Assembly: GCA_049647485.1 (NCBI GenBank)
Contig: JBARXT010000197.1
Coordinates: forward strand, 184-64,183
Direction: 5' to 3'
Origin: Xanthobacteraceae bacterium
GTDB taxonomy: Bacteria > Pseudomonadota > Alphaproteobacteria > Rhizobiales > Xanthobacteraceae
Length of the DNA stretch: 64,000 nt
In this document: positions 1 through 64,000 of the stretch, one piece after another
How positions within the stretch are numbered: position 1 is the first letter of the stretch
Layout: every line of letters begins with the position of its first letter
Translations under genes and position numbers: made by a program
Notes under the pieces: model-generated
Database searches by the model: none
What the model was told of the DNA's origin: nothing
The model's input: only the letters and a program-made list of their open reading frames with translations

Positions 1-1
1 T

Positions 2-142
2 GTTCCCGACGCATCGAGCTATGTCATGCTGGCCGCACACATAGCGTTTGGTGCAGCGGTCTACAGCGTCGCACTCGCTTTCCTGTACATATCCATGCTG
101 TCGCGGCGGCTGCGTCATCGGCTGCAACGATCCGGCGCATGA
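2..142 (+). CDS. Partial CDS (3' end) of an upstream membrane protein; function unknown
   Basis: Reading from the window edge in frame 2 gives VPDASSYVMLAAHIAFGAAVYSVALAFLYISMLSRRLRHRLQRSGA, then TGA at 140-142. It is a hydrophobic helix followed by a basic tail. It is not in the ORF track and is too short to name. Confidence 0.3.
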   Translation, partial: VPDASSYVMLAAHIAFGAAVYSVALAFLYISMLSRRLRHRLQRSGA

Positions 143-154
143 GCAGGGATGCCG

Positions 155-1255
155 CTATGACCTCCGCGACGTCTCGAAGGCGCGCTGCATCGCAAAATAG
201 AGAGGTTTCTTACTCATGTTGCCGTCAAAAGGCAGCGGCCGGGGCAGCCGGGTGGCCGACGGATCCCTTTTCCGCGCCGCATCCGTATAAAACGAATAGG
301 TGTCGGAAAGCTCCCAGGCAACGACCATCTTCACCGCTGGAACACTTAGAATATCGGACAGGAATTTCTCAGCCGTCTCCGCGACCTTGGCGTCGCGGCT
401 TGGAATGTCATCCGGAAAAGTGTCATCTCGTACGTCGAATTCGGTTACGTAAATGTCGACCTTGCGTTCGGCCAACGCATGGACGAATTCCATGAATCTC
501 GCCGGATCGTGCGGATAGCGCGGTTGCAAGTGCCCTTGGAGGCCGACGGCATGCAGCGGCGCGCCGGCGTGCTTCAGTTCGTCGACCAGCCGTAGGAGTC
601 CGGCGCGGACAACGTGTCCGACATCGTCGTCCCGCTCGGTCTGGGCCTCGTTCAGAACGAGCTTCGTCGTCTTGTCGATTTGACCCGCGCGCACAAAGGC
701 TCGTCGCACATAGTCGGCTCCAAACGCGTCATACCACGGGCCAAGCCGATACCCGCCGGGCGCTTTGTGACCCGGCCAGAACGGCTCGTTCACGATATCC
801 CAGGATTGAAGCTTTCCTTCGTATCGACCGACCACTTCATCGATGTAGCGGTCGAAGAAGCCCCTTCGTTCCGCTCCGCCCATGGACTTGATCCAAGCCG
901 GAACCCATTCATTCCAGATCAGACAATGTCCGCGCATCGGGATTCCGTTCTGCGCACAGAATTGAAGCAACCGATCGGCACTGCCGTACTGCTTCGGGCC
1001 GGGACGCGGTGCGATGGTTCCCATCTTCAATGCGACATCGGTTGTAACGATGCGCGCGTGCGACTCGTATAGCGCGCGATAGGCGCGATCCTTGTCGATG
1101 ACAGGTCCAGCGGCAGCACCGAATACTATTCCATTTGCGGCGGCAACTTCGCCGAGACCTCGATCCGTTGCTGCGGTTGTCGCGCGCGTGCACATGCCAA
1201 CACCCGCACCGGCAAGGAGCGACAGCATTCGCCGTCGCGAATGGATCAGTTGCAT
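155..1255 (-). CDS. Glycoside hydrolase family 10 (endo-beta-1,4-xylanase-like), probably Tat-exported
   Basis: From ORF 155..1366, with the start trimmed to the ATG at 1255. MQLIHSRRRMLSLLAGAGVG is a twin-arginine-like signal. GH10 hallmarks are present: WDIVNEP (acid/base Glu) and IYVTEFDV (nucleophile Glu). Confidence 0.75.
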   Translation of the reverse strand: MQLIHSRRRMLSLLAGAGVGMCTRATTAATDRGLGEVAAANGIVFGAAAGPVIDKDRAYRALYESHARIVTTDVALKMGTIAPRPGPKQYGSADRLLQFCAQNGIPMRGHCLIWNEWVPAWIKSMGGAERRGFFDRYIDEVVGRYEGKLQSWDIVNEPFWPGHKAPGGYRLGPWYDAFGADYVRRAFVRAGQIDKTTKLVLNEAQTERDDDVGHVVRAGLLRLVDELKHAGAPLHAVGLQGHLQPRYPHDPARFMEFVHALAERKVDIYVTEFDVRDDTFPDDIPSRDAKVAETAEKFLSDILSVPAVKMVVAWELSDTYSFYTDAARKRDPSATRLPRPLPFDGNMSKKPLYFAMQRAFETSRRS

Positions 1256-1433
1256 AACGCATCCTTCGTTTCGAAATTTCATCCATGCATTCTTTGCAAG
1301 CAGCAACGCCATCGTTGCGTCGCAATAGTTCGATTTGATGACGACGATCATCGAACGTCGATTCATGTCGGGAAAAATTTACACGACATCGTCGCGCGCC
1401 AATCCGTCGCCAAAGTAAAGCCTGGAGATTGCC

Positions 1434-2228
1434 ATGTTGGATGCGCGGATGCGGAAAAACGACGACCTCATGATCGACGGTCTCGCGATCAACACATTCT
1501 CGATGTCCGAAGCAGTCACCTCGATCATCGCGGCTGCGCAAGCCGGTGATGCGTTCAGCCTCTGTACGCTCAATCTCGATCATATCGAGAAGCTCAACAA
1601 ACAACCGGAGTTTCGGACTGCTTATCGACGAGCAAGGTTCATCACGGCGGACGGATTTCCGATCGTCGTCCTGGGCCGCCTCGCCGGCGCCGCGATCGAA
1701 CGCACGACGGGCGCCGATCTCGTGCATCCACTGTGTGCCGAGGCCGGCCGAAACGGCCTTTCGGTCTATCTCTTCGGATCAAACAGGTTGACGCTTCACC
1801 GGGCCGGGAGGCGTCTGGCGAAACGCTATGCGGGCCTCGAGATTGTCGGATCCCATTCGCCCGGCCCAACCTTCGATCCCCATTCCGACGAAGCGAATGA
1901 TGCGATCGAGCGCATTCGCGCTTCCGGCGCCAGACTTTGCTTTGTCGCACTGGGCGCACCCAGACAGGAGATTTTTGCGGCACGCTGTCTCGATCAACTC
2001 CCCTCCACGGGGCTCCTATGCATCGGCGCCGCGCTGGACTTCGTCGCGAACACGCAGAACCGCGCTCCCCGGTTTACCCAGAAGACCGGCCTCGAATGGG
2101 CATGGCGCATGATGCGCGATCCCGGGCGTCTCGGCCCCCGTTACGCTCGCTGCGCGGCGATAATTCCAAGGCTCGCCCTTCAAAGCCTTCCACAGATTCT
2201 GAATGCACGCAGGAGACGGACCGCATGA
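1434..2228 (+). CDS. WecB/TagA/CpsF-family (GT26) glycosyltransferase
   Basis: 264-aa ORF. The family-typical N-terminus is present (IDGLAINTFSMSEAV ... LCTLNLDHI) along with FITADGFPIV, LFGS and VALGAPRQE. Confidence 0.8.
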   Translation: MLDARMRKNDDLMIDGLAINTFSMSEAVTSIIAAAQAGDAFSLCTLNLDHIEKLNKQPEFRTAYRRARFITADGFPIVVLGRLAGAAIERTTGADLVHPLCAEAGRNGLSVYLFGSNRLTLHRAGRRLAKRYAGLEIVGSHSPGPTFDPHSDEANDAIERIRASGARLCFVALGAPRQEIFAARCLDQLPSTGLLCIGAALDFVANTQNRAPRFTQKTGLEWAWRMMRDPGRLGPRYARCAAIIPRLALQSLPQILNARRRRTA

Positions 2229-3505
2229 TCTCAACCATCACGCTTGCACAGCGCGCACGCAATGCACCTCCCGCGAAAGAAGCGCGTTACAATATTTGCC
2301 TGATCCATCCGTTCGATCCTCGGGGAGAGAAAGTCGGAGGTCTCGAGACTTACATTCGCGATTTCATCACGTTCCATCCCGACAACACAGATCTGCTGCT
2401 GATCGGCGTGGATTCAACCGGTCGGATGTCGCTCGGTAAAATCCATCGATTGACGTTCAGGGGACGATCGTTCGACTTTCTTCCGATTCTTCACTATTCG
2501 GACCAGAAAGCACGGGAAGCGGCACGCAGCATTCGCTCTTCACTGACCGGCCAGTTTTTTGCTGCATTAATCAGTCATTTCGGACTGATTGCGCGATTGA
2601 TTCGAACGCGACGTTGCTCGATCGATTTGCGACGAGTCGAATTTTCCTGGTTGCCGGCCATTCTGCGATCGCCATTCATACAAATGCTGCATGGCGAAGG
2701 CGCTCCAAAGCTGCAAATGGATTCATTGCTGAAGAAGTACTCCTTCGTTCACAATGCCGGCGAACGGTTTGCGGTCGCGATGAGCGAGAAGTTCCTTTGC
2801 GTCAATCCGTTCATCACGGAACGGCTTCAAAACACCTACCCGCGCCGACGAAGCAAGATCGATACGCTATGGACCTGGGTTAACACCGAGATATTTGAAC
2901 CACAGCCTTTTTCCGATCATTCCGACGCCTTTCGTATCACATTCGCCGGACGCCTCGATGAATTCAAGGACCCTGACTTGATGTTCATGACGATCGATCG
3001 GCTGCGCCAGCGGCTGGCGCGTCCGGTCGAATTTCACTATGTCGGCACCAGCGATCCGCATCGTTTCGTTGAATTCAACAAGATCGAGGACATCACCGTC
3101 CAGCACGGCTTCAAGGACGCCGCCGGGATGGCTGCCACACTGGCGCATGCGCACTCCGGCATTCTTACGTCAGAATTCGAGGGCATGCCGCGTTTTGTTC
3201 TCGAAACGCTTGCGGTCGGCCGTCCGGTGGTCGCAACCCACCTCCCCCAACTCGAATCCGTCATCCGGGACGGCGAGAGCGGTTTCCTTGTCCCACGCAC
3301 AAATTCGCGCGGCGGCATGGCGGATCAACTCGCTCAACGGTTCATAGACATCGAAAGGCAGATTGAAATGGGAACAATCGATCCGGTTCGGATTGCAACC
3401 CATATCCGCTTGTTCACGCCGGATACACAACTCGCACGCGTCTTCCGTTATCATCAGGAAATTCAGAACGCACGCGGGATCGTCAAGGCCATTCCATCTC
3501 ATTGA
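2225..3505 (+). CDS. GT4-family glycosyltransferase
   Basis: From ORF 1937..3505, with the start trimmed to the ATG at 2225 (MISTITL). This ATG overlaps the upstream TGA (ATGA-type coupling). The E-x7-E motif reads SEFEGMPRFVLETLAVGRPVV. Confidence 0.75.
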   Translation: MISTITLAQRARNAPPAKEARYNICLIHPFDPRGEKVGGLETYIRDFITFHPDNTDLLLIGVDSTGRMSLGKIHRLTFRGRSFDFLPILHYSDQKAREAARSIRSSLTGQFFAALISHFGLIARLIRTRRCSIDLRRVEFSWLPAILRSPFIQMLHGEGAPKLQMDSLLKKYSFVHNAGERFAVAMSEKFLCVNPFITERLQNTYPRRRSKIDTLWTWVNTEIFEPQPFSDHSDAFRITFAGRLDEFKDPDLMFMTIDRLRQRLARPVEFHYVGTSDPHRFVEFNKIEDITVQHGFKDAAGMAATLAHAHSGILTSEFEGMPRFVLETLAVGRPVVATHLPQLESVIRDGESGFLVPRTNSRGGMADQLAQRFIDIERQIEMGTIDPVRIATHIRLFTPDTQLARVFRYHQEIQNARGIVKAIPSH

Positions 3506-3512
3506 GACGACA

Positions 3513-4733
3513 TTGAAGATTTTGCTTCTTACGAGCGAATTCTCTCCGGCGATGGGTGGCATCGGAACCTACGCACGCGAGATCGCTACGGCAGCAATCG
3601 GGCTCGGAGCTGAAGTGACCCTGATTGCACCGGACTATGGATCCGATTCGACTTCCGATGATCGGAGACTGCCGTTTCAAGTTCGTCGTTTTCGCGGCGA
3701 TCTTCACTCGATGAAGAACCTGCCGGCGAAAATCCGGTTGACGCGCGATCGGGTTGCCTCCGAGGCTTACGATGTCGTTCACGCGGCCGATTGGCCCTTC
3801 TTCATCCCGACCGCCCTGTCGCGACGCCGTACGTCCGCACGCTTCATCGTCACGGTGCATGGCACCGAGATCAACGAAACACAAACACGGCTAAAGCGTC
3901 TCGCCATTGCCACGACGGGCGTTTTCGGATCACGCACCGAAGTCGTCGCCAATAGCCGATATACGCGTGACCTGTTTCAACGACGCTTCTCCATAGATTC
4001 GAATCGGATCAAGGCTGTCCCGCTTGGCGTGTCCGGCTTCTGGTTCGGACCACGCGCTTCGCGCAACGCCGTTCGGCAAACTCATGGGATTCCGGATGAT
4101 AAAATCGTCATGGTGACCGTTGCTCGGCTCACTCGACGCAAAGGTCATCATATGGCCCTCGCCGCACTCGCCCGTTTACCGGATGAGATACGCAGACGGA
4201 TCGTCTGGCTGATCGTGGGTCCTCCGGGAGAAGCGGATTATGTCGATCAATTGCGTCGTCTCGCTTCGGAATCGGATTGCGATATCCGCATGCCCGGCAA
4301 ACTTTCGGATCGCGACATTCGCGATCTCTATGGCGCATGTGATTTCTTCTGCCTCACGGGAGTTCCGGATCCCTCCGGTCGCATCGAGGGTTTCGGGCTC
4401 GTTTATCTGGAGGCTGCCGCGGTTGGCTTGCCGAGCGTCGCCACGGCGATCGGCGGCGTGCCCGATGCCGTCGTCGCAAACAAGACCGGCGCTCTCGTTG
4501 AGCCATCGATCGACGCAATCGCTCACGCCATCAACCGCCTTGTCACCGAACGCGAACTGCGCGTCACCCTGGCGGAGCACGCCAGGATGCACGCCCGCAC
4601 ATTGTCTTGGGAACGTTGCGCGGCCGAAACTTACGGCTTGCCGCATTCGGCTGAACGAAACGCACGACACATGCAAGCGTCACACCAGGCGAGTGCCCAT
4701 GGCGAAAGATTGCAGATTCCGGCCGAAGATTGA
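3513..4733 (+). CDS. GT4-family glycosyltransferase
   Basis: From ORF 3363..4733. The GT4 N-terminus KILLLTSEFSPAMGGIGTY begins at an in-frame TTG at 3513, just after the upstream stop at 3503-3505, so the start is uncertain. The E-x7-E motif reads EGFGLVYLEAAAVGLPSV. Confidence 0.7.
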   Translation: MKILLLTSEFSPAMGGIGTYAREIATAAIGLGAEVTLIAPDYGSDSTSDDRRLPFQVRRFRGDLHSMKNLPAKIRLTRDRVASEAYDVVHAADWPFFIPTALSRRRTSARFIVTVHGTEINETQTRLKRLAIATTGVFGSRTEVVANSRYTRDLFQRRFSIDSNRIKAVPLGVSGFWFGPRASRNAVRQTHGIPDDKIVMVTVARLTRRKGHHMALAALARLPDEIRRRIVWLIVGPPGEADYVDQLRRLASESDCDIRMPGKLSDRDIRDLYGACDFFCLTGVPDPSGRIEGFGLVYLEAAAVGLPSVATAIGGVPDAVVANKTGALVEPSIDAIAHAINRLVTERELRVTLAEHARMHARTLSWERCAAETYGLPHSAERNARHMQASHQASAHGERLQIPAED

Positions 4734-4776
4734 CCCTCGAGATCAACGACCCGGAGACGGCGTGTTCAAACATCTG

Positions 4777-5181
4777 ATGCTGTTTCTCGTCGCAGTGGCC
4801 ACGCTTGCCGCAATGCCGGCTCGTGCCGAGAGTTGCACCAAGAGCCGCGATTACCTTCTCGGTGGCAGCGCGGGAGATTTGCCAGGACCGGCGGACACGT
4901 ACCGCAATCTTTTCAAGGTCTGCCTCGACACGATCTCGATGCCCAATGTGAAGGACGCCTTTGTTTTGCGCGACGGTGGCATCGCTGCAATTCCGAAGCA
5001 GGACACCATCCCTGCCACCGCCGCAACGCTGTCGCGGTTCTGCAACGCGTACCCTCGTGCCACTCTTCGCTTTCTCGGCCGCAAGGACCTGCAGCGGGGC
5101 TTCGGAATCGGACGGATCGTGCAGATTTCTTCAACCGGATCGACATCCTGCCCTCAGATCAAGGGCAATGCATTTCGCTAG
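4777..5181 (+). CDS. Small secreted hypothetical protein with four Cys
   Basis: This is the tail of ORF 4240..5181. MLFLVAVATLAAMPARA-ES looks like a Sec signal peptide, with an alternative GTG start at 4762. The mature part of about 115 aa has four spaced Cys. I recognise no family. Confidence 0.5.
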   Translation: MLFLVAVATLAAMPARAESCTKSRDYLLGGSAGDLPGPADTYRNLFKVCLDTISMPNVKDAFVLRDGGIAAIPKQDTIPATAATLSRFCNAYPRATLRFLGRKDLQRGFGIGRIVQISSTGSTSCPQIKGNAFR

Positions 5182-5278
5182 TCTACGTAATGCTGCCGGA
5201 TGGTGATGGTCAACGAGGCTCAGGCATCGTCCCGGGTGATCGGACAGCCGATCGCAATATAAGCGCGAACCGATTTCG

Positions 5279-6823
5279 CTATCCGATACGGCGCTCGCGG
5301 CCCTTCCAGAACGGATCGCGTACCGCGCGGCGGAGCAACTTTCCAACCGGGCTTTTCGGCACCTCGTTGATGAAGTGCACCGACTTCGGCACTTTATAGC
5401 CGGCGAGCCTATCGCGGGCGAAGGCCATCAGCGCGGCGTCGTCCGCCTGCTGATCGGGCCGTAGCGCGACAAAGGCGGCGACCGCCTCGCCCCACTTGTC
5501 GTCCGGAATGCCGACCACCACTACCTCGCGCACTGCCGGATGCGCGGCAAGTGCATCCTCGACCTCGCGCGGATAGACGTTGTATCCGCCGGTGACGATC
5601 ATGTCCGATGTGCGGTCAACGAGATAAAGGTAGCCGTCCTCGTCGAAGCGGCCGACGTCGCGCGTGCGAATGAAGCCGCCAGGCAGCGCCATCTGCGCGT
5701 TAAGTTCCGGCGCATCGAAATAGCCGCGCATCATGAACGGCGATCGCAGCGCGATCTCCCCGACTTCACCCGGCGTGACCTCATTGCCATCCTCGTCCAC
5801 CAGACGGATCTCGCAATCGATGCTCGGCCGTCCACAAGCGGCGAGGCGCTGCTCCGCGTTCGGACCGATGTGATCCTCCTTGGTCAGGTGCGTGATGAAC
5901 ACGGGCGCCTCAGTCTGCCCGTAATATTGCAGGAAGCGCGGGCCCCACAATTTGAGCGCGCGGTTGATGGTCGGGCGCGGCATCGGCGACGCGCCATAGA
6001 TGATCGAACGCACGGAGTTGAAATCCGCCTCCGCGATGCCGGGCTGGTCCAGCAGCATACCGAGCATGGTCGGCACCATGTTGAGCGCGGTCGGCTTCCA
6101 ACGCTCGACCGCCTCGATATACGACGCCGGCGTGAAACCGGGGAGCACCGCCGCCGTCGCACCACTGATCCAGTACGGCAGGATGAAGCAGCCGCTGGCG
6201 TGGATCATCGATGCAGCGTGCAACATGATGTCGCCTTCTCGCACGTCGTGATTGGCGAGGATATTCAGTGCCATCGCCGCCCAACTCGCCTGGGTGTGCT
6301 CGACGGCTTTCAACTTGCCGGTGGTGCCGGAGGTGAAGATGGTAATGACGATGTCCTCGGCTTCCGGCTTGCGGTCGGGCGGCGTCGTCGGCTGGGCTTT
6401 CGCCAGCGCTTGAAGATCGCTCGTGTTGGCGGCATCGCCGATGCTGATGGTCCGCAATCCCGGCATGGCCTCCGCCAGTTCGCGCGCGCGATCGGCAAGG
6501 TCGGCGCCGTGCAGCAGGATGCCAACTCCCGCGCCCTGCAGCATCTGCTGCTGCTCCGCCTCTGAGAGCCGCGCGTTGAGCGGCACCCGCGCCAGCCGCG
6601 CTTTCGCGAAACCGAAATCCACAGGAATGGTGAACACCGAATTGTTCAGCAACAACCCGACCCTGGTGCCGACCGCCAGTTCCAGCGTATTGATGAAGAC
6701 GTTGGCGATCTGGTTCGAGAGTTGGTCCACTTGCGTGAAGGTAAGCTTGTCGTTGCCATACATCACCGCCGTTCGCGATCCAAAATAGACCGCGCCGCGG
6801 CGCACCAACTCCGTCATCAGCAT
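5279..6823 (-). CDS. AMP-dependent acyl-CoA synthetase/ligase
   Basis: From ORF 5279..7330, trimmed to MLMTELVRRG at 6823; the upstream 169 aa are Arg/Gly-rich junk. AMP-binding motifs are present: TSGTTGKLKAV, YGQTE, TRDVG and VPKSPVGK. Confidence 0.85.
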   Translation of the reverse strand: MLMTELVRRGAVYFGSRTAVMYGNDKLTFTQVDQLSNQIANVFINTLELAVGTRVGLLLNNSVFTIPVDFGFAKARLARVPLNARLSEAEQQQMLQGAGVGILLHGADLADRARELAEAMPGLRTISIGDAANTSDLQALAKAQPTTPPDRKPEAEDIVITIFTSGTTGKLKAVEHTQASWAAMALNILANHDVREGDIMLHAASMIHASGCFILPYWISGATAAVLPGFTPASYIEAVERWKPTALNMVPTMLGMLLDQPGIAEADFNSVRSIIYGASPMPRPTINRALKLWGPRFLQYYGQTEAPVFITHLTKEDHIGPNAEQRLAACGRPSIDCEIRLVDEDGNEVTPGEVGEIALRSPFMMRGYFDAPELNAQMALPGGFIRTRDVGRFDEDGYLYLVDRTSDMIVTGGYNVYPREVEDALAAHPAVREVVVVGIPDDKWGEAVAAFVALRPDQQADDAALMAFARDRLAGYKVPKSVHFINEVPKSPVGKLLRRAVRDPFWKGRERRIG

Positions 6824-6870
6824 CGCAATCTCCCGCTTTGTTTCTACCGGCTTGTACCATCCGGGAGAGG

Positions 6871-7656
6871 TCAGCGCCCTGGCCACGACGGCTTCCGCTT
6901 CTCCCCGAAGGCTTTCAAGCCTTCCTTGGCATCCTCGGTCATCGCCAACAACGCGATCTGGCTTTCGGTGTAGGCAATCGCCTCGTCGAACGACATCGCA
7001 GCAATGGCGCGCATGGCGTATTTGCCGCGGCGAATTGCTGTCGGCGACTTGTCGGTGAGGCGGCCAATCAGCCACTCGACTTTGGCGTCGAGTTCTCCGG
7101 CCGGCGCGATATGGTTGACGAGACCGGCGGCCTGCGCGGCGTGGACATCGAACGGCTCGCCGGTCAGCGACCACTCGTTGATCAGCCGCCGCGGAGCCAG
7201 CGATTGCAGCAGGCTCATCACCTGCATCGGGAACACGCCGACCTTGACTTCCGGCAGGCCAAAGATCGCCGTCTCCGTCGCCACCGCCATATCGGTCATG
7301 CACAGCAAGCCCATGCCGCCGGCCATGCACACGCCATTGATGCGCGCGATCGACGGCTTGGTAGCGTTCTGCGACAATCGCAACAGGTCGGCGTAATCGA
7401 CGTTGGGCTTGGCGAAATCCATCGCAGCAAAAGCGCCGCCGGTGTTCGCCAGGTCGGCGCCGGCGCAGAATGCCTTGTCGCCCGCTCCGGTCAGCACGAT
7501 GACGCGGATGGCGGGATCGTCATGCGCCTCGCGATAGCCGCGCACGATGCCGGCAATCACTTCGGCGTTGAGCGCGTTGCGCTTCTCGGGGCGATTGATG
7601 GTGATCCAGAGGGCCTGCCCGCGCTTCTCCTGCACTACGCTCGTATTGTCCGCCAT
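6871..7656 (-). CDS. Enoyl-CoA hydratase/isomerase (crotonase fold)
   Basis: 261 aa. Family features are ITINRPEKRNAL, FCAGADL, the oxyanion-hole segment GVCMAGG, and the C-terminal EGLKAFGEKRKP. Confidence 0.9.
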   Translation of the reverse strand: MADNTSVVQEKRGQALWITINRPEKRNALNAEVIAGIVRGYREAHDDPAIRVIVLTGAGDKAFCAGADLANTGGAFAAMDFAKPNVDYADLLRLSQNATKPSIARINGVCMAGGMGLLCMTDMAVATETAIFGLPEVKVGVFPMQVMSLLQSLAPRRLINEWSLTGEPFDVHAAQAAGLVNHIAPAGELDAKVEWLIGRLTDKSPTAIRRGKYAMRAIAAMSFDEAIAYTESQIALLAMTEDAKEGLKAFGEKRKPSWPGR

Positions 7657-7675
7657 CGTCTACCGTGTCCTGTGG

Positions 7676-9669
<1,994 letters not shown>

Positions 9670-9673
<4 letters not shown>

Positions 9674-11292
9674 GGCCGCGCCACCGAGAACTGCATGCGA
9701 TGCGGCGTGCAAACGTCGCCCTCGCGGCAAATCGCCATCACTTCGGCGAGCACCGCGCGAGTGTCGCGCGGATCGATGACGCCATCATCGAGCACGCGAG
9801 CGCTGGTCGAGAACACGTCCATCTGGCCATCGAATACCGCTGTAATCTTGGCCTTCATCGCATCGATCTTATCGCGCTCGACCGGTGCGCCCTTGCGGGC
9901 GGCGGCGGCCTCGGTGACGATCGCCATGGTTTCCGCCGCCTGCTCGCCGCCCATCACCGCCGTCTTGGCGTTCGGCCACGAGAAGCAAAAGCGCGGATGG
10001 AAGCCGCGCCCGCACATGCCGTAATTGCCAGCCCCGAACGACGCGCCGCAATAGATGGTGATTTGTGGCACGGTGGCGCTCGTCACCGCCTGGATCATCT
10101 TCGAGCCGTGCTTGATCATGCCGGCTTCTTCATAAGCCTTGCCGACCATGTAGCCGGTGGTGTTGTTGAGATAAAGCAGCGGCGTCTGAGACTGGCAGCA
10201 CGCCTGAATGAAATGCGTCGCCTTGTTGGCTCCGGCGGGATCGAGCGGCCCGTTGTTGGTGATGATGCCGATGGCATGGCCTTCGATGCGCGCCTGTCCG
10301 CACACCGTCGCCGGCCCGTAATCCGATCCGAACTCGACGAAATCGGAATCGTCGACAAAACGCGCGATAGCCTGCCGCATGTCGACGGGGCGCTTGTGGT
10401 CCATCGGCATGATACCGAGCAGTTCCTCGACGTCATAGCGCGGTGGTCGCGCCTGGATGCGCTTCTCGTCGGCTTGCGGCCGATCCCAGTCAAGCCCGGC
10501 CATGATATCGCGCGCGATGCGCAGCGCGTCGCGGTCGTCTTCCGCAAGATAGTCGCCAAGGCCGGAAACGCTCGTGTGCATCACCGCGCCGCCGAGTTCT
10601 TCCTCGGTGGCGATCTCACCGGTCGCGGCTTTCAGCAGCGGCGGCCCGGCCAGGAACGCGCGGGTGCGACCGCGTACCATGACGATGTAGTCCGACAGGC
10701 CGGTCTGGTACGCGCCGCCCGCAGTGGACGAACCGTGCGTCACCGTCACCACCGGCAATCCTGCCGCCGACAGCCGCGCCAGGTTGCGGAAGATATTGCC
10801 GCCGCGCACGAAGTCCTCGACGCGATAGCGCAACAGGTTGGCGCCGGCGCTTTCCACCAGTTGCACGTAAGGCAGCCGGTTTTCCAGCGCCAACTCCTGC
10901 ACCCGCAAGGTCTTGTCGAGGCCGTAGGGCTGCAACGCGCCGGCATCGATGCCAGCGTCGTTGGCGCTGACCATGCAGCGAATGCCGGAGACGAAGCCGA
11001 TGCCGGCGACAAGGCCGCCGCCCGGCGCGCTCTTGTCCGGGTCCGGCACGTCGAACATGTAACCGGCGAGCGTCGAGAGTTCGAGAAACGGCGCGCCGGG
11101 GTCGAGCACCAGCGCCACGCGCTCACGCGGCAGCAACTGGTGGCGCTTGTGGAAGCGATCCTTGGCGGCGGCGGACTTGGCACGGCTGCGCTCCTCCAGC
11201 GTCCGCATCCGCTCGATCAGAGCCAACATGCCGTCGCGGTTGGCCTTGAAACCGGCGCTGCCGGTCGCGATGGTCGATTCAATGACAGCCAT
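9670..11292 (-). CDS. Acyl-CoA carboxylase carboxyltransferase (beta) subunit, MCC/GCC-like but divergent
   Basis: 540 aa. LLPRERVALVLDPGAPFLELSTLAG and STAGGAY are present. The block that reads NDATVKGGTYY in canonical MCC-beta reads NDAGIDAGALQPYG here. Confidence 0.85.
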
Positions 11293-11330
11293 ATTGCGAT
11301 CGTTTCTCCAGAACTTTAAGGACGCGCCAT

Positions 11331-11417
11331 CGTCCTGAGGTATGAGCGAAGCGAGCCTCGAAGAATGACCGTCGCCCTTCGAGGTCGTCGCTTGTGCGAC
11401 GGCACCTCAGGGTGACG
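11331..11417. repeat. REP-like element, family C (copy 1)
   Basis: The element reads CGTCCTGAGG..GCGAAGCGAGCCTCGAAG...CTTCGAGG..CACCTCAGGGTGACG. It is intergenic, between the synthetase and the carboxyltransferase genes. Confidence 0.65.
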
Positions 11418-11444
11418 GTAATCGCTCCACACGCCCATCCCGCA

Positions 11445-13040
11445 TTACCCTTGCGCGAAATGTTCGCTGAACTGCTGGCGCAACTCGACTTTGCGCAGCT
11501 TGCCGGTGGCGGTCATTGGCATGTCGTCCAGCAGCTTGACGAACTTCGGCACCTGAAAGCCGCCGAGGTGCTTGCGGCAATGCTCGATAATCGCGCCCTC
11601 GTCCGCCTGCGCGCCCGGCTTGAGCTTGATGAAGGCCGATACCGCCTCACCCCACTGCGGGTGCGGGAGGCCGACTACGGCGGCGGCAAGCACCGCCGGG
11701 TGGGCCATCAAGGTCTCCTCGATTTTCACCGAGGCGACGTTCTCGCCGCCGGACTTGATCATGTCCTTCTTCCGATCGAGGAACAGAACCTCGCCGTGAT
11801 CATCGATCAAACCAAGGTCGCCGGTGTGATGCCAGCCGAACTTGCGCGCGTCCTCGGTCGCCTTCGGGTCCTTGTAGTAACCGAGCATGACGTTGGGGCC
11901 GCGATGCACAATCTCGCCGACCTGATTGCGTGGCAGCAGATTTCCGTCGTCGTCCATGATCGCGGTTTCGTTGACGATCATCGACTCGCCCCAGTAGTTG
12001 CCGAAGCGCTTGAGCTGGCGATCCGGCTGCGACATCGTCGTCGCCGGATACATCTCGGTCTGGCCGCTCGGCTGCACGAAATTCGGGCACAGTTCGTCAA
12101 CGCATCGCTCCAGCAACGGGCGCGGCATCGGCGCCATGGTATAGATGCAGGTCCGCAAAGTGGAGAGATCGAACTCCTTGCGACGCGGGTGATCGAGGAT
12201 CGCCTGATACATCAGCGGCAGACCGATGAAGATCGAGAGCTTGTCGCGCTCGATCGCCTCCATGCAAGCCACCGGATCAAAACCACGCATCAGCGCCATC
12301 TTGCCGCCGACCGCGAGATAGGTCAGCAGCAATACGTGCGCCGCGCAGTGGAACAGCGGGAACTGGCCGGTGATGCCATCGTTGCGGTCGAGATGCATCT
12401 CGATGGCATTGCTCATTGCCGCCATCACCACCGCGAGATGACAATGCATCGCGCCCTTCGGCCGCGACGTGGTGCCGCTGGTGTAGATGATCATCGCCAG
12501 ATCGCGGTCGTCGAAGGCGATTTCCGGCTCGATGTCGGATTGGCCTTGAAGCAGCGCGTTGAATTCTTCCAGCCCCTGCTCTTTCGCCTTGCCGGCAAGA
12601 TCGACCGCGACCATCTTGACGTCACGCTGCTCCAGCGCCGCACGACGATCCGCCTGAGCGTGGAGATTGTCATCGATCAGCGCGAAGCGAACGCCGGCGT
12701 GATCGAGGATATAGCTCATGTCGTCGGGGCCGAGCATGGTGTTGATCGGCACCCACACCAGTCCGGCGCGATGGATGCCGAACAACGCTTTGACGAATTC
12801 GACCGAGTTGTTGCAGATGGTCGAAATCTTGTCGCCGGGCTTGAGGCCGCGCGCGACGAGATAATTGGCGAAGCGGTTGGCGTCGCGCTCCAGCTCCGTG
12901 TAGCTGACGCAGCGCACGCCTTCGGTGAGCGCGATGCGGTCAGGGAAACGGCGTGCGGCGCGTTTCAACAGGTCGCCGACGGCGACGCGACCGATGCGGC
13001 CCGGTCCCGGTACGCCACCGGTTGCTTCCAGATTACTCAT
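11445..13040 (-). CDS. AMP-dependent acyl-CoA synthetase
   Basis: 531 aa. YTSGTTSRPKGA, SGQTE, HTGDLG and MPMTATGK are present. A GGAGGAAG Shine-Dalgarno sequence lies just upstream of the ATG at 13040. Confidence 0.9.
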   Translation of the reverse strand: MSNLEATGGVPGPGRIGRVAVGDLLKRAARRFPDRIALTEGVRCVSYTELERDANRFANYLVARGLKPGDKISTICNNSVEFVKALFGIHRAGLVWVPINTMLGPDDMSYILDHAGVRFALIDDNLHAQADRRAALEQRDVKMVAVDLAGKAKEQGLEEFNALLQGQSDIEPEIAFDDRDLAMIIYTSGTTSRPKGAMHCHLAVVMAAMSNAIEMHLDRNDGITGQFPLFHCAAHVLLLTYLAVGGKMALMRGFDPVACMEAIERDKLSIFIGLPLMYQAILDHPRRKEFDLSTLRTCIYTMAPMPRPLLERCVDELCPNFVQPSGQTEMYPATTMSQPDRQLKRFGNYWGESMIVNETAIMDDDGNLLPRNQVGEIVHRGPNVMLGYYKDPKATEDARKFGWHHTGDLGLIDDHGEVLFLDRKKDMIKSGGENVASVKIEETLMAHPAVLAAAVVGLPHPQWGEAVSAFIKLKPGAQADEGAIIEHCRKHLGGFQVPKFVKLLDDMPMTATGKLRKVELRQQFSEHFAQG

Positions 13041-13105
13041 GATGATCTTCCTCCCGATTGTGCAATGCCGCGGCTCTGCGGCCGCTGGCCTTCCGTTATT
13101 TGATG

Positions 13106-13972
13106 CTAGTTCCTGATTCCGAAAATCTGCCGCGCTTCGGCCGGGCTTGCAATCGTGCGGCCGGCCTCGCGAGCATATTGCGCCATGGTTTCGATCAATT
13201 GGCCGTTGGACGTCACCTTGCTGCCGTCGGGGCGATAGAACGTATCCTCAAGTCCCGTGCGCAAATGACCGCCGAGTTCAGCACAACGGCGATGCAGCGG
13301 CCAGATTTCGGCGCGGCCGATCGCGGTGACCTGGAATTTTGCGTCTGGCAGCTTCAGCTTGATGAGAATGGGCAGCAATTCGGGATCGGCCGGCATTCCC
13401 GACGCAACCCCCATGACGAAGTTGTATTCCAGCGGGCCCGCATACATGCCGGTCTGGCGATACATTCCGACGCAACGGACAATGCCGACATCGAAGCATT
13501 CGAACTCCGGCACCGTGCCGGCATCCTTCATCGCATCGAGAAAGTCCTGCACCTTCTCCACCGAATTGTCGAACATCATCGGCGGCCAGGCCCAAGTGTT
13601 GTCGGCTTTCACTTTCAGGTAGTTCAGCGAGCCGGCATTGCAGGCCGCCATTTCGGGCTTCGTCTCGCGCACGCAGGCGAGCGGGCCGGCATATTCGGGA
13701 CCTGAGGTGCCAGTGGTGTGATTGATGATGACGCCCGGACAGGCCTCGCGGATCGCCTGCTGAATCTCGCGCGAAACGCTGACCTCCCACGATGGCAGGT
13801 GACCCTTGTTCGGGGCCTGCTGGCGCAAATGGATATGCATGACGCTGGCGCCGGCGTCGTACGCAGCCTTGGCCTCGCGCGCCATTTCTTTCGGCGTTAC
13901 CGGCACATGATGCTGCTTGGGATCGGTCAGCACGCCGTTCAGCGCGCAGGTGATGACAACCTTGTCGCTCAT
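13106..13972 (-). CDS. Beta-keto acid cleavage enzyme family protein (BKACE / DUF849, 3-keto-5-aminohexanoate cleavage enzyme-like)
   Basis: 288 aa. The family N-terminus VVITCALNG...TPKEMA...AGASVMHIHLR is present, and the length is typical for a TIM-barrel protein. Confidence 0.8.
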   Translation of the reverse strand: MSDKVVITCALNGVLTDPKQHHVPVTPKEMAREAKAAYDAGASVMHIHLRQQAPNKGHLPSWEVSVSREIQQAIREACPGVIINHTTGTSGPEYAGPLACVRETKPEMAACNAGSLNYLKVKADNTWAWPPMMFDNSVEKVQDFLDAMKDAGTVPEFECFDVGIVRCVGMYRQTGMYAGPLEYNFVMGVASGMPADPELLPILIKLKLPDAKFQVTAIGRAEIWPLHRRCAELGGHLRTGLEDTFYRPDGSKVTSNGQLIETMAQYAREAGRTIASPAEARQIFGIRN

Positions 13973-14139
13973 GCCGGAAAAGCCCTCATTTGCCTGCCGA
14001 TCATGGTCGGCGGATGCGTGAGGACATGATGCGAAACCGCTTGCACGGCTTCTTGCGTCAACCGGCTATTGCGATGTCGTGGGCGTCAAGGGTTCGCTGA
14101 AGAGGGATTGGTGTATTCGGGTACGTTTCATTACAGCCC

Positions 14140-14226
14140 GTCATGGCCGGATTTATTCCGGCCATCCACGTCTTGATCTGCCGCCTGCAAGAATCGTGGA
14201 TGACCGGGACAAGCCCGGTCATGACG
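14140..14226. repeat. REP-like hairpin element, family A (copy 1, double hairpin)
   Basis: The element reads GTCATGGCCGGATTTATTCCGGCCATCCACG ... CGTGGATGACCGGGACAAGCCCGGTCATGACG. It is intergenic, between the BKACE and AraC genes. Confidence 0.75.
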
Positions 14227-14241
14227 AAATAATCGAGGCTC

Positions 14242-15057
14242 TCAAGATCTGCCGGAACGCAAACCGAGTTCGATCGACGCATCGCTGCGATAGATCGCGA
14301 GATCGCGCGAGCCGATGAAGATGGAGCGCGGCTTCAATCCGTAGAAACGGCGGATGGAATGGCTGAAATGCGTCGAATCCGGATAGCCGATGTCCTGCGC
14401 CAGATGCGCGAGATTGATGTCCTCATTGACGTAATGCAGCAGATGCCGCGCCCGCTTCCAGGCCCTGAAGGCGCGGAACGACACGCCGGTCTGCTCCTTG
14501 AACAGATGCAGGAAGCGCGATTGCGACAACCGCACCGCCGCCGCGCACTCGGCTGCGTTGACATTGACATTGGAGAATTCGCACAGCCTCGCGATGGAAT
14601 CGACGATCCGCTGGTCAAGCGCACGCGCCGCGAGCGGCTCGCCGAAAAAGATCGTGTCAAACTCGCAGGTGGTGAACCCCTCGCGGCGGCCGGTGATGCG
14701 CAGCGCATCGTAGGCGCCGCGAATCCGCGCCGTCATCGCCTCGCCGGCCGGACCGAGCAGACGCTGTTCGAGCGCCCGCAGCGCCGACGGCAGCACCGTT
14801 TCCGGCTCGATCAGTATGCAAATGGTCGAGGGATAGTCACTTTCGACGCTGTGCACGGTATAGGGCGCCACCACGACCATCTCACCGCGCGTGACCGTGC
14901 CGCCTTGCACGACGCTGAGTTCTCCATGCAGCGCGACATAAACATTCAGGCCGCCGCTGGTTCGCCGTTTCGGCTTGCCGAGCAGTCCGGCATAGAAAAC
15001 CCGCTCCGGACTGATCAACATCAGATGTCCTGAAGCCGGGCGCGCGCCGTCGTCCAT
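14242..15057 (-). CDS. AraC-family transcriptional regulator
   Basis: From ORF 14242..15546, trimmed to MDDGARP at 15057. The C-terminal double HTH reads SQSRFLHLFKEQTGVSFRAFRAWKRARH ... IGYPDSTHFSHSIRRFYGLKP. Confidence 0.8.
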   Translation of the reverse strand: MDDGARPASGHLMLISPERVFYAGLLGKPKRRTSGGLNVYVALHGELSVVQGGTVTRGEMVVVAPYTVHSVESDYPSTICILIEPETVLPSALRALEQRLLGPAGEAMTARIRGAYDALRITGRREGFTTCEFDTIFFGEPLAARALDQRIVDSIARLCEFSNVNVNAAECAAAVRLSQSRFLHLFKEQTGVSFRAFRAWKRARHLLHYVNEDINLAHLAQDIGYPDSTHFSHSIRRFYGLKPRSIFIGSRDLAIYRSDASIELGLRSGRS

Positions 15058-15235
15058 GCTGTTCGCTCCCGCGATCGCCGTTCCTGTCGCGCCGGGTCCT
15101 TGGTCCCCGGCGCGGCCCTCTCCGGGGCTTGCCGAGCATACAGCAACCGGACCGGAAGTCACCGCCGAACGGCCCCGGTCTCGACGTGTCGCGACGCCTG
15201 CGGCGAAGCATCGCGCCGGTGTGGCTGCGCTCTCC

Positions 15236-15886
15236 TCAGGTTCGCCGCGGAACCTTTTGCTCCTCGCTGGCGCGGGTTTCCGCAGCCACGGCGCGCTGGT
15301 AGCCCTCGCGCTGCTGCAGGCGCGCCCAATAGGCCGCGACGTTCGGCCCGAAATCCTTGGCGAGCCCGATGTTTCCGGCGAGGCGCAGCGCATAGCCGTT
15401 GACGATATCGGCGGCGGTGAAGCGCCCGGCGCACAGCGTTTCCGTCTGCCCGGTCGCCGCCTCAACGACACGCAGCCGGCCCAGGAACCATTTCGCGTAA
15501 TCCTGCACCACCTGCGGATTGCGCCGCTCCTCCGGCTCCAACTCACCGTAGCGGAGCACCAGCGTCTGCGGAAAGGTCAACGTCGCGTCGCTGAAATACA
15601 TCCAGTTCAGGAACGCCCCAAAGGCCGGCTCGTCCGGCCCGACGATCAGCGGCGTCGGCCCGTGACGGGTGCCAAGATAGTGACAGATCCCGGAAGACTC
15701 CGACATCCTGGTGTCGCCATCGATCATGAACGGGATGGTGCCGAGCGGATTGATCGCGAGATATTCCTTCGCCAGCACGCGCGGCGGGAACGGGAGCATC
15801 TTGAGTTCATAGGGAAGCCCAAGCTCCTCCAGCATCCACAACGGACGAAATGAGCGCGCGCCGAAGCAGTGATAGAGCGTGATCAT
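15236..15886 (-). CDS. Glutathione S-transferase
   Basis: From ORF 15236..15940. The start MITLYHCFGARSFRPLW at 15886 overlaps the stop of the upstream dehydrogenase (ATGA). A thioredoxin-like N-terminal domain is followed by a helical C-terminal domain. Confidence 0.85.
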   Translation of the reverse strand: MITLYHCFGARSFRPLWMLEELGLPYELKMLPFPPRVLAKEYLAINPLGTIPFMIDGDTRMSESSGICHYLGTRHGPTPLIVGPDEPAFGAFLNWMYFSDATLTFPQTLVLRYGELEPEERRNPQVVQDYAKWFLGRLRVVEAATGQTETLCAGRFTAADIVNGYALRLAGNIGLAKDFGPNVAAYWARLQQREGYQRAVAAETRASEEQKVPRRT

Positions 15887-17058
15887 TTCGCCTCCGGCTT
15901 GTTGGTTTTCGCTCCCGGCAGCGTGCCCATCATCTTGCACAGGATCGACAGCATCACTTCATCGGCGCCGCCGCCGATCGAAGTCAGGCGGCCGTCGCGA
16001 TAGGCGCGGCTCACCGGCGTCTCGTTCATGAAGCCCATACCGCCCCAATATTGCAGGCAGGCGTCAGGCACTTCGCGGTTGAGCCGCCCCGCGCGCAGCT
16101 TCGCCATGGTGGCGAGCTTGGTGACATCCTCGCCCGCGACCAGGGCCTCGGCCGCGCGATAAATCAGCGAGCGCAATAACTCGACTTCGGTTTGCAGCTC
16201 GGCAAGCCGGAAATGCACCACCTGATTATCGAGAATGCTTTGGCCGAACGCCTTGCGGTTGCGCGTGTATTCGATGGTATCATCAATGATGACCTCATGG
16301 CGCTTCAGCCCGGCGGCCGCGCCCCACAACCGCTCTTCCTGAAACTGGATCATCTGATAGGTGAAGCCCTTGCCTTCCTCGCCGATCCGGTTGCGTTTCG
16401 GCACGCGGACGTCCTCGAAGAAAATCTGCGCGGTGTCCGACGAGCGCATGCCCATCTTGTCAAGCTTGCGGGCGACGTTAACGCCCTTGCTCTTCATCGG
16501 AACGCAAATCAGCGACTTGTTGCGGTGAACTGCTCCGTCGCTGGTATTGGCCAAAAGGCAAATCCAGTCGGCCTGGGTGCCGTTGGTGATCCACAGCTTG
16601 CCGCCATTGATGACGTAGTCGTCGCCGTCCGAACGCGCATTGGTCTTGATCGAAGCGACGTCCGAACCCGCGCCCGGCTCGGAAACACCGATGCAGGCCA
16701 CCATGTCCCCGGCGACCGCCGGAGCAAGAAATTCGCGTCGCACCTCGTCGGAGCCGAACTTCGCCAACGCCGGCGTCGCCATGTCGGTCTGCACGCCGAT
16801 GGCCATCGGCACCCCGCCGCAGCGAATGTTGCCGAGTTCTTCCGCCATCATCAACGCGTAGCTGTAGTCGAGCCCTTGCCCGCCGAACTCGACCGGCTTG
16901 TTGAGACCGAGAAAGCCGAGATCGCCGAGTTTCTTGAACACCTCGTGCGCCGGGAAGATGCCGTCGGCTTCCCACTGATCGACATGCGGGTTGATCTCGT
17001 TGGCGATGAACCTTTGCAGAATGCGGCGCGGCTCGTCGTGATCGGCGGTGAAAAGCAT
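15883..17058 (-). CDS. Acyl-CoA dehydrogenase
   Basis: 391 aa. ACAD N-terminal, middle and C-terminal domain features are present: GVSEPGAGSD, KLWITNG and YWGGMGF...RDGRLTSIGGGADEV. Confidence 0.9.
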   Translation of the reverse strand: MLFTADHDEPRRILQRFIANEINPHVDQWEADGIFPAHEVFKKLGDLGFLGLNKPVEFGGQGLDYSYALMMAEELGNIRCGGVPMAIGVQTDMATPALAKFGSDEVRREFLAPAVAGDMVACIGVSEPGAGSDVASIKTNARSDGDDYVINGGKLWITNGTQADWICLLANTSDGAVHRNKSLICVPMKSKGVNVARKLDKMGMRSSDTAQIFFEDVRVPKRNRIGEEGKGFTYQMIQFQEERLWGAAAGLKRHEVIIDDTIEYTRNRKAFGQSILDNQVVHFRLAELQTEVELLRSLIYRAAEALVAGEDVTKLATMAKLRAGRLNREVPDACLQYWGGMGFMNETPVSRAYRDGRLTSIGGGADEVMLSILCKMMGTLPGAKTNKPEAK

Positions 17059-17092
17059 CCTCGGTCGTTCCTCTCGTTTTATTGTAATCTTG

Positions 17093-18241
17093 TTACAGTC
17101 CCATCTGACGGCTGGCGAGATCCTTCATGATCTCCTCGGTGCCGCCGCCAATCGCATTGACCTTGACCTCGCGATAGATGCGCTCGACCTTGACGCCGCG
17201 CATGAAACCCGCGCCGCCAAAGATCTGCACGGCTTCGGAAGCGCAGAACGCCATGGTCTGGGTTGCCTGGTTCTTCAGCATGCAGATTTCGGCCACCGGA
17301 CTTTCACCCTGATCGAGCCGCCACGCCAGCATTTCCAGCATGGCCTGCGAAGCCGCGACGCGTTGCGCCATGTCGACCAGCTTGTGACGGATTACCTGAT
17401 GCTGGGTCAACGGCTTGCCGAAGGTGTGACGCTGCTTCGCATACTCGATGGCTTCGTCGAGGCAGACCCGGGCCGCCGCGGTGCAACCCGCCGCCATGGT
17501 CAGGCGCTCGCTGTTGAAATTATGCATGATGATCTTGAAGCCGGCACCTTCCTCGCCAAGCAGATTGCCGGCGGGCACGCGGCAATTGTCGAAGTGCAAG
17601 GTCGCGGTATCGGACGCCCACCAACCCATTTTCTTCAGCTGTGTGCGTGACAGGCCGGGCGTATCGCCGGGGATCACGAGCAGGCTGACGCCGCCCGGCC
17701 CCGGCCCGCCGGTGCGCACCGCCGTCGTGATATAGTCCGCGCGCATTCCCGAGGTGATGAAGGTCTTCTCGCCGTTGACCACGTAAACGTCGCCCTCACG
17801 CCGCGCGCTGGTATGCAGGTTGGCGACGTCGGAACCCCCGCTCGGCTCGGTGATGGCCAGCGCCGAGATTTTCTCGCCGGACAGAATTTGCGGTAGCACC
17901 TTCGCCTTGAATTCCGCCGTGCCGGCACGCGCGATCGGCGGCGCACCGATCGAGTGACTCTTCAGGCTGGCGCTGACACCGCCGGCGCCCGCGCGCGCCA
18001 ATTCCTGCACCGAGACGATCCACATGAAATTGTCAGCCGGCGTGCCGCCGTATTCCTCCGGAAAGCCGAGCCCGAGCAGGCCGATCTCCGCCGCCTTGCG
18101 ATAGAGATCACGCGGAAAGGTGCCGGCTTCGTCCCATTCATGGGCGTAAGGCTCGATTTCCTTCTCGACGAAGCGGCGCACCACATCACGAAATGCCAGA
18201 TGATCGGCATTGTAGAACGGGCTCTTGGCCACGGCAGACAC
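17093..18241 (-). CDS. Acyl-CoA dehydrogenase
   Basis: 382 aa. ITEPSGGSDV, KTFITSG and QIFGGAGFM...YREVKVNAIGGGTEEI are present. Confidence 0.9.
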   Translation of the reverse strand: MSAVAKSPFYNADHLAFRDVVRRFVEKEIEPYAHEWDEAGTFPRDLYRKAAEIGLLGLGFPEEYGGTPADNFMWIVSVQELARAGAGGVSASLKSHSIGAPPIARAGTAEFKAKVLPQILSGEKISALAITEPSGGSDVANLHTSARREGDVYVVNGEKTFITSGMRADYITTAVRTGGPGPGGVSLLVIPGDTPGLSRTQLKKMGWWASDTATLHFDNCRVPAGNLLGEEGAGFKIIMHNFNSERLTMAAGCTAAARVCLDEAIEYAKQRHTFGKPLTQHQVIRHKLVDMAQRVAASQAMLEMLAWRLDQGESPVAEICMLKNQATQTMAFCASEAVQIFGGAGFMRGVKVERIYREVKVNAIGGGTEEIMKDLASRQMGL

Positions 18242-18380
18242 CTTCCTGTCATCCCCGGTATTGCGCGGCAGGATGCCGGCAAACCGAATAGGTCACTTGC
18301 GTGGAGTCGCTGATCGCCACAATGGCCGTGGCGGCGCCCGCTGCGGCGTCCACACCGTCATCAACAGCCAATGGTAGCGC

Positions 18381-18392
18381 GAAACAGGTTTC
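18381..18392. promoter_or_regulatory. GAAAC-AG-GTTTC palindrome upstream of the TetR gene (candidate autoregulatory / dehydrogenase-operon operator)
   Basis: It lies in the divergent region between the ACAD (start 18241) and the TetR gene (start 18460). Its form matches the G/CAAAC-N2-4-GTTTG/C type reported for the fatty-acid-responsive TetR regulator PsrA. Confidence 0.4.
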
Positions 18393-18459
18393 TGGCCTAA
18401 AGTTGACAGAACATCCGCTCTTTCAGTCCGACCACTTCCATACCGAGAAGCCGCAAAAC

Positions 18460-19212
18460 ATGGCCCCGAGGCGACGGACGACGCAAGATTCCAGCCGCCC
18501 TTTTCCCACGATGCCGCCAGCCAAATCGCCCAGCCGCGCCAGAACCGCACCCCCGACTGCCCGCCGGCGCCGACCGACGGTCAATGACATCGATGTCGCG
18601 GCGCACGAGGCGGCCGATGCCGCGACCGCGTCGAAATCGCAGAAGTCGCGCGAGGCCATTCTCGAATCCGCCGCGAAACTGTTCCGTCGCCAGGGCTATT
18701 CCGCGACGACGCTGCGCCAGATCGCCGATCTCGCCGAGATCCAGGCCGGCAGCATCTACTATTATTTCGACTCCAAGAACGCGATCCTCGACGAGGTGCT
18801 CGACGAGGGCCTGCGCCGCGTTTTCAACGGGGTGAAGCTGAAGCTCAAGCAGGCCGGCGACGTCTCGCACCGCCAGAAAATCGCGCTGGCCATCGAGGCG
18901 CATCTTGTCGCGCTGCACGACGCCAGCGATTTCACCTCGGCCAACATTCGCATCTATGGCCAGTTGCCGGAGCATCTCAAAGGTCCGCACCGCGCTATCC
19001 GGCGGGCTTACGCGCGCTATTGGGACCGCCTGCTCTCGGACGCCCAAAAGGCCGGAGCCATCCGCGCCGACATCGAACTCATTCCGCTACGCATTTTCGT
19101 GCTCGGTGCGCTGAACTGGACGGTAGAGTGGTTCGATCTCAGTAAGAAAGACGCCGTGCAAAAACTGGCGCACCGCACCGAGTCGATCATTTTCGACGGC
19201 GTAAAGCGGTAA
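18460..19212 (+). CDS. TetR/AcrR-family transcriptional regulator with a long basic Pro/Arg-rich N-terminal tail
   Basis: From ORF 18301..19212. In-frame ATGs lie at 18460 and 18511, with none closer to the HTH. The HTH reads REAILESAAKLFRRQGYSATTLRQIADLAEIQAGSIYYYFDSK. Confidence 0.8.
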   Translation: MAPRRRTTQDSSRPFPTMPPAKSPSRARTAPPTARRRRPTVNDIDVAAHEAADAATASKSQKSREAILESAAKLFRRQGYSATTLRQIADLAEIQAGSIYYYFDSKNAILDEVLDEGLRRVFNGVKLKLKQAGDVSHRQKIALAIEAHLVALHDASDFTSANIRIYGQLPEHLKGPHRAIRRAYARYWDRLLSDAQKAGAIRADIELIPLRIFVLGALNWTVEWFDLSKKDAVQKLAHRTESIIFDGVKR

Positions 19213-19240
19213 ACGCGACGCTCCTCGAAGCGTCTGTATC

Positions 19241-19332
19241 ATGGCCGTGCTTGTCCCGGCCATTCACGCCGCATGCGTTATTGTAGAAAGAAAGAAAGAC
19301 GTGGATGCTCGCGACAAGCGCGGGCATGACGG
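19241..19332. repeat. REP-like hairpin element, family A (copy 2)
   Basis: The element reads ATGGCCGTGCTTGTCCCGGCCATTCACG ... GACGTGGATGCTCGCGACAAGCGCGGGCATGACGG. It lies downstream of the TetR gene. Confidence 0.7.
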
Positions 19333-19352
19333 AGGTGGGCGTAAACCGCAAT

Positions 19353-19437
19353 CGTCATTGCGGGCGAAGCGAAGCAATCCAGAAAGGCACGAAATAGGGG
19401 CTGGATTGCTTCACCGCTTACGCTCCGCGGTAAGACG
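19353..19437. repeat. REP-like hairpin element, family B
   Basis: The outer segments are CGTCATTGCGGGCGAAGC and GCTTACGCTCCGCGGTAAGACG. The perfect 12-bp inner stem is GAAGCAATCCAG (19371-19382) paired with CTGGATTGCTTC (19401-19412). Confidence 0.7.
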
Positions 19438-19483
19438 GTTAGGGGTGCGCGATGCTGAAACTACCTGCCCTTCGAACTATCTC

Positions 19484-20269
19484 TCACTTACCCTGCCAGT
19501 TCGGCTTGCGTTTTTCGGTAAACGCCTTCGGCCCTTCGATAGCATCCTGACTGGCATAAACCTCCTCGTGAAGGCGGCCAGCCTCGATCAATCCCTTTTC
19601 AAGGCCAAGGTCCATCGCCGCCAGGACGCTTCCCTTGGCCGCCTTCACCGACAGCGGCGCGCCCTCGACGATCTTGCGCGCCAGTTGCAGCGCGCGGGCG
19701 CGTACTGCATCCGGCGTATCCTCGAGATAGTTCAGAAAGCCGTAGCTCGCGAGTTGCTCGATCGGTACGGTTTCACCGGTCAGCACCAGTTCCATCAGCA
19801 CCGGCTGCGGCAACATCCAGAGCAGCGGCACAGCCCATGGTGAGCCCCGACCCATCTTGACCTCGGTAATGCCGGCGCGTGTGCCGCGCAGGCCGACGCG
19901 CAAATCCGACTTGATCGCAAGCAGCATGCCGCCCGCCATTAGCGATCCGGTCATCGCCGCGATGATCGGCTTCGTGACATTGCGCATCGCGGTCTGCATC
20001 GGGTCGCGCATCAAGGTCAGGATATCGACGCCGTCGCGCGCTCGTATCTCGGCAGCCTGCTTGAGATCGAGCCCGGCCGAAAACACGCCGCAATCCGCCG
20101 ACGTCAGAATGACGACGCGCACGGCCTTGTCGTCCTCAACCCGAGCCCATGCTTCCGTCAGGCCATTCATCGCCTCGACCGACAGCGCGTTCTTGCGCTC
20201 GGGGCGGTCGATGATGACGGTGGCGATGCCGTCCTCGACGACATAACGGATCGGCGCATTCTCCGGCAT
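19484..20269 (-). CDS. Enoyl-CoA hydratase/isomerase
   Basis: From ORF 19484..20296, with the start moved to the ATG at 20269 (MPENAPIRYVV). The upstream ATG lies inside the palindromic operator. IDRPERKNAL, FSAGLDL and EGPKAFTEKRKP are present. Confidence 0.85.
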   Translation of the reverse strand: MPENAPIRYVVEDGIATVIIDRPERKNALSVEAMNGLTEAWARVEDDKAVRVVILTSADCGVFSAGLDLKQAAEIRARDGVDILTLMRDPMQTAMRNVTKPIIAAMTGSLMAGGMLLAIKSDLRVGLRGTRAGITEVKMGRGSPWAVPLLWMLPQPVLMELVLTGETVPIEQLASYGFLNYLEDTPDAVRARALQLARKIVEGAPLSVKAAKGSVLAAMDLGLEKGLIEAGRLHEEVYASQDAIEGPKAFTEKRKPNWQGK

Positions 20270-20288
20270 CGGGAGCCCTTTCACAAAT

Positions 20289-20304
20289 TCTAACATCTGT
20301 TAGA
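20289..20304. promoter_or_regulatory. Palindromic operator copy 1: TCTAACA-TC-TGTTAGA
   Basis: It lies in the divergent region between the hydratase (start 20269) and the SDR (start 20364). It is an A/T-rich perfect inverted repeat in GC-rich DNA. Confidence 0.7.
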
Positions 20305-20363
20305 TTATCGCAAAGTCGCCTTGGCCGCGACCCCAAACTGCAACGATCAACCTCAGGACCGCC

Positions 20364-21221
20364 ATGCAACTCACAGCCAAGATGCGCTTCGCTCCCGACC
20401 TGCTGAAGGATCAGGTCGCCCTCGTCACCGGCGGCGGCACCGGCATGGGCCGCGCCACCGCGCTGGAGATGGCGCAGTCCGGCGCCAGGATTGTGGTGCT
20501 GGGGCGACGGCCGGAACCGATCGAGGATTGCGCCAAAACCATCCGCGAGGCCGGCGGCGATGCCATTGCGATTTCCGGCGACATTCGGCAGCCGGAACAG
20601 ATCGAAGCGGCGATGGCGCAAATCCGCAGTGAATTCGGTAAGCTGAACATTCTGGTCAACAACGCCGGCGGACAATTCGTCACGCCGGCGCGCGAACTGA
20701 ACAACAAGGGGTTCGAGACCGTCATTCGTAACAATCTGGTCGGCTCGTGGCAGATGACGAAGGCGGTCGCCGATCATTTCATGTTCGAAAATGGCGGCTC
20801 CATCGTATTCGTTACCGCTTGTGTGCGGTCCGGCCTCAGCGGCTTCGTTCACACCGCGGCCGCGCGTGGCGGCGTGCTGGCGATGATGAAGACGCTGGCG
20901 TTCGAATGGGCCGAGTTCGGCATCCGCCTCAACTGCGTCGCCCCCGGCACGGTGAAGACCGAGGGCATGGGCCACTATCCGATTGCGCCCGAGCAGTGGC
21001 TAAAGCTCAACCGCAACGTCATGGGCCACATGGGCGACGTCGAGGACATCGCGGCCGCGATCATCTTCCTCGCCTCGCCGCTCGGCAAATTCGTCACCGG
21101 TGAGGAATGGTACATCGACGGCGGCGAGACGCTGCACCTCGCCCACGACGCGCGCCAGATGATCGACATGATGAAATTCACCACGCGCGAACGCGGCGAC
21201 GGCCAGCCGGGGAAGGGTTAA
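20364..21221 (+). CDS. SDR-family oxidoreductase (2,4-dienoyl-CoA / enoyl-CoA reductase-like)
   Basis: 285 aa. The Rossmann motif VTGGGTGMGRA and NILVNNAGG are present. An alternative start lies at 20382. Confidence 0.85.
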   Translation: MQLTAKMRFAPDLLKDQVALVTGGGTGMGRATALEMAQSGARIVVLGRRPEPIEDCAKTIREAGGDAIAISGDIRQPEQIEAAMAQIRSEFGKLNILVNNAGGQFVTPARELNNKGFETVIRNNLVGSWQMTKAVADHFMFENGGSIVFVTACVRSGLSGFVHTAAARGGVLAMMKTLAFEWAEFGIRLNCVAPGTVKTEGMGHYPIAPEQWLKLNRNVMGHMGDVEDIAAAIIFLASPLGKFVTGEEWYIDGGETLHLAHDARQMIDMMKFTTRERGDGQPGKG

Positions 21222-21224
21222 GTC

Positions 21225-23285
21225 CTAAAGCGCCTGCCCCACACGAACACCATCATCGATCGCACGCATGGCATCGAGTTCGGCGGCCTCTTTCGCGCCG
21301 CCAATGACATGCGCTTCGATGCCGCTGGCACGCAACTCTTCATAGAGACTGCGGTTGGAATCCTGCCCGGCGCAGACCACGATGGTATCCACCGCCAGCA
21401 CCTGCGGCTTGCCGTCAATCACGATGTGCAGTCCGGCATCGTCGATGCGGTCATAGCTGACGCCCGCCAGCAGTTTCACATCACGCTTGGCGAGGCTCGA
21501 GCGCAGAATCCAGCCGGTGGAGACGCCGAGCCCCGCACCGGGGCGCGACGCCTTGCGCTGCAGGATGGTGATTTCGCGCGACGCCTGGCGCGGCGCCAGC
21601 GGATCGCCGGACAAGCCGCCGGGGTGCGACAAGCTTGCGTCGATATTCCATTCACGCTGGAAATCTGCAAGTTCGAGCGCGCGATGTTTCGGTGCTTCAC
21701 CCGGCTGCGAATGGCAGAGATACTCGGCGACGTCGAAGCCGATGCCGCCCGCGCCGATGATGGCGACGCGACGTCCCGCCTTGCGTCGTCCGCTCAGGAG
21801 ATCGTGATAGACCACGACGCTGGGATGATCGATGCCGGGGATCGCCGGCACGCGTGGATGCACGCCGGAGGCCACGACCACCGCATCGAAACCCTCATTG
21901 GCAATATCCGCTTTCGACACGGGAGTATTCAAACGCAGGCTCACTTGCCCCGTCTCGATGCGGCCACTGTAATAGCGCAGCATCTCGTCGAACTCGGATT
22001 TCCCAGGTACTGCGCGCGCCAGATTGATCTGCCCGCCCACGCGATCGGATGCTTCGAACAGCGTCACCTTGTGCCCGCGACGACTGGCTTCTGCCGCCGC
22101 CGCCAAACCGCCGGCGCCGGCGCCAACCACTGCGACCTTGCGCGAGCGCTCCGCGGGTCCTTCCTCGAACAACGTCTCGCGGCAGGCACGCGGATTGACC
22201 AGACATGTCGCGCTCCGCTCGGAGAAGATCAGATCGAGACACGCCTGATTACAGGCGATGCAGGTGTTGATGGTTTCGGGCTTTCCCTCCCGTGTCTTCC
22301 TGGCGAAGAACGGATCTGCCAGCATCGGCCGCGCCATCGACACCAGATCGCTGTCGCCGGAGCCGATGACATCCTCCGCCAGTTCCGGTGTGTTGATGCG
22401 GTTCGACGCCACGACTGGAATTTTGACCGCACGCTTGATCCGCGCTGCGGCAAAGCGCCATGCCCCGCGCGGGATTGGATAAGCGATGGTCGGAACCCGC
22501 GCCTCGTGCCAGCCGATACCGGTGTTGAGAATATCCGCACCTGCTACCTCGACACGCTGCGCCAGGCGGTCGATCTCGTCGCCGGTCGCGCCGCCCTCGA
22601 CGAGGTCGAGTGCGGAAATGCGATAAATAATGATGAAATTGTCGCCCGTCGCGGCGCGAACGCGCTTCACCAGTTCGACCGGCAGGCGATGGCGGTTCTC
22701 TTCCGAGCCACCCCATTCGTCGGTGCGGTCGTTGGTGCGCAGCACGGTGAACTCATTGATCAGATAGCCTTCCGAGCCCATGATCTCGACACCGTCGAAA
22801 CCGGCTTCCTGCGCCAATGAGGCACAGCGGACGTAATCCGCGATCGTTTGTTCGATTTCCTCGCCGGTCATCGCACGCGGCGTGAAGCGGTTGATGCGCG
22901 AGCGGATGCTGGAAGGACCGAGACACTCCTCCTGCTTGGCATAGCGCCCGGAGTGCAGGATTTGCAGACAGATCCTGCTGTCGTACTTGTGTACCGCATC
23001 GGTGATCTGCCGCAGTTCCGGCACCTGCGCACGCTCCGTCAGCATCGGCCCGCCAGGTTCGATCAATCCGGCGCTGTTGGGCGCGTAGCCGCCGGTGATG
23101 ATGAGACCGACCTCACCCTTCGCCCGTTCGGAGAGGAAGGCCGCCATCTTGTATACGCCGTTCTCTTCCATATCGAGCCGGGTATGCATCGAACCCATGA
23201 TGATCCGGTTGCGCAATGTCGTTCCCCCGACCTTCAACGGCGCCAGAAGATGGGGATAGCGCGAAAGGCCCGGATCGGCTTGCAT
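21225..23285 (-). CDS. fadH: NADPH-dependent 2,4-dienoyl-CoA reductase (OYE-like TIM barrel plus FAD/NAD(P) domains)
   Basis: 686 aa. It appears collinear with E. coli FadH as I recall it. Shared segments include LLAPLKVGGTTLRNRIIMGSMHT, MGSEGYLINEF, NTGIGWHEARVPTIA, MARPMLADP and NTCIACNQACLD, plus VAVVGAGAGG. Confidence 0.9.
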   Translation of the reverse strand: MQADPGLSRYPHLLAPLKVGGTTLRNRIIMGSMHTRLDMEENGVYKMAAFLSERAKGEVGLIITGGYAPNSAGLIEPGGPMLTERAQVPELRQITDAVHKYDSRICLQILHSGRYAKQEECLGPSSIRSRINRFTPRAMTGEEIEQTIADYVRCASLAQEAGFDGVEIMGSEGYLINEFTVLRTNDRTDEWGGSEENRHRLPVELVKRVRAATGDNFIIIYRISALDLVEGGATGDEIDRLAQRVEVAGADILNTGIGWHEARVPTIAYPIPRGAWRFAAARIKRAVKIPVVASNRINTPELAEDVIGSGDSDLVSMARPMLADPFFARKTREGKPETINTCIACNQACLDLIFSERSATCLVNPRACRETLFEEGPAERSRKVAVVGAGAGGLAAAAEASRRGHKVTLFEASDRVGGQINLARAVPGKSEFDEMLRYYSGRIETGQVSLRLNTPVSKADIANEGFDAVVVASGVHPRVPAIPGIDHPSVVVYHDLLSGRRKAGRRVAIIGAGGIGFDVAEYLCHSQPGEAPKHRALELADFQREWNIDASLSHPGGLSGDPLAPRQASREITILQRKASRPGAGLGVSTGWILRSSLAKRDVKLLAGVSYDRIDDAGLHIVIDGKPQVLAVDTIVVCAGQDSNRSLYEELRASGIEAHVIGGAKEAAELDAMRAIDDGVRVGQAL

Positions 23286-23313
23286 GGCATGGCTCTCGTT
23301 GGCATTGCAGACA

Positions 23314-23331
23314 TTCTAACAATTGTTAGAA
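23314..23331. promoter_or_regulatory. Palindromic operator copy 2: TTCTAACA-AT-TGTTAGAA (18-bp perfect palindrome)
   Basis: It lies in the divergent region between fadH (start 23285) and the acyl-CoA dehydrogenase (start 23356). Confidence 0.7.
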
Positions 23332-23355
23332 TGGTTCGAATAATCAAGAGATTTC

Positions 23356-24546
23356 ATGAGGACGCCGGTGGACACCACGCTGAACGAACAGCAGGAAGCC
23401 TTCCGCGAGGCCGCAATGCGCTTTGCTACCGAGAAGCTGGCGCCGCAGTACCAGAAGCGCGCCACCGAACATCGGCTCGACCGCACGATGCTCCACGAGA
23501 TGGGCTCGCTCGGCCTGATCGGCGTCGATATTCCGGAAGCCTATGGCGGGCTTGGCGAGAGCAGCGTCACCGCAGGCGTCATCATCGAGCAGATCGCCTA
23601 TGCCGACTTCAACGCCAGCTACGTGCAACTGCTGGCCTCGCTGATGGGTGGCATGGTCGCGCAGCACGCGACGCCCGACGTGGCGAAGGAATGGCTGCCG
23701 AAGGTGACGCGGGGAGACGCCATCATCGGTCTCGGCCTCACTGAGCCACGCGGCGGGTCTGACGCCGCCAATCTCATTCTTCGTGCGGAGAAATCCGGCA
23801 ACGGATACCGCCTCAACGGCGAAAAGACCTCGATGAGCTGCGCCGACCAATGCGACGCCGCGGTGATCTTCGCCCGCACCGGCAAGGTAGAGGACGGCGC
23901 GCGCGGCGTCAGCGCATTCTTCGTCGATCTCAACCAGAAGGGCATCACCCGCACTCATTTCGACGACATCGGCACCAAGCCGGTCGGGCGCGGCTCGGTG
24001 TTCTTCGACGACGTGTTTGTGCCGGCCGAATGCCTGATGGCGGAGGAAAACAAAGGCTTTTCCAAAATCATGACCGGCTTCGATTACAGCCGCGCCTTGA
24101 TCGGCCTCGAATGCATCGGTCCGGCACAGGCGTCGGTGGACGAAGCCTGGCAGTACAGCCGCGAGCGCACCGCGTTCGAGCGGCCGATCGCCCAGTTCCA
24201 GGGAGTCAGTTTTCCATTGGCGGAAGCCGAGACACAACTCACCATGATGCGCCAGCTTTGCTTCCACACCCTGTCGCTGCGCGACCGCCGCCTGCCGCAC
24301 ACCGCCGAGGCCGCGATGTGCAAGTGGTACGTGCCGAAGACGACGTGCGAGATCATCCACCAGTGCCTGCTGACGCACGGGCATTATGGCTATACCACCG
24401 ATCTGCCGTTCCATCAGCGCTATCTCGACGTGATGGGGCTACAGATTGGTGACGGCACCGCGCAGATCCAGAAGCTGGTGATCGCGCGTGAAAAGGTCGG
24501 TCGCGTTGCGGTACAGTACGCCAAGCAGGATGCGGGGAAAGTATAA
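23356..24546 (+). CDS. Acyl-CoA dehydrogenase
   Basis: 396 aa. LTEPRGGSDA and LLTHGHYGYT...YLDVMGLQIGDGTAQI are present. Confidence 0.9.
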   Translation: MRTPVDTTLNEQQEAFREAAMRFATEKLAPQYQKRATEHRLDRTMLHEMGSLGLIGVDIPEAYGGLGESSVTAGVIIEQIAYADFNASYVQLLASLMGGMVAQHATPDVAKEWLPKVTRGDAIIGLGLTEPRGGSDAANLILRAEKSGNGYRLNGEKTSMSCADQCDAAVIFARTGKVEDGARGVSAFFVDLNQKGITRTHFDDIGTKPVGRGSVFFDDVFVPAECLMAEENKGFSKIMTGFDYSRALIGLECIGPAQASVDEAWQYSRERTAFERPIAQFQGVSFPLAEAETQLTMMRQLCFHTLSLRDRRLPHTAEAAMCKWYVPKTTCEIIHQCLLTHGHYGYTTDLPFHQRYLDVMGLQIGDGTAQIQKLVIAREKVGRVAVQYAKQDAGKV

Positions 24547-24588
24547 CCGCGTCTCATGAGATGGCACTCGCGTGACACCTCACTCCGC

Positions 24589-24674
24589 GGTCATGGCCGG
24601 GCTTGTCCCGGCCATCCACGTTCCATTGTAGCGCCGCCAAGACACGGATTGCCGGAATAAATCCGGCCATGACG
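24589..24674. repeat. REP-like hairpin element, family A (copy 3, double hairpin)
   Basis: The element reads GTCATGGCCGGGCTTGTCCCGGCCATCCACG ... CGGATTGCCGGAATAAATCCGGCCATGACG. It lies between convergent genes. Confidence 0.75.
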
Positions 24675-24721
24675 AATTCAAAAACAAGCGCCTTGCTTCA
24701 CGTCCTGCGCAAGGACGGCAT

Positions 24722-25411
24722 CTACCTGTCCGGTGCGAATTCGACCGGCGCGGCTTCCGCCGCCGAGGCGCCCTTCTCCCACAGCTTGGGATAGGTCACG
24801 CGAAAATCCTTCAGCAACTGATCGATCGGCGGATCGACGAACCAGCCGCGATCGTTGACATATTCCATGTGCCGCCGGTTCTGGGTATCGAACTCGTGGA
24901 ACAGCGCGTCGCCCTTGCCGTCGAACACCAGTTCGCGGACGCCGAAGCGCTGACACAGTTCGGAGTTGAAGGCCGGCGTCACCTTGAACATCTTGCCGTC
25001 GAGCCACAGCGCGACATAACCGTGATAGATGAACAGGTCCGTTCCCATCAGATCGGCCAGCTTCGCCGAGTTGAGATGATTGCGCACATCGGCGAATCCC
25101 GGTGCCGCCGGAATGCTGGCGGCGCGCAGTACTGCGGCAAGCAGGATCGCCTTCGGCACGCAGTAGTTCGAGGGTCGCTGCGCCACCGTGCTGGCGCGGT
25201 AATCGTGCGGCGTGGTGCCGACATGGAACGGATCGTATTTGATGCGGTCGCGCACGGCGTCGAACAGGCGGATCGCCTTGTCGGTCGGCGACGCGTTTTC
25301 GAAACCGCTCAACGCCGAGGCAGCGAAGTCGCGCACCGGCGCAGAACCACTATCGACGAAGGCCGTCGGCTTGAGGAAATCGGCAGAGGGAGAAGCAGTC
25401 ACGTCAACCAT
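24722..25411 (-). CDS. Transglutaminase-like (papain-fold Cys-His-Asp) superfamily protein
   Basis: From ORF 24722..25609, trimmed to MVDVTASPS at 25411. The candidate catalytic Cys is in SNYCVPKAILLAA and the candidate His is in LFIYHGYVALW. Confidence 0.65.
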   Translation of the reverse strand: MVDVTASPSADFLKPTAFVDSGSAPVRDFAASALSGFENASPTDKAIRLFDAVRDRIKYDPFHVGTTPHDYRASTVAQRPSNYCVPKAILLAAVLRAASIPAAPGFADVRNHLNSAKLADLMGTDLFIYHGYVALWLDGKMFKVTPAFNSELCQRFGVRELVFDGKGDALFHEFDTQNRRHMEYVNDRGWFVDPPIDQLLKDFRVTYPKLWEKGASAAEAAPVEFAPDR

Positions 25412-25435
25412 CCAAGCCAGGGTGCTTATCTGAAA

Positions 25436-25451
25436 TCTAACAAATGTTAGA
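25436..25451. promoter_or_regulatory. Palindromic operator copy 3: TCTAACA-AA-TGTTAGA
   Basis: It lies in the divergent region between the transglutaminase-like gene (start 25411) and the ACS-like synthetase (start 25527). Confidence 0.7.
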
Positions 25452-25526
25452 AACGAGCTATTGTCAATCGCGGTGACGCGGTATTGTACCCCCCACGCTT
25501 TCAATTCAAAGACCGTAGGACAGCCT

Positions 25527-27491
25527 ATGAGCGACGCCAACCAATACGTTTGGGAACCCTCCCCCGACCTCGTTGCGCAAAGCAATCTGACGGCATTCCT
25601 GCGCGCCACCGACCACGCGGACTACGACAGTCTTGCGGCCACCGCAGAGGCCGATCCGGCATGGCTGATGGAGCAGGTATTCAAATTCTGCGCCGTTCGA
25701 TTCTTTAAGCCTTACGACACGATGCTGGATATCTCGCGCGGCGAACCGTGGGCGCGCTGGTGCGCCGGCGGTACCACCAACATCGTACTGAACTGCATCG
25801 ACAAGCATCGCGACACGCCGGTATGGGACCAGACCTTTCTGGTGTGGGAGGGCGAAAACAAGACGGAGCAGCGCACACTCAGCTACCGCGAGCTTGATCG
25901 CGAGGTCAGCTGCCTGGCACAGGGCTTGCGCGATCTCGGCATCGAGCAGGGCGACGTGGTCGCCCTCTACATGCCGAACCTGCCGGAAACCTTCACCGCA
26001 TTCTTCGCGGTCATGAAGCTCGGCGCGATCCTGCTACCGCTGTTCTCGGGCTTCGGTCCCGCCCCGATCGTCTCCCGCCTCAACCACGGCGAGGCGAAAG
26101 CCGTAATCACTGCCAACGGCACTTGGCGGCGCGGCACGCCAGCCCCTTTGAAGTCCGTACTCGATGCCGCGCTGGAACAGGCGCCGAGCGTACGGCATGT
26201 GATCGTGGTCGATCGCGGCGGATTGTCCATCGAGACGCCGATGCGCGCCGGCCGCGACCATTGGTGGGATGACCTCACGGCGGGCAAAAACGGCGACATC
26301 GCAACCGTTGAGATGCCGGCCGATGCGCCCGCTATCCTGCTCTATACGTCGGGCACCACCGGCGAACCGAAGGGCTGCGTGTGGACCCAGATAGGCTTCA
26401 TTGGCTCGATGGTGACGCGCGACATCATCATCTGCTGCGACTTCAAGCCGACAGACCGCTTCTTCTTTATGAGCGACATGGGCTGGATGGTCGGCGCGAT
26501 GACCGCCTGCATCCCGAGCTTCGCCGGCGCCAGCCTGTTGGTGGCCGAAGGCACGCCGGATTATCCGGACACCGGACGGTTCTGGAGGCTGATCCAGGAT
26601 CATCGCGTCAGTTATCTCGGCGTTTCGCCCACCATCGTTCGCAGCCTTATGCGCTACGGTGAGGAAGTTGAGAACTACGATCTCTCCGGTTTGCGCATCA
26701 CCACCTCCGGCGGCGAGGCATGGACCGCCGCGCCGTGGCAATGGTTCTTCGAGCACGTCTGCAAGCGACGGTTGCCGATCATCAACATTTCCGGCGGTAC
26801 CGAAGTCGGCGGCTGCATATTTCTCGGCACGCCGAACCACCCGATGAATCCCGGCTCGTTTTCACGGCCGGCGCTCGGCGTTGGCGCCGATATCGTCGAT
26901 CTCTCGGGCAACAAGGTGCCGCCCGGCGAAGTGGGCGAACTGATCCTGCGCCATTCTTCCATCGGTCTGACGAAAAGCCTGTGGAAGGCGGACGCACGCT
27001 ACATCGACAATTACTGGAACACGCTGCCCGGCATCTGGGTGCACGGCGACTTCGCCATGCAGGGCACCGATGGGCTCTACTACATTCTCGGCCGTTCCGA
27101 TGACACCATCAAGATTTCCGGCAAGCGCACCGGCCCCGCCGAACTCGAGGGCCTATTGGTCGCCACCGGCAAGGTGGCGGAGGCCGCAGTGTTCGGCATC
27201 CCGCATCCGGTGAAGGGATCGGCCATCGTCTGCGCCTGCGTGCTGATGCCGAGTGTTACGGAACAAGGCATCGCCGAAGAATTATCAAGTGCACTGGTGA
27301 AAGGCATGGGCGCGTCCTATCGCCCCGAGCGCATCGTCTTCGTCGATGACTTGCCGCGCACCCGCAACCTGAAGATCATGCGCCGTGTGCTGCGCGCGGT
27401 GTTCGAGAACAAGGACCCGGGTGACCTGTCGTCGCTCGCCAATCCTGAGACGGTGGACGCGCTGCGCAGGCAGGTGGCGGCGTCACCCTGA
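25527..27491 (+). CDS. AMP-forming acyl-CoA synthetase, long acetyl-/acetoacetyl-CoA synthetase-like form
   Basis: From ORF 25461..27491, with the start at MSDANQYVW (25527). It has an ACS-type N-terminal extension, YTSGTTGEPKG, the WMVG block, ISGGTE, and GRSDDTIKISGKR. Confidence 0.85.
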   Translation: MSDANQYVWEPSPDLVAQSNLTAFLRATDHADYDSLAATAEADPAWLMEQVFKFCAVRFFKPYDTMLDISRGEPWARWCAGGTTNIVLNCIDKHRDTPVWDQTFLVWEGENKTEQRTLSYRELDREVSCLAQGLRDLGIEQGDVVALYMPNLPETFTAFFAVMKLGAILLPLFSGFGPAPIVSRLNHGEAKAVITANGTWRRGTPAPLKSVLDAALEQAPSVRHVIVVDRGGLSIETPMRAGRDHWWDDLTAGKNGDIATVEMPADAPAILLYTSGTTGEPKGCVWTQIGFIGSMVTRDIIICCDFKPTDRFFFMSDMGWMVGAMTACIPSFAGASLLVAEGTPDYPDTGRFWRLIQDHRVSYLGVSPTIVRSLMRYGEEVENYDLSGLRITTSGGEAWTAAPWQWFFEHVCKRRLPIINISGGTEVGGCIFLGTPNHPMNPGSFSRPALGVGADIVDLSGNKVPPGEVGELILRHSSIGLTKSLWKADARYIDNYWNTLPGIWVHGDFAMQGTDGLYYILGRSDDTIKISGKRTGPAELEGLLVATGKVAEAAVFGIPHPVKGSAIVCACVLMPSVTEQGIAEELSSALVKGMGASYRPERIVFVDDLPRTRNLKIMRRVLRAVFENKDPGDLSSLANPETVDALRRQVAASP

Positions 27492-27492
27492 A

Positions 27493-27592
27493 GTGCGAGC
27501 AAAGCGAGCCTCAAGGGGTGACGCGCAAAATATATCGGCCGCCATCCTTCGATGGTTCCATGCTAAGCGCGGCGCACCTCAGGATGACGGCC
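27493..27592. repeat. REP-like element, family C (copy 2)
   Basis: The element reads GCGAGCAAAGCGAGCCTCAAGGGGTGACG ... CCTTCGATGG ... GCGCACCTCAGGATGACGG. It lies between convergent genes. Confidence 0.65.
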
Positions 27593-27607
27593 TTCTTCTG
27601 CGCTTTC

Positions 27608-28420
27608 CTAAATCGGGCACTCCGGCGGGAACGAGGGTTTGCGCTTCTCGAGATGCGAGGCCAGCCCCTCACGCGCCTCAAGCCCGGTAAAGCCGAGGAT
27701 TTCCAGCGCCGTCGACGTATCGAAGAGCGGCCCGTTCACGCGCAGCCAGTTATTGAGCGAATACTTGGTCCAGCGGATCGCGCTCTGCGCGCCGGTGGCG
27801 AGATCTTCCGCGGTTTCCAGCGCGATCTTCTGCAACTCGGCATCCTCGACGCACAACGACACCAGCCCGATGCGCTCGGCTTCCTCACCCGACAGCGGCT
27901 TGCAGGTCAGCAGATAATATTTCGCCTTGGCCAGCCCGCACAGCAGTGGCCAGATGATGCAGGCGACGTCGCCTGCCGCCACCCCGAGCCGCGTATGGCC
28001 GTCGACGATCTTGGCGGATTTGCCGCAGATCGACACGTCCGCGAGAATGCCGACGACCAGCCCGGCGCCCACCGCGACGCCGTTGATGGCGGAAATGATC
28101 GGCTTGTTGCAGTTGATGACGTTGTAAACAAGATCCTTGGCTTCCTTCCAGGTCGACATGCGCGCGACCGGATTGTCGAGAATGCTCTTGATCAGTTCGA
28201 AATCCCCGCCGGCGGAAAACGCCTTGCCCGCACCGGTCACGATCACCGCATTGATATCCGGATCGTCGTTGATGTCGCGCCAGATGTGCGTAAGTTGGGT
28301 ATGCGTCTCCGCATCCACCGAATTGTATGTTTCCGGCCGATCGAAGGTGATCCGAAGAATCCGCTTCGAAGGATAGTCAAGCTTCAACTTGGTATAGGCA
28401 GCATAGCGGTCCGACATCAT
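27608..28420 (-). CDS. Enoyl-CoA hydratase/isomerase
   Basis: 270 aa. [26 protein letters not shown] and [12 protein letters not shown] are present. Confidence 0.9.
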
Positions 28421-28532
28421 CGCTTCCTCGTTTTCAACGGCCTGTTTGGCGTGCCTGCGATACTCATCCTATACTGATCCACGCCTCGGAACTACGAGTC
28501 CCTTTCCCCGCGCAACCAGCTATGGAAATTTT

Positions 28533-28548
28533 TCGAACAGATGTTAGA
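28533..28548. promoter_or_regulatory. Palindromic operator copy 4: TCGAACA-GA-TGTTAGA (one mismatch)
   Basis: It lies in the divergent region between the hydratase (start 28420) and the synthetase/thiolase-like/DUF35 operon (start 28666). Confidence 0.6.
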
Positions 28549-28665
28549 ATTTTAGGTGGGATTGCCCCGCACCGCAAGCGCCGACTTGCCGAGATGCAAT
28601 AACGAGATACGATGCAACGACGGATGTGGCGCTGTTCAAGCGACACTCCGATCGCGGAGGACCAC

Positions 28666-30222
28666 ATGCAAAGCGAGCGACAAGATTCGCCGACGACGAC
28701 CGCCGGCACCAGTTCGACGGTCGGTAGCCTGTTCCGCGCTCGCGCCGCGATCCAGCCGGCCGCGCCTGCCATCGAATATGGCGACAGAGCCGTCAGCTAC
28801 GGCGAACTGAACGACCGGGTGAACCGCGCAAGCGCGTTGCTGGCCGCGCGTGGACTCAAGCGCGGCGACCGTGTCGCATTATTGTCGCGCAACCGCCCGG
28901 AATATCTCGAGATCGAACTCGCGGCCGGACAACTTGGCGTCATCACCGCCTGCCTGAACTGGCGGCTGTCGAAGCGCGAACTGGTCTACTGCATCGAACT
29001 TGTTTCACCCAAACTGCTGATTGCGGAAGCGGAGTTGGTCGCGCCGCTGGACGGCGCGCTCTCGGTCCGCGACGTCGTGACGCTCGGCACGGATTACGAA
29101 AGGGCACTGCAAGCGCAGACCGGCGCACCATCGCCGATCGCGGCAGAGCCGGAAGACGGTCTCGTCATTCTCTACACCAGCGGTACCACTGGCCTGCCAA
29201 AAGGTGCAGTGATCTCGCATCGCGCGATGATGGCGCGCGCACTGGTGTTCTCATCCGAACTCAACATCGCGCACGATGAATCCTTCGTCGCCTGGGCGCC
29301 GTTGTTCCACATGGCTTCGACCGACCACGCGATTGCCACACTGTTGCGCGGCGGCACTGTGATCGTGGTCGACGGCTTCCAGGTCGCGCCGCTACTGTCC
29401 GCCGCCGCGCGCTACCGCATCGGCTGGTTCGTGCTGATCCCCGGCATGGTGGAGGCTCTTGTCGAGGGATTCCGCGCCGATCCCGTCACCGTGAAGGGTA
29501 TCCGCACCTGCGGCGCGATGGCCGACCTGGTGCCGCCGCAGGCCATCGCCGACATCACGCAGCTGTTGCAGGCGCCCTACATCAATAGCTTCGGGTCTAC
29601 CGAGACCGGCCTGCCGCCGGCCAGCACCAACCTCATCGCGATCGGGGACATACCCGCAAGGCTGTCGAAACAGCAAAGCAGTTTCTGCGAGATCAAGCTG
29701 GTCGATCCCGACGACAATGAGGTGGCGATAGGCCAGCCCGGCGAACTCGCCATGCGCGGGCCCACGCTGTTCTCCGGCTACTGGCAGGCGGACGAGACCA
29801 ACGCGCGCGATTTTCGCGGCGGCTGGTTTCACATGGGCGACGTATTTCGCCGCAACTCCGACGGCACGCTCGATTTCGTGGATCGCGCCAAATACATGAT
29901 CAAATCCGGCGGCGAGAACGTCTATCCAGCCGAGATCGAACGCGTGCTGATGACCGATTCCCGCATCACCGAGGCCGCCGTGGTGCGCACCAAGGACGCC
30001 AAATGGGGCGAGGTGCCGGTCGCGTTCATCGCCCGCCGCGACGACAGCCTCACCGAGGCCGAACTGACCGCGATGTGCCGGCGCGATCTCGCCGGCTACA
30101 AATGCCCGCGACAGTTCCATTTCATCGACTTCGCGGACTTCCCACGCTCGACCAGCGGCAAGGTGCAGCGGCACGAGCTTGAGGCGCGGCTGACGCAAAC
30201 CGCTTCCGCTGCCGCAACATAG
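28666..30222 (+). CDS. AMP-dependent acyl-CoA synthetase
   Basis: From ORF 28612..30222, with the start at MQSERQD (28666). YTSGTTGLPKGA, FGSTE, HMGDV, KSGGENVYP and PRSTSGK are present. Confidence 0.85.
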   Translation: MQSERQDSPTTTAGTSSTVGSLFRARAAIQPAAPAIEYGDRAVSYGELNDRVNRASALLAARGLKRGDRVALLSRNRPEYLEIELAAGQLGVITACLNWRLSKRELVYCIELVSPKLLIAEAELVAPLDGALSVRDVVTLGTDYERALQAQTGAPSPIAAEPEDGLVILYTSGTTGLPKGAVISHRAMMARALVFSSELNIAHDESFVAWAPLFHMASTDHAIATLLRGGTVIVVDGFQVAPLLSAAARYRIGWFVLIPGMVEALVEGFRADPVTVKGIRTCGAMADLVPPQAIADITQLLQAPYINSFGSTETGLPPASTNLIAIGDIPARLSKQQSSFCEIKLVDPDDNEVAIGQPGELAMRGPTLFSGYWQADETNARDFRGGWFHMGDVFRRNSDGTLDFVDRAKYMIKSGGENVYPAEIERVLMTDSRITEAAVVRTKDAKWGEVPVAFIARRDDSLTEAELTAMCRRDLAGYKCPRQFHFIDFADFPRSTSGKVQRHELEARLTQTASAAAT

Positions 30223-30230
30223 GAGATTTC

Positions 30231-31436
30231 ATGACCAAGGCTGCGGCCCTCGCCGGCCACAAGAATTCGTTGCGCGGACAGGTCGCCATTGTCGGCATCG
30301 GACTGTCGCCTGTCGGCAAGGTGCCGGGCCGCAGCCCGCTGTGGCTAGCCGCTGCCGCCGCCAAGCAGGCCCTGGCCGATGCGGGCATGCAGAAAAACGA
30401 AATCGACGGCGTGCTGGCGAGCCCGGCGATGGCCGCGCAATTTCATCGCTTCAGCGTCGCCTTCAGCGAATATTTCGGCGTGCAACCGACATTCTCCAAC
30501 ACGTTGCAGGTCTCGGGGGCGACCGCCGCCACCATGTTCAACATCGCGGCGGCGGCCATCCACGGCGGCCTCGCGGAAACCGTGCTGGTGGTCGGCGGCG
30601 ACAGTCTGCTCTCAGGTCTTACGCCGGAACTGGCGCTACGCTCGCTCACCGAAAGCCGCGACCAGCAATACGAAATGCCATTCGGCATTCCGGTCGCCAA
30701 CACCTTCGCGATGACCGCACATCGGCACATGAAGGAATTCGGCACCACCCCGGAGCAACTGGCACAGGTGGCGGTGACGCAGCGCCAGCACGCCGCGCGC
30801 ACCCCCGGCGCGCAGCAGACCGCGCCGATCACCGTCGAGGACGTACTCAATTCGAAGATGGTGACGACGCCCTATCATAAGCTCGACTGTTCGCTGATTT
30901 CCGACGGCGGCGCGGCGTTCGTGCTGACGTCAGCCGAACGCGCGAAAGCGCTCGGCATCGAAAATCCGATCTACATTCTCGGCGGCGGCGAATGCTACAC
31001 CCACGAGCACATCTTCCTGATGCCTTCGCTCACCACCACCGGCGCGGTGCAATCGAGCCGGAAGGCCTATGCGATGGCAGGCTATGGCCCGAAGGACATG
31101 CACACCGCCGGCGTCTATGACTGCTTTACCGGCACCGTCATCATGATGCTGGAAGATCTCGGCTTCTGTCCCAAGGGAGAAGGCGGCCGTTTTGTCTCTG
31201 ATGGTCAGATGACATACGGTGGACAGATTCCCTCCAACACCCATGGCGGGCTGTTGTCGTTCGCACATTCCGGCATTCCCGGCTCGCTGTTCCATTTCCA
31301 TGAAGTCGTCGCGCAACTGCGCGGCGAATGCGGCGATCGGCAGGTCGCGGGCGCCGAACTCGGGCTGATCCACAGCCTCGGCGCCGGATTCGCCACCAAC
31401 GCCACCACCATTCTCGGCACGGAGAACACGTTGTGA
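30231..31436 (+). CDS. Thiolase-fold protein of the SCP-x / lipid-transfer type, apparently lacking the nucleophilic Cys
   Basis: 401 aa. Thiolase-like blocks are present: KLDCSLISDGGAAFVL, YDCFTG, LGFCPKGEGG and NTHGGLLS. There is no Cys in the first 218 residues or so; the usual N-x-C-x-S/T-G region reads LQVSGATAA. Confidence 0.8.
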   Translation: MTKAAALAGHKNSLRGQVAIVGIGLSPVGKVPGRSPLWLAAAAAKQALADAGMQKNEIDGVLASPAMAAQFHRFSVAFSEYFGVQPTFSNTLQVSGATAATMFNIAAAAIHGGLAETVLVVGGDSLLSGLTPELALRSLTESRDQQYEMPFGIPVANTFAMTAHRHMKEFGTTPEQLAQVAVTQRQHAARTPGAQQTAPITVEDVLNSKMVTTPYHKLDCSLISDGGAAFVLTSAERAKALGIENPIYILGGGECYTHEHIFLMPSLTTTGAVQSSRKAYAMAGYGPKDMHTAGVYDCFTGTVIMMLEDLGFCPKGEGGRFVSDGQMTYGGQIPSNTHGGLLSFAHSGIPGSLFHFHEVVAQLRGECGDRQVAGAELGLIHSLGAGFATNATTILGTENTL

Positions 31437-31852
31437 TCTCGCTAGAAGACGCCGCCCGCAAGCCGCTCCCCTCACCCGATGCCGATACCGCCACGCTGTG
31501 GTGCGGCCTGCGCGACGGCCAATTGCTGCTCCAGCACTGCGACGATTGCGGCAACGTGCAGTTCTATCAGCAAGGTTTTTGCCGCCATTGCAGCGGCGAG
31601 AACCTGACGCATCGACCGGCCAGCGGGCGCGGCAAGGTGCATTCCTTCAGCGTCGTCCACCGCGCGCCCGGCCCTGCCTTCAAGAATGACGTGCCCTATG
31701 CCGTGCTGCTGGTGGAACTGGCCGAAGGCCCGCGGATGATTTCAACCTATACCGGCGGCGAGCCGGACGAGGTGAGGTTCGACATGGACGTCGTGCTGGT
31801 CTGCGAACCGGTGTCCGGCGACATCGCCCTGCCCCGTTTCAGGCGGGCCTGA
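31433..31852 (+). CDS. DUF35 protein (rubredoxin-like Zn ribbon plus OB fold), partner of the thiolase-like protein
   Basis: This is the tail of ORF 31328..31852. The GTG at 31433 overlaps the upstream TGA (GTGA). The Cys4 ribbon reads HCDDCGNVQFYQQGFCRHCSG and is followed by an OB-like segment, KVHSFSVVH. Confidence 0.8.
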   Translation: MISLEDAARKPLPSPDADTATLWCGLRDGQLLLQHCDDCGNVQFYQQGFCRHCSGENLTHRPASGRGKVHSFSVVHRAPGPAFKNDVPYAVLLVELAEGPRMISTYTGGEPDEVRFDMDVVLVCEPVSGDIALPRFRRA

Positions 31853-31902
31853 CCTCATTAGCCACTCGACGCGAGTGAGCCAAAAAGACGCTTGGGCATA
31901 AT

Positions 31903-31918
31903 TCTAACAGTTGTTAGA
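31903..31918. promoter_or_regulatory. Palindromic operator copy 5: TCTAACA-GT-TGTTAGA
   Basis: It lies upstream of the dehydrogenase/carboxylase operon (ATG 31991) and is the first of a tandem pair spaced 18 bp centre to centre. Confidence 0.7.
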
Positions 31919-31920
31919 TT

Positions 31921-31936
31921 TTGAACACCTGTTAGA
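31921..31936. promoter_or_regulatory. Palindromic operator copy 6: TTGAACA-CC-TGTTAGA (degenerate left arm)
   Basis: It is the second of the tandem pair and lies 55 bp upstream of the ATG at 31991. Confidence 0.55.
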
Positions 31937-31990
31937 TTGCAACGGCCGGGGCTTGTCCCTAAGCTCGCGCCGCCTTCACCGGAACCTGCC

Positions 31991-33154
31991 ATGGATTTCG
32001 ACCTCACCACCGAACAGCAGCAAATCCTCGATTACGGCAACAGCGTTGCCAGGCAATACGACCGCCGCTACTGGCTCGATTGCGCGGAGAAACGCGAATT
32101 TCCCGTCGCGCTCTATCGGAAGGTGGCGTTGGACGGCTTCGTCGGCATGATGGTGCCGGAACAATATGGCGGCGCCGGTCAGGGCATGACCGAGATGCAC
32201 CTGTTCCTCGAGGGGCTCTCCAACAACGGCATTCCGCTGTTAAATCTCGTGGTCGGCGCCACCATGAGCCTCGGCCTGATCGCCAAATACGGCACCGAGG
32301 CGCAGAAACAGCGTTTCCTGCCCGACGCCTGCGCCGGCAAGACCCGTTTTTGCTTCGCCATCACCGAGCCCGATGCCGGCACCAACTCGATGCGCATCAC
32401 CACGCTGGCGAAGCGCAACGGCAATCGTTTCTCGCTGAACGGCCAAAAGACCTTCATCACCGACGCCGACGGCTCCGACTACGTACTGGTGGTGGCACGC
32501 ACCATTCCGCATACCGAAGTGAAGCGGAAGACCGACGGTTTCACGCTGTTCATTGTCGACCTCAAGGCCAAGGGCGTCAGCAAGCAATACATTCCGGTCA
32601 GCATTCCCGCGCCGGAAACCCAGTGGCAACTGTTCTTCGACGATGTCGATCTCGGGCCGGAAGACGCCATCGGCGAGATCGATCGCGGCTTCGAAATCCT
32701 GTTCAAGAGCCTCAACCCGGAGCGCATTCTGGTCGGATCGATCTGCTGCGGGCTCGGCCGCTACGCGCTCAATCGCGCAGTCGCGTATGCCAGCGAACGC
32801 AAGGTGTTCAACAATACGCCGATCGGCGCCTATCAGGGCCTGCAACACCCACTCGCCAGCGCTTATACCGACGTCGAAATGGCTTCGCTGATGACGCTGA
32901 AGGCCGCGTGGGTGTTCGATCAAGGCCGCGAGGCTGGCGAATTCTCCAACATGGCGAAACTCGCCGCCGCCGATGCCGGCACCAAGGCGGTGGACACCGC
33001 ACTGCAATGCTTCGGCGGCAACGGCTTCACCAAGGAATACGGCATCTTCGACATCTATCCGCTGGTACGGCTGCTGAAGACCGCGCCCCTCAACCGCGAA
33101 ATGCTTCTCAACTACATCGGTGAGCGCGTCATGGGCTTGCCACGCAGCTATTAG
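31991..33154 (+). CDS. Acyl-CoA dehydrogenase
   Basis: From ORF 31937..33154, with the start at MDFDLTTEQ (31991). ITEPDAGTNS, KTFITDA and QCFGGNGFT are present. Confidence 0.9.
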   Translation: MDFDLTTEQQQILDYGNSVARQYDRRYWLDCAEKREFPVALYRKVALDGFVGMMVPEQYGGAGQGMTEMHLFLEGLSNNGIPLLNLVVGATMSLGLIAKYGTEAQKQRFLPDACAGKTRFCFAITEPDAGTNSMRITTLAKRNGNRFSLNGQKTFITDADGSDYVLVVARTIPHTEVKRKTDGFTLFIVDLKAKGVSKQYIPVSIPAPETQWQLFFDDVDLGPEDAIGEIDRGFEILFKSLNPERILVGSICCGLGRYALNRAVAYASERKVFNNTPIGAYQGLQHPLASAYTDVEMASLMTLKAAWVFDQGREAGEFSNMAKLAAADAGTKAVDTALQCFGGNGFTKEYGIFDIYPLVRLLKTAPLNREMLLNYIGERVMGLPRSY

Positions 33155-33166
33155 GACCGTGCCGCA

Positions 33167-34774
33167 ATGGCTGTGATGAAATCCGACATCTCGACGACAA
33201 GCGACGAATATCGCCGCAACCACGAGGTCTATCGCGAGCGCATCGGCGATCTGCATCGGCGGCGTGCTGCCGCTATGCTGGGCGGGCCGGAGCGGGCCCG
33301 AAAGCTGCACAAGGAACGCAAGCAACTGTTGCCGCGCGAGCGCATCGCCGCGCTGATGGACCCCGGCTCGCCATTCCTCGAGTTCAGTCAGTTGGCCGGC
33401 GAAGGCATGTATGAGGGCGTGCCGCCCGGCGGCAGCATCATCACCGGCGTCGGCATCGTCTCCGGCCGCCCGTGCATGATCATTGCCAACGACGCCACCG
33501 TGAAAGGCGGCACCTATTACGGCATCACCTGCAAGAAGCACGTCCGCGCCCAGCACTTCGCCTGGAAGCATCGCCTGCCCTGCATCACCCTGGTGCAATC
33601 CGGCGGCGCCAACCTGCCCGAGCAGCCGAGCATCTTTCCGGATGAGGGTCAGTTCGGCTCGATTTTCTACAACCAGATCCGCATGTCCGGCGAAGGCATC
33701 CCGCAGATCGCCATTGTGCACGGCCCCTCCACCGCCGGCGGCGCGTATATGCCGGCGCTGTGCGACGAAACCGTGATCGTGCGCAATCAGGGCGCGATGT
33801 TTCTCGGCGGACCGCAGCTCGTCTATGCCGCGACCAAGGAAGAAGTCGGCGTCGAGGCACTGGGCGGCGGCGAGATGCACAGCCGCATCAGCGGCGTCAC
33901 CGATCATCTGGCGGAGAACGACAGCCACGCCATCGCCATCACCCGCGATATCGTGGCGAACCTCGGCGACATCCCGCAGCAACGCTGGCAGGTGGCCAAA
34001 CCACGACCGCCGCGCTTCGACCCGAACGAAATCTACGGTCTCGTCAGTGCCGACCCGCGCATTCCCACCAACAGCCGCGATATCATCGCGCGGCTGGTGG
34101 ATGGCAGCGAGTTTCACGAATTCAAGCCGCTCTACGGTGACACGCTGATCACCGGCTTCGCCCGCATCATGGGTTTCGAGATCGGCATTCTCTGCAACAA
34201 TGGCGTGCTGTTCTCCGAAAGCGCGCTGAAGGCGACGCATTTCATCGACCTGTGCTGCAAGCGCGGCATTCCACTGCTGTTCATGGCGGACGTCACCGGC
34301 TTCATGGTCGGCCGCGAAGCCGAAGAAGGCGGCATCTCCAAGCATGGCGCCAAGATGATCACCGCCATGGCCAGCGCCGACGTGCCGAAATACACGCTGA
34401 TCATCGGCAATTCTTACGGCGCCGGCTACATGTCGATGTGCGGCCGCCCGATGAAGCCCAACGCCATGATGATGTGGCCGAACGGCCGCTCCGCGATCAT
34501 GGGGCCGGATCAAGCAGCCAACACCCTCGCCATGGTCAAGGACGAAGCCCACAAGCGCGAAGGTACGAGTTGGACCGAAGTGGAACGCGAAGCCTATCGC
34601 GCGCCGGTGCGCCAGCAGTTCGAGGATTTCGCCAGTGCTTATAACTTCGCGCGCAATATCTGGTGCGACATGGTGATCGACCCGATCGAAACCCGCAACG
34701 TGATGGCGCTCCTGCTCGATCTGGCCGGCCGAACGCCGCCAAAAGACACGCGCGTCGGCGTGCTTCGGATGTGA
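33167..34774 (+). CDS. Acyl-CoA carboxylase carboxyltransferase (beta) subunit, canonical methylcrotonyl-/geranyl-CoA carboxylase type
   Basis: 535 aa. LLPRERIAALMDPGSPFLEFSQLAG, ANDATVKGGTYYGITCKKHVRAQ and PSTAGGAYMPA closely match MCC-beta as I recall it. Confidence 0.9.
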   Translation: MAVMKSDISTTSDEYRRNHEVYRERIGDLHRRRAAAMLGGPERARKLHKERKQLLPRERIAALMDPGSPFLEFSQLAGEGMYEGVPPGGSIITGVGIVSGRPCMIIANDATVKGGTYYGITCKKHVRAQHFAWKHRLPCITLVQSGGANLPEQPSIFPDEGQFGSIFYNQIRMSGEGIPQIAIVHGPSTAGGAYMPALCDETVIVRNQGAMFLGGPQLVYAATKEEVGVEALGGGEMHSRISGVTDHLAENDSHAIAITRDIVANLGDIPQQRWQVAKPRPPRFDPNEIYGLVSADPRIPTNSRDIIARLVDGSEFHEFKPLYGDTLITGFARIMGFEIGILCNNGVLFSESALKATHFIDLCCKRGIPLLFMADVTGFMVGREAEEGGISKHGAKMITAMASADVPKYTLIIGNSYGAGYMSMCGRPMKPNAMMMWPNGRSAIMGPDQAANTLAMVKDEAHKREGTSWTEVEREAYRAPVRQQFEDFASAYNFARNIWCDMVIDPIETRNVMALLLDLAGRTPPKDTRVGVLRM

Positions 34775-34790
34775 TGACGGAGGACGCGCC

Positions 34791-36788
34791 GTGTTCGACA
34801 AAATCCTGATCGCCAATCGCGGCGAAATCGCCTGCCGGATCGCCCGCACCTGCCGGCGGCTCGGCGTCGCCGTCGCCGGCGTCCACTCCTCCGCCGACGC
34901 CGATGCGCTGCACGTGAAGGAGATCGGGGAGTCCATCGCCATCGGCGAGGCAGCCGCCGCCGACAGTTATCTGCGGATCGACGCGGTGATCGACGCAGCG
35001 AAAGCGACCGGCGCGCAGGCGATCCATCCCGGCTTCGGTTTCCTTGCCGAGAACGCGGCGTTCGCTCGCGCGGTGGAGGCCGCCGGCCTCGTCTTCATAG
35101 GCCCGACGCCGAACGTGATCGAGCGGCTCGGCGACAAGGCAATGGCCAAGCAGGAAGCGGACGCCGCCGGCGTGCCGATCATTCCGGGCAGCACCACACC
35201 AAGCGAGGACAAGGCCGAAGTCGAGCGGATCGTGCGCGAGATCGGCCTGCCGGTGATGCTGAAGGCTGCGGCCGGCGGCGGCGGCAAGGGCATGCGCGTC
35301 GTCTCCACGCTCAATGGCCTCGCCGACGACATCGAATCCGCGATGCGCGAAGCTAGGAATGCCTTCGGCTCGGCCGGTCTGATCGTCGAGAAACTGATTC
35401 CGCACGGCCGCCACATCGAAATCCAGATTCTCGGCGACGGCAAAGGAAACGTCATCCATCTGTTCGAGCGCGAATGCACCTTGCAGCGCCGGCATCAGAA
35501 GGTGATCGAGGAAGCGCCGGCGGCGAACCTGCCGGCGGCGCTGCGCGATCGCATGGCAACGGACGCGGTGCGGCTTGGCAAGCGGTTGAACTATCGCGGC
35601 GCCGGCACCGTCGAATTCATCCTGCAGGACGACGCCTATTATTTCCTCGAGGTGAATCCGCGCTTGCAGGTCGAGCATCCGGTGACCGAGGGCATCACCG
35701 GCCTCGACATCGTCGAACTGATGCTGCGCATCGCCTCCGGCGAGGGCCTGCCGCTGAAGCAGGAACAGATCGCTTGCCGCGGTCACGCCGTGGAGGCGCG
35801 TATCTGCGCCGAAGATCCTGCCGACAACTTCCTGCCAAGCACCGGTGACATCGTTCACGTCGGCTTCCCGGCTGGCGATATTCGCATTGAGACCGGTGTG
35901 GAAAGCGGCTCTGTCGTCACGCCCTATTACGATTCGATGCTGGCAAAGCTGATCGCCTTCGCGCCAACCCGCAACGAGGCGCTGGACAAGCTGCGCGGAG
36001 CTGTAGACGCAACCTCCATCTTCGGCGTCACCACCAATCAAGTGTTCCTTGGCGGCCTGCTCGATTGGAAGGCAACGCGCGAGGCGACATTCCACACCCG
36101 ATCGATCGACGAGAATATCGACCAACTCACCGCGATGTCCTCGGACGTGGACCACGAGGCGCTCGCGCTCGGCGCCTGCTTCTGGATGATACGCCAGCGC
36201 GAGGCGGCGACGCGCGATCCATGGCTATCTCGCGATTTGACCGGCTGGCACATGGCGGCGGGCGACGCCGGCCTGTCGCCTATACCGGAACTGCATCTGA
36301 CCACGGCGAACCATAGCGCCGAAATTCGCTTCGCACCCGTGCAGCACGATGGCACGATGACCATCGGCGTCAACGACAATCAAGTGACGGTGCGGCTTGT
36401 TCCGGTCGGCGACGATCGTTTCAGCACCACTCTCGGTGCGCGCCGCGAAATCGTCCGCATCCATCAGGAGCAGAACGCCATTTTCGTCCACGACGGGCGC
36501 GGGGTTCACGCGATGCAGGCGCTGCCCTACCTCAGCTATATCAGTGCGACGGCCGAGACCAGCGGTGATCTGCGTGCGCCGATGACCGGCATGATCCTCA
36601 AGGTCAACGTCGCCGTCGGCGATAAAGTCCATACCGGCGACGTCGCGGCAGTGCTGGAATCGATGAAGATGGAATTGCGGATCGCGAGCGAGGTGGATGG
36701 CGTCGTTACCGCGGTCAACTGCCGTGCCGGTGAAACCGTCGAGCGTAACGCCGTCGTCGTGGTGGTCGAGCCGGAGCCAACATCATAG
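34791..36788 (+). CDS. Acyl-CoA carboxylase alpha subunit (biotin carboxylase plus BCCP)
   Basis: 665 aa. KILIANRGEIACRI and ATP-grasp motifs are present. The C-terminal biotinyl motif reads LESMKMEL (Lys626 codon at 36666-36668). Confidence 0.9.
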   Translation: MFDKILIANRGEIACRIARTCRRLGVAVAGVHSSADADALHVKEIGESIAIGEAAAADSYLRIDAVIDAAKATGAQAIHPGFGFLAENAAFARAVEAAGLVFIGPTPNVIERLGDKAMAKQEADAAGVPIIPGSTTPSEDKAEVERIVREIGLPVMLKAAAGGGGKGMRVVSTLNGLADDIESAMREARNAFGSAGLIVEKLIPHGRHIEIQILGDGKGNVIHLFERECTLQRRHQKVIEEAPAANLPAALRDRMATDAVRLGKRLNYRGAGTVEFILQDDAYYFLEVNPRLQVEHPVTEGITGLDIVELMLRIASGEGLPLKQEQIACRGHAVEARICAEDPADNFLPSTGDIVHVGFPAGDIRIETGVESGSVVTPYYDSMLAKLIAFAPTRNEALDKLRGAVDATSIFGVTTNQVFLGGLLDWKATREATFHTRSIDENIDQLTAMSSDVDHEALALGACFWMIRQREAATRDPWLSRDLTGWHMAAGDAGLSPIPELHLTTANHSAEIRFAPVQHDGTMTIGVNDNQVTVRLVPVGDDRFSTTLGARREIVRIHQEQNAIFVHDGRGVHAMQALPYLSYISATAETSGDLRAPMTGMILKVNVAVGDKVHTGDVAAVLESMKMELRIASEVDGVVTAVNCRAGETVERNAVVVVVEPEPTS

Positions 36789-36827
36789 TTGCGGCGTCGA
36801 CGACGCGAAGCAAACAGGGAGCACGTC

Positions 36828-37589
36828 ATGAGACTGGGCAGCGTCAATTACGAGATCAAAGGCAAGATCGCGATCTTGACTCTGGACGAGCCGACCAAAC
36901 TCAACGCCCTGACCACTGGCATCCGCGAGGGTATACTCGCTGGCTTGGCCCGCGCCGACGCTGATGAGAGCATTCGCGCCGTCATCATCACCGGCGGCGG
37001 CGACAAGGCGTTCTGTGCCGGCGCCGACATTAGCGGCTTTGAACTGGAAGCCGAGAAGGGCCGCAAATTTCTTGCCGCCGCGCTCGATGTGCTGGCGGCG
37101 CCGGAACGCTGCGGCAAGCCGGTGATCTCTGCCGTCAACGGCCTCGCCTACGGCGGCGGGTTCGAACTCGCGATGGCATCGGATTTCATCATCGCGTCCG
37201 ACCGCGCCAAGTTTGCCGTCCCGGAAATCCAGCTCGGCCTGCTGCCCGGTTTCGCCATCGTCCGCCTCCACGACATCGTCGGCCGAGCGAAGGCGAAAGA
37301 ACTCAGCATTCTAGGTGATCCGATCAGTGCGTCGGAAGCCGAACGGATCGGGCTCGTGCTGCGTGTCGTGCCGCACGATACCCTGATGACCGAGGCGCTG
37401 GCCTTTGCCGACCGCATCGCTGCCAAGCCGCGGCTTGCGGTGGCGATGGCGAAATCGTTCTACAACCGCGGCCTTGGCGGCGACGAGATGCGCCATGCCG
37501 TCGACGGCTTCCCTCTGCTGATGATGCATGAGGACGCGCGCGAAGGTATCGCCGCGTTTCGCGAGAAGCGCAAGCCAGCGTTCAAGTAG
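36828..37589 (+). CDS. Enoyl-CoA hydratase/isomerase
   Basis: From ORF 36789..37589, with the start at MRLGSVNYEI (36828). LTLDEPTKLNAL, FCAGADI, GLAYGGG and EGIAAFREKRKP are present. Confidence 0.85.
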   Translation: MRLGSVNYEIKGKIAILTLDEPTKLNALTTGIREGILAGLARADADESIRAVIITGGGDKAFCAGADISGFELEAEKGRKFLAAALDVLAAPERCGKPVISAVNGLAYGGGFELAMASDFIIASDRAKFAVPEIQLGLLPGFAIVRLHDIVGRAKAKELSILGDPISASEAERIGLVLRVVPHDTLMTEALAFADRIAAKPRLAVAMAKSFYNRGLGGDEMRHAVDGFPLLMMHEDAREGIAAFREKRKPAFK

Positions 37590-37598
37590 ACGGCAGCC

Positions 37599-38453
37599 AT
37601 GCAGCGCCGCACCTTCACTGGAGTACAAGGTCAGACATTGGCCGCGGAAGCCGTTGGCGAAGGGCCGCCCGTGCTGCTCGCGCACGGCGGCGGTCAGACC
37701 CGCGCAGCTTGGTCGAAAGTGTCGCGCGCGCTGGCGAAGGCCGGCTATCAGGCCATCGCCATCGATATGCGCGGCCATGGCGAAAGCGAATGGTCGCCGT
37801 CCGGTGCCTACCAGTTTTCCGACTTCGCTGCCGACCTGGTCGCGATCGCCGATACGTTGCAAGACAAGCCGGCCGTGGTCGGCGCCTCGCTCGGCGGGCT
37901 CGCCGGGTTGTTGGCCGAAGGCGAATTGCGGCCCGGCATCTTCTCGTCGCTCACGCTGGTGGATGTCACGCCGCAACTGGAGCCAGAGGGCGTCGCCCAT
38001 ATTCTCGGCTTCATGGCGGCGCATCTCGATGAAGGCTTCGCATCGGCCGACGAAGCCGCAGCCGCCGTCGGTGCCTATCTGCCGCATCGGAAGCAGCGCG
38101 GACCATCGGAGACGCTGGAGCGCTATCTGCGCAAGTGCGACGATGGACGGCTGCGCTGGCATTGGGACCCGCGCTTCATCGCCGTAGCGAACCGGTCGCC
38201 GGAAGATTCGGAAGCGCGATTTATCGCAGCCGCCCGCCAGCTCCGCCTTCCCGTTCATCTGATCCGCGGCGCCTCAAGCAACCTGGTGACGATCGACGCG
38301 GCGCAACAGTTTCTCGAATTCGCGCCGCACGCGATCTATACTGACATCGCCGGCGCCGGGCACATGGTGGTTGGCGACCGCAATGACGCCTTCACCGAAG
38401 CCATCGTCGGATTCCTGCGCGAACAAGCATCGGCCTCGCGCGTGCATTCATGA
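37599..38453 (+). CDS. Alpha/beta-fold hydrolase
   Basis: 284 aa. It has the HGGGQT oxyanion region, the nucleophile elbow GASLGG, and the C-terminal AGHMV His. Confidence 0.85.
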   Translation: MQRRTFTGVQGQTLAAEAVGEGPPVLLAHGGGQTRAAWSKVSRALAKAGYQAIAIDMRGHGESEWSPSGAYQFSDFAADLVAIADTLQDKPAVVGASLGGLAGLLAEGELRPGIFSSLTLVDVTPQLEPEGVAHILGFMAAHLDEGFASADEAAAAVGAYLPHRKQRGPSETLERYLRKCDDGRLRWHWDPRFIAVANRSPEDSEARFIAAARQLRLPVHLIRGASSNLVTIDAAQQFLEFAPHAIYTDIAGAGHMVVGDRNDAFTEAIVGFLREQASASRVHS

Positions 38454-38599
38454 TGTTCGCGTTCTTCGGACCATTTCACCGCCTACGCCCAATATCGCGC
38501 TTGCGTGAAAATCTTGCGCTGGTTAGCTTAACCATCAAAGCCTTCAAAGAAAGGCTGTCACCTTCTCAAGTGCGCCGCTCGCGCGGAGCCGAATTGTAG

Positions 38600-39418
38600 A
38601 TGACGGACGGAGACGACAAGTTGAGGGGCGCTCAGGGAAGTGCCGGTCCTGTGCTGGAATGCAAGTCCGTCGAACGTCGGTTCGGCGGCATCGTTGCGTT
38701 GAACGGGATCGACCTTCAGATCAATCGCGGCGAGATTTTCGGTCTCGTCGGGCCGAACGGGTGCGGCAAAACGACCCTGACCAACGCCATCACCGGATTC
38801 TATCCGCCGCAACGCGGCAACATTCTGCTGAACGGGCACGACATCACGGGGCTCGCGCCGCACAAGGTTGCGCGCCTGGGCGTCGCCCGCACATTTCAGA
38901 ATCTCGCGCTGTTCAACGGCATGAGCGTGCTCGACAATATCCTGCTCGGCCGCCACGTCCACATGCACGCCAGCGTGCTGCGCACCGCCGGCTACTGGTG
39001 GTTGGCCCGCGGCGACGAAACCGCAAATCGCGCCGCGGTTGAGGACGTCATCGACTTTCTGCAACTTGAGAGCGTGCGCGACGAACTGGTCGACGGCATT
39101 CCGATCGGCCTGAAGAAGCGCGTCGAACTCGCGCGTGCACTCGCCGCCGAACCGAGCCTGCTGATTCTCGATGAGCCGATGGCCGGCATGAATCAGGAGG
39201 AAAAGGAGTACATGGCGCGCTTTATCCTCGATGCGCGCGACGAGCGCCATGTCACGGTGCTGCTGATCGAGCATCATATGGACGTCATTACCGGTATCTG
39301 CGACCGCATGCTCGCGCTGAACTACGGCGCGATGATCGGCTCCGGCATACCGGCGGACGTCGTCGCCGATCCCCGTGTGGTGGAAGCCTATATCGGAGGC
39401 GCCCATGCGGCCCATTGA
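38600..39418 (+). CDS. ABC transporter ATP-binding protein (HAAT family, LivG-like)
   Basis: 272 aa. It has Walker A GPNGCGKTT, the LivG-type insertion, and Walker B LLILDEPMAG. Confidence 0.9.
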   Translation: MTDGDDKLRGAQGSAGPVLECKSVERRFGGIVALNGIDLQINRGEIFGLVGPNGCGKTTLTNAITGFYPPQRGNILLNGHDITGLAPHKVARLGVARTFQNLALFNGMSVLDNILLGRHVHMHASVLRTAGYWWLARGDETANRAAVEDVIDFLQLESVRDELVDGIPIGLKKRVELARALAAEPSLLILDEPMAGMNQEEKEYMARFILDARDERHVTVLLIEHHMDVITGICDRMLALNYGAMIGSGIPADVVADPRVVEAYIGGAHAAH

Positions 39419-41342
39419 AGGCGGCACCTCCGCGACAACGACATGGGATTTCGGAGCCGACACCACCTTGAGTCGCCTGCTCGCCCGGAACGCCGAGGTG
39501 TTTCCCGGCGACATTGCGATGCGAGAGAAAAGCAAGGGCATCTGGCAAGAGATGACCTGGCGCCAGGTGCTCGACAGTATGCTGCAATTCGCCGCCGGGC
39601 TGGAGAGCATCGGCTTCGATGCGAAGGACGTTCTACTTGTCGTTGGCGACAATCGGCCGCGACTCTACACCGGGATGATTTCGGCCGGCGCGCTGGGCGG
39701 CCATGCCATGCCAGCCTTCCCCGATGCCACCCTCGACGAAGTGCGCCATTTCGTTCACGAGGCAGACGTTCGTTTCGTCCTTGCGGAAGATCAGGAGCAG
39801 GTCGACAAGATGCTCGACCTTCGCGAGCAAGGCGCCCAGATCGAACATATCATCTACGACGACCCGCGCGGACTGGCCACTTATCCGTTTCCGGGGCTGA
39901 TCTCCTGGGATGCGCTGTGCGCCAAGGGCGAGGCTCGCCTGAAGGCGGAGCCGGCCTTGCGCGAAGCCCTGATCCAGCGCGCCACGCCGGATGGCCCCGC
40001 GGTGTTCGTCCACTCCTCGGGCTCGACCGGCAAACCCAAGGGCATCGTGCTGTCGCATCGCAATCTGCTGTCGGGCGTGCGTAACGCCTATCACGGTGGT
40101 GCATTCGATTTCGGCGAAAGCATTCTGGCCTATCTGCCAATGGCGTGGGTCGGCGACTTCGCCGTCACCGTGGCCGCAGGCGTCGCGTTGCGCTTCACCA
40201 TCAACATCCCCGAGCGACAGGAAACGGTGCTGCAAAACCTGCGCGAGGTAGCGCCGACATTTTATCTCGCCGCGCCGCGAAGCTGGGACAACATGCTCAC
40301 CACGATTCAGGTGCGCATGGAGGATTCGACGCCGCTCAAGAAGAAGATCTACAAGTTTTTCATGACCTCCGCTCTGGCGGCCGAGCGCCGCAAACTCGAA
40401 GGCGGCCAGCCGACATTGAAGGAAATGCTGCTCGCACCGCTCGGCGAGTGGCTGGTCTACGGAGCGATCAAGGATCAATTCGGCCTGTCGCGCCTGCGCG
40501 GCGCCTTCACCGGCGGCGAAGCGATGGGCGAGGACACCTTCGTGTTCTATCGCGCGCTCGGCATCAAGCTACGGCAACTCTACGGCCAGACCGAAAGCAG
40601 CGCCTATAACGCACTCCAAAGCCCCGACGAAGTTCGTCTGCACACCGTCGGCCGCCCCTTCCCGGGTGTCGATGTGCAGATCAGCGAGGCCGGCGAAATC
40701 CTCATTCGTTCCGGCAGCGTGTTCAGCGGCTATTTCAAGCAGGAGGCGGCCTCGCAGGAAGCCTTGCGCGACGGTTGGCTTCATACCGGCGACGCCGGCT
40801 ATCTCGAGCCCAACGGCCATCTTGTTGTGTTGGGGCGACTGTCCGACGTGGTACACACCGCGAAAGGCGAGCGCTACATTCCGAACTATATCGAAAACCG
40901 CCTCAAGTTCAGCCCCTATATCAAGGAAGCCGCGGTGCTCGGCGCCAACCGCGACACGCTGGCGGCGCTGATCTGCATCGACAAGGAGTCGGTCGGATTT
41001 TGGGCCGAACTGCGCGGCATTTCTTATATGTCCTATGCCGACCTGTCGCAGAAGCCGGAAGTCGCAACGCTCATTCTGGACGCGGTCCGGCATGTCAACC
41101 GCACCTTGCCGGAAGGACTTCACCTCAAGCGCTTCGTCTGCCTGCACAAGGAATTCGACGCCGACGACGGCGAAATCACCCGGACGCGCAAGATTCGCCG
41201 CAACGTCGTCGAGGATCGCTACGCGCCGATCATTCATGCCATCTACGACAATCAGGGAAGCGTTTTGATGAAAGCCCAGATCACCTATGAGACCGGCGAA
41301 GTCGGCGTGATCGAGCGAACGCTCTCGGTGCAGGAGGTCTGA
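39405..41342 (+). CDS. AMP-dependent synthetase (long-chain-fatty-acid-CoA ligase-like) embedded in an ABC importer operon
   Basis: From ORF 39375..41342. The start MRPIEGG at 39405 overlaps the LivG-like gene by 14 nt. HSSGSTGKPKGI, YGQTES, HTGDAGY and GEITRTRKIRR are present. Confidence 0.85.
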   Translation: MRPIEGGTSATTTWDFGADTTLSRLLARNAEVFPGDIAMREKSKGIWQEMTWRQVLDSMLQFAAGLESIGFDAKDVLLVVGDNRPRLYTGMISAGALGGHAMPAFPDATLDEVRHFVHEADVRFVLAEDQEQVDKMLDLREQGAQIEHIIYDDPRGLATYPFPGLISWDALCAKGEARLKAEPALREALIQRATPDGPAVFVHSSGSTGKPKGIVLSHRNLLSGVRNAYHGGAFDFGESILAYLPMAWVGDFAVTVAAGVALRFTINIPERQETVLQNLREVAPTFYLAAPRSWDNMLTTIQVRMEDSTPLKKKIYKFFMTSALAAERRKLEGGQPTLKEMLLAPLGEWLVYGAIKDQFGLSRLRGAFTGGEAMGEDTFVFYRALGIKLRQLYGQTESSAYNALQSPDEVRLHTVGRPFPGVDVQISEAGEILIRSGSVFSGYFKQEAASQEALRDGWLHTGDAGYLEPNGHLVVLGRLSDVVHTAKGERYIPNYIENRLKFSPYIKEAAVLGANRDTLAALICIDKESVGFWAELRGISYMSYADLSQKPEVATLILDAVRHVNRTLPEGLHLKRFVCLHKEFDADDGEITRTRKIRRNVVEDRYAPIIHAIYDNQGSVLMKAQITYETGEVGVIERTLSVQEV

Positions 41343-41345
41343 ACC

Positions 41346-42233
41346 ATGGATGCCCTGCTGCTGCTTGAATCGTCTCTCAACGGCGCCCTCGTCGGGCTGA
41401 TGTATTCCCTGGTCGCGACGGGCATCGTGCTGATCTACAAGTCGTCGTCGGTGCCTAATCTGGCGCAGGGCGCAATGGTGATGCTGGCCGGTTACGTCAT
41501 TCTGGCCTTTGCCAATCAACTCGGCCTGCCGCTGTGGGCGGCGATCCCGCTCGGCATCGTGACCATGTTCATCATCGGCGTCGGCATCGAACGCGTGGCG
41601 CTGCGGCGGCTCGCCGGCCGCCCGATCATCATGATCCTGATGATGACGCTGGGCATCGAGATTTTCCTCCGTGCCGGCTCCATGACCATCTGGGGCGGGA
41701 CCTCGCGGCCGCTGCCGATCGGCATCAGCGATGCACCGCTGTTTATCGGACCGCTGTTGATCAATCGCGCCTATGCCGTCGGCGCGGGTGTCGCGGTTGC
41801 GATGTTCGTGCTGCTGGTGCTGTTCTTCCGCACCCGGATCGGCGTGGTACTGCGCGCGATCTCTGATGACTATACGGCGGCGTGGTCGGTCGGCATTTCC
41901 GTCGAACGCGGCGTCGCGCTGTCGTGGGCGATCTCGGCGGTGGTGGCGACCATCGCTGCGGTGCTGTGGGGATCGGTGCAAGGCGTCGACCAATCGCTGG
42001 CGTTGTTGCTGCTCAAAGGCGTGACAGTCGCGGTGCTCGGCGGCCTGGACAGCATCGGCGGTGCACTGCTCGCCGGTATCCTGCTCGGCATCGTCGAGGG
42101 GCTGGCCTCCATCGTACTCGATCCCCTGCTCGGCGGTGCCAGCCGCGAACTGGTCGACGCCGCGATGCTGATCCTCACCATCATGCTGCGACCGCACGGC
42201 CTGTTCGGCCGCCACGACATCGAGCGGGTGTGA
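41346..42233 (+). CDS. ABC transporter permease (LivH-like)
   Basis: 295 aa, polytopic and hydrophobic. It has the LivH-type N-terminus LNGALVGLMYSLVATG. Confidence 0.9.
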   Translation: MDALLLLESSLNGALVGLMYSLVATGIVLIYKSSSVPNLAQGAMVMLAGYVILAFANQLGLPLWAAIPLGIVTMFIIGVGIERVALRRLAGRPIIMILMMTLGIEIFLRAGSMTIWGGTSRPLPIGISDAPLFIGPLLINRAYAVGAGVAVAMFVLLVLFFRTRIGVVLRAISDDYTAAWSVGISVERGVALSWAISAVVATIAAVLWGSVQGVDQSLALLLLKGVTVAVLGGLDSIGGALLAGILLGIVEGLASIVLDPLLGGASRELVDAAMLILTIMLRPHGLFGRHDIERV

Positions 42234-42237
42234 CATC

Positions 42238-43311
42238 ATGCTGTTTCGTCAGGCCGGCATTCTTCACACCAACTACGCCCAGGACCGGGCGCTGTTTCCG
42301 ATTCCCGCCGACCGCTGGATGATCGGCGGTCTTCTGCTGCTGGGGGCCGCTGCGCCGTTCTACATGAGCACGCTCTATCTCAGCAGCTACATGTTGCCTT
42401 GGCTGGTGTGGACCGCCGCCGCGCTCGGCCTCAACCTCATTCTCGGCTGGGCCGGGCAGTTTCACCTGGGCTACGCCGCAGTGATGGGCATCGGCGCCTA
42501 CGCCGCCGTGCACGCGCAACGCAATGGCGTTCCGTGGGAAATCGCCATCGTGCTTGCCGGACTGACGGCCGCGGTCATCGGCAGCGTGTTCGCCTTCGCG
42601 GCGTTGCGCGTCAAAGGCCTCTATCTCGCGCTCTCGACACTCGCCCTGCAATTCGTGATGGACTGGACCATCTCGCACGTTCCCGCCATCTCGGGCGGTA
42701 CGCAAGCGACATTGCAGGCGCCGGACATCCGCATTCTCGGCCAGGCCGTCACATCCGATGCCGGACTTTATTACGTGGCGCTGGTGTGGTGCGTGCTGGT
42801 CACCACCTTCATGCTGAACCTGCGGCGCACGGCGCTCGGACGCGCGTTGGTCGCGGTGCGCGAGAAGGATTACGCCGCCGCCGTCATCGGCGTGAACAGC
42901 TTCTATTTCAAGCTGGTCGCCTTCGCGACATCGTCCTTCATGGCGGGCGTCAGCGGGGCGATCCTGATCGGCACGTTCTATCACGCCGTCACGCCGGAGC
43001 AATTCTCCGTCGACGTCTCGATCCAAGCGCTGGCGATGGTGATCGTCGGCGGCCTCGGCAGCATCATCGGCAGCTACTTCGGCGCCGCATTCATCCTGCT
43101 GATGCCCGGCGCGATGAATGCCTTCATTTCCTGGCTGACGGGACAGTTCGGATTTTCGCTCGGCATCGAAACACTGGCGCACCTGCCCCATGCCCTCTAC
43201 GGCGCACTGATCATCGGATTCCTGCTGATCGAGCCGTTGGGACTCGGGAAGATCTACAACAACATTCGCGATTATCTGCTTGTCTGGCCGTTCGGCTACG
43301 TCAAGAAATAG
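42238..43311 (+). CDS. ABC transporter permease (LivM-like)
   Basis: 357 aa. It has the LivM-type core LILGWAGQFHLGYAAVMGIGAY. Confidence 0.9.
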   Translation: MLFRQAGILHTNYAQDRALFPIPADRWMIGGLLLLGAAAPFYMSTLYLSSYMLPWLVWTAAALGLNLILGWAGQFHLGYAAVMGIGAYAAVHAQRNGVPWEIAIVLAGLTAAVIGSVFAFAALRVKGLYLALSTLALQFVMDWTISHVPAISGGTQATLQAPDIRILGQAVTSDAGLYYVALVWCVLVTTFMLNLRRTALGRALVAVREKDYAAAVIGVNSFYFKLVAFATSSFMAGVSGAILIGTFYHAVTPEQFSVDVSIQALAMVIVGGLGSIIGSYFGAAFILLMPGAMNAFISWLTGQFGFSLGIETLAHLPHALYGALIIGFLLIEPLGLGKIYNNIRDYLLVWPFGYVKK

Positions 43312-43317
43312 CGGACC

Positions 43318-44133
43318 ATGGCAGCCATGACCGATACCGAAGTCGACAACATTCTGACGCTCAACAACGTCGAGGTCGTCTACGACTACGTCTCGCTGGC
43401 AATCAAGGGCGTATCCTTGGCGGTCCCGAACGGCGGCATGGTGGCGCTGCTCGGCGCCAACGGCGCCGGCAAGAGCACGACCCTGAAATCGATCAGCGGA
43501 CTGCTCACCGCCGAACGCGGCGAGGTGCGGCGTGGCGAGGTTCAGTTTCAGAACCGCAACATCAGCGGGTTGATGCCGCAGGATCGCGTCAAACTCGGCA
43601 TTGCACACGTGCTGGAGGGCCGCCGCGTCTTCGAACATCTGACGCCGGACGAAAACCTGATTGCGGCCTCCGCGGTGCGCAGCCGCCACGACGCCGCACG
43701 CAACAAGGATCGCGTTTACACCTATTTTCCGCGCCTGTTCGAGCGTCGCGGCAGCGCTGCAGGCTATCTCTCCGGCGGCGAACAACAGATGCTGGCGATC
43801 GGCCGCGCGCTAATGACGCAGCCGAAGCTGTTGATGCTCGACGAACCCAGCCTCGGCCTCGCGCCATTCCTGGTGGCCGAGATCTTCCAGATCCTCAGCC
43901 GCATCAATCGCGAGGAAGGCCTTTCGGTGCTGCTGGTCGAGCAAAACGCCATCGCCGCGCTCGAAATCGTCTCACACGGCTACCTGATCGAGAGCGGACG
44001 CATCGTCATGCACGATACCGCGGAAGCGCTGAAGAAAAATCCCGACATTCAGGAATTCTACCTCGGAGGCGCGGACAACAAGAATTTCCACGACATCAAG
44101 CACTACCGGCGGCGCAAGCGCTGGTTGACGTGA
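43318..44133 (+). CDS. ABC transporter ATP-binding protein (LivF-like) with extended termini
   Basis: 271 aa. It has Walker A GANGAGKST, the signature LSGGEQQM, and Walker B LLMLDEPS. An additional basic C-terminal tail reads NFHDIKHYRRRKRWLT. Confidence 0.9.
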   Translation: MAAMTDTEVDNILTLNNVEVVYDYVSLAIKGVSLAVPNGGMVALLGANGAGKSTTLKSISGLLTAERGEVRRGEVQFQNRNISGLMPQDRVKLGIAHVLEGRRVFEHLTPDENLIAASAVRSRHDAARNKDRVYTYFPRLFERRGSAAGYLSGGEQQMLAIGRALMTQPKLLMLDEPSLGLAPFLVAEIFQILSRINREEGLSVLLVEQNAIAALEIVSHGYLIESGRIVMHDTAEALKKNPDIQEFYLGGADNKNFHDIKHYRRRKRWLT

Positions 44134-44217
44134 GATTGGCGCCTGCCAAACTCACCCCAAGCCGAGACCAAGAAAGAAAACGACCATTCCACCGTCCGAA
44201 CAAGGGAGGACACGAAC

Positions 44218-45462
44218 ATGAAACTAAGATCGATCATCGGCGGCCTCGCGCTGATGCTGACCAGCAGCATGACCGCGCACGCCGCCGACCCGGTGAAGTT
44301 CGCGCTGTGCTACGACCTCAGCAAGGCCTACACCTTCGTCACCCCGCAGGTGGCGCAGGCAGCCAAGGATTATGCCGATCTGCTCAACGCCAAAGGCGGG
44401 CTTGAAGGTCACCCGATCGAGGTGATCGTGCAGGATCACGGCAATGAGCCGCAGCGCGGCATCGAATGCTACGAACGCCTGAAGCGCGAAGGCGTCATGG
44501 TGTTCGACATGTTGTCGACGCCGGTGTCGCGCGCCGTGCTGCCCCGCGTCATGAAGGACGGCAACATCCTGATGCAATCGCTTGCCGGGCGCGGCGATGC
44601 AGTGGACGGCGACGTGTTCAAGTGGGTCTTCCCAATCGGCCCGACCTATTGGGGGCAGGCCGCCAACGACATCGGCTATATCAAGCAGCAGTCCAAGGGT
44701 AACCTGAAGGGCGTCAAGGTCGCCTTCGTCTACGTGGACTATCCGTTTGGGCAGGAGCCGATCGGCATTCTCAAGACGCTGGCGCAAAAAGAAGGCTTCG
44801 ATCTGCAACTGTTCCCCTACCCGCTGCCGGGCAACGATCAGGCTTCGGCCTGGACGCAGGTGCGCCGCTTCAATCCGGACTGGATCATTAGCTGGAGCCT
44901 GTCGAACATGCACGTCATCGCCTCGCGGGAGATGAAGCGCAACGGCATTCCGATCGATAAGTACATCGCAGTGAACTGGTTCAACGAAGTCGATATCAAG
45001 AACATCGGCGCCGATGCCGCCAAGGGCCTGAAGCGCGGCACCAACGTCGCCGGTGGTTCAACCCAGCCGCTGGTTCAGGAGATCATCAAGGAACTCTACG
45101 ACAAGGGCAAAGGCAACGGCGACCGCAAGCATCTCGAGGACGTGTATTACAACACCGGCCTCGCGATCTGGTCGATCGGCTTCGAAGGCGCGCGTCTCGC
45201 CATCAAGAAGGATGGCTGGCCGCTCACCCCACAGAAGCTGAAAGATGGCCTCGAGAGCATCAAGGACTTCGATGCCAACGGCCTGATGGCGCCGGTTACG
45301 GTGACCGCGAAGGATCACGGCGGCGGCGGCAAGACCCGCATCGAGATGTGGGACGGCGCCAAGTGGGTCCCGCAGACCGACTGGATCGCGTCGTTCCCGG
45401 AAGAAGTCTGGAGCGTCGTGAAGGAACAGTCGGCAGCCTACGCCAAGGAAACGCAAAAGTAA
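44218..45462 (+). CDS. ABC transporter periplasmic substrate-binding protein (type I PBP, Liv-like)
   Basis: 414 aa. It has the signal peptide MKLRSIIGGLALMLTSSMTAHA and is the last gene of the importer operon. Confidence 0.9.
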   Translation: MKLRSIIGGLALMLTSSMTAHAADPVKFALCYDLSKAYTFVTPQVAQAAKDYADLLNAKGGLEGHPIEVIVQDHGNEPQRGIECYERLKREGVMVFDMLSTPVSRAVLPRVMKDGNILMQSLAGRGDAVDGDVFKWVFPIGPTYWGQAANDIGYIKQQSKGNLKGVKVAFVYVDYPFGQEPIGILKTLAQKEGFDLQLFPYPLPGNDQASAWTQVRRFNPDWIISWSLSNMHVIASREMKRNGIPIDKYIAVNWFNEVDIKNIGADAAKGLKRGTNVAGGSTQPLVQEIIKELYDKGKGNGDRKHLEDVYYNTGLAIWSIGFEGARLAIKKDGWPLTPQKLKDGLESIKDFDANGLMAPVTVTAKDHGGGGKTRIEMWDGAKWVPQTDWIASFPEEVWSVVKEQSAAYAKETQK

Positions 45463-45477
45463 GCGCCAGGCGAACAC

Positions 45478-45506
45478 GTCATGACCGGGTTCGTCCCGGC
45501 CATGAC
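45478..45506. repeat. REP-like hairpin element, family A (copy 4, single hairpin)
   Basis: The element reads GTCATGACCGGGTTCGTCCCGGCCATGAC. It begins 16 nt after the stop of the substrate-binding protein gene. Confidence 0.7.
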
Positions 45507-45540
45507 GAAGGCCAAAAGTCTTCGTGACAACATGCACAAA

Positions 45541-45577
45541 GCCCGTTTCCGATATGTTGGAAGCGGGCTTCTCTTTT
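45541..45577 (+). terminator. Rho-independent terminator-like hairpin after the ABC/synthetase operon
   Basis: The 10-bp stem pairs GCCCGTTTCC with GGAAGCGGGC (one G-U pair). The loop is 8 nt and is followed by TTCTCTTTT. It lies between convergent operons and could act in both directions. Confidence 0.55.
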
Positions 45578-45593
45578 GGGCTGACGAGCTATT

Positions 45594-46538
45594 CTATCGT
45601 CCCGGCGTTCCGCCGATCTGCTGAAACACCGTTTCGCAAGTCATCAGATCGAGATGGCCGCCGCCGGCGTTCTTGAAAAAGGTGATGTCGTTCGCGGAGC
45701 GGCGGCCTGCCACAGCGCCCCTGGCAAGATCATAGAGATCGCCGAGCACATCGGCTTCGGTCATTACGCCATTCGCGATCGGCTGAAGAACGTCGCCGAC
45801 GCCATGGAACGCAGTTTCCCGCCGGTCCACGAACACGCGCGCGCGCCGCACGGCCTCGTCATCCGCCTCGCGCGTTTGCGGCGTATAACCGCCGACCAGA
45901 TCAAGATGAACACCCGGTTTGAGATTCGTGCCCTTGATCAGCGGCGTGTGGGATCGCGTGCAGGCCGAGATCAGATCGGCCTCGCGTGTTGCCGCGTCGA
46001 GATCGGTAACGACCTCCACCCGGATGCCGTCCTGAACCAGTCGGTCCGCCAGTTCGGATGCGCGCTCGCGGCTGCGATTCCATATCAACACGCGCGCAAG
46101 CGACGGCCGAACCACACGATGCGCCTGCGCCAGCCACCACGACATCTTGCCGGCGCCGACCACCAGCATGGTCTCAGGCTCCGGATTGGCGAGCAGCCTG
46201 GCGCCGAGCGCGGAATCCCCCGCGGTGCGCCAATGCGTAATCGAGGTGCCGTCGATCGCCGCCAATGGACGCCCATCGAGGCCATCGAACAGCACGCAGA
46301 CCGCCTGCACCGCAGGCAGCACGCCAGCGGTAAGATTTGACGGGAAGCTGGTGAACATCTTGCTGAGCATATAGCGGCCGGGATCGACCGCGCTGCGGAT
46401 CACGTATTGCGCCGCCTCATTGCCCATGAATCCGTCGAGGATTTCGATCTTCGGCCGCTTGTGAGCAGCTTCCAACGCTTCGATCAGCACCGGAAACGAC
46501 AACGCGCCCGTCACCTCGGCATCACTGACAAATCGCAT
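45594..46538 (-). CDS. Ornithine cyclodeaminase / mu-crystallin family protein
   Basis: 314 aa. The family N-terminus is present, with the Rossmann motif VVGAGKMSWW and a C-terminal KNAGGG-like block. Confidence 0.85.
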   Translation of the reverse strand: MRFVSDAEVTGALSFPVLIEALEAAHKRPKIEILDGFMGNEAAQYVIRSAVDPGRYMLSKMFTSFPSNLTAGVLPAVQAVCVLFDGLDGRPLAAIDGTSITHWRTAGDSALGARLLANPEPETMLVVGAGKMSWWLAQAHRVVRPSLARVLIWNRSRERASELADRLVQDGIRVEVVTDLDAATREADLISACTRSHTPLIKGTNLKPGVHLDLVGGYTPQTREADDEAVRRARVFVDRRETAFHGVGDVLQPIANGVMTEADVLGDLYDLARGAVAGRRSANDITFFKNAGGGHLDLMTCETVFQQIGGTPGR

Positions 46539-46568
46539 TTCGCCTCCGGGCGTCGGTATCTCCGTGGA

Positions 46569-47087
46569 TCATAAGATGATGTCGATGGCATCCGACGGCG
46601 TGATCTCCTCGCAGTCACGAGCATCGCCCGCTTCCCACATCAACATCGACAGCACCGCAGGTCCGTCGAGTGCAACCAACGGCGAATGCCACACGCCCGC
46701 ACGATAGTGAAGGATCGTGCCGGCATTGCTGACGAAAGCCATCGCGCGCCCGACGTCCGGACGACCGTCGGCATCGTCGGGCGCCACCGCAATCAGAAGC
46801 CGCGCGCAGCGGACCGGAATGAACACCTGCGAGGTCAACACATGGCGTTCAAAGCAAGCAATTGCGAACGGCAGCGACGACGGCTTAAGGTGATAGACAT
46901 CGAGTACCGGCCGCACGGCAGCAGAGTCATGCGCCAGATCGCCTAAGCCGGGAATGCGACGGCCACGTTCCTGATTGACGGAGCGGCCGCCCGCCGCATC
47001 GATCGCCGCCAGCGAGCCAAACGGCGCGAACGCCTCCGCCGTCAGCGGCTGCGCCCGAAGACGGTGGGGATATTTCGCGCCCGTCAT
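46569..47087 (-). CDS. Ureidoglycolate lyase (AllA)-like protein
   Basis: From ORF 46569..47174, trimmed to MTGAKY at 47087. The blocks EAFAPFG, ERHVLTSQVFIP and YRAGVWHSPL parallel E. coli AllA as I recall it. Confidence 0.7.
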   Translation of the reverse strand: MTGAKYPHRLRAQPLTAEAFAPFGSLAAIDAAGGRSVNQERGRRIPGLGDLAHDSAAVRPVLDVYHLKPSSLPFAIACFERHVLTSQVFIPVRCARLLIAVAPDDADGRPDVGRAMAFVSNAGTILHYRAGVWHSPLVALDGPAVLSMLMWEAGDARDCEEITPSDAIDIIL

Positions 47088-47088
47088 C

Positions 47089-47832
47089 TCAGAAATTGAT
47101 GCCAAGCCATTGCTTGACTTGCTCGTGCAAATCCCCAGCAAAATCGGCGGGCTCGCCGGACGCGGTGATTTCACCCAAGCTCAACACGTAGATACGATGC
47201 GACATCGCGATCACGCGCCGTACGTTGTGGTCCACCAGCAGGATGGCCATCTCCTCCGACGCAAAGAGGCGAATCCACTCGAACACCTCCTCGACGATCT
47301 TCGGCGCGAGGCCGATGGAAGGTTCGTCGATCAGACACAGGCGCGGTCGCATCAGCCACGCCTTGGCGAATTCCACCATCTTCTGCTGGCCACCGGAGAG
47401 ATCGCCGGCCTGCGCCCGCAGCTTCACCCGCAGCGCCGGAAACTTTTCCAGCATCGCCTCGAAGCGCTGTTCGATCTCGTTCCGCGCCGGCGTCCCGGTT
47501 GCGCGTGACAGACCTTCCAGCGGCAAACGCAGGTTTTCCATCACCGTCATGAACGGAAACAGGCTGGATTCCTGCGGGATGTACCAGATGCCGCGCGCAC
47601 TCAGCTTATGAGGTTCAAGGCCGGTGATGTCCTCACCGTCGTAGAGGACATGGCCGGCCTTGGGCGGGACGAAGCCGCAGATCGCCTTCATGACCGTCGA
47701 CTTGCCGGCGCCGTTGAGGCCGATCAGGCCGGTGATGCGACCAGCATCAACATTGAGGCTCAAGTCGCGCAGCACGTCGATATCGACGCTATAGCCGGCG
47801 GTGACGTGATCGAGGGTCAGCACCGCGCTCAT
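47089..47832 (-). CDS. ABC transporter ATP-binding protein (LivF-like)
   Basis: 247 aa. GLNGAGKST, LSGGQQKM and LCLIDEPS are present. Confidence 0.9.
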   Translation of the reverse strand: MSAVLTLDHVTAGYSVDIDVLRDLSLNVDAGRITGLIGLNGAGKSTVMKAICGFVPPKAGHVLYDGEDITGLEPHKLSARGIWYIPQESSLFPFMTVMENLRLPLEGLSRATGTPARNEIEQRFEAMLEKFPALRVKLRAQAGDLSGGQQKMVEFAKAWLMRPRLCLIDEPSIGLAPKIVEEVFEWIRLFASEEMAILLVDHNVRRVIAMSHRIYVLSLGEITASGEPADFAGDLHEQVKQWLGINF

Positions 47833-48548
47833 GCCGCCTGCCCTCCAAGATAGGCTTCGATGACGCGCGAATCATTCAGTACCTCGCGTGTGGTGGCGTC
47901 GATGACGACGGCGCCGGCATTCATGCAGACGGCGCGCGGGCAAAGTTCGACCACCACCGGCATGTCGTGACTGACGAGGATGAAGGTCTGCCCTTTATCG
48001 TGACGCGAGCGAATGAAGGCTCCCATGATCTCCTTCATGGTCGGATGCACGGCGGCAAACGGCTCGTCGAGCAATGCGATGCGTGGCGGCACCATGAAGC
48101 AGACGCCAAATTCAAGCAGTTTCATCTGTCCACCGGACAGTTGCCCTGCATCGAGATGGCGCACCACATCGAGCCGCAATTCGCTGATCAACGCGTCGGC
48201 GCGCGACAGGGCATCGTCGGCACCAAGACCCAATGCACGCCCAGCCACCAGCAGATTGTCGATGACGTTCATGCGTCGAAATACGCGGGTAAGCTGGAAC
48301 ATCCGCATGACGCCGCGATGTGCCAGCCGCTCCGGCGTGAGGCCGTGACAGGGCGTCCCGTCGAGCAGAATCTCTCCACCGTCCGGCTCGGCCAATCCGC
48401 TCAGAATGTTGAGCAGCGTGGTCTTGCCCGAGCCATTGGGGCCGATCAGTCCCACGAGTTCGCCGGCCGCAACGTCAAACGACACATTGTCGACGGCAGT
48501 GAGGCCACCGAACCGCTTGCTGACGCCTCGCACGGACAAAAGTGTCAT
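47829..48548 (-). CDS. ABC transporter ATP-binding protein (LivG-like)
   Basis: From ORF 47829..48674. The start MTLLSVRGVSKRFGG at 48548 overlaps the upstream stop (ATGA). GPNGSGKTT and LSGGQMKLLEF are present. Confidence 0.85.
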   Translation of the reverse strand: MTLLSVRGVSKRFGGLTAVDNVSFDVAAGELVGLIGPNGSGKTTLLNILSGLAEPDGGEILLDGTPCHGLTPERLAHRGVMRMFQLTRVFRRMNVIDNLLVAGRALGLGADDALSRADALISELRLDVVRHLDAGQLSGGQMKLLEFGVCFMVPPRIALLDEPFAAVHPTMKEIMGAFIRSRHDKGQTFILVSHDMPVVVELCPRAVCMNAGAVVIDATTREVLNDSRVIEAYLGGQAA

Positions 48549-49531
48549 GCCCGCCCCCAGCGTTGTACGGCCGCCCTGGCCAGTCCCCAGAGGCCCTCGC
48601 GGAAGAAACGCGCGAAGATGACGACCAGCGCAGCGAACACCACGAGTTGATAACCGCCGACGTCGCGCAGCCATTCCGACAGCACGTAAACCAGGAATGC
48701 CGCGACCAGCGGGCCCGCGAGCGTACCCATGCCGCCGATCACCGTCATGCTGACGATCAGGCCGGTCTGACCGATGAGGCCCAGTTCGGGCGTCACCAGT
48801 TCAGCGAAGTGCGCATAGAGCGCGCCGGCGAAACCGGAAGCCGCCGCCGAAATGGCGAAGGCCGCCGTCTTCCAGAATACCACGTTGACCCCCGCGCGAC
48901 GTGCCGCGACCTCATCATCACGGATCGCTTGCAGGAACAGCCCGGCCTTGGAACGCAGCAGCATGTAGAACAGGATGAGCAACGCCACCAGCACACCGAG
49001 AAACAGATAATACCAGCCGATCCGGCTGTTCATCAGCCCGGCAACGCCGAGCCCAAGATCGCCGCGCGTGATGTCGATCGAGTTCGAGGCGACGAGCCGC
49101 ATGATTTCGGCGAAGCTCAGGGTGGTGAGTGCGAGATACGGCCCGACCAGGCGCAGCACGGCGCGGCCAAGCAGCAGACCCACCAGGCCCGAGACGATGA
49201 CGGCAGCAACGATGCCGAGAAGCGGCGGCACGCCAAGATAGTGGTTGAGCAGGCCCGTAGTGTAGGCGCCGATCATGGCGAAGGTCGCCGGCGCCAGCGA
49301 GAATTGCCCGGTATAGCCCGCCAGCAGATTCCAGCCGCCGGCGAGGATCGCGAAATACATCGAGACGATCAGCACGCCAAGCCAATAGGGATTGCTGACG
49401 CCGAGCGGGATCAGCGCGACGATCGCCATCGCCACCAGCGCGGCGCGGAACTCCACCGTGGTTTTGGTGTTGGAGAGCTGCGCGCCGGACGGCTTGGCGG
49501 CGGGCGATGTTGCGGATGACGGCGCCATCAC
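48545..49531 (-). CDS. ABC transporter permease (LivM-like)
   Basis: 328 aa, hydrophobic. It has the core LLAGYTGQFSLAPATFAMIGAY and overlaps both neighbouring genes by 4 nt. Confidence 0.9.
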   Translation of the reverse strand: MMAPSSATSPAAKPSGAQLSNTKTTVEFRAALVAMAIVALIPLGVSNPYWLGVLIVSMYFAILAGGWNLLAGYTGQFSLAPATFAMIGAYTTGLLNHYLGVPPLLGIVAAVIVSGLVGLLLGRAVLRLVGPYLALTTLSFAEIMRLVASNSIDITRGDLGLGVAGLMNSRIGWYYLFLGVLVALLILFYMLLRSKAGLFLQAIRDDEVAARRAGVNVVFWKTAAFAISAAASGFAGALYAHFAELVTPELGLIGQTGLIVSMTVIGGMGTLAGPLVAAFLVYVLSEWLRDVGGYQLVVFAALVVIFARFFREGLWGLARAAVQRWGRA

Positions 49532-50424
49532 ACCTCCCGTCCCTTTTCACCGAACAAACCTTGCGGACGGAACAGCAGGAACAGCATCAGCAGAATGAGG
49601 CCGAACGCATCGCGATACTGAAAGGAGATGTACACCGCGCCAAAACTCTCGATAACGCCCAGCAACAGGCTGGCAATGATGGCGCCCGGCACCGAGCCCA
49701 TGCCGCCGAGGACGACAATGATGTAGGACTTGATGGCCGGGAAAATACCGACGTCCGGCGAGGCATTGATTACCGGCGACAATAGCGCGCCGGCAAACGC
49801 CGCAAGCCCGCCCGACAGCATAAAGACAATGACGCTGGCCTTCGCGGTATCGATACCGGCCAGCGACGCACCGAGCCGGTTCTGTGACACGGCGCGGATC
49901 TGCTGGCCCCAGAACGACCATTTGATCAGCGCCGCCGTGATGGCGATGACGGCGATGGCGATGCCCGCGGCCAGCAGCCGATGGCCGCTGATCAGCACCG
50001 GGCCGAGCACCACGCGGCTGGCCTCTACCAGCGGCGGGCCGCGATAGGCATAAGGTCCGATCACCTTGTCTACGAAGTTGATCAGGAACAGCGAGAGACC
50101 GAACGTGACGATCACCGCGTATTCATCGCGCATCAAGCCCCACGAGGTGTAACCGGCGTAGAGCGGACGCATCAACGTCCGCTCCGTCAGCCAACCGAGC
50201 AGCGCGCCGACCATGAAGGCGAGCGGCAACGCGATCCACACCGGCACGCCGAGCGCCAGCGCGATCAGCGTATAGGCATAGGCGCCTACCATGTAGAACT
50301 CGCCGTGGGCGAAGTTCACGATCTTCAGGATGCCGAAGATCAGCGACAGGCCGATGGCCATCAGCGCATAGAACAGCCCCGTGATGAGGCCGTTCACCGC
50401 AAGATCGACGTCGATGCCACTCAT
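49528..50424 (-). CDS. ABC transporter permease (LivH-like)
   Basis: 298 aa. It has the motif INGLITGLFYALMAIGLSLIFG. Confidence 0.9.
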   Translation of the reverse strand: MSGIDVDLAVNGLITGLFYALMAIGLSLIFGILKIVNFAHGEFYMVGAYAYTLIALALGVPVWIALPLAFMVGALLGWLTERTLMRPLYAGYTSWGLMRDEYAVIVTFGLSLFLINFVDKVIGPYAYRGPPLVEASRVVLGPVLISGHRLLAAGIAIAVIAITAALIKWSFWGQQIRAVSQNRLGASLAGIDTAKASVIVFMLSGGLAAFAGALLSPVINASPDVGIFPAIKSYIIVVLGGMGSVPGAIIASLLLGVIESFGAVYISFQYRDAFGLILLMLFLLFRPQGLFGEKGREV

Positions 50425-50461
50425 GAAGCAGGCCAGCCTATCAACAAGGAAATAGCCCGCG

Positions 50462-51691
50462 TTACTTCGCGGGCTTCCAGAGCTTGGCCTTGTCGAGCGC
50501 CTGGCCCGGCTGCGACACCAGCGCGGAATCGCCGACCTTCTGATTGATCTCGGTGAGCTGGAACGTCACGTAAGGCACGTCCAGCCACTGGTTGAAGGCG
50601 TAACCCTTGTCCTTCGAGAAGGTGACCTCGCCGCGTGTGCCAGTGTACTTGGTTTCACCCAGCGCCTTGATCAGCGCCTCGGAGTCGGTGGACTTGGCGC
50701 GCTTGATGGCGTCCGCGATCAGGAACAGTGAGTCGGCGGCCTGGAACAGCAGGCGGTTCGGTTCATTCTTGGTTTTGGCGGTGTAGGCATCGCCCACCTG
50801 CTTGCCAAGCGCCGGCTGCGCCATCTTCGGATGGTAGAGACCGAACACCAGCATGCCCTTGCCGGCTTCCTTCACGTTCTGCCAGAAGTCCGGATAGTCG
50901 GCGAGGCCGGAACCGTCATAGAGCCAGGTCTTGGCCGAGGGCGCGACGCCCTGCTCGTAAAGCTGGTTCATCATGATGTAGGCTGCGGGCGGCAGCATCA
51001 GGTTGATGATGGCGTCGGGCGCGTTTGCGCGCATCGGCAGGATGGCCGGGAGGAAATCCTTCGAGGCGCGATCCAGCGTTTCGTACTTGTATTGAACATC
51101 GGGCGCGATCTTCTTCAGCGCTTCCCCGATCGCCTTCGCAAGGCCAATGCCGTAGTCGGTGTTCTCGGCGATGGAGACGACGCTCTTGACGCCCAAATCC
51201 TTCATCGTCGCAGCAGCGGCGCTGCCGACGCGGCTGTTGTAGTTGCCCGGATTGAAGACTTCCGGATAACCCTTCTCGCGAATGACGTCGGACCAGCCAT
51301 TGGTGTTGACGTAGGGAATCTTGTAGCGGTGCGCGACTTCGATGCCAGCCAATGCCGCAGAACTCTGATGCTCGCCGGTGATCGCCACCACCTTGTCGCG
51401 GGTCGCGAGCTTTTCGACCGCGGCACGCGCCTTCTCCGGCAGCCCTTGGGTGTCTTCGATCACCAGTTCGATCTTGCGGCCGTCGACGCCGCCGGCATCG
51501 TTGATGATCTTGGCGGCGACTTCCAAACCGTCCTTGACCTGGGTGCCCTGCACCACCGAACCGGGAGGCGATTGCGTGATGGTGACGCCGACCTTGATCG
51601 GATCGGCGGCCTGCGCTCCGGCGACCGGAAGCATGATCGCCGCAACCGTCAGCGCGACACCCAGCATATCTCGACGCAGTAAACCTGCCAT
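50462..51691 (-). CDS. ABC transporter periplasmic substrate-binding protein (type I PBP)
   Basis: 409 aa. The signal-like N-terminus ends in VAGAQA and is followed by DPIKVGV. Confidence 0.9.
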   Translation of the reverse strand: MAGLLRRDMLGVALTVAAIMLPVAGAQAADPIKVGVTITQSPPGSVVQGTQVKDGLEVAAKIINDAGGVDGRKIELVIEDTQGLPEKARAAVEKLATRDKVVAITGEHQSSAALAGIEVAHRYKIPYVNTNGWSDVIREKGYPEVFNPGNYNSRVGSAAAATMKDLGVKSVVSIAENTDYGIGLAKAIGEALKKIAPDVQYKYETLDRASKDFLPAILPMRANAPDAIINLMLPPAAYIMMNQLYEQGVAPSAKTWLYDGSGLADYPDFWQNVKEAGKGMLVFGLYHPKMAQPALGKQVGDAYTAKTKNEPNRLLFQAADSLFLIADAIKRAKSTDSEALIKALGETKYTGTRGEVTFSKDKGYAFNQWLDVPYVTFQLTEINQKVGDSALVSQPGQALDKAKLWKPAK

Positions 51692-51854
51692 TTCGTGACC
51701 TCCCCCTTCGGATCAGCATCCCTGATGCTTGTTGTTCAGATCATGTTACCGCGATTATGCGCAAAGACTTTTCGATTTGAAACATCATTTTCGTCTAAGA
51801 GCTGCGCGATTTTGCTGCACGTCTCGCATTGCGAGAAGCCGCGCTCACGATAAT

Positions 51855-52874
51855 TCACGCCGATGGCAGCGCTGTCCGGAGAAACGCGTCACGCAACGGC
51901 TGGCCCTGCAGCCCCCCGCCAAGAAGCAGCGACAGCAGCAACCGCGCCTTCAAGCCGCCCAACGCGCCGCCGGGAATGAGGCCACGCCCGAGCAGATCGG
52001 TTTCCGAACCGGGAAAACCGTAAGTCCTGGCAAACACCGGCCCCGAGGCGACGCGCGAACTGAGTACAACCGGAAAGACATCCGTCAGGCTTGCGAGTGC
52101 GTCCGCCATCGCGGCCGGGACGTGCCCCACGCCCATCGCCTCGATGACAAGGCCGCGATAGCCGAGCGCCGGCAGGCCTGCGAGCATCCGGCCATCGTCG
52201 CCAAGGGCAGCCGTGATCAGCGCGACCGGCTTATCCGTTCCTGCGTCACCTCCGGCAATAATACTGCTGCGCGTGACGCGAAGGTTGATCCGCGCCGCGC
52301 CTTCGATGACGCTGCCGAGAGGTCCGCCCGATAACGACGCGAATGTCGAGGGCAAAAACGTGCTCGCCTTCTGCACGAAGCGCGCGGCGTGAATGGTATC
52401 GTTCAAAACCACCAGCGTCCCGAGTCCGCGCGCCGCCAGCGACGTGGCGACGATGGCGCTGGCCAATAGATTGGCCGGTCCGTCGGCTCCCGGCGCTTCA
52501 GCGCCACGCATCGCGCCGGTAACGATCACCGGCTTGTCGCCGCCGACAAGGCAATCGAGCACGAACGCCGTTTCCTCGATGGTGTCGGTGCCCTGAACAA
52601 TGATGGCGCCCGCGATGTCGCCGGCCAGTCTTTCATTCAGAAGCCGCGCGACCTCCCGTAAATGCGCAAAGGTGAGCGACGGCCCGGGCAGGCGGAACGG
52701 CGAAATTGCCTCGATTTCCGCCACCTCGGCCAGCGCAGGCACCGCGCGCACGAGGTCGGCCCCGGTCAAGGTCGGCACTATGCCGGGCCCCGCGCCCGAC
52801 GTCATCGTGATCGTTCCGCCCAGCGAGACGAGCAAAACTTTGGGTTGCCCGGCTGAAGCTGCCGCCATTTTCAA
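51855..52874 (-). CDS. L-asparaginase family protein
   Basis: 339 aa. The nucleophile block is VSLGGTITM and the second signature is VQGTDTIEETA. Confidence 0.85.
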   Translation of the reverse strand: MKMAAASAGQPKVLLVSLGGTITMTSGAGPGIVPTLTGADLVRAVPALAEVAEIEAISPFRLPGPSLTFAHLREVARLLNERLAGDIAGAIIVQGTDTIEETAFVLDCLVGGDKPVIVTGAMRGAEAPGADGPANLLASAIVATSLAARGLGTLVVLNDTIHAARFVQKASTFLPSTFASLSGGPLGSVIEGAARINLRVTRSSIIAGGDAGTDKPVALITAALGDDGRMLAGLPALGYRGLVIEAMGVGHVPAAMADALASLTDVFPVVLSSRVASGPVFARTYGFPGSETDLLGRGLIPGGALGGLKARLLLSLLLGGGLQGQPLRDAFLRTALPSA

Positions 52875-53009
52875 CTATTCCCGATGCGTGGCGCATACAA
52901 CCAAACGCGGCGCCGGCCACATCGACGCTCCAATGCGTTATAGCGTTTTCGCGCCGGTTGAATAGTCGTTGGCCTCAGAGCCCGACCAAGCTGCGTTCCG
53001 GTTTTCGGT

Positions 53010-53690
53010 TCAGGACACCACCGGAAGCACGTCGATGCCATAACCGTGCGTCAGCGAGCGCTTCAGCACCGGATCGTGCAGTTCCATCTCAAACCGCGCG
53101 GCGGGGCGGATGCCGCCGATGGCGCCGGGCGTGCCGCAGAACATCAGCGTGCCGGGCGGCAAGGTCTCAGCATTGGCATATTTGCGGATGAGGTCACGCG
53201 GCGTGCGCAGGCTCGACACCGCGCTGTCCTGATAGAGCACGCGCTGGCCCTCGATCGTCGCCCATGAGCGCAGTACGAGGCTGTCCCAATGGCCTTCGAC
53301 TTCGGCATAGGACCAGAGCTGCCGCCCGACCGGCTTGCCGCAAAGCTGCTTCGACAGTGCGATGCCGAAAGTTTCCGCCTTGCGGTCGGTATGGTCGGAG
53401 CCGATGCCGATCCACAAGCCGTCCGCCAGCGCGATCACCACCGGTTCGACCTCGCCGGAGCTATCGGGTCCGAGCACGACCAGCTTGTCGGCTTGCGTCA
53501 ACGTCTGCGCCGCGACACGATAATAGAGCGGCGTGGTCGAAGGTCGCGGCACGCCGATGGCTGCCAATTCCTCGATGTGATGCTCGATCGCCGCGACGTC
53601 GCGCCCTGCCCATCCGGCGATCACCAGCGTCTCGATCGACAATCCGACCCGGTCAGTCCCATCCTTCGTGATACGATCAAACTGCAACAT
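53010..53690 (-). CDS. DUF2848-like protein (FAH-fold-like)
   Basis: From ORF 53010..53873, trimmed to MLQFDRITKDG at 53690, overlapping the upstream ATPase gene by 14 nt. The LVIAGWAGRD...HHIEELAAIGVPRPS pattern matches my recollection of DUF2848. Confidence 0.55.
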   Translation of the reverse strand: MLQFDRITKDGTDRVGLSIETLVIAGWAGRDVAAIEHHIEELAAIGVPRPSTTPLYYRVAAQTLTQADKLVVLGPDSSGEVEPVVIALADGLWIGIGSDHTDRKAETFGIALSKQLCGKPVGRQLWSYAEVEGHWDSLVLRSWATIEGQRVLYQDSAVSSLRTPRDLIRKYANAETLPPGTLMFCGTPGAIGGIRPAARFEMELHDPVLKRSLTHGYGIDVLPVVS

Positions 53691-54372
53691 CTTCGGTCCT
53701 CGGTGATCCTGCCGGTTGTTCTGAAATCTCGCCGCGCTCGATCTGCAAGGTGCGGTCGGCAATCGCATCGAGCAGCGCGGGCGTGGATTCTGTGATGAGC
53801 AGCGCCAGTTCGGGGCGATGCTTGCGTAATTCGCCCAGCGTGCGCGCATAATCCAGCGCCAGCGCCGGGGCAAGGCCCTGAAACGGCTCGTCGAGCAGCA
53901 GTACCGTGCGCGCGACCATCAGCGCTCGGCCGAGCGCAACCATCTTGCCCTGGCCACCGGAAACGCCGCCGCCCGACCGCTTGCGCAGATCGCGCAACTG
54001 CGGAAGGAACGTGTAGATCTCCTCGAGCCGGCTGCTCAACTCGCCCTTGCCGAGATTGAGCGCGAGGCCCGGCAGCCGGATATTTTCCTCGATACTCATT
54101 TCCGGCACCAGCCGACGATCTTCCGGCGCATAGCCGATGCCGGCCCGCGCGCGGTAATGCGCCGGGTGCTTGCGCAGATCGTCGCCGTCGAGCCGGATAT
54201 CGCCGCCGTCGACGGCAAGCAGTCCCATGATAGCCCGCAGCGTCGTGGTTTTCCCGGCGCCGTTGCGGCCGATCAGGATCGTGGTCTTGCACTCAACAAT
54301 CTCGCAGCTCACGCCGCGCAGCACGCGGACGCCTTCGATCGAGACTTGAACCTTGTCGAGAACGAGCCTCAT
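53677..54372 (-). CDS. ABC transporter ATP-binding protein (LivF-like)
   Basis: 231 aa. GRNGAGKTT, VSGGQGKM and VLLLDEPF are present. Confidence 0.9.
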   Translation of the reverse strand: MRLVLDKVQVSIEGVRVLRGVSCEIVECKTTILIGRNGAGKTTTLRAIMGLLAVDGGDIRLDGDDLRKHPAHYRARAGIGYAPEDRRLVPEMSIEENIRLPGLALNLGKGELSSRLEEIYTFLPQLRDLRKRSGGGVSGGQGKMVALGRALMVARTVLLLDEPFQGLAPALALDYARTLGELRKHRPELALLITESTPALLDAIADRTLQIERGEISEQPAGSPRTEDVAV

Positions 54373-55115
54373 GCGACACCTACGACATTCTTCAGAACGC
54401 GCTCGTCCTTGAATACCTCATCGGGATGGCCCTGCGCCATGACGGTTCCGGCATTCCAGACCAGCACGCGGTCGGCGTAACGCGCCACCACGTCCATGTC
54501 ATGCTCGACGAACAGCGCGGTGATGTTGCGAGATCGCAGCGCGCTCATCAGTGCCTCCATCAGCGAGAAGCGCTCCAGCGTGCTGACGCCGCTGGTCGGC
54601 TCGTCGAGCAGCAGCAGACGCGGCTTCAGCGCCAACGCCACCGCGATGTCGAGCAACTTGCGATGCCCTTCGGGCAAGGTGCGGCTGACGCGATTCTTGT
54701 CGTCACGTAGGCCGACCAGATCGAGCAACGTGGTCGCCTCCTCGCGCCGGGCGGGCTGCGCCAGCGGACGCACCATGGTCCACAACCCGTCCTTCGCCGC
54801 CAGCGCCAGCATCATGTTGTCGAGCACGCTCTGATCGGAGAAGAGCTGCGGAATCTGAAAGGCCCGCGCGACGCCGCGCCGGGTGATGACACGCGGTGAC
54901 AATCCGGTGATGGCGCGGCCGTCGAGATGAATGCTGCCCGACGTCGGCCGCACGTAACCCGTGCACAGATTGAGCAAGGTGGTCTTGCCTGATCCGTTCG
55001 GGCCGATCACGGCGAGGAATTCACCGTCATTGATATCGAGGCTGACGCCGTCAGCGGCCTTCACGCCGTTGAATTCGACGTGCAGATCTCTCACCTGCAA
55101 AATGGACGTGCTCAT
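54369..55115 (-). CDS. ABC transporter ATP-binding protein (LivG-like)
   Basis: 248 aa. GPNGSGKTT and LLLLDEPTSG are present. Confidence 0.9.
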   Translation of the reverse strand: MSTSILQVRDLHVEFNGVKAADGVSLDINDGEFLAVIGPNGSGKTTLLNLCTGYVRPTSGSIHLDGRAITGLSPRVITRRGVARAFQIPQLFSDQSVLDNMMLALAAKDGLWTMVRPLAQPARREEATTLLDLVGLRDDKNRVSRTLPEGHRKLLDIAVALALKPRLLLLDEPTSGVSTLERFSLMEALMSALRSRNITALFVEHDMDVVARYADRVLVWNAGTVMAQGHPDEVFKDERVLKNVVGVA

Positions 55116-56035
55116 TTCGCCGAGACCTCGCTGCGGGTGAGAAGGCCGTACAGGCCTTTCGGCAGGAACATGATGACACCGATCAGCGCCGCGCCGACGA
55201 TCAGGTTCCAGGCATCGGTGAACGCTGCCGCCTCGGTGTGGAGCAATTCGAGGAAGAATGCGCCGATGAAGGCGCCCGGCACACCGCCGATGCCGCCGAG
55301 CACTGCGACAAGAACGAGATGCCCGGACGCGGTCCAGAACGCGAAGTCAGGCACCACGCGACCAATGGCAAATCCCGCGATCGCGCCGCCCAGCCCCGCC
55401 AACACCGCCGACACAATGTACGCAACTAGCAACACCGCCCACACCGGAACGCCGAGATATTCGAGGCGCACTTCATTGGTGTGAACCGCCGACAGCGCAT
55501 GCCCCAGCGGGCTGTCGAGATAACGATGGACCGCAAGCCCGACCAGCAGCATCAGCACGACGCTGCCGTAGAACAGCACGGCCTTGAAGGTCGGTTCGCT
55601 GAGTACGGCGCCGAAGACGGTGGGAACAGGAATGGTCATGCCGTCGGTACCGCCGGTAACGCCATAGAGCTTGGCGAACAGCGCGTAGAACACCATCGAC
55701 ACCGCGAGATTGAGCATCGCGAAGAAGATCGCGCGGTAGCGGATGAGGAATGCGCCGACCACCGCGCCTGCCAGTCCGGTGATGACGACCGAGAGCACGA
55801 GCAGCACGCCGAAGTCAGAAACGCCGCCGCGAGCGAGAAAGGCAACGCCATATGCGCTCGCCGCGACGAACATCGCGTGCCCGATGGAAATCATGCCGGC
55901 GCGGAGCAATACCGCGACGCCGAGCGCGGCCAACCCCTTGGCGATGGCCATAGTCAAGACGAATTGCAGCCAGGGTGCGGCCAGCGGGGCAGTAACAATG
56001 GCGAGGATCGAAACAATCAGAAGTATCGCCCGCAT
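55112..56035 (-). CDS. ABC transporter permease (LivM-like)
   Basis: 307 aa, polytopic and hydrophobic. It overlaps both neighbouring genes. Confidence 0.9.
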   Translation of the reverse strand: MRAILLIVSILAIVTAPLAAPWLQFVLTMAIAKGLAALGVAVLLRAGMISIGHAMFVAASAYGVAFLARGGVSDFGVLLVLSVVITGLAGAVVGAFLIRYRAIFFAMLNLAVSMVFYALFAKLYGVTGGTDGMTIPVPTVFGAVLSEPTFKAVLFYGSVVLMLLVGLAVHRYLDSPLGHALSAVHTNEVRLEYLGVPVWAVLLVAYIVSAVLAGLGGAIAGFAIGRVVPDFAFWTASGHLVLVAVLGGIGGVPGAFIGAFFLELLHTEAAAFTDAWNLIVGAALIGVIMFLPKGLYGLLTRSEVSAK

Positions 56036-56931
56036 CAGATTCTCCGCGTCGTGATCGCGCCGAACAGGCCGTAGGGGCGCACCAGCAGGACGATCAACAT
56101 CGCCGCATAGGGCGCGACGGCATCGAGCGACGGCACGAAGTAGATCGCCAGCACGCGCGCGAGCGCCACGATCAGCGCGGCCAGCGCCGCGCCCTCGATC
56201 TGTCCGAGCCCGCCGATGGCGGCGACCGCGAAGGCCAGCACCATCGTATCCGCGCCAAGGCCCGGCGCGACGCCGGAGGTGGGCACTGCCAGCGCGCCGC
56301 CCAGTGCCGCCAGGAAGACACCGAGCGAGAAAGCGAGAATAAAGATCTTGTTGGTGTCGACCCCGATGGATTGCGCCATCTCGCGATCCGCAACGACGGC
56401 GGTGACCAGCCGCCCAAGCCGGCTGTGTTTGATCAGCAGCCGCAAGCCGAACACAACAATGACAGCCATGGCCACGAGAAACATCTGATAGTTGAGATAA
56501 ACGACGCCGCCGATACTGGAACTTCCCATCAGGCGCATCGGCGTATCCTCGTAGAAGGACTGCACGCCGAAGACGATGCGTTGCAGATCTTCAAGGATCA
56601 GGAATAGGCCGAACGTAATCAGGATCTGGACCGCTTCCGACTTGCCATAGGTCCAGCGGACCAAGGTGCTTTCGATCAGCGGCCCGAGCACCACCGCTAC
56701 CAGCGCCGCGCTGAACAGCAGTGCGACAAACGACAGATAGGGATTCAGATGCCGGCTCGCGATGAAGGCACAGATCGACGCGGCTACATAGGCCCCGATC
56801 GAATAAAAGCTGCCGTGCGCGACGTTCAACACGCGAAGCACGTTGAAAACCAGCGTCAGCCCCACCGCCGCGAAGAAAATCAGCGCGGCGCTGGACAGCG
56901 TATCGAGCACCAGCGGAATGATGGAATTCAT
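56035..56931 (-). CDS. ABC transporter permease (LivH-like)
   Basis: 298 aa, polytopic and hydrophobic. Confidence 0.9.
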   Translation of the reverse strand: MNSIIPLVLDTLSSAALIFFAAVGLTLVFNVLRVLNVAHGSFYSIGAYVAASICAFIASRHLNPYLSFVALLFSAALVAVVLGPLIESTLVRWTYGKSEAVQILITFGLFLILEDLQRIVFGVQSFYEDTPMRLMGSSSIGGVVYLNYQMFLVAMAVIVVFGLRLLIKHSRLGRLVTAVVADREMAQSIGVDTNKIFILAFSLGVFLAALGGALAVPTSGVAPGLGADTMVLAFAVAAIGGLGQIEGAALAALIVALARVLAIYFVPSLDAVAPYAAMLIVLLVRPYGLFGAITTRRI

Positions 56932-57013
56932 CGTCCGTTCCCCTGCCCTGCAACGCCTCCCGCGGACATTCCGCGAGAGGCGCGCAGGCCTGTGGCCTTT
57001 CAGCCTGTCGGGC

Positions 57014-58312
57014 TTACTTGTAGCTGCCGGGTTTCGGCAGCGAGGCCGCGAACTCCGGCTTCAGCGTCGAGATCCAGGCGATCGGGTCCTGGCCCTCCTT
57101 CGGCATCAGAGCGTCGCCGTTGTAACGGACCATGTCGCCGATGACCGGGAAGCTCTGCGCCGACGATTTGACGGTGACGCCGACGATCTGATCAACCACG
57201 CCGTCATTGTCGGAACGGGTGTGCATCTTGCCGGTCAAGGTCGTCACGGCGCTGCCCTTCATGGCGTCCGCGAGTTCCGCGCGGCTCGGCCACTTGCCGC
57301 CGTTCTTCTTCATCGCGCTTTCATAAGCAGCTTTCACATAAAGAAGGGTGTTGGCCATCTTGATCGAGGGGAACACCGGGTATTCGCCGAAGCGTGCCTT
57401 GTAGGCATCCGCGAACTTCTTGGTTTCCGGATTGGCTGCCGCATCCGGCGACATCCACCAGCCGTCGCCGAGCACGCCGACGATCACGCCCTCTGGCAGC
57501 GGCACGCGCTGAAGCACGGTTTCGCCGAGCGCCAGGATTACCTGGCTCGAGGTGAACAGGCCGCGCGGCTGCGCCTGCCGCACGAAGTTTTCGAGATCGG
57601 CGCCCCAAAGATTGGAAAACACGACATCCGGCCGTGCCGAGGTCAGGCGCGAAATCTCGGTCTGGTAGTTCGGAGAGCCGAGCTTCGGAAACAGTTCGGC
57701 GACGATCTGAATATCCGGCTTCAATGCGTGCAGCGCCGCCTTGAAAATCTTCGCCGCGTCATGGCCGAACGCGTAGTCCGGGTTGATGATCGCGACCGTC
57801 TTCACGTCCGGCTTCTTCGCCAGAAGATAGACGGCATAGGCGATAAACTCGGGAACGGTATTGCCGTTAGGGCGGAACACGTACTTGCTCTTGCCATCCT
57901 GCAACAACTGATGCGTGTCGCAGTTCCAGCCAACGGTCGGCACCTGGAGCTGTTCGGCGATCGGCGCCAACGCGAGGCAGTTGGCGCTCGACAGCGCGGC
58001 CAGCATCACCTGATTCTTCGGCTCGGCAGCGAGTCGCCGATATTCGGTGATGACGCCCTGCGCACCCTGCGCCTCGTCCACATAAGTCGGCGCGATCTTG
58101 ACGCCGCCGATGCCGCCGGCCGCATTGATCTGCTCGATCATCAGGTCGGCCGCGTTCTTGCCGGGCATGCCATAGGCGGCCGCCGGACCGGACGTGAAGG
58201 TAAAGATGCCGAGGCCGAGCGCCTCCGGCTTTTCCTGAGCGAACGCCGGCATCGTTGCACCCAGGCAACCGACGAGTGCGAGCGTAGATAGAGCCATCTT
58301 GAACTTCATCAT
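57014..58312 (-). CDS. ABC transporter periplasmic substrate-binding protein (type I PBP)
   Basis: 432 aa. It has the signal peptide MMKFKMALSTLALVGCLGATMPAFA-QE. Confidence 0.9.
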   Translation of the reverse strand: MMKFKMALSTLALVGCLGATMPAFAQEKPEALGLGIFTFTSGPAAAYGMPGKNAADLMIEQINAAGGIGGVKIAPTYVDEAQGAQGVITEYRRLAAEPKNQVMLAALSSANCLALAPIAEQLQVPTVGWNCDTHQLLQDGKSKYVFRPNGNTVPEFIAYAVYLLAKKPDVKTVAIINPDYAFGHDAAKIFKAALHALKPDIQIVAELFPKLGSPNYQTEISRLTSARPDVVFSNLWGADLENFVRQAQPRGLFTSSQVILALGETVLQRVPLPEGVIVGVLGDGWWMSPDAAANPETKKFADAYKARFGEYPVFPSIKMANTLLYVKAAYESAMKKNGGKWPSRAELADAMKGSAVTTLTGKMHTRSDNDGVVDQIVGVTVKSSAQSFPVIGDMVRYNGDALMPKEGQDPIAWISTLKPEFAASLPKPGSYK

Positions 58313-58371
58313 ATTTCCCCTCTCGAAGTGATTCGATTATTTTTGAAAGGTCGTGTCGATCGATCCGGCAA

Positions 58372-58752
58372 TTACACCGGATCGAAGTAGTGGATCTCCA
58401 TGAGCAGGCAGCCGTCGACCGACTTGAACGGACCGTGGGGCGCGTGCGGCGGGCGGCAGGCATAGGTGTTCGGCGGGAAGCTCTTGCCGCCCTCGCCGTT
58501 GGCGTCGTTACCGACGATCAAATCGCCGGAAACGAGGTACACTTCCTCCCAGTACTCATGGGAGAACGGCGCGGTCGTATAAACACCGGGCGCGAAACGC
58601 AGCAGCCGCGTGCGCGTACCACGGCGGTTCTCCTCGTCGAGCGCGCCGGACAGGATCTTCTGCTGGATACCAGCCGGATAGCCGGCGGGAGTTTCCCAGC
58701 CGCTATTCATATCGAGCGTATAAAACTCATCGTGCTTCTTGTTCACAGCCAT
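58372..58752 (-). CDS. Cupin-domain protein
   Basis: 126 aa. It has a beta-rich, cupin-like core (HEYWEEVYLVSGDL ... PPHAPHGPF) and lies 23 nt downstream of the monooxygenase gene. Confidence 0.65.
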   Translation of the reverse strand: MAVNKKHDEFYTLDMNSGWETPAGYPAGIQQKILSGALDEENRRGTRTRLLRFAPGVYTTAPFSHEYWEEVYLVSGDLIVGNDANGEGGKSFPPNTYACRPPHAPHGPFKSVDGCLLMEIHYFDPV

Positions 58753-58775
58753 CGGTTTGCTCCTTGAATTTGAAA

Positions 58776-60248
58776 TCAGGCGGCCTTGCCCGGCGCGGTC
58801 GAGACGCCGTTCAGGTCGTAAGAGTCGAGCATGCGTTGAACCAGCGCATCAGACGCGGCCCAGTCGTACGTGCGATAGGAATGGCCCTTGGTCACGAACG
58901 TCGCGCCGGCGTAGAACATCTCATACTGCTGATGGCGCGAGCCGAACTCGGAGCCGACGGCATCCCAGGCGAGCTTGTAGAACTTCACGCGGTCATGGGA
59001 ATTCGCCTTCGGCGACTGCTGCGTCTTGCCGATCAGCGCGGCGATCTCCGGATTGCCGAAATCCGCGATCGAGGACGGCAACATGATCATGCCACCGCCG
59101 GCCAATTCGCGCAGCGTCGAGAGGATGTGCCCGTAAAGCTGCTGCGTAAGCACCTGCGCCGAATAGAGCGTGTGCCGGTGCGGAACGAAGTAAGGGCCGA
59201 CCTGCGAACCCTTGGCTTCCATCGCTGCGACCAGAGCATCCACCATGCCGGTCTCGGCGGCGAGTTGCCCCAGCATCTCGCGCACCTGCGGAAACTGGGT
59301 GACGCCGTTCATCTCGGCAGTGCGATGCGCAAGCCCGGTCAGAAACTTCAGCTTCACGCTGAGACGAACCATCGCCTGATAGTTCTGGTAGACATGGCAG
59401 GGCGTCGCGTGGAACTGCTTTTGGCACATCTCCACATTGCCTTCGATGAAGACGCGATCCCACGGCACTTTCACGTCGTCAAAGTAAAGCACCGAGTCGT
59501 TCTCGTCGAAGCGGCTCGACAGCGGATTGTCGAACACCGACACTGCCGCATCCTCATAGGATTTGCGCGACAGCATCTTGAGGCCCTTGGTGTTCATCGG
59601 GATCGCGAAAGACATCGCGTAACGTTCCTCACCGGGACGCATCGGCTGAATGGTGGTGACAAACACCTCATCAGCGACGACGCCGCCGGTCGCCAGCATC
59701 TTGGCGCCGCGAACGGTGATGCCTTCGGCATCCTGATCGACGACACCGGCGGTCAGGAACGGATCGGCCTGCTCGGCGGCGCCCTTCGAACGGTCCGCCT
59801 GCGGATTGATGATGACGTAGGTGAGATAGAGGTCGTTATCGCGCGCGTAGCGATAGTACGAGGCCAACGCGTCGGCGCGCTTCGGATCGTAGGCATTGAA
59901 CACGTCGAGTCCCATATACATGCCGGCGATGCAGGACGCGACGTGATCCGGCGCGCGACCCATGAAGCCCGCATGCAGCGAAGCCCAGGCTTCCAACGCT
60001 TTGCGCCGCTCGACCAGTTCGGCATAGGACGCCGGTAGCTGCCAGATACGGTTGGCGCGACCGCCGCCGTATTCGAACGTCATCAGGTCGCGATTGTCCG
60101 GTGCGCTGGCGAAATCGAACAGCGACGACATCGAGGTTGCGACGTTGCGAAAAGCATGATGCTTGGTGACATCGTGCACCACCTCGCCGTTAATGTAGAT
60201 GGAACGGCCGTCATTCAGGCTCGACAGGTATTGCTTGGCAGAGCGCAT
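58776..60248 (-). CDS. 4-hydroxyphenylacetate 3-monooxygenase family, oxygenase component (HpaB-like)
   Basis: 490 aa. The family-typical N-terminus is YLSSLNDGRSIYINGEVV.DVT.H.AFRN, with an ACAD-like fold and typical length. Confidence 0.85.
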   Translation of the reverse strand: MRSAKQYLSSLNDGRSIYINGEVVHDVTKHHAFRNVATSMSSLFDFASAPDNRDLMTFEYGGGRANRIWQLPASYAELVERRKALEAWASLHAGFMGRAPDHVASCIAGMYMGLDVFNAYDPKRADALASYYRYARDNDLYLTYVIINPQADRSKGAAEQADPFLTAGVVDQDAEGITVRGAKMLATGGVVADEVFVTTIQPMRPGEERYAMSFAIPMNTKGLKMLSRKSYEDAAVSVFDNPLSSRFDENDSVLYFDDVKVPWDRVFIEGNVEMCQKQFHATPCHVYQNYQAMVRLSVKLKFLTGLAHRTAEMNGVTQFPQVREMLGQLAAETGMVDALVAAMEAKGSQVGPYFVPHRHTLYSAQVLTQQLYGHILSTLRELAGGGMIMLPSSIADFGNPEIAALIGKTQQSPKANSHDRVKFYKLAWDAVGSEFGSRHQQYEMFYAGATFVTKGHSYRTYDWAASDALVQRMLDSYDLNGVSTAPGKAA

Positions 60249-60287
60249 CGGATGTTCTCCAGCGTGTCAGTTGAAACTCAAATTCGG

Positions 60288-60806
60288 TCAGTAGTGGATC
60301 GGGAGCGGCCACTCGGGCTCGCGTTCGGTCTCGTCGACCAGATCGCGATAGCGGCCACGGAAGAAAATGAGCGGCATCGGCGTATCGGGATGGGCGGCGT
60401 GGCGCACGACGCGCACCACGAAGATCACGTGGTCGCCGCCGTCGTAGTTGGCGTAGGGCGCGCATTCGAAATGAGCGAGCGCGCCGGAGATCAACGGCGC
60501 CTCGGCGTGCCCCACCGTGGTTTTCACCTGATCCCACTTGTTCGACAGCGCGCGAGCGAATTTGTTGGAGATGCTTTCCTGCTCGCGTGCCAGCACGTTG
60601 ATGGCGAAGCCCTTGGCCTCAAGCATCGCGGGCAGGCTCAGCGCTTTGCGATCGACACTGAACAGAACCAGCGGCGGATCGACGGAAACGGAATTGAACG
60701 AACTCATCGTCATGCCGACGAGGTCATCGCCCTTGCCGCGTGCGGTCACCACCGCAACGCCGGTAGCGAACTCTCCGAGTGAGCGCCTGAATTCGCGATC
60801 CTGCAT
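60288..60806 (-). CDS. Flavin reductase (HpaC-like, flavin reductase-like domain)
   Basis: 172 aa. FRRSLGEFATGVAVVTA...GMTMSSFNSVSVDPPLVLF is present. Confidence 0.85.
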   Translation of the reverse strand: MQDREFRRSLGEFATGVAVVTARGKGDDLVGMTMSSFNSVSVDPPLVLFSVDRKALSLPAMLEAKGFAINVLAREQESISNKFARALSNKWDQVKTTVGHAEAPLISGALAHFECAPYANYDGGDHVIFVVRVVRHAAHPDTPMPLIFFRGRYRDLVDETEREPEWPLPIHY

Positions 60807-60857
60807 GAAAGACGTGTCCGCGTTGACGTTCTCAAGGATTCCATTATCTTTCTAGAA

Positions 60858-60876
60858 TAGCTTTTTTGTAAAGCTA
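60858..60876. promoter_or_regulatory. TAGCTTT-N5-AAAGCTA inverted repeat (candidate MarR operator)
   Basis: It lies in the conspicuously A/T-rich 170-bp divergent region between the flavin reductase (start 60806) and the MarR gene (start 60977). Confidence 0.4.
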
Positions 60877-60976
60877 ATTTGCGGAATGTCAACGACGGTC
60901 TGGCGAAATTATGTTTCGCGAGAGCGTGCGCGACTCATGATAGACTGAAAAATTCGAGAAAAATGAGGGACTTACA

Positions 60977-61567
60977 GTGAACTCCCCGTTGCTGACGACA
61001 TCACGGCCCGAACTCCTGGACGACAGCGGCGATCAAACCTTCCGGGAGCTTCTGTACGCTTACTTTGCATTCGGGCGCAGCCTAGATGCTGCGCGGGCCA
61101 AGTTTGCGGGTTACGCCGACCTGTCGACGACGCAATATCTGATCCTGATCGCTGTCATGCATTCGCGGCAGGACGAACCCCTGGGAATCAATCAGCTTGC
61201 CGAGCGTCTGTACCTCAGCGGCGCCTTCGTCACCATCGAAGTCAACAAGCTGGTATCCGACGGACTGATCGAAAAGACGACGCACGCAGGCGACCGACGC
61301 CGCGTCCAGCTTGCCGTAACGCCTGCCGGCATCGGGCGCTTGACGAAGCTCGCGGCGTTTCAGCGGCCGGTCAATGACGCGCTGTTTGGAACGCTCTCGC
61401 GCACGGAATTCAAGCAGTTGCTGCTGCTCTTGAATCGCCTCGCCGCACACGGCGATCAGGCAATCAAGCTCGCCGAGCATGTCGAAACGACGTTGCGGTT
61501 GAACGAGGACGAGCCTCTATCCACAACCACGCGTGGCCGCAAGCGAGCTACCGCGCGATCGCGCTGA
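60977..61567 (+). CDS. MarR-family transcriptional regulator
   Basis: 196 aa, with a GTG start. The winged HTH reads LSTTQYLILIAVMH ... LAERLYLSGAFVTIEVNKLVSDGLIEKTTHAGDRRRV. It is divergent from the reductase/monooxygenase operon. Confidence 0.85.
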   Translation: MNSPLLTTSRPELLDDSGDQTFRELLYAYFAFGRSLDAARAKFAGYADLSTTQYLILIAVMHSRQDEPLGINQLAERLYLSGAFVTIEVNKLVSDGLIEKTTHAGDRRRVQLAVTPAGIGRLTKLAAFQRPVNDALFGTLSRTEFKQLLLLLNRLAAHGDQAIKLAEHVETTLRLNEDEPLSTTTRGRKRATARSR

Positions 61568-62363
61568 GGAACCATCAACCGCTTTACGTTGAACGGCGGC
61601 GCGATCTGCTCCGGCGGAAGTAAGCCTGGCGCGGTTCGAAACGGACCGGCCCCATGCGCGCACGAGCACGCCTCCAGCGGCTTATGCGAACCCCTCCCAC
61701 ACGCTCATTGGAAATGGCGTTCATATTGACAGTGTGGCCATTTGGAACAGGAATAAGACGAACATGAGCCTGATCACGCTCTCATTGCGGCGGGTGGGCG
61801 ACACAGGATCGGGAACACGAATTAGCCAGTTCGCCGCAAGCGTTTTGGTTAAGAGCAAAAAGTCGTAGGCACGGGGAAACGTTTTTGCACGGGTACCTTG
61901 GTTGGGAAGAGGCGGCCGCGCGCAGCGTTATCGATGCGCTGAAAGCAAAGCCTAGAGCGTTGCAGGTGACCGGGCGCGTCGCATTTGGCGTGGTCGACAT
62001 GACATTTCGCCATCCGGATACGATGGCCAACATGGTAATAACCGACTGTTCCGATTGGGCAACTAACTGTCCGGAATACAGGTGCACGGCAGTGCAGGCT
62101 TCATCGCCCAATGGACGGACGCACTGCTATGAAGACGTTACCGCGTTTGCCAGGAACAACCATCGTATCGCAACCGGAGGCCGTCGCCGATCACTTGCGC
62201 AGATTCCGGGATCCCCGGATGCGCAACCAGACCAAATCCTATCTACAGAACGGCGGCACGGGATTTGATCCGCCCATACGCGAAGCAGTGCGACTGCTCG
62301 TGACGCGAGACAATCAGTAACTGTCGCGACGAAAAACAAACTGAAAAAAGGGGAGGAGACCAG

Positions 62364-63794
62364 ATGGAAGTGACGGAACCGAAATCCTACTCACGATCGA
62401 TGATCCCGTTTCTCGATCGTTCTCATTCGATCGCGAAACCCGGCTACTCGCGCTGGCTTGTCCCGCCGGCGGCACTGTGCGTGCATCTGTGCATCGGACA
62501 GGCCTATGCCTTCAGCGTGTTCAATCTGCCGATGACCAAGCTCGTCGGCATTTCACAATCGGCGCCGGAGGACTGGAAGCTTACCCAACTCGGCTGGATT
62601 TTTTCGCTGGCAATCTTTTTCCTCGGCGTATCGTCCGCCGTGTTTGGCCGGTGGGTCGAGGAAGGCGGCCCGCGCAAGGCAATGTTCGCCGCAGCCCTGT
62701 GCTGGGCGGGTGGCTTCTTTATCTCCGCTATCGGCGTCAATATCCACAATCTGTGGCTGGTCTATCTGGGCTACGGCGTGCTGGGCGGGATCGCGCTCGG
62801 AATCGGTTATATCTCGCCGGTCTCGACCCTGATCAAATGGTTCCCGGATCGGCCTGGCATGGCCACCGGAATGGCAATCATGGGCTTCGGCGGCGGCGCC
62901 TTCATCGCTTCGCCGCTCTCGGTCTGGCTCATGAGCAAGTTCTCGACACCGACTCATATCGGCGTCATGGAGACGTTCCTCGTGCTCGGCGTCGTCTACC
63001 TGTTCTTCATGTTAGTCGGCTCGATGCTCGTTCGCGTTCCACCTGCAGGATGGGCTCCAGCCGGCTACGTGGCGCCGGCGCAGTCGAAGAAGCTCATTAG
63101 CAAGAACGACGTCTTTGTCTATGACGCACTCAAGACTCCGCAGTTCTGGCTGATCTGGTGGGTGCTGTGCCTTAACGTGACCGCCGGCATCGGCGTGCTC
63201 GGACAGGCGTCCGCCATGAGCCAGGAAATGTTCCCCGGTCATATTACTCCGATAGCAGCCGCCGGCTTTGTCGGCCTGATGAGTCTGTTCAATATGGGCG
63301 GACGCTTCGCCTGGGCGACGACGTCGGATTACATCGGCCGGCGAAACACCTACTTCGTGTTCATGGTGCTGGGCTTTATCCTGTATTGCACGGTGCCTCA
63401 TGCCGGATCGACCGGTAACGTAGGGTTGTTCGTCATCTGCTTCCTGATCATCATCAGCATGTATGGCGGCGGTTTCTCGACCGTGCCTGCCTATCTCAAG
63501 GACATGTTCGGGGTGCGCTACGTCGGCGCCATCCATGGACTGCTGCTTACGGCATGGTCGGCGGCGGGCATCTTCGGCCCGGTCATCGTCAACTATCTTC
63601 GTGAGTATAATATCACTCACGGCGTCCCGAAGGCGCAGGCTTACAACAACACCATGTACATCATGGCGGGCCTGCTGGTGATCGGCTTCATCTGCAACCT
63701 GCTGGTCAAGGCCGTCGATGCACGCTTCCATATGAAGGACAGCAACGAAGCTGGAAGCGCAACGGCAGCGGCGGCTGCGGCCGCCAAAGCTTGA
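62364..63794 (+). CDS. MFS transporter, oxalate/formate antiporter (OFA)-like family
   Basis: 476 aa, roughly 12 TM segments. The OFA-type N-terminus is RWLVPPAALCVHLCIGQAYAFSVF. A GGGGAGGAG Shine-Dalgarno sequence lies upstream. Confidence 0.85.
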   Translation: MEVTEPKSYSRSMIPFLDRSHSIAKPGYSRWLVPPAALCVHLCIGQAYAFSVFNLPMTKLVGISQSAPEDWKLTQLGWIFSLAIFFLGVSSAVFGRWVEEGGPRKAMFAAALCWAGGFFISAIGVNIHNLWLVYLGYGVLGGIALGIGYISPVSTLIKWFPDRPGMATGMAIMGFGGGAFIASPLSVWLMSKFSTPTHIGVMETFLVLGVVYLFFMLVGSMLVRVPPAGWAPAGYVAPAQSKKLISKNDVFVYDALKTPQFWLIWWVLCLNVTAGIGVLGQASAMSQEMFPGHITPIAAAGFVGLMSLFNMGGRFAWATTSDYIGRRNTYFVFMVLGFILYCTVPHAGSTGNVGLFVICFLIIISMYGGGFSTVPAYLKDMFGVRYVGAIHGLLLTAWSAAGIFGPVIVNYLREYNITHGVPKAQAYNNTMYIMAGLLVIGFICNLLVKAVDARFHMKDSNEAGSATAAAAAAAKA

Positions 63795-63805
63795 GAGGGG
63801 AAAAC

Positions 63806-63931
63806 ATGGCAAACGCAACTCAGGACAGTTCGACCACGTTGAAGTTGATCCTCGCATGGGGGTTCGTCGGCATCCCGCTCGTATGGGGTGTGCTACAGAC
63901 CCTCAGCAACGCGATGAAGCTGTTTCAGTAG
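63806..63931 (+). CDS. 41-aa single-TM small protein, probable small partner subunit of the OFA-type MFS transporter
   Basis: Not in the ORF track because it is under 60 aa. The ATG lies 12 nt after the MFS stop and is preceded by GAGAGGGGAAAA. The product is MANATQDSSTTLKLILAWGFVGIPLVWGVLQTLSNAMKLFQ, followed by a 13-bp hairpin. Confidence 0.55.
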   Translation: MANATQDSSTTLKLILAWGFVGIPLVWGVLQTLSNAMKLFQ

Positions 63932-63933
63932 GT

Positions 63934-63974
63934 TTTCGGGTAAACCGGGTGAAAACACGCTGGTTTACCCGAAA
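63934..63974 (+). terminator. Hairpin downstream of the MFS/small-protein pair (possible terminator; no U-tract)
   Basis: The perfect 13-bp stem pairs TTTCGGGTAAACC with GGTTTACCCGAAA, with a 15-nt loop. It starts 3 nt after the TAG at 63929-63931. Confidence 0.4.
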
Positions 63975-64000
63975 CCACCATCAATAACGAACAATGCCCG

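Follow-up and report, generated by a model that had tools for sequence, protein, structure and literature searches.

What does a BKACE (DUF849) enzyme do in an operon that otherwise encodes a carboxylase, a hydratase and two acyl-CoA synthetases? The operon lies in a 64,000-nt stretch of DNA (the window) from a metagenome-derived Xanthobacteraceae genome, so the host is no Pseudomonas. Characterised BKACEs all act on a free beta-keto acid plus acetyl-CoA and release acetoacetate plus an acyl-CoA, and their usual genomic partners differ from those found here. We examined the locus gene by gene and surveyed its relatives in 401 sampled Pseudomonadota genomes and in a set of 80 related loci, for which each count is limited to loci with enough flanking sequence.

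Organisation of the locus

The sequence-only reading had described six closely spaced minus-strand genes led by the BKACE gene, and all six were recovered, each with a full-length Pfam match (Table 1). The intervals between them are likewise as described: 65, 152, -4 (an ATGA at 9670-9673, where the BC start overlaps the CT stop), 19 and 47 nt. The REP-like insert noted in the 152-nt gap between ACS1 and CT is matched by 31 partial copies at other sites in the genome. Because this gap is only 36 nt in the close relatives L004, L008 and L009, the repeat is an insertion specific to this lineage, in an operon that is otherwise tightly spaced. The AraC gene and a REP-like element in the 269-nt gap upstream of BKACE were also borne out; this gap gave 74 blastn matches in the genome, 73 of them outside itself, and the longest copy (92 nt, contig C147) covers the palindrome. 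The gap also contains a box, ATAGCnnGTTGACGCAAGAAGC (14069-14048) plus CGCATCATG (14033-14025), with conservation of 80% or more in a comparison of 27 loci, whereas the surrounding intergenic DNA is not conserved. This box is likely to be the promoter/operator of the BKACE operon, as predicted from its conservation. An AraC gene is found upstream of BKACE in 67/75 related loci.

Table 1. Features of the locus, with coordinates in the window
Feature	Coordinates	Strand	Basis
ACS2, second AMP-forming acyl-CoA synthetase, 514 aa	5279..6823	-	Pfam AMP-binding and AMP-binding_C
ECH, enoyl-CoA hydratase/crotonase with AtuE-like active-site signature	6871..7656	-	Pfam ECH_1, full-length
BC, biotin carboxylase/BT/BCCP alpha subunit, AtuF-like	7676..9673	-	Biotin_carb_N, CPSase_L_D2, Biotin_carb_C, Biotin_lipoyl
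CT, carboxyltransferase beta subunit, GCC type, AtuC-like	9670..11292	-	Full-length Pfam match
REP-like palindromic repeat, ACS1/CT gap	11365..11422	.	27-nt inverted arms
ACS1, AMP-forming acyl-CoA synthetase, AtuH-like role	11445..13040	-	Full-length Pfam AMP-binding
BKACE (DUF849)	13106..13972	-	PF05853, full-length match
Conserved box upstream of BKACE	14025..14069	-	Conservation
Compound REP-like palindrome, AraC/BKACE gap	14139..14226	.	32-nt inverted arms, each with a 9-bp hairpin
AraC-family regulator	14242..15033	-	Pfam HTH_18
GST, glutathione S-transferase-like	15236..15886	-	Pfam GST_N; start overlaps ACADb stop
ACADb, AtuD orthologue (citronellyl-CoA dehydrogenase position)	15883..17058	-	Identity to AtuC-adjacent acyl-CoA dehydrogenases
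ACADa, second acyl-CoA dehydrogenase	17093..18241	-	Pfam ACAD domains
TetR-family regulator, divergent from ACADa	18301..19212	+	Pfam TetR_N and TetR_C_24
SDR	20364..21221	+	Pfam adh_short; homologous to AtuB-position dehydrogenase

The membership and extent of the cluster needed more revision. The six genes are present, but the crotonase (17/61 related loci) and the second synthetase (an orthologue of at least 50% identity in 12/61) are clade-specific additions, and the functional cluster reaches upstream over GST and the two acyl-CoA dehydrogenases, to 18241. For ACS2, which has no NCBIfam equivalog match, a GTG start at 7330 was rejected; the ATG at 6823 agrees with homologues. The divergent TetR gene, whose real start is probably downstream of 18301, encodes a weakly AtuR-like protein about 30% identical to the TetR adjoining AtuA in Pseudomonas-type loci, and a palindrome, GAAACAGGTTTC, lies at 18381-18392. 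The SDR farther along is 38-43% identical to the SDR immediately upstream of CT in atu-type loci.

An Atu-like cluster with a BKACE of its own kind

The carboxylase had been called divergent. It can be placed more exactly: CT is of the geranyl-CoA-carboxylase (GCC) type, as judged by a diagnostic Gly and the lack of an MCC insertion. Among solved structures it best matches P. aeruginosa GCC beta (5ikl_B, 53% identity), at 615 bits versus 478 bits for MCC beta. The residue that is Phe191 in MCC-beta is Gly162 in PaGCC-beta (Jurado et al. 2015, PMC4673880), and CT carries Gly at this position (FVRGGNIF, compared with FVEGARGF in PaGCC and EHFGRIFF in PaMCC) without the 3-residue (PDx) insertion that precedes it. 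The three other CT paralogues in the genome are MCC-type, with Phe. The alignment to 5ikl_B begins at query residue 4 and chain residue 3, so that the N-terminal helix, absent from PCC-beta, is present. Given the 53% identity, the substrate of CT may possibly be a 3-methyl-2-enoyl-CoA of a chain length other than that of geranyl-CoA. BC carries the EAMKM biotin motif and shares about 50% identity with its counterpart, the alpha subunit, in Pseudomonas atu loci.

The neighbouring genes point in the same direction. ACADb is 65-68% identical to the acyl-CoA dehydrogenase adjoining AtuC in five Pseudomonas-type genomes, the next best match reaching at most 41%; the anchor loci used for this comparison are true Pseudomonas atuABCDEF clusters, with CTs 91-92% identical to PaGCC beta. 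By sequence, ACADb is unambiguously the AtuD orthologue. ACADa has copies 54-72% identical in both BKACE-type and AtuA-type clusters and is common in non-Pseudomonas atu-like clusters. Identity between ECH and AtuE-position hydratases is low, about 30%, and ECH scores 103 bits to 4zu2 versus 154 bits to the best crotonase, but it shares with AtuE-position enzymes a GGxGL...PE pattern in which the first catalytic Glu is replaced by Gly (canonical crotonase, GGGFEL). ACS1 occurs in 44/62 related loci, and copies 47-61% identical are found in distant BKACE-type clusters. GST is present in 54/56 related loci and adjoins BKACE or ACADb in distant clusters, in one of which a maleylpyruvate-isomerase-like MDMPI_N protein occupies its position. 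With counterparts or orthologues of AtuC, AtuD and AtuF, an AtuE-like hydratase and AtuH-like ligases, the locus (about 5279-18241) is by gene content an Atu-like (acyclic terpene utilisation) cluster, since a GCC-type carboxylase is accompanied by an AtuD orthologue encoded just upstream.

The BKACE itself matches PF05853 with 294.5 bits (gathering cut-off 24.8), residues 4-286 aligning with positions 1-274 of the 274-position profile. In Kce, as Bellinzoni et al. reportedly described in 2011, zinc is bound by His46, His48 and Glu230, and Glu143, Arg226 and Asp231 are catalytic. The counterparts in the window BKACE are H46, H48 and E242, and E158, R238 and D243; none of these residues varies among 15 orthologues, and the enzyme is predicted to be catalytically intact. 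It departs from Kce in having Leu15 in place of Glu14, and 11 inserted residues follow its NAG(S/T)LN motif. The sequence-only reading had proposed assigning it to a subfamily, and it falls below every NCBIfam equivalog cut-off of the characterised ones: 198 bits versus 382 for Kce, 164 versus 350 for the 3-oxoadipate enzyme and 158 versus 430 for the 3,5-dioxohexanoate enzyme. Across the 401 genomes, its orthologues form a discrete group, at least 61% identical compared with at most 38% for other BKACEs. We therefore place it, from these scores and identities, in an uncharacterised, carboxylase-linked subfamily.

BKACE alternates with AtuA

Linkage of BKACE to the carboxylase is far from a chance arrangement. 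CT lies downstream of BKACE in all 67 loci whose sequence extends 4 kb or more beyond that gene, and BC is present in all 62 that extend 6.5 kb or more. The neighbourhood survey suggested by the earlier reading found the BKACE orthologue in 12 of the 401 genomes, from several families, and in all 12 it sits beside a GCC-type CT, with gene orders shuffled. A BKACE from a characterised subfamily without conserved carboxylase clustering would have refuted the sequence-only reading, and neither trait was found. Three clusters (L086, L087 and L090) look like atuBCDEF plus BKACE, with AtuA missing. On the CT tree, BKACE-linked and AtuA-linked CTs are interleaved, a pattern that implies three or more exchanges of partner.

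Of the 25 GCC genomes that lack BKACE, 24 have AtuA-family genes, in most cases long-form and adjacent, but only 3/12 BKACE-type genomes have any, and these are all short-form and unlinked. The alternation gives a Fisher p of 1.6e-5 by genome and 0.006 by genus, values that are overstated because kin are not independent. One GCC genome (G224) has neither gene. No AtuA gene was found in the window, and the single AtuA-family gene of this genome is a short-form, 461-aa ORF on a 2.7-kb contig.

The cluster also holds no HMG-CoA lyase gene, leaving BKACE as the only C-C cleaving candidate there, as the sequence-only reading had recognised. The only HMG-CoA lyase of the genome is on contig C255, adjoining an MCC-type paralogue, and no lyase gene was found within 10 kb in any cluster inspected. 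A gene of this type is present in 9/12 BKACE-type genomes; no homologue was found in the other three (G072, G008 and G100, drafts from two genera), each of which has only two LeuA-sized HMGL-like ORFs and also lacks AtuA. HMG-CoA lyase thus appears dispensable for BKACE-type clusters, which we count in favour of the explanation that follows.

A proposed route and its competitors

Our best explanation, at a probability of roughly 0.4, is that the locus encodes an Atu-type module by which terpene-like (3-methyl-branched) acyl-CoAs, a substrate class we infer from the gene set, would lose their beta-methyl branch, with BKACE in the place of AtuA for C-C cleavage. An acid would be activated by a CoA ligase, ACS1 or ACS2, and oxidised by ACADb to a 3-methyl-2-enoyl-CoA. 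The Z geometry required by GCC would possibly be set by the GST-like protein, which we propose as a thiol-dependent E/Z isomerase. The GCC-type carboxylase (CT and BC) would then carboxylate the methyl group, and the AtuE-like hydratase would yield a 3-hydroxy-3-alkylglutaryl-CoA, from which BKACE would produce acetoacetate and an acyl-CoA without the branch. BKACE most likely performs this final cleavage, to judge from the conserved linkage, the alternation with AtuA and the three genomes without HMG-CoA lyase, and the comparison supports it as a probable stand-in for both AtuA and that lyase.

How BKACE might do so is a more tentative matter. We favour, as a possibility short of an even chance, a single active site in which the Zn-bound hydroxy-acid undergoes a retro-aldol reaction to acetyl-CoA and a beta-keto acid; these products are the normal BKACE substrate pair and would then enter the acyl exchange known for the family. 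Retro-aldol and acyl exchange in one Zn site would convert 3-hydroxy-3-alkylglutaryl-CoA to acetoacetate and the shortened acyl-CoA, a reaction new to the family, and would make this subfamily a non-homologous isofunctional replacement of AtuA. Several observations count against the explanation as a whole: none of the known BKACEs cleaves a hydroxy-acyl-CoA, no hydratase lies near most Bradyrhizobium clusters, ECH has low identity to AtuE-position enzymes, the genomes without HMG-CoA lyase are three drafts from two genera, the present genome carries both an HMG-CoA lyase and a short AtuA-family gene, G224 has neither BKACE nor AtuA, and a review gives the lyase step to LiuE (PMC4097962).

New BKACE chemistry would be unnecessary if two enzymes shared the work. 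A LiuE-like enzyme of the HMG-CoA-lyase type, encoded elsewhere, would release acetyl-CoA and a free 3-oxo acid, and BKACE would act canonically on both to give acetoacetate and the shortened acyl-CoA, in effect substituting for a thiolase on the free keto acid. The lyase beside the MCC-type paralogue in this genome, the presence of such genes in most BKACE-type genomes and the isohexenyl-substrate lyase activity reported for LiuE in P. aeruginosa (PMC4097962) all fit this route. However, G072, G008 and G100 carry the BKACE cluster without a lyase homologue, the inspected clusters have no lyase gene nearby, and the route alone does not explain why BKACE alternates with AtuA; we regard it as unlikely, though a serious competitor. 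Less probable again is that BKACE shares the regulon but serves another step, turning a free beta-keto acid (a growth substrate, or the product of the linked SDR acting on a hydroxy acid) into the acyl-CoA on which the dehydrogenase and carboxylase then act, with the later cleavage left to another enzyme. The SDR gene that immediately precedes CT in several clusters, with a homologue 6 kb away here, is consistent with this, as is the dehydrogenase plus BKACE logic known from carnitine breakdown; moreover, the absence of ACS1 from 18/62 related loci may mean that the CoA ester can be formed in some other way. Yet AtuA-type clusters contain the SDR equally (there as AtuB), so it is not BKACE-associated, genomes lacking both AtuA and HMG-CoA lyase would be left with no cleavage enzyme, and the alternation again goes unexplained.

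It is very improbable that no branch is removed at all, the genes forming an acetyl/acyl-CoA carboxylase set that serves fatty-acid biosynthesis, or the carboxylase being a mere neighbour of BKACE. The NetSyn supplement does label this context "probably fatty acid biosynthesis", but CT falls within the gamma-carboxylating MCC/GCC lineage and bears the GCC signature, its partners (acyl-CoA dehydrogenases, hydratase and CoA ligases) are catabolic, the cluster is syntenic with atuBCDEF, and the linkage persists across families despite shuffled gene order. The branch-removing module with BKACE as cleavage enzyme is the reading we prefer.

Implications

This reading supplies a testable candidate pathway for a large orphan BKACE group (ASMC group G3/NetSyn cluster 1, a "pathway to discover") and would extend terpene/isoprenoid-acid breakdown, described chiefly in Pseudomonas so far, to Bradyrhizobium, Rhodopseudomonas and soil bacteria related to them. 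BKACEs are already employed in synthetic carbon-fixation cycles, and conversion of a branched hydroxy-acyl-CoA to acetoacetate and an acyl-CoA by a BKACE would, if true, be of interest to pathway engineers. The alternation also gives a genetic handle on AtuA, whose function has been in doubt since the atu genes were found. Published views conflict: AtuA was tentatively named the lyase for 3-hydroxy-3-isohexenylglutaryl-CoA (PMC4847356), whereas a review gives this step to LiuE and not AtuA (PMC4097962). If BKACE proves to be an isofunctional replacement of AtuA, this would settle that AtuA acts as the terpene pathway's cleavage enzyme.

Comparison with known systems

That no described pathway combines these genes, as the sequence-only reading had held, still stands, but their co-occurrence is already on record. 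In the supplementary table of the NetSyn preprint (bioRxiv 10.1101/2023.02.15.528638), cluster 1 of BKACE ASMC group G3, from alpha- and beta-proteobacteria, is listed as "pathway to discover, probably fatty acid biosynthesis" and shares with the window an acyl-CoA dehydrogenase, carboxyl transferase, CPSase-type protein (the biotin carboxylase), enoyl-CoA hydratase, long-chain CoA ligase, SDR, GST and AraC. That entry does not name the carboxylase as GCC-type or mention a relation to Atu or an alternation with AtuA, and we did not find the Atu reading or the alternation in the published literature.

The Atu pathway of Pseudomonas (atuRABCDEFGH; AtuC/AtuF) resembles the Xanthobacteraceae locus in its GCC-type CT, AtuD and AtuF-like alpha subunit, in the Glu-to-Gly site of the hydratase, and in the CoA ligases, AtuB-like SDR and TetR nearby; related clusters of beta-proteobacterial type retain the Atu order B-C-D-E-F. 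It differs in that here BKACE is in the cluster and AtuA absent from it, a GST-like protein, second acyl-CoA dehydrogenase, AraC and second ligase are added, and the hydratase has diverged to the low identity given above. The predicted by-product here is acetoacetate, compared with acetate plus acetyl-CoA in Atu. The Liu pathway (MCC, methylglutaconyl-CoA hydratase and HMG-CoA lyase) has the same logic of beta-methyl carboxylation, hydration and cleavage to acetoacetate, but CT here has neither the MCC Phe nor the 3-residue insertion, and the cluster is without a lyase. Finally, the BKACE family (Kce and the dehydrocarnitine, 3-oxoadipate and 3,5-dioxohexanoate members) shares with the window enzyme the full-length domain and the Zn and catalytic residues, whereas its genomic partner here is a biotin carboxylase rather than a dehydrogenase or an aminomutase.

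We read the operon led by BKACE (a DUF849 beta-keto acid cleavage enzyme), tentatively and with a probability of roughly 40%, as a methyl-branch removal cluster of the acyclic terpene utilization (Atu) type, in which a distinct BKACE subfamily would occupy the slot of AtuA. The sequence-only reading had seen in BKACE the only C-C cleaving candidate of a carboxylase operon, an interpretation that our analysis supports and sharpens.

Operon layout and conservation

All six minus-strand genes proposed to form this operon were recovered where the sequence-only reading had placed them, with gaps of 65, 152, -4 (an ATGA overlap), 19 and 47 nt from BKACE to ACS2. The 152-nt gap, between ACS1 and CT, did prove to contain the repeated palindrome expected of the REP element proposed to fill it (27-nt arms, about 30 copies across the genome). 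Since this palindrome recurs genome-wide and close relatives have just 36 nt at the same place, an otherwise compact operon has here received a mobile REP-like element. Between the AraC gene and BKACE there is a second palindrome, of compound structure. The window comes from contig C197 of a metagenome-derived, 3.9-Mb Xanthobacteraceae genome; a Pseudomonas origin was rejected, the nearest relatives being Xanthobacteraceae, Bradyrhizobium and Rhodopseudomonas.

Genes of the BKACE-led operon and the AraC regulator, with window coordinates
Feature	Position	Strand
BKACE	13106-13972	minus
ACS1 (AMP-forming acyl-CoA synthetase)	11445-13040	minus
CT (carboxyltransferase beta)	9670-11292	minus
BC (biotin carboxylase/BCCP)	7676-9673	minus
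ECH (crotonase)	6871-7656	minus
ACS2 (AMP-forming acyl-CoA synthetase)	5279-6823	minus
AraC regulator	14242-15033	

We compared 80 related loci from Bradyrhizobium, Rhodopseudomonas and Xanthobacteraceae, using as denominators the loci with enough sequence. Downstream of BKACE, CT (67/67) and BC (62/62) were invariably present; ACS1 was found in 44/62 loci, the crotonase in only 17/61 and ACS2 in only 12/61. The upstream side comprised AraC (67/75), a GST (54/56) and two acyl-CoA dehydrogenases, ACADa (52/56) and ACADb (46/56). Because these upstream genes are also conserved, the functional unit spans approximately 5279-18241 and is larger than the six genes originally grouped. Its core is BKACE, CT, BC, the ACADs and GST, to which particular clades have added the crotonase and the second ligase. 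CT seemed to be missing from three long-read MAG loci, an artefact of frameshifts and the coverage filter. In seven such loci (L024, L026, L032, L034, L036, L062 and L072), CT, BC, ACS1 and ACAD were split across several frames, probably through assembly frameshifts and not as pseudogenes.

Upstream of BKACE lies a box composed of ATAGCnnGTTGACGCAAGAAGC (14069-14048) and CGCATCATG (14033-14025), which is at least 80% conserved in 27 related loci while the flanking DNA is not. The box (14025-14069) is probably the operon's own promoter or operator and is perhaps a target of AraC. Promoter and terminator pattern scans gave the same counts as shuffled sequence and were uninformative on internal promoters, an Rfam search of 4500-21500 returned no match, and the sole site in a PsrA-type palindrome search was the known one at 18381, a count no better than chance.

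Carboxylase type

Among solved structures, the window CT best matched the beta subunit of P. aeruginosa geranyl-CoA carboxylase (GCC; 5ikl_B, 615 bits), compared with 478 bits for the beta subunit of MCC, the Liu-pathway type. By the sequence rules of Jurado et al. 2015 (PMC4673880), GCC beta has Gly162 and MCC beta has Phe191 after a 3-residue insertion. The window CT has Gly at the PaGCC Gly162 position and lacks the insertion, which narrows the MCC/GCC-type carboxylase first described to the GCC type. The genome encodes three further CT paralogues of this lineage (window 33167-34774, contig C203 and contigs C255/C256), and all of them have Phe and the insertion. An MCC/leucine reading is therefore disfavored, both by the signature and by the presence of these three MCC-type paralogues. 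The CTs of a phylum-wide sample of 401 Pseudomonadota genomes split in two by identity to the window CT, GCC-type at 51% or more (37 genomes) and MCC-type at 48% or less; the Gly signature was present in every GCC-type CT examined, and the GCC-type clade had 100/99 support.

A second carboxylase cluster, of MCC type, is present at window 31937-38453. It comprises an ACAD, a CT with both Phe and the insertion, BC and a canonical crotonase, and it has an alpha/beta hydrolase at a place where one might look for a lyase; no HMG-CoA lyase is nearby.

A distinct BKACE subfamily linked to the carboxylase

The window BKACE is full-length, its metal ligands and catalytic residues are all kept in 15 orthologues, and its membership of the BKACE fold is certain. 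It differs from the lysine-fermentation BKACE (Kce) in having Leu where that enzyme has the acidic Glu14. Two checks proposed in the sequence-only reading, subfamily and neighborhood, bore on its idea of an undescribed combination: the protein fell below the NCBIfam cut-off of every characterized BKACE subfamily, and the co-occurrence of BKACE with the carboxylase was kept in all 12 orthologue genomes. In an NCBIfam equivalog search, no cut-off was reached by BKACE, the ligases, the hydratase, the ACADs, GST or SDR. Orthologues stand sharply apart across the 401 genomes: those of 12 genomes are at 61% identity or more, and every other BKACE is at 38% or less. One unrelated BKACE gene occurs in the window's own genome (contig C37:18329-19216; 363 bits to PF05853).

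A GCC-type CT lies within approximately 3 kb of the BKACE orthologue in all nine of the eleven other genomes whose loci were inspected, and about 100 nt from it, by search coordinates only, in the remaining two, G296 and G172. Gene order varies widely, for example CT-ACAD-BC-BKACE-ACAD-ECH, or BKACE-GST divergent from CT-BC. Three clusters have the order SDR-CT-ACAD-(ECH)-BC-BKACE, i.e., atuBCDEF plus BKACE without AtuA. Exactly the same neighborhood appears in the NetSyn preprint (bioRxiv 10.1101/2023.02.15.528638) for BKACE group G3, labeled 'Pathway to discover, probably fatty acid biosynthesis'. We rejected a biosynthetic role in view of the GCC-signature CT and the catabolic partner genes. 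Within the library searched, no paper named geranyl-CoA carboxylase together with 3-keto-5-aminohexanoate, under which such enzymes are usually annotated.

Alternation of BKACE and AtuA

Of the 37 genomes with a GCC-type CT, 12 have a BKACE orthologue and 25 do not. An AtuA-family gene is found in 3 of the 12, as short-form ORFs (458-486 aa) of which none is close to the cluster, and in 24 of the 25, mostly long-form (~600-650 aa) and adjoining CT. BKACE and AtuA occurred together in none of the inspected clusters, and one genome (G224) had neither. Fisher tests of this alternation gave p = 1.6e-5 by genome and 0.006 by genus, values that overstate it because kin are not independent. A tree of the CTs intermixes those linked to BKACE with those linked to AtuA: L091 has as its sister group two AtuA-linked sequences of the same family (support 100/99), L087 falls with L094 and L097, and L090 is close to the Pseudomonas types. 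This interleaving implies that the partner was swapped at least three times. From these distributions, BKACE looks like an alternative to AtuA as the cleavage enzyme.

Members of the AtuA family come in two sizes, long ORFs of ~600-650 aa located next to GCC genes and short ones of ~450-490 aa located elsewhere, and the window's genome has a member at contig C295:648-1961. Since 25 of the 52 sampled genomes with an AtuA-family gene lack a GCC-type CT, the family reaches beyond terpene use.

Proposed mechanism

Carboxylation and hydration would then require cleavage of a 3-hydroxy-3-alkylglutaryl-CoA. Cleavage of the HMG-CoA lyase type would yield acetyl-CoA and a free 3-oxo acid, the canonical BKACE substrate pair, which would be converted to acetoacetate and a shortened acyl-CoA. 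We favor a version in which the Zn site of BKACE would host both halves, cleavage and acyl exchange, because in some genomes no other lyase is present: three of the 12 BKACE-type genomes (G072, G008 and G100) have no HMG-CoA lyase homologue, and a PF00682 search of each returned two LeuA-sized ORFs and nothing else. The main rival, in which LiuE encoded elsewhere in the genome would perform the cleavage and BKACE its canonical reaction, is rated less likely. Published accounts differ on the lyase step: PMC4847356 tentatively names AtuA as the lyase for 3-hydroxy-3-isohexenylglutaryl-CoA, and a review (PMC4097962) assigns the step to LiuE. HMG-CoA lyase homologues are also missing from 3 of the 25 GCC genomes without BKACE (G233, G199 and G115), so both the BKACE and AtuA flavors include genomes lacking this enzyme. 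For these three AtuA-type genomes, the absence fits AtuA, not LiuE, as the lyase.

Along with BKACE as the favored cleavage enzyme, the GST-like protein may isomerize the E to the Z enoyl-CoA, a role proposed because GCC is expected to accommodate just the cis isomer. Among solved structures, GST had distant, uncharacterized matches only. The most distant BKACE-type cluster has, between CT and BKACE, an MDMPI_N gene resembling mycothiol maleylpyruvate isomerase (L091:8764-9600), in the place of the GST found beside BKACE or ACADb in other clusters; this is no more than a hint of a thiol-dependent isomerase step.

Separately, window 25461-27491 encodes an acetyl-CoA-synthetase-type ligase (ACAS_N) that scores under the acetate, propionate and acetoacetate ligase cut-offs and could activate acetoacetate or acetate released nearby.

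Comparison with the Atu system

Three loci (L103, L108 and L110) have CTs 91-92% identical to PaGCC beta and the gene order AtuA-SDR-CT-ACAD-ECH-BC, which is that of atuABCDEF. The window also encodes, between its SDR and another ACAD, a FadH-like 2,4-dienoyl-CoA reductase (OYE plus Pyr_redox_2; 21225-23285), whose predicted function fits the breakdown of unsaturated isoprenoid chains. ACADb shares 65-68% identity with the dehydrogenase in the AtuD position of five Pseudomonas-type genomes (next best, 41% or less). Identity to the AtuF-position gene is about 50% for BC, and to the AtuB-position gene about 42% for the SDR (20364-21221); the TetR regulator encoded divergently from ACADa shares about 30% identity with the repressor in the AtuR position. 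The crotonase is just ~30% identical to the AtuE-position hydratases, but in both the first catalytic Glu is replaced by Gly (GGxGL), whereas the canonical crotonase elsewhere in the window reads GGGFEL. Judged by these similarities, the locus is a homologue of the Atu cluster.

Follow-up and report, generated by a model that had tools for sequence, protein, structure and literature searches.

The window analysed here is a 64-kb stretch of Xanthobacteraceae DNA in which nine transcription units, spread over 19.5–38.5 kb, are preceded by a short palindromic motif and lie next to a gene for a TetR-family regulator (Table 1). Two of the predicted products of these units are CoA ligases, two are acyl-CoA dehydrogenases and three are hydratases; the others include an SDR, an enzyme resembling dienoyl-CoA reductase, a carboxylase of the methylcrotonyl-CoA-carboxylase type, and an SCPx thiolase together with its DUF35 partner. 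This set is best explained as a pathway of β-oxidation type acting on a branched or alicyclic carboxylic acid. The ACAD1 protein is close to cyclohexanecarboxyl-CoA dehydrogenase, with a TIGR03207 score (545 bits) that falls below the cut-off of 575. ECH2 is 92–100% identical among relatives, and the transglutaminase-like gene is a conserved member of the cluster, Hoeflea included. The carboxylase of unit 9 is of the methylcrotonyl-CoA carboxylase (MCC) type, its β subunit matching MCC/AccD1 chains at 583–633 bits and geranyl-CoA carboxylase at 429 bits; the window also has a GCC-like carboxylase, encoded in the left cluster, which is itself free of the motif.

Table 1. Genes of the putative regulon, its candidate repressor and the palindromic sites (window positions; gaps are to the flanking start codons unless stated).
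Feature	Position	Strand	Assignment or context
TetR-family regulator, 250 aa	18460..19212	+	proposed cognate repressor; Pfam TetR_N, TetR_C_24
ECH1 enoyl-CoA hydratase/isomerase, 261 aa	19484..20269	-	unit 1; Pfam ECH_1; start by orthologue length
Site S1	20287..20306 (core 20289-20304, TCTAACATCTGTTAGA)		ECH1/SDR divergent promoter; exact and PWM match; 19 nt leftward to ECH1 (20269), 59 nt rightward to SDR (20364)
SDR oxidoreductase	20364..21221	+	unit 2; Pfam adh_short
FadH-like Old-Yellow-Enzyme/pyridine-nucleotide oxidoreductase (2,4-dienoyl-CoA reductase type)	21225..23285	-	unit 3; Pfam Oxidored_FMN, Pyr_redox_2
Site S2	23312..23333 (core 23315-23330)		middle of 70-bp FadH/ACAD1 divergent region; 22-bp perfect palindrome; 29 nt leftward to FadH, 25 nt rightward to ACAD1
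ACAD1 acyl-CoA dehydrogenase	23356..24546	+	unit 4; Pfam ACAD domains
Transglutaminase-like protein, ~226-229 aa	24722..25411	-	unit 5; Pfam Transglut_core; start by orthologue length
Site S3	25434..25453 (core 25436-25451)		transglutaminase-like/ACS1 divergent promoter; exact and PWM match; 24 nt leftward to transglutaminase-like gene, 75 nt rightward to ACS1
ACS1 acetyl/acetoacetyl-CoA-synthetase-like ligase, 654 aa	25527..27491	+	unit 6; Pfam ACAS_N, AMP-binding; start by orthologue length
ECH2 enoyl-CoA hydratase, PRK07327 family	27608..28420	-	unit 7; NCBIfam NF005595, 415 bits vs cut-off 292
Site S4	28531..28550 (core 28533-28548, TCGAACAGATGTTAGA, 1 mismatch)		divergent promoter of ECH2 and the ACS2-thiolase-DUF35 operon; 112 nt leftward to ECH2, 63 nt rightward to ACS2
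ACS2 / SCPx-type thiolase / DUF35 (ChsH2-like OB fold) operon	28612..31852	+	unit 8; Pfam; gene order conserved
Sites S5+S6, tandem	31901..31938 (S5 31903-31918; S6 31921-31936, 2 mismatches)		before ACAD2-carboxylase operon; 50 nt after DUF35 stop, 54 nt to ACAD2 (31991)
ACAD2 / carboxyltransferase / biotin carboxylase-BCCP / ECH3 / alpha-beta hydrolase operon	31991..38453	+	unit 9; Pfam

The exact sequence TCTAACANNTGTTAGA occurs at 20289, 23315, 25436 and 31903, against an expectation of 0.00 from 100 dinucleotide shuffles. Allowing up to three mismatches adds only the near matches at 28533 and 31921, giving six in the window compared with a shuffle mean of 0.39 and a maximum of 3. The first-pass annotation had placed six copies at these positions and considered their chance recurrence very unlikely, and both statements are borne out. 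When a symmetrised position weight matrix (PWM) was run over the whole 64 kb, the sites scored 26.6–37.5 bits, while the best other score was 12.1 bits, overlapping S2, and the one after that 6.0 bits. The PWM scan found nothing upstream of the TetR gene, nor any site within the left cluster or the transporter region; for these last two, the earlier reading by eye had come to the same result. The palindrome is the leading direct-repeat family within 18–39 kb. Likeness between copies ends at ~20 bp, and the conserved unit is a 20-bp palindrome, WTTCTAACAnnTGTTAGAAW, the two central bases of which are free. Four copies had been described as perfect palindromes; their 7-bp arms are indeed perfect, but the centres are non-palindromic except in S2, where the palindrome had been given as 18 bp and is in fact longer (Table 1).

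All six copies had been reported as intergenic, and they remain so once start codons are set by orthologue length. S1–S4 lie in divergent promoters, 19–112 nt from the flanking starts, and S5 and S6, with centres 18 bp apart, form the expected tandem pair ahead of the dehydrogenase/carboxylase operon.

When genomes were scanned with the TetR alignment, 80 loci were obtained, of which the 74 with at least two orthologue matches were analysed, each over ~20 kb around the TetR orthologue; they belong to Bradyrhizobium, Afipia, Nitrobacter, Rhodopseudomonas and uncultured Xanthobacteraceae. Conservation of the motif in orthologous promoters, proposed earlier as a check, is evident. Within the cluster span of these loci all 212 motif matches fall between orthologue matches, a space that makes up 15.9% of bases (binomial P ~3e-170, a value inflated by shared ancestry, as it carries no phylogeny correction). 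Divergent genes flank 152 of the 212, and 58 stand ahead of a co-directional gene. In 47 loci a counterpart of S1 separates ECH1 from SDR or from ACS1; counterparts of S2 (FadH/ACAD1), S3 (transglutaminase-like gene/ACS1) and S4 (ECH2/ACS2) are present in 24, 40 and 40, respectively. The TCGAACAGATGTTAGA variant of S4 recurs at the equivalent position in many relatives, and tandem pairs at 17–19 bp spacing are found in the place of S5/S6 in loci L021, L025, L033, L034, L037, L039, L044 and L083. Moreover, motif placement tracks operon boundaries as gene order shifts. Loci that lack FadH, with SDR and ACAD1 co-directional, are mostly without a site there (exceptions L020 and L041), and the order in Bradyrhizobium is TetR, ECH1 (leftward), site, ACS1 (rightward), ECH2 (leftward), site, ACS2-SCPx-DUF35, site, CT-BC. 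The left cluster with its AraC gene is confined to close relatives and never bears the motif in the related loci.

The TetR gene adjoins the motif-bearing cluster in the 74 loci whatever its other neighbour, which is ribonucleotide reductase in L001 and an IclR-type regulator on another contig. It also encodes the sole TetR-type helix–turn–helix (HTH) in the window. The protein has a disordered basic N-terminal tail of ~55 residues, an HTH at residues ~60–112 and a TetR_C_24 ligand domain; the AF2 model has a pLDDT of 80, with residues 1–42 below 50. The recognition helix, AGSIYYYFDSK, is kept as AGS(I/V)YY(Y/H)FxSK wherever the motif is found, at overall identities of 35%–96%. No motif copy occurs upstream of the TetR gene, either in this window or in the Xanthobacteraceae relatives. 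Autoregulation is common among TetR repressors, and an operator-free TetR promoter is atypical. The different palindrome noted previously upstream of the gene is present (GAAACAGGTTTC, ~18381), but is not conserved even in a relative with a 96%-identical TetR.

More distant homologues add to this picture. Two-domain TetR proteins (~430 aa, 40–55% identity) were found in Hoeflea, Roseobacter litoralis, an Aquibium-type contig and Sneathiella, and in all four lineages the motif lies in the TetR/SDR divergent promoter as well as at further divergent promoters of the clusters. By this placement, the distant two-domain homologues are predicted to be autoregulated through the shared motif. In the AT-rich fragment L143, two tandem copies fill the TTGACA/TATAAT promoter of a TetR gene whose product resembles the present TetR in the HTH domain only. 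A reverse search with the exact 20-mer ATTCTAACANNTGTTAGAAT returned 87 metagenome fragments. Among those with a GC content of at least 0.5, 48 of 52 carry a cluster homologue within 2.5 kb and 25 of 52 a TetR homologue, many fragments being short. The corresponding numbers for AT-rich fragments are 4 of 35 and, for a TetR-type HTH, 2 of 35, and these fragments look mostly like chance matches.

Taken together, these data suggest that the six palindromes are very probably operators of the adjacent TetR-family repressor, in a local regulon of nine transcription units. The regulator had been called not obvious, with this TetR as the nearest candidate; its candidacy is backed by comparative genomics, and the former description no longer fits. 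Indeed, orthologous-promoter conservation across the 74 loci, intergenic placement, the tracking of operon boundaries and the reverse search all agree with the proposal that nine acyl-CoA genes or operons form one local regulon.

The right arm and flank of the motif, TGTTAGAWT, resemble a near-consensus extended −10 element, TGTTAGAAT agreeing with TGnTATAAT in 8 of 9 bases. A T occupies flank position 18 in 87–98% of sites, and the mirror A at −1 is found in only 35–60%; such asymmetry is not expected of a symmetric dimer contact, and so supports −10 overlap. A promoter scan puts −10 or −35 hexamers on S1, S2 and S4, with a predicted TG-extended −10 (TAGAAT) in the right arm of S4; S3 has TAGAAA instead of TAGAWT, the −10 reading being one of consensus similarity. 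We infer DNA binding, repression, −10 overlap and the kind of effector as follows. A TetR dimer would occupy each 20-bp site, with two dimers on the tandem pair ahead of the carboxylase operon. TGTTAGAWT would act as the extended −10 of the rightward operons and, since the leftward genes begin ~20–45 nt from the site, one bound TetR may block both divergent promoters, repressing by occlusion. An early-pathway CoA thioester or free acid would bind the C-terminal domain and release the repressor. The TetR gene itself would, in this lineage, have its own promoter and, as this is operator-free, would probably be expressed constitutively.

The palindrome could instead be the operator of another, unlinked regulator, be it a global one (PsrA, FadR or FadP type) or one of the window's own AraC and MarR proteins, with TetR binding elsewhere. 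The lack of a motif ahead of the TetR gene in this lineage, a AACANNTGTT core identical to that of a Shewanella lipid-catabolism motif, and a palindrome size that also suits MarR, GntR and IclR proteins would fit such an arrangement. It is nevertheless improbable, as TetR is the sole regulator that stays with the motif-bearing cluster in the 74 loci, many of which have no AraC gene; the MarR gene, 29 kb away from the last site, falls beyond the related-locus comparison. The motif in the promoters of the two-domain TetR genes, the TetR homologues on the often short reverse-search fragments and the single TetR-type HTH of the window argue in the same direction.

It is very unlikely that the 20-mer is mainly a promoter element, whether back-to-back extended −10 boxes or a site for an alternative sigma factor or activator, rather than a repressor site. 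Its left arm is conserved like the right even without leftward transcription (the 58 co-directional cases), its two central positions are unconstrained, as in operators bound by dimers, and tandem copies 18 bp apart would be senseless as −10 boxes. The −10 similarity, the asymmetric flanking T and the promoter-scan matches do favour a promoter role, but this is compatible with a repressor site and the overlap is already part of the TetR-operator explanation; moreover, the motif tracks one TetR subfamily across the alphaproteobacterial lineages Xanthobacteraceae/Nitrobacteraceae, Hoeflea, Roseobacter and Sneathiella. As the most prominent short repeat in 18–39 kb, the copies might also be taken for relics of a small REP- or MITE-like repeat or mobile element, or for an RNA structure, devoid of a regulatory role. 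This is scarcely credible, given that likeness stops at the 20-mer, that 7-bp A/T-rich arms with a 2-nt loop should form no stable hairpin, that no Rfam match was found, and that across genera the sites persist at orthologous promoters although their flanks have diverged. The six palindromes, almost certainly binding sites of the adjacent TetR protein, would form a real, widely conserved and apparently undescribed switch of a very familiar kind; a literature search found no published description of the present TetR/operator regulon.

The present system is a local TetR regulon of textbook type. The PsrA regulon of Pseudomonas and Shewanella likewise places a TetR repressor over many β-oxidation operons, and the Shewanella lipid-catabolism motif TTtAAACaNNtGTTTaAA has the length, 2-nt centre and AACANNTGTT core of the present motif, agreeing at 12 of 16 specified positions. 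Kazakov et al. reportedly attributed that motif to PsrA in 2009. However, the half-site is TCTAACA here and TTAAACA in the PsrA-type Shewanella motif, the PsrA regulon covers central fatty-acid degradation genome-wide whereas the present one is a local cluster, and the present lineage is without autoregulation. PsrA controls fatty-acid degradation in Shewanellaceae (PMC5343134). An assignment of the TetR protein as a PsrA orthologue was rejected, the NCBIfam PsrA model scoring 42 bits against a cut-off of 300, in the HTH only. The earlier statement that the motif could be matched to no known operator (PsrA, FadR, LiuR or similar) is qualified by the architecture and core shared with the Shewanella motif. 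The motif is neither the AtuR nor the KstR operator, and the TetR is not a PsrA orthologue.

The operator layout also resembles that of KstR and KstR2, regulators of mycobacterial cholesterol and lipid catabolism. KstR is one TetR repressor acting at a short palindrome that recurs in many intergenic regions within a large catabolic cluster, often between divergent genes, and overlaps the −10 (PMC1995591). Its motif, TAGAAC-N2-GTTCTA, has 2 nt between AAC and GTT, whereas the present one has 4 (AAC-ANNT-GTT). KstR2, which has the same TetR_C_24 domain type, is a neighbour of the TetR in both sequence and fold, albeit a remote one in sequence (E = 2e-9, ~22% identity). As proposed here, AtuR of Pseudomonas acyclic terpene utilisation is a TetR repressor adjoining a cluster for branched acids that encodes a biotin carboxylase, an acyl-CoA dehydrogenase, a hydratase and a CoA ligase, and the Roseobacter relative of the present regulon contains an AtuA gene. 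The AtuR operator lies in a divergent promoter, overlapping −10 and −35, and fatty and naphthenic acids relieve binding (bioRxiv 10.1101/2025.09.24.678253). By operator and carboxylase type the two systems differ: the AtuR operator TACAAACCAAGCGCTTGCTTGGTA is unrelated to the present motif, and the carboxylase under motif control here is MCC-like, the GCC-like one lying in the motif-free left cluster.

The structures that best match the AF2 model include FadR (Bacillus), PfmR (Thermus) and AibR (Myxococcus) (target-normalised TM-score 0.80–0.86), at an identity of only 18–24%, and the NCBIfam FadR model gives 59 bits against a cut-off of 200. To our knowledge, the operators of these three proteins differ from the present motif. 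The class of effector is hinted at by fold and sequence neighbours, several of which bind acyl-CoA; they include FadR of B. subtilis, crystallised with stearoyl-CoA, AibR, crystallised with isovaleryl-CoA, FadR of B. halodurans, PfmR and KstR2; the latter two sense acyl-CoA. Because DarR, a binder of cyclic nucleotides, is also among the fold neighbours (ranked second), an acyl-CoA effector would be a family-level guess. Mycobacterial Mce3R, with two fused TetR units in a 406-aa chain (9b7y), has an architecture like that of the ~430-aa relatives in Rhodobacterales and Hyphomicrobiales, although only its HTH aligns (E = 6e-12); the present TetR is a single-unit form, in which the disordered basic tail replaces the first unit of the fused homologues.

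An exact search for TCTAACANNTGTTAGA returned four positions in the window (20289, 23315, 25436 and 31903) and none in 100 dinucleotide-preserving shuffles. With up to three mismatches allowed only 28533 and 31921 were added, giving six copies against a shuffle mean of 0.39; these are the six reported in the first-pass annotation, numbered here S1 to S6 from left to right. The gene map was drawn from Pfam and NCBIfam annotation, and with start codons set by ortholog length every copy is still intergenic. Four copies lie in divergent promoters and the tandem pair S5/S6 lies 54 nt upstream of ACAD2, and together they face nine transcription units, as had been proposed. S2 had been described as an 18-bp perfect palindrome; the perfect symmetry in fact extends over 22 bp (23312-23333).

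The six sites were made into a symmetrised weight matrix, which was run across all 64 kb. S1-S6 score 26.6-37.5 bits, the runner-up scores 12.1 bits and overlaps S2, and the next score is 6.0. Because the scores fall away in this manner, no copy is recognised in the left cluster, in the transporter region or upstream of the TetR gene, in agreement with the earlier impression by eye for the first two. In the 12-bit match (ATTGTTAGAATGGTTCGAAT, 23322-23341) the right arm of S2, TGTTAGA, doubles as left arm, opposite a degenerate right arm, GTTCGA; the match may be due to chance or may mark a second, weak site.

The TetR gene and the motif-bearing cluster to its right. ECH, enoyl-CoA hydratase; ACAD, acyl-CoA dehydrogenase; ACS, CoA ligase.
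Feature	Position in window	Strand	Motif copy next in order
TetR	18460-19212	+	
ECH1	19484-20269	-	S1
SDR	20364-21221	+	
FadH-like	21225-23285	-	S2
ACAD1	23356-24546	+	
Transglutaminase-like	24722-25411	-	S3
ACS1	25527-27491	+	
ECH2	27608-28420	-	S4
ACS2 / SCPx thiolase / DUF35	28612-31852	+	S5, S6
ACAD2 / carboxyltransferase / biotin carboxylase / ECH3 / hydrolase	31991-38453	+	

On the contigs of relatives the TetR gene always adjoins the same right-hand cluster, with the motif at orthologous promoters, and its far side is variable, being occupied by the AraC/GCC-like (geranyl-CoA carboxylase-like) cluster, a ribonucleotide reductase or an IclR-type gene. A genome scan with a TetR alignment, taking one genome per species, yielded 80 loci from Bradyrhizobium, Afipia, Nitrobacter, Rhodopseudomonas, Tardiphaga and uncultured Xanthobacteraceae; nearly all have three to five motif matches, which with few exceptions lie downstream of TetR. 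The window proteins were mapped onto these loci and the motif matches within the cluster span of 74 of them were counted. All of the matches (212/212) fall between ortholog matches, in gaps that make up 15.9% of the bases (binomial P ~3e-170, with loci counted as independent despite shared ancestry); divergent genes flank 152 of the matches, and 58 precede a co-directional gene. Within these cluster spans the proposed check on intergenic placement and on conservation in the orthologous promoters of relatives came out in favour of the motif.

The motif site moves with the operon boundary. In Bradyrhizobium the order is TetR, ECH1 (-), site, ACS1 (+), ECH2 (-), site, ACS2-SCPx-DUF35, site and the carboxyltransferase/biotin carboxylase genes. 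Where FadH is missing, SDR and ACAD1 are mostly co-directional and have no site between them, the exceptions being loci L020 and L041, which have one. The reading of S1-S6 as one regulon is well supported.

TetR itself has an N-terminal HTH (PF00440 TetR_N, E = 4.7e-16), the only TetR-type HTH in the window, and a C-terminal ligand/dimerisation domain (PF17932 TetR_C_24). In the AF2 model (pLDDT 80) nine helices at pLDDT 85-97 span residues 60-220 and residues 1-42 are disordered. The best 50 Foldseek matches listed are all TetR-family proteins, the nearest being PfmR, DarR, FadR of Bacillus, KstR2 and AibR, and sequence searches concur. Since the structure of Bacillus FadR holds stearoyl-CoA and AibR was crystallised together with isovaleryl-CoA, an acyl-CoA or acid would be a plausible effector for TetR.

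Close relatives of TetR are single-domain proteins of Xanthobacteraceae MAGs (64-96% identity), and many further relatives of ~430 aa consist of two fused TetR units. The recognition helix AGS(I/V)YY(Y/H)FxSK is common to TetR and its motif-linked relatives, down to 35% overall identity. Two-domain relatives with the motif occur in Hoeflea (L007), Roseobacter litoralis (L092), an Aquibium-type contig (L093) and Sneathiella (L094), and in each of these loci the motif lies in the divergent promoter between the regulator's own gene and an SDR gene. Their clusters carry it at further divergent promoters as well, one of which leads into an AtuA/biotin-carboxylase/carboxyltransferase operon. Earlier, TetR had been named only as the nearest candidate regulator; its constant place beside the motif-bearing cluster, and the motif in the promoters of its two-domain homologs, strengthen that case, and the adjacent TetR is very probably the cognate regulator of the motif.

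Metagenome loci L126, L129 and L132 hold a third cluster variant, with carboxyltransferase, biotin carboxylase, SCPx and SDR genes and with exact 20-mer copies at its borders; their TetR proteins are 36-41% identical and have the same recognition helix. Residues 1-55 of TetR (window 18460-18625) form a disordered tail (pLDDT below 50) with many Arg, Pro, Ala and Ser residues. In the 430-aa relatives a complete further TetR unit takes its place, and it is with the C-terminal repeat of those proteins that the single unit aligns. The tail may be what is left of a lost unit, or an arm gained for DNA contact.

The system is of a very well-known kind, namely an HTH protein with an all-helical C-terminal domain and an inverted repeat of 15-20 bp at adjacent, often divergent promoters. 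Autoregulation, which is common in the TetR family and not obligatory, was not seen, the motif being absent upstream of TetR both in the window and in the Xanthobacteraceae loci; the two-domain relatives L007 and L092-L094 do show the arrangement expected of it. Several relatives have a conserved TTGACG-N17-CAATAAT-like promoter there. A different palindrome upstream of TetR (GAAACAGGTTTC, at ~18381) had been held against this regulator; it is not conserved even in L012, a locus whose TetR is 96% identical, and is attributed to chance.

For the reverse search, metagenome contigs were screened for the exact 20-mer ATTCTAACANNTGTTAGAAT, which gave 87 fragments. A cluster-gene homolog lies within 2.5 kb of the motif in 48 of the 52 fragments with GC >= 0.5 and in 4 of the 35 AT-rich ones; from this difference, the motif in GC-rich DNA is essentially specific to the cluster. 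A TetR homolog is present on 25/52 of the GC-rich fragments, many of which are short, and a TetR HTH on 2/35 of the AT-rich fragments. Most AT-rich matches look like chance, and one of the two with a TetR HTH, L143 (JAEEGH010001077.1, GC 0.41), looks real. Here tandem copies, TCTAACATCTGTTAGA and TCTAACGTATGTTAGG, at 2316-2372 fill a canonical TTGACA...TATAAT promoter directly upstream of a gene for a 200-aa TetR protein. With the window TetR this protein has only the HTH domain in common (38% identity across 56 aa), so that this operator may go together with this HTH type outside Alphaproteobacteria too, and in proteins with another ligand domain.

The logo of 229 distinct sites reads W-T-T-C-T-A-A-C-A-n-n-T-G-T-T-A-G-A-A-W, with A4, A5 and C6 invariant, C2 and T3 near-invariant and the two central bases free. 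The right arm with its flank, TGTTAGAWT, agrees with the extended -10 consensus TGnTATAAT at 8/9 positions. At flank position 18, T is found in 87% of the divergent sites and in 98% of the co-directional ones; at the mirror position, A is found in just 35% and 60%, respectively. A symmetric dimer contact would not yield this asymmetry, which points to a -10 element for the rightward operons. A consensus promoter scan placed hexamers on S1, S2 and S4.

The start of leftward genes lies 31 nt from the site (median) and that of rightward genes ~70 nt. At these distances a bound TetR dimer would cover the rightward -10 and would also lie over the leftward start or immediately downstream of it. The tandem layout of S5/S6, with 18 bp between the centres, is seen again in eight other loci, which suggests that two dimers may act on the carboxylase operon. 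TetR is predicted from its sequence to bind DNA specifically and to be released by a small-molecule ligand. A broader reading, possible but rather doubtful, is that of an ancient undescribed TetR subfamily with a fused two-unit form (Rhodobacterales, Hoeflea and Sneathiella) and a one-unit form that has a disordered basic tail (Xanthobacteraceae/Nitrobacteraceae). The two forms would read the same 20-bp palindrome and govern a regulon conserved in Alphaproteobacteria and serving an uncharacterised pathway of branched or alicyclic acyl-CoAs, the operator arm being an extended -10 at which a single bound repressor would shut off two divergent promoters together.

The first-pass annotation found no match to the operators of PsrA, FadR, LiuR or the like, and this stands with one amendment. 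The Shewanella lipid-catabolism motif TTtAAACaNNtGTTTaAA has the architecture and the core AACANNTGTT in common with the motif here, and PsrA is the named regulator of that pathway (PMC5343134); however, the outer positions differ consistently. When PsrA was considered as a match, with (T)AAAC-N2-4-GTTT(A) as the operator type, the core was all that was shared, and TetR reaches 42 bits on the PsrA equivalog against a cut-off of 300 (NCBIfam NF053516), with residues 59-168 alone aligned. The score on Bacillus-type FadR is likewise low (58.6 bits, cut-off 200; NF053878). The KstR motif TnnAACnnGTTnnA, that is TAGAAC-N2-GTTCTA, has 2 nt between AAC and GTT (PMC1995591), whereas the spacing is 4 nt in all sites here.

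The AtuR operator of the Pseudomonas atuR-atuA region, TACAAACCAAGCGCTTGCTTGGTA (bioRxiv 10.1101/2025.09.24.678253), bears no likeness to the motif. AtuR-type control of a GCC (Atu) cluster also does not fit, because the motif-controlled carboxyltransferase is methylcrotonyl-CoA carboxylase (MCC)-like (583-633 bits, vs 429 for GCC) and its GCC-like counterpart belongs to the left cluster, which has no motif. LiuR, which controls the liu/MCC operon, is of the MerR family, whereas the adjacent regulator here is a TetR, and no MerR-family gene was found among the cluster ORFs scanned (18-41 kb). An RNA element or mobile repeat was also considered; the motif is the top direct-repeat family within 18-39 kb, but there is no Rfam match and the likeness ends at ~20 bp. 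Literature searches with the heptamers, the consensus and TetR, with RegPrecise and Kazakov 2009 beyond their scope, returned no description of motif or regulator. The system appears to be a previously undescribed, widely conserved TetR/operator pair.

The left cluster (5279-18241) comprises a CoA ligase, hydratase, biotin carboxylase, carboxyltransferase, second CoA ligase, BKACE, AraC, GST and two ACADs, and is found in close relatives only. Its carboxyltransferase scores 616 bits against 5ikl and 478 against MCC. Of the two clusters it is the Atu-like one, presumably controlled by the AraC gene at ~14.2-15.1 kb.

Within the motif-bearing cluster ECH2 is the sole protein above an NCBIfam cut-off (NF005595), and so NCBIfam gives the pathway no name. 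On the equivalog for cyclohexanecarboxyl-CoA dehydrogenase ACAD1 reaches 545 bits, just short of the cut-off of 575, a hint that part of the pathway may act on an alicyclic (naphthenic-acid-like) substrate; the pathway substrate is probably a methyl-branched or alicyclic acid. ECH2 is unusually constrained, being 92-100% identical across relatives while their other cluster proteins are 65-90% identical. The transglutaminase-core (cysteine-protease-fold) protein, an odd partner for an acyl-CoA pathway, is a conserved regulon member with orthologs in 40+ loci, also in Hoeflea, and its gene is always divergent from an acetoacetyl-CoA-synthetase-like ligase.

The interest of the finding is moderate, and thinking on how such systems work is unchanged by it. 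It offers a ready-made testable regulon for an uncharacterised, widespread catabolic cluster of soil and marine Alphaproteobacteria, whose carriers include Bradyrhizobium, Afipia, Nitrobacter, Rhodopseudomonas and Roseobacter, and the motif marks out which genes belong together, the transglutaminase-like one among them. The pair of repressor and operator might also be used in a biosensor for its inducer, as AtuR has been for naphthenic acids.

Finally, a 30-nt repeat, TCATGGCCG(T/G)GCTTGTCCCGGCCAT(T/C)CACG, occurs at 19239-19268 and 24591-24620 (93% identical) and holds a GC-rich hairpin. One copy separates the convergent genes TetR and ECH1, the other the convergent ACAD1 and transglutaminase-like genes, and the repeat is probably a bidirectional terminator or REP-like element.

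Follow-up and report, generated by a model that had tools for sequence, protein, structure and literature searches.

A cysteine-less thiolase-fold protein and its DUF35 partner as a candidate retro-aldolase in an MCC-type carboxylase regulon of a Xanthobacteraceae bacterium

P0002 is a thiolase-fold protein that lacks the thiolase nucleophile and probably acts as a retro-aldolase. The most informative part of its context is an adjacent MCC-type carboxylase that is not accompanied by an HMG-CoA lyase, a link absent from an earlier, sequence-only reading of this DNA. By analogy with known systems, P0002 and the DUF35 protein encoded behind it may form a CoA-independent β-hydroxyacyl-CoA retro-aldolase of the Sal/Ltp2 kind that serves as a stand-in for HMG-CoA lyase; this complete reading has an even chance of being right. 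That the pair replaces HMG-CoA lyase for a 3-hydroxy-3-alkylglutaryl-CoA, its predicted substrate, is put forward tentatively. The sequence-only reading had favoured a retro-aldolase over a thiolase. Every element of it that could be checked held, and the aldol chemistry is what we infer from them.

Gene organisation and regulon

The window, i.e. the whole stretch of DNA analysed, covers 64,000 nucleotides (Table 1). An AMP-forming ligase gene, P0002 and the DUF35 gene follow each other in this order on the + strand. The tight linkage noted before was found as described: the ligase gene ends at 30222 and the P0002 ATG lies at 30231, leaving an 8-nt gap with a GGAGA ribosome-binding site, while the P0002 stop codon TGA (31434-31436) overlaps the GTG start of the DUF35 gene at 31433 (GTGA). 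For the ligase, start 28612 is less favoured than 28666, which is preceded by a GGAGGA site at a distance of 7 nt. The DUF35 protein is built of a Cys4 zinc ribbon and an OB fold, and its gene comes after the P0002 orthologue (THL) in essentially all related loci. The trio ligase has orthologues in 44 of 48 alphaproteobacterial loci and, with 55% identity, in Noviherbaspirillum.

Table 1 Features of the P0002 locus
Feature	Position	Strand	Assignment or remark
TetR-family regulator, start codon uncertain	18301..19212	+	Pfam TetR_N + TetR_C_24
Crotonase ECH19484 (EchA19-like)	19484..20296	-	Pfam ECH_1; NCBIfam EchA19-like 170 bits
Operator copy 1, TCTAACATCTGTTAGA	20289..20304	.	ECH19484 / SDR divergent region
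SDR (2,4-dienoyl-CoA-reductase-like / PRK07576)	20364..21221	+	
FadH/OYE-type flavoenzyme (enoate or dienoyl-CoA reductase family)	21225..23285	-	Pfam Oxidored_FMN + Pyr_redox_2
Operator copy 2, TCTAACAATTGTTAGA	23315..23330	.	OYE / ACAD divergent region
Acyl-CoA dehydrogenase, cyclohexanecarboxyl-CoA-dehydrogenase-like	23356..24546	+	TIGR03207 544.7 bits vs cut-off 575
Transglutaminase-like protein, start placed downstream of operator	24722..25411	-	Pfam Transglut_core
Operator copy 3, TCTAACAAATGTTAGA	25436..25451	.	
ACS-family ligase, enlarged acyl pocket	25527..27491	+	Pfam ACAS_N + AMP-binding
Crotonase ECH27608 (PRK07327 family)	27608..28420	-	NCBIfam PRK07327 415 bits, cut-off 292
Operator copy 4, TCGAACAGATGTTAGA	28533..28548	.	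ECH27608 / ligase divergent region
AMP-forming acyl-CoA ligase, trio gene 1	28666..30222	+	Pfam AMP-binding + AMP-binding_C
P0002, Cys-less SCP2-thiolase-fold protein, predicted retro-aldolase	30231..31436	+	Gly96, Tyr296-Asp-Cys298-Phe, His346; Pfam Thiolase_C_1 + weak Thiolase_N
Stand-alone DUF35 protein, predicted structural partner of P0002	31433..31852	+	Pfam zf-ChsH2 + OB_ChsH2_C
Operator copies 5 and 6, TCTAACAGTTGTTAGA and weaker TTGAACACCTGTTAGA	31903..31936	.	Upstream of carboxylase operon
Acyl-CoA dehydrogenase, ATG 31991	31991..33154	+	Pfam ACAD domains
Carboxyltransferase beta subunit CTb, MCC type	33167..34774	+	PDB scores
Biotin carboxylase/BCCP alpha subunit BCa	34791..36788	+	MCC-type BT domain
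Crotonase ECH36789, start perhaps ~39 nt downstream	36789..37589	+	Pfam ECH_1
Alpha/beta hydrolase	37599..38453	+	Not core: 8/48 related loci

A palindrome, TCTAACA-N2-TGTTAGA, marks the regulon that includes the trio as well as three crotonases, the ACS-like ligase and the MCC-type carboxylase. Five copies with at most one mismatch and one weaker copy were found in the 3.9-Mb genome, all in promoter regions of the P0002 locus and none elsewhere, at a chance expectation of 0.02. The TetR-family regulator is likely to repress the regulon; in Noviherbaspirillum and in loci of Bradyrhizobium its gene likewise neighbours the orthologue of ECH19484. Hydratases had been placed in the regulon before, and indeed the operator of the trio is common to the crotonase genes. 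An obvious 3-hydroxyacyl-CoA dehydrogenase had been noted as lacking there; no 3HCDH-type (FadB-type) enzyme is encoded on this contig, and the SDR is a member of the regulon.

The ACS-like ligase is the commonest partner of the P0002 pair (46/48 alphaproteobacterial and 11/17 other loci). It scores under the cut-offs for acetate, propionate and acetoacetate ligases and has Gly at the position of Trp414 of S. enterica Acs (alignment to 2P2B). Among the hydratases, ECH19484 has the widest linkage to the pair, its gene adjoining THL-DUF35 in alpha, beta and 'delta' loci, and ECH27608 was found in 47 of the 48 alpha loci. A 319-aa + strand ORF (27518-28477) in the stretch that separates the ACS-like gene from the ligase gene was rejected as spurious, the real gene being ECH27608 on the minus strand. 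The transglutaminase-like gene is kept in alpha loci and recurs with 46% identity in beta CTb loci. In Betaproteobacteria a FadH/OYE orthologue (58-60% identity) adjoins CTb-like carboxylases. ATG 31991 was preferred as start of the second acyl-CoA dehydrogenase because TTG 31937 abuts the operator.

Active site and relatives of P0002

A protein without Cys in its first ~218 residues had been described, with LQVSGATAA where thiolases carry the acyl-accepting Cys. The first Cys is residue 220, residues 1-219 having none, and the others are at 255, 298, 313 and 367; all quoted motif blocks were located (LQVSGATAA at 92, DCSLISDGG at 219, YDCF at 296, LGFCPKGEGG at 310 and NTHGG at 336). A HMMER alignment with the true thiolase 7YVY puts AACASGG over QVSGATA of P0002, so that the nucleophilic Cys falls on Gly96. 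A mis-registered Cys had been considered; the alignment revealed no such error. Gly96, Tyr296, Asp297, Cys298, Phe299 and His346 are invariant in 120 clusters of P0002 orthologues, and among distant representatives the nucleophile position is Gly in 120 of 133. The YDCF motif aligns with Y302-D-C304-Y of CtSal (HMMER alignment); it is the thiolase HDCF with His changed to Tyr, and the His of the thiolase 'GHP' motif is kept as His346. The expectation of Tyr-type catalytic residues was thus borne out for Tyr296, which forms part of a Sal-type Tyr296/Cys298 dyad, but not for a Tyr/Tyr arrangement as in Ltp2. Across the wider clade the position of Cys298 is often Ala, Ser or Pro, which leaves the identity of the catalytic acid uncertain and counts against the lead reading.

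The best solved relatives of P0002 are all Cys-less: 4U4E (E 3.5e-78), CtSal (1.9e-60) and TcLtp2 (1e-51). True thiolases rank below them (7YVY 1.8e-45, BbsB 1.3e-40, SCP2-thiolase 1.5e-38). In a phylogenetic tree P0002 groups with 4U4E in a 67-leaf clade outside both the Sal and the Ltp2 clades, a placement that counts against the lead reading. Pairing with a DUF35 protein of the kind known from side-chain aldolases had been suggested as well, and the best PDB matches of the partner are the DUF35 partners of CtSal (CtShy, 2.2e-18) and Ltp2 (ChsH2, 1.4e-17).

Linkage to an MCC-type carboxylase

CTb is a paralogue of canonical MCC beta subunits (52-55% identity), with PDB scores of 633 bits for AccD1, 594 for human MCCB and 583 for P. 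aeruginosa MCC, against 429 for GCC. The window encodes both subunits of the MCC-type carboxylase and a crotonase but no HMGL-type lyase. The genome has a single HMG-CoA lyase, on another contig beside a different carboxylase in a canonical liu cluster, and no HMGL homologue was present in the 80 related loci examined. Of 48 related alphaproteobacterial loci, 47 have THL-DUF35 directly next to CTb. Among 121 genomes sampled in the family, the 4 with a THL orthologue are also the 4 with a CTb orthologue; among 151 genomes of one betaproteobacterial family the two again coincide, in 2 genomes, where they are 42-49 kb apart. This co-occurrence may in part be due to the transfer of one catabolic island as a unit, and it comes from related genomes, which are non-independent samples. 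Extensimonas and Polaromonas have a single operon CTb(73-74%)-BCa-ECH-ECH19484 without an HMGL gene. This closes a triangle of linkages: CTb with ECH19484 in these two genera, ECH19484 with THL-DUF35 in other lineages, and THL-DUF35 with CTb in Bradyrhizobiaceae. A second carboxylase type (65-66% identity), present in Ottowia and Extensimonas, comes with an HMGL-like gene of its own.

Other observations count against the lead reading. In Ottowia a CTb-like carboxylase is followed by an HMGL-like gene. ECH36789, closest to short-chain enoyl-CoA hydratases in a PDB search, and ECH19484 are neither of them especially close to known methylglutaconyl-CoA hydratases. Furthermore, three genomes harbour THL orthologues (77-83% identity) and ECH19484 with an MCC of canonical level only or none; THL neighbours there are a CoA-transferase, an SDR and acyl-CoA dehydrogenases. 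The aldolase is therefore not always dependent on this carboxylase.

These three minimal acyl-CoA dehydrogenase/THL-DUF35/ECH19484 modules fit an alternative with the same retro-aldolase chemistry, which we regard as unlikely although it is the strongest competitor. A β-branched or alicyclic acyl-CoA would be converted by acyl-CoA dehydrogenase and ECH19484 into a tertiary 3-hydroxyacyl-CoA and cleaved into acetyl-CoA and a ketone, the carboxylase serving another pathway step. An example of the type is 1-hydroxycyclohexylacetyl-CoA lyase (EC 4.1.3.35), to our knowledge a gene-orphan. The separate THL and carboxylase operons of Betaproteobacteria, the EchA19-like character of ECH19484 and the presence in the regulon of a cyclohexanecarboxyl-CoA-dehydrogenase-like enzyme (545 bits) with a FadH/OYE reductase speak for it. 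However, it leaves unexplained why the pair abuts a carboxylase where an HMGL-type lyase is missing, why ECH19484 lies within the carboxylase operon of Comamonadaceae and why the ACS-like ligase is so constant, and the regulon showed no enzyme for handling ketones (BVMO, ketone carboxylase).

Proposed reaction and pathway

With Gly96 in the place of the thiolase nucleophile no acyl-enzyme would be possible. By analogy with CtSal, Tyr296 would take the proton from the β-hydroxyl, after which the Cα-Cβ bond would be cleaved; Cys298 would protonate the acetyl-CoA enolate, with His346 possibly helping or replacing it. The Cys4 zinc-ribbon/OB protein is expected to bind P0002 and shape the substrate cleft. 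The pair would take the HMG-CoA lyase role in a TetR-controlled route resembling the Liu/Atu pathways. A branched acid would be activated by the trio ligase and desaturated where needed, carboxylated at the γ-methyl by the MCC-type carboxylase and hydrated by a crotonase, for which ECH19484 is the best-linked candidate. The resulting tertiary 3-hydroxy-3-alkylglutaryl-CoA would be split by the P0002 pair into acetyl-CoA and a free β-keto acid, the latter possibly being re-activated by the ACS-like ligase with its enlarged pocket.

It seems improbable that P0002 is no aldolase at all but a decarboxylase, or a non-catalytic subunit serving as scaffold or for substrate binding. SLP of T. brucei has the YDCF motif and shows only slow malonyl-CoA decarboxylation (PMC12329534), and the variation at Cys298 in the wider clade would suit such a role. 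CtSal, however, is without malonyl-CoA decarboxylase activity, and its authors proposed SLP to be an aldolase (PMC12329534). The strict invariance of Gly96, Tyr296, Cys298 and His346, with proteins from different classes still 77-84% identical, points to an active enzyme under constraint. A second thiolase-fold subunit is not adjacent, and a decarboxylase next to an ATP-consuming carboxylase would be futile.

Aldolases being reversible, the pair could also condense a ketone with acetyl-CoA to a tertiary 3-hydroxyacyl-CoA. Dehydration of this product, its carboxylation by the MCC-type carboxylase and a final cleavage would then allow ketone assimilation. The regulon has the enzymes needed, with two crotonases, one of them as dehydratase, besides the MCC-type carboxylase, and the genome encodes a canonical HMG-CoA lyase at another site. 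Nevertheless, this is very improbable: the equilibrium is unfavourable, two acid-CoA ligases and an ABC importer indicate an acid substrate, and no precedent is known. A genuine thiolase with a mis-registered or alternative nucleophile is hardly credible, for although the nearest NCBIfam model bears the name acetyl-CoA acetyltransferase (PRK06158; 371 bits, below the cut-off of 421) and P0002 keeps the thiolase His (His346) and acid/base Cys (Cys298), the Cys-free N-terminal part, the Gly shared with most relatives and the His-to-Tyr change already contradict it.

Comparison with known systems

CtSal of Comamonas testosteroni (PDB 9MYR) is a bile-acid side-chain aldolase with CtShy(DUF35) as partner; its catalytic dyad is Tyr302/Cys304, and Y302F and C304A/S/H abolish activity (PMC12329534). 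It aligns with P0002 over the full length and likewise has the SCP2-thiolase fold, Gly at the nucleophile site and a DUF35 partner, with YDCY for YDCF. Against the lead reading, Gln161, Gln347 and Gln352 of CtSal are Ala156, Leu341 and His346 in P0002. CtSal falls in a different clade, and its DUF35 partner forms the C-terminal part of a MaoC hydratase and has a C3H1 ribbon, whereas that of P0002 is free-standing with a Cys4 ribbon. The hydratases here are crotonases in a carboxylase regulon instead of a MaoC enzyme among steroid genes.

TcLtp2-ChsH2(DUF35) (PDB 6OK1), a steroid C3 side-chain aldolase, shares with P0002 the Cys-less fold, the Gly, the DUF35 partner and the Tyr of YDxF, but belongs to another clade. 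It cleaves a tertiary 3-hydroxyacyl-CoA, of steroid nature, into a ketone and an acyl-CoA. Ltp2 uses Tyr294 and Tyr344 (YDHF ... Y), where P0002 has Cys298 and His346. PDB 4U4E, deposited as 'thiolase', is the closest solved relative and lies in the clade of P0002; Gly occupies its nucleophile position, and its pattern YDSF ... His has Ser in place of Cys298.

IpfD/IpfE/IpfF of ibuprofen catabolism and BbsAB show the same arrangement, in which a ligase is combined with an SCP-x-like protein and a free-standing DUF35 protein. The resemblance to BbsAB, the benzoylsuccinyl-CoA thiolase (PDB 7PXP), had been pointed out before. BbsB aligns only to residues 147-388 of P0002 (1.3e-40; BbsA with the DUF35 protein 6.1e-07) and has the thiolase-type HDAF instead of YDCF. 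As BbsB is a true Cys thiolase according to the literature, the likeness is architectural only.

HMG-CoA lyase (LiuE, HMGL family) of the Liu/Atu pathways is a TIM-barrel enzyme, in contrast to the thiolase fold with DUF35 seen here. Rv2498c of mycobacteria, a CitE-type lyase with a fold unlike that of P0002, catalyses the same reaction as proposed here. The reaction proposed for the P0002 pair, 3-hydroxy-3-alkylglutaryl-CoA to acetyl-CoA and a β-keto acid, is that of LiuE, and the pair occupies the genomic position of LiuE, next to genes for a hydratase and for both MCC-type subunits, beta and alpha.

Organization of the ligase, thiolase-fold and DUF35 genes

The genes for an AMP-forming ligase, a thiolase-fold protein (gene THL, protein P0002) and a DUF35 protein are tightly linked, as had been claimed in the sequence-only reading. 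The ligase ORF ends at 30222 and is separated from the ATG of THL at 30231 by an 8-nt spacer containing GGAGA, while the GTG start of the DUF35 gene at 31433 overlaps the TGA stop of THL (31434-31436). The ATG at 28666 is the preferred ligase start, because GGAGGA lies directly upstream. Pfam analysis assigned AMP-binding and AMP-binding_C domains to the ligase and Thiolase_C_1 (179 bits) and, weakly, Thiolase_N (34 bits) to P0002, which has a length of 401 amino acids. The DUF35 protein (139 amino acids) consists of a zf-ChsH2 domain with a Cys4 ribbon (CDDC...CRHC) and an OB_ChsH2_C (OB) domain. Its best matches in the PDB were the DUF35 domains of CtShy (2.2e-18) and ChsH2 (1.4e-17), followed by an archaeal thiolase/HMGCS scaffold and BbsA. 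The DUF35 gene is translationally coupled to THL and was kept in all related loci that reach far enough; its product is the predicted partner of P0002, with which it would form a complex.

A long ORF of 319 amino acids between the ACS-like gene and the ligase gene is an artefact that stems from high G+C content. This spurious ORF had no match in Pfam, NCBIfam or the PDB, and the conserved gene opposite to it encodes a PRK07327-type crotonase (415 bits). The crotonase gene is divergent from the ligase gene, with the fourth operator copy in between.

Positions of the genes, operons and operator copies discussed in the text
Feature	Position	Strand	Description
Second operon	5279-13972	-	BKACE, ligases, carboxylase, crotonase
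Second carboxylase	7676-11292		within second operon
AraC-type regulator	14242-15546		
TetR gene	18301-19212		
ECH19484	19484-20296	-	crotonase
OYE	21225-23285	-	FadH/OYE reductase
ACAD23356	23356-24546	+	cyclohexanecarboxyl-CoA-dehydrogenase-like
Transglutaminase-like gene	24722-25411		papain-fold protein
ACS-like ligase	25527-27491	+	
Spurious ORF	27518-28477	+	
ECH27608	27608-28420	-	crotonase
Ligase	28666-30222	+	AMP-forming
THL	30231-31436	+	thiolase-fold protein P0002
DUF35 gene	31433-31852	+	
CTb	33167-34774	+	MCC-type carboxyltransferase beta
BCa	34791-36788	+	biotin carboxylase/BCCP alpha
ECH36789	36789-37589	+	crotonase
Liv-type ABC importer	38600-45462		with embedded ligase gene
Operator copies	20289, 23315, 25436, 28533, 31903		palindrome
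Weaker operator copy	31921		

Loss of the thiolase nucleophile in P0002

P0002 was compared with the sequences of solved structures, using residue-level alignments. The best PDB match was 4U4E, a 'thiolase' without described function (E 3.5e-78), followed by the Cys-less steroid side-chain aldolases CtSal (9MYR, E 1.9e-60) and TcLtp2 (6OK1, E 1e-51), an archaeal thiolase (7YVY, E 1.8e-45), BbsB (7PXP, E 1.3e-40), SCP2-thiolase (6HSJ, E 1.5e-38) and another archaeal thiolase (6ESQ, E 1.7e-37). All motifs quoted in the sequence-only reading were found in P0002, and the N-terminal stretch of about 218 residues is indeed free of Cys: the cysteines are residues 220, 255, 298, 313 and 367. The nucleophilic Cys of thiolases (N-terminal CxS motif) is not present in residues 1-219 as aligned to 7YVY, in which the nucleophile motif AACASGG lies over QVSGATA of P0002 and its Cys over Gly96. 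Gly occupies this position also in 4U4E, CtSal and TcLtp2, the three top matches. Gly96 is invariant in 120 orthologue clusters (at least 80 % identity), and among 133 full-length representatives of 35-52 % identity the position is Gly in 120 and Cys in one. The alignment and the Gly in orthologues and relatives therefore argue against a mis-registered Cys. In the HDCF/HDAF motif of thiolases the His is replaced by Tyr296 in P0002, while the Cys of the motif (Cys298) and the His of the 'GHP' loop (His346) are kept. An AlphaFold2 model of P0002, with an input of 22 sequences that were all at least 80 % identical, was unusable (pLDDT 40, pTM 0.34).

CtSal depends on both the Tyr and the Cys of its YDCY motif (Tyr302 and Cys304): mutants Y302F and C304A/S/H are inactive. 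The substrate hydroxyl is hydrogen-bonded by the Gly at the former nucleophile position (2025 study, PMC12329534). The catalytic pair of Ltp2 is another one, consisting of Tyr294 (in YDHF) and Tyr344, and SLP of T. brucei, which has YDCF, is suspected by the CtSal authors to be an aldolase (PMC12329534). Gly96, Tyr296 and Cys298 of P0002 align with Gly89, Tyr302 and Cys304 of CtSal; Y296-D-C298-F thus represents the Sal-type dyad and is the same YDCF as in T. brucei SLP. Each of the three residues is invariant across the 120 orthologues. However, Gln161, Gln347 and Gln352 of CtSal are replaced by Ala156, Leu341 and His346 in P0002 (numbering from the 9MYR alignment); in CtSal, Gln347 and Gln352 serve to stabilise the thiolate and Gln161 belongs to the oxyanion hole. 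P0002 differs from Ltp2 in having YDCF instead of YDHF, and Tyr344 of Ltp2 aligns with His346, the conserved His of the thiolase 'GHP' loop. The signature of Gly, YDCF and His is invariant among orthologues and the commonest one among relatives. Because many members of the clade have Ala, Ser or Pro at the position of Cys298, the acid in P0002 may be either Cys298 or His346.

In a FastTree phylogeny of the 133 representatives, four PDB sequences and two paralogues, rooted on 7YVY, P0002 fell into a clade of 27 leaves (support 0.91), itself nested in one of 67 leaves (0.94). The latter includes 4U4E and the two paralogues from the same genome, with CtSal and TcLtp2 outside. The kinship to Ltp2/DUF35-type enzymes that had been suggested for P0002 stands as far as the Cys loss and Tyr296 are concerned; the second Tyr of Ltp2 is lacking and P0002 lies outside the Ltp2 and Sal clades. 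Carrying a Sal-type dyad yet falling outside both clades, P0002 is therefore Sal/Ltp2-like by sequence logic and belongs to neither family. On these sequence criteria it represents a large, uncharacterised sister clade of Sal/Ltp2, and is itself strictly conserved. Thousands of members of this sister clade are annotated as 'acetyl-CoA acetyltransferase'.

The genome encodes at least two more Cys-less thiolase-like proteins with adjacent DUF35 genes, with Gly at the nucleophile site and the motifs YDSF and YDAF; a third thiolase-like gene, on contig C162, likewise has an adjacent DUF35 match (contigs C157, C291 and C162; loci L013-L015). Such pairs are common in bacteria of this kind.

A carboxylase operon without an HMGL-type lyase

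THL and the DUF35 gene lie directly upstream of a carboxylase operon. Against MCC-type structures CTb scored 583-633 bits, compared with 429 bits for geranyl-CoA carboxylase (GCC), ruling out a GCC-like identity, and the alpha subunit carries an MCC BT domain. MCC-type beta and alpha subunits and an enoyl-CoA hydratase are thus present within one operon, as in Liu/Atu-type systems. An HMGL-family lyase (LiuE) was not found in the window, nor an HMGL homologue in the 80 related loci. The one true HMG-CoA lyase of the genome is encoded on contig C255 (423 bits on PRK05692), beside another biotin carboxylase and carboxyltransferase. Similarly, five other carriers harbour a canonical MCC (52-53 % identity to CTb) adjoining an HMGL gene elsewhere in the genome. 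With canonical MCC and HMGL elsewhere, here and in 5/5 other carriers tested, the CTb operon was rejected as the only Liu pathway of the organism, and is therefore a paralogous Liu/Atu-like system without lyase. Comparison with the PDB did not single out methylglutaconyl-CoA hydratase for ECH36789 or ECH19484, neither being notably close.

A second carboxylase operon, likewise without an HMGL-type lyase, is apparently under control of a separate AraC-type regulator. It starts with BKACE (DUF849; beta-keto-acid cleavage enzyme) and further contains a ligase, a divergent MCC/GCC-type carboxyltransferase, a biotin carboxylase, a crotonase and a second ligase. Its carboxyltransferase is 43 % identical to CTb, and its carboxylase is the more divergent of the two. 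The presence of BKACE suggests that free beta-keto acids occur as intermediates here.

Regulon

The palindrome TCTAACA-N2-TGTTAGA occurs five times, with a weaker sixth copy, against a chance expectation of 0.02; all copies are in promoter regions, and it was found nowhere else in the 3.9-Mb assembly (at most 1 mismatch). The operator ties together the units ECH19484/SDR, FadH/OYE reductase/ACAD23356 (545 bits), transglutaminase-like protein/ACS-like ligase, ECH27608/ligase-THL-DUF35 and the operon ACAD-CTbeta-BCalpha-crotonase-hydrolase. The regulon comprises about 15 genes, with a single type of operator and one TetR protein as the likely regulator, and the substrate of the regulon may be a branched or alicyclic acid. 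A 3HCDH-type dehydrogenase was not found on the contig, in line with the earlier remark that no obvious 3-hydroxyacyl-CoA dehydrogenase is present.

The ACS-like ligase did not reach the model cut-offs for acetate, propionate and acetoacetate ligases. Where Acs of S. enterica has Trp414, a residue that closes the acyl pocket, this ligase has Gly; a larger acyl pocket is therefore predicted. The Liv-type ABC importer, probably the uptake system of the pathway, has an embedded gene for a 655-amino-acid AMP-forming ligase, which is kept at 72-98 % identity beside the cluster in Bradyrhizobiaceae and Noviherbaspirillum. The transglutaminase-like protein, unexpected company for acyl-CoA enzymes, is a conserved regulon member in Alphaproteobacteria, and a relative (46 % identity) adjoins a CTb-like carboxylase in Betaproteobacteria (L103, 13875-14471; L104, 4265-4867).

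Conservation and linkage across genomes

Eighty related loci from Alpha- and Betaproteobacteria and other MAGs were fetched, with THL at 77-97 % identity. Of the 48 loci from Alphaproteobacteria that span 15 kb or more, THL was present in all 48, DUF35, ECH27608 and CTb each in 47, the ACS-like ligase in 46, BCa in 45 and the ligase in 44. The compact order in Bradyrhizobium is TetR, ECH19484(-), ACS, ECH27608(-), ligase, THL, DUF35, CTb, BCa, ECH; the core order in Comamonadaceae is ACS(-), nitroreductase, ligase(s), THL, DUF35, and in Noviherbaspirillum ligase, ACS, THL, DUF35, ECH19484(-), ABC importer, TetR. The most constant neighbour of THL-DUF35 across classes is the ACS-like ligase. 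A nitroreductase-family gene (~223-248 amino acids), not found in the window, recurs immediately upstream of ligase-THL-DUF35 in Comamonadaceae, and lies between ligase and THL in Afipia and Bradyrhizobium CCH5-F6-type loci (L098-L101, L072-L073, L080, L090, L093-L097 and Afipia-type loci such as L035). In L084 (7183-9877) a KAS-III-like/DUF35 fusion (491 amino acids) and then a thiolase-fold protein (400 amino acids) are encoded just upstream of the THL orthologue, a set recalling PhlABC or archaeal thiolase/HMGCS/DUF35 assemblies.

With thresholds of E <= 1e-170 for THL and E <= 1e-220 for CTb, orthologues of both genes were found in the same 4 of 121 sampled genomes of the window's family and no others, and in a betaproteobacterial family in the same 2 of 151 genomes, 42-49 kb apart; these counts overstate independence, owing to the relatedness of the genomes and a possible joint transfer of the genes on a single island. 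An order-level sample was uninformative, with only 3 genomes drawn from the window's own family.

CTb, ECH19484 and THL-DUF35 are linked pairwise in different lineages. Extensimonas and Polaromonas carry their closest CTb orthologue (73-74 %) in an operon CTb-BCa-ECH-ECH19484 (ECH19484 at 60-61 %) from which an HMGL gene is absent; in Extensimonas this operon lies ~15 kb from THL-DUF35. ECH19484 directly adjoins THL-DUF35 in several other lineages, and in Bradyrhizobiaceae CTb does so. Ottowia and Extensimonas have a second carboxylase type (65-66 % identity), after which an HMGL-like gene of its own is encoded (36-38 % identity to HMG-CoA lyase), in the company of ACAD23356 and OYE orthologues. 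Loci that encode an HMGL-like lyase have no adjacent aldolase gene, and loci without such a lyase show linkage of the aldolase and its hydratase. Mainly because of this pattern, THL-DUF35 is read as the putative lyase of the carboxylase route and ECH19484 as the hydratase feeding it. The tandem carboxylase sets with the HMGL-like gene in between (L102 of Ottowia, 1106-13347; L107 of Extensimonas, 1105-17193) look like a lyase-containing counterpart of the regulon.

Proposed role of THL-DUF35

P0002-DUF35 is predicted to perform CoA-independent retro-aldol cleavage of a 3-hydroxyacyl-CoA. In the proposed route, the ligase would activate an acid, with an ACAD acting where needed, and the MCC-type enzyme would carboxylate the 3-methyl-2-enoyl-CoA at the gamma position. 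Hydration by a crotonase would give a tertiary 3-hydroxy-3-alkylglutaryl-CoA, to be cleaved by THL-DUF35 into acetyl-CoA and a free beta-keto acid, with Tyr296 as base on the hydroxyl, the Gly96 amide holding the hydroxyl, and Cys298 or His346 protonating the enolate. The beta-keto acid would be re-activated by the ACS-like ligase; a free product of this kind fits the Gly at the Trp414 position of this ligase and the BKACE in the neighbouring operon. We tentatively propose that, in a second Liu/Atu-type route, the place of HMG-CoA lyase is taken by the non-homologous thiolase-fold aldolase, a reading for which the chances appear slightly less than even.

In three MAGs, THL (77-83 % identity), DUF35 and ECH19484 occur with canonical-level MCC only or with none, the neighbours of THL being a family-III CoA-transferase, SDRs and ACADs. 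THL-DUF35 can therefore work without this special carboxylase. The same intermediate might be reached otherwise, e.g. from imported 3-alkylglutarate; alternatively, the true substrate might be a non-carboxylated tertiary hydroxyacyl-CoA. It is very improbable that THL-DUF35 acts as an aldol condensing enzyme, joining a ketone and acetyl-CoA to a tertiary hydroxyacyl-CoA that is dehydrated, gamma-carboxylated by the MCC-type enzyme and split; this would constitute an undescribed ketone-assimilation route needing no ketone carboxylase.

The interest of the lyase-replacement reading lies in the location of THL, in a non-steroid regulon, at the very place where the lyase of an MCC-type carboxylase operon is expected. 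If this reading is borne out, the HMG-CoA-lyase step would have a third non-homologous type of enzyme besides HMGL and CitE, a widespread mis-annotation of the clade would be corrected, and biocatalysis would gain an interesting CoA-ester aldolase for small tertiary alcohols. The regulon makes a compact, testable system.

Comparison with known aldolase systems

Literature searches that paired DUF35 with thiolase-like proteins, with carboxylases or with Bradyrhizobium, and others on cyclohexylacetate and EC 4.1.3.35, turned up nothing on this cluster. A thiolase-fold aldolase with a DUF35 protein is an already known kind of enzyme (Ltp2 and Sal; IpfDE genetically), and to our knowledge such DUF35-partnered retro-aldolases have been characterised for steroid side chains only (Ltp2, Sal). 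For IpfD/IpfE, the comparison covered the gene arrangement, which is similar. In the steroid systems of CtSal and Ltp2 the DUF35 domain is fused to a MaoC hydratase, whereas the DUF35 protein described here is free-standing and belongs, with P0002, to a non-steroid, carboxylase-linked regulon with crotonase hydratases.
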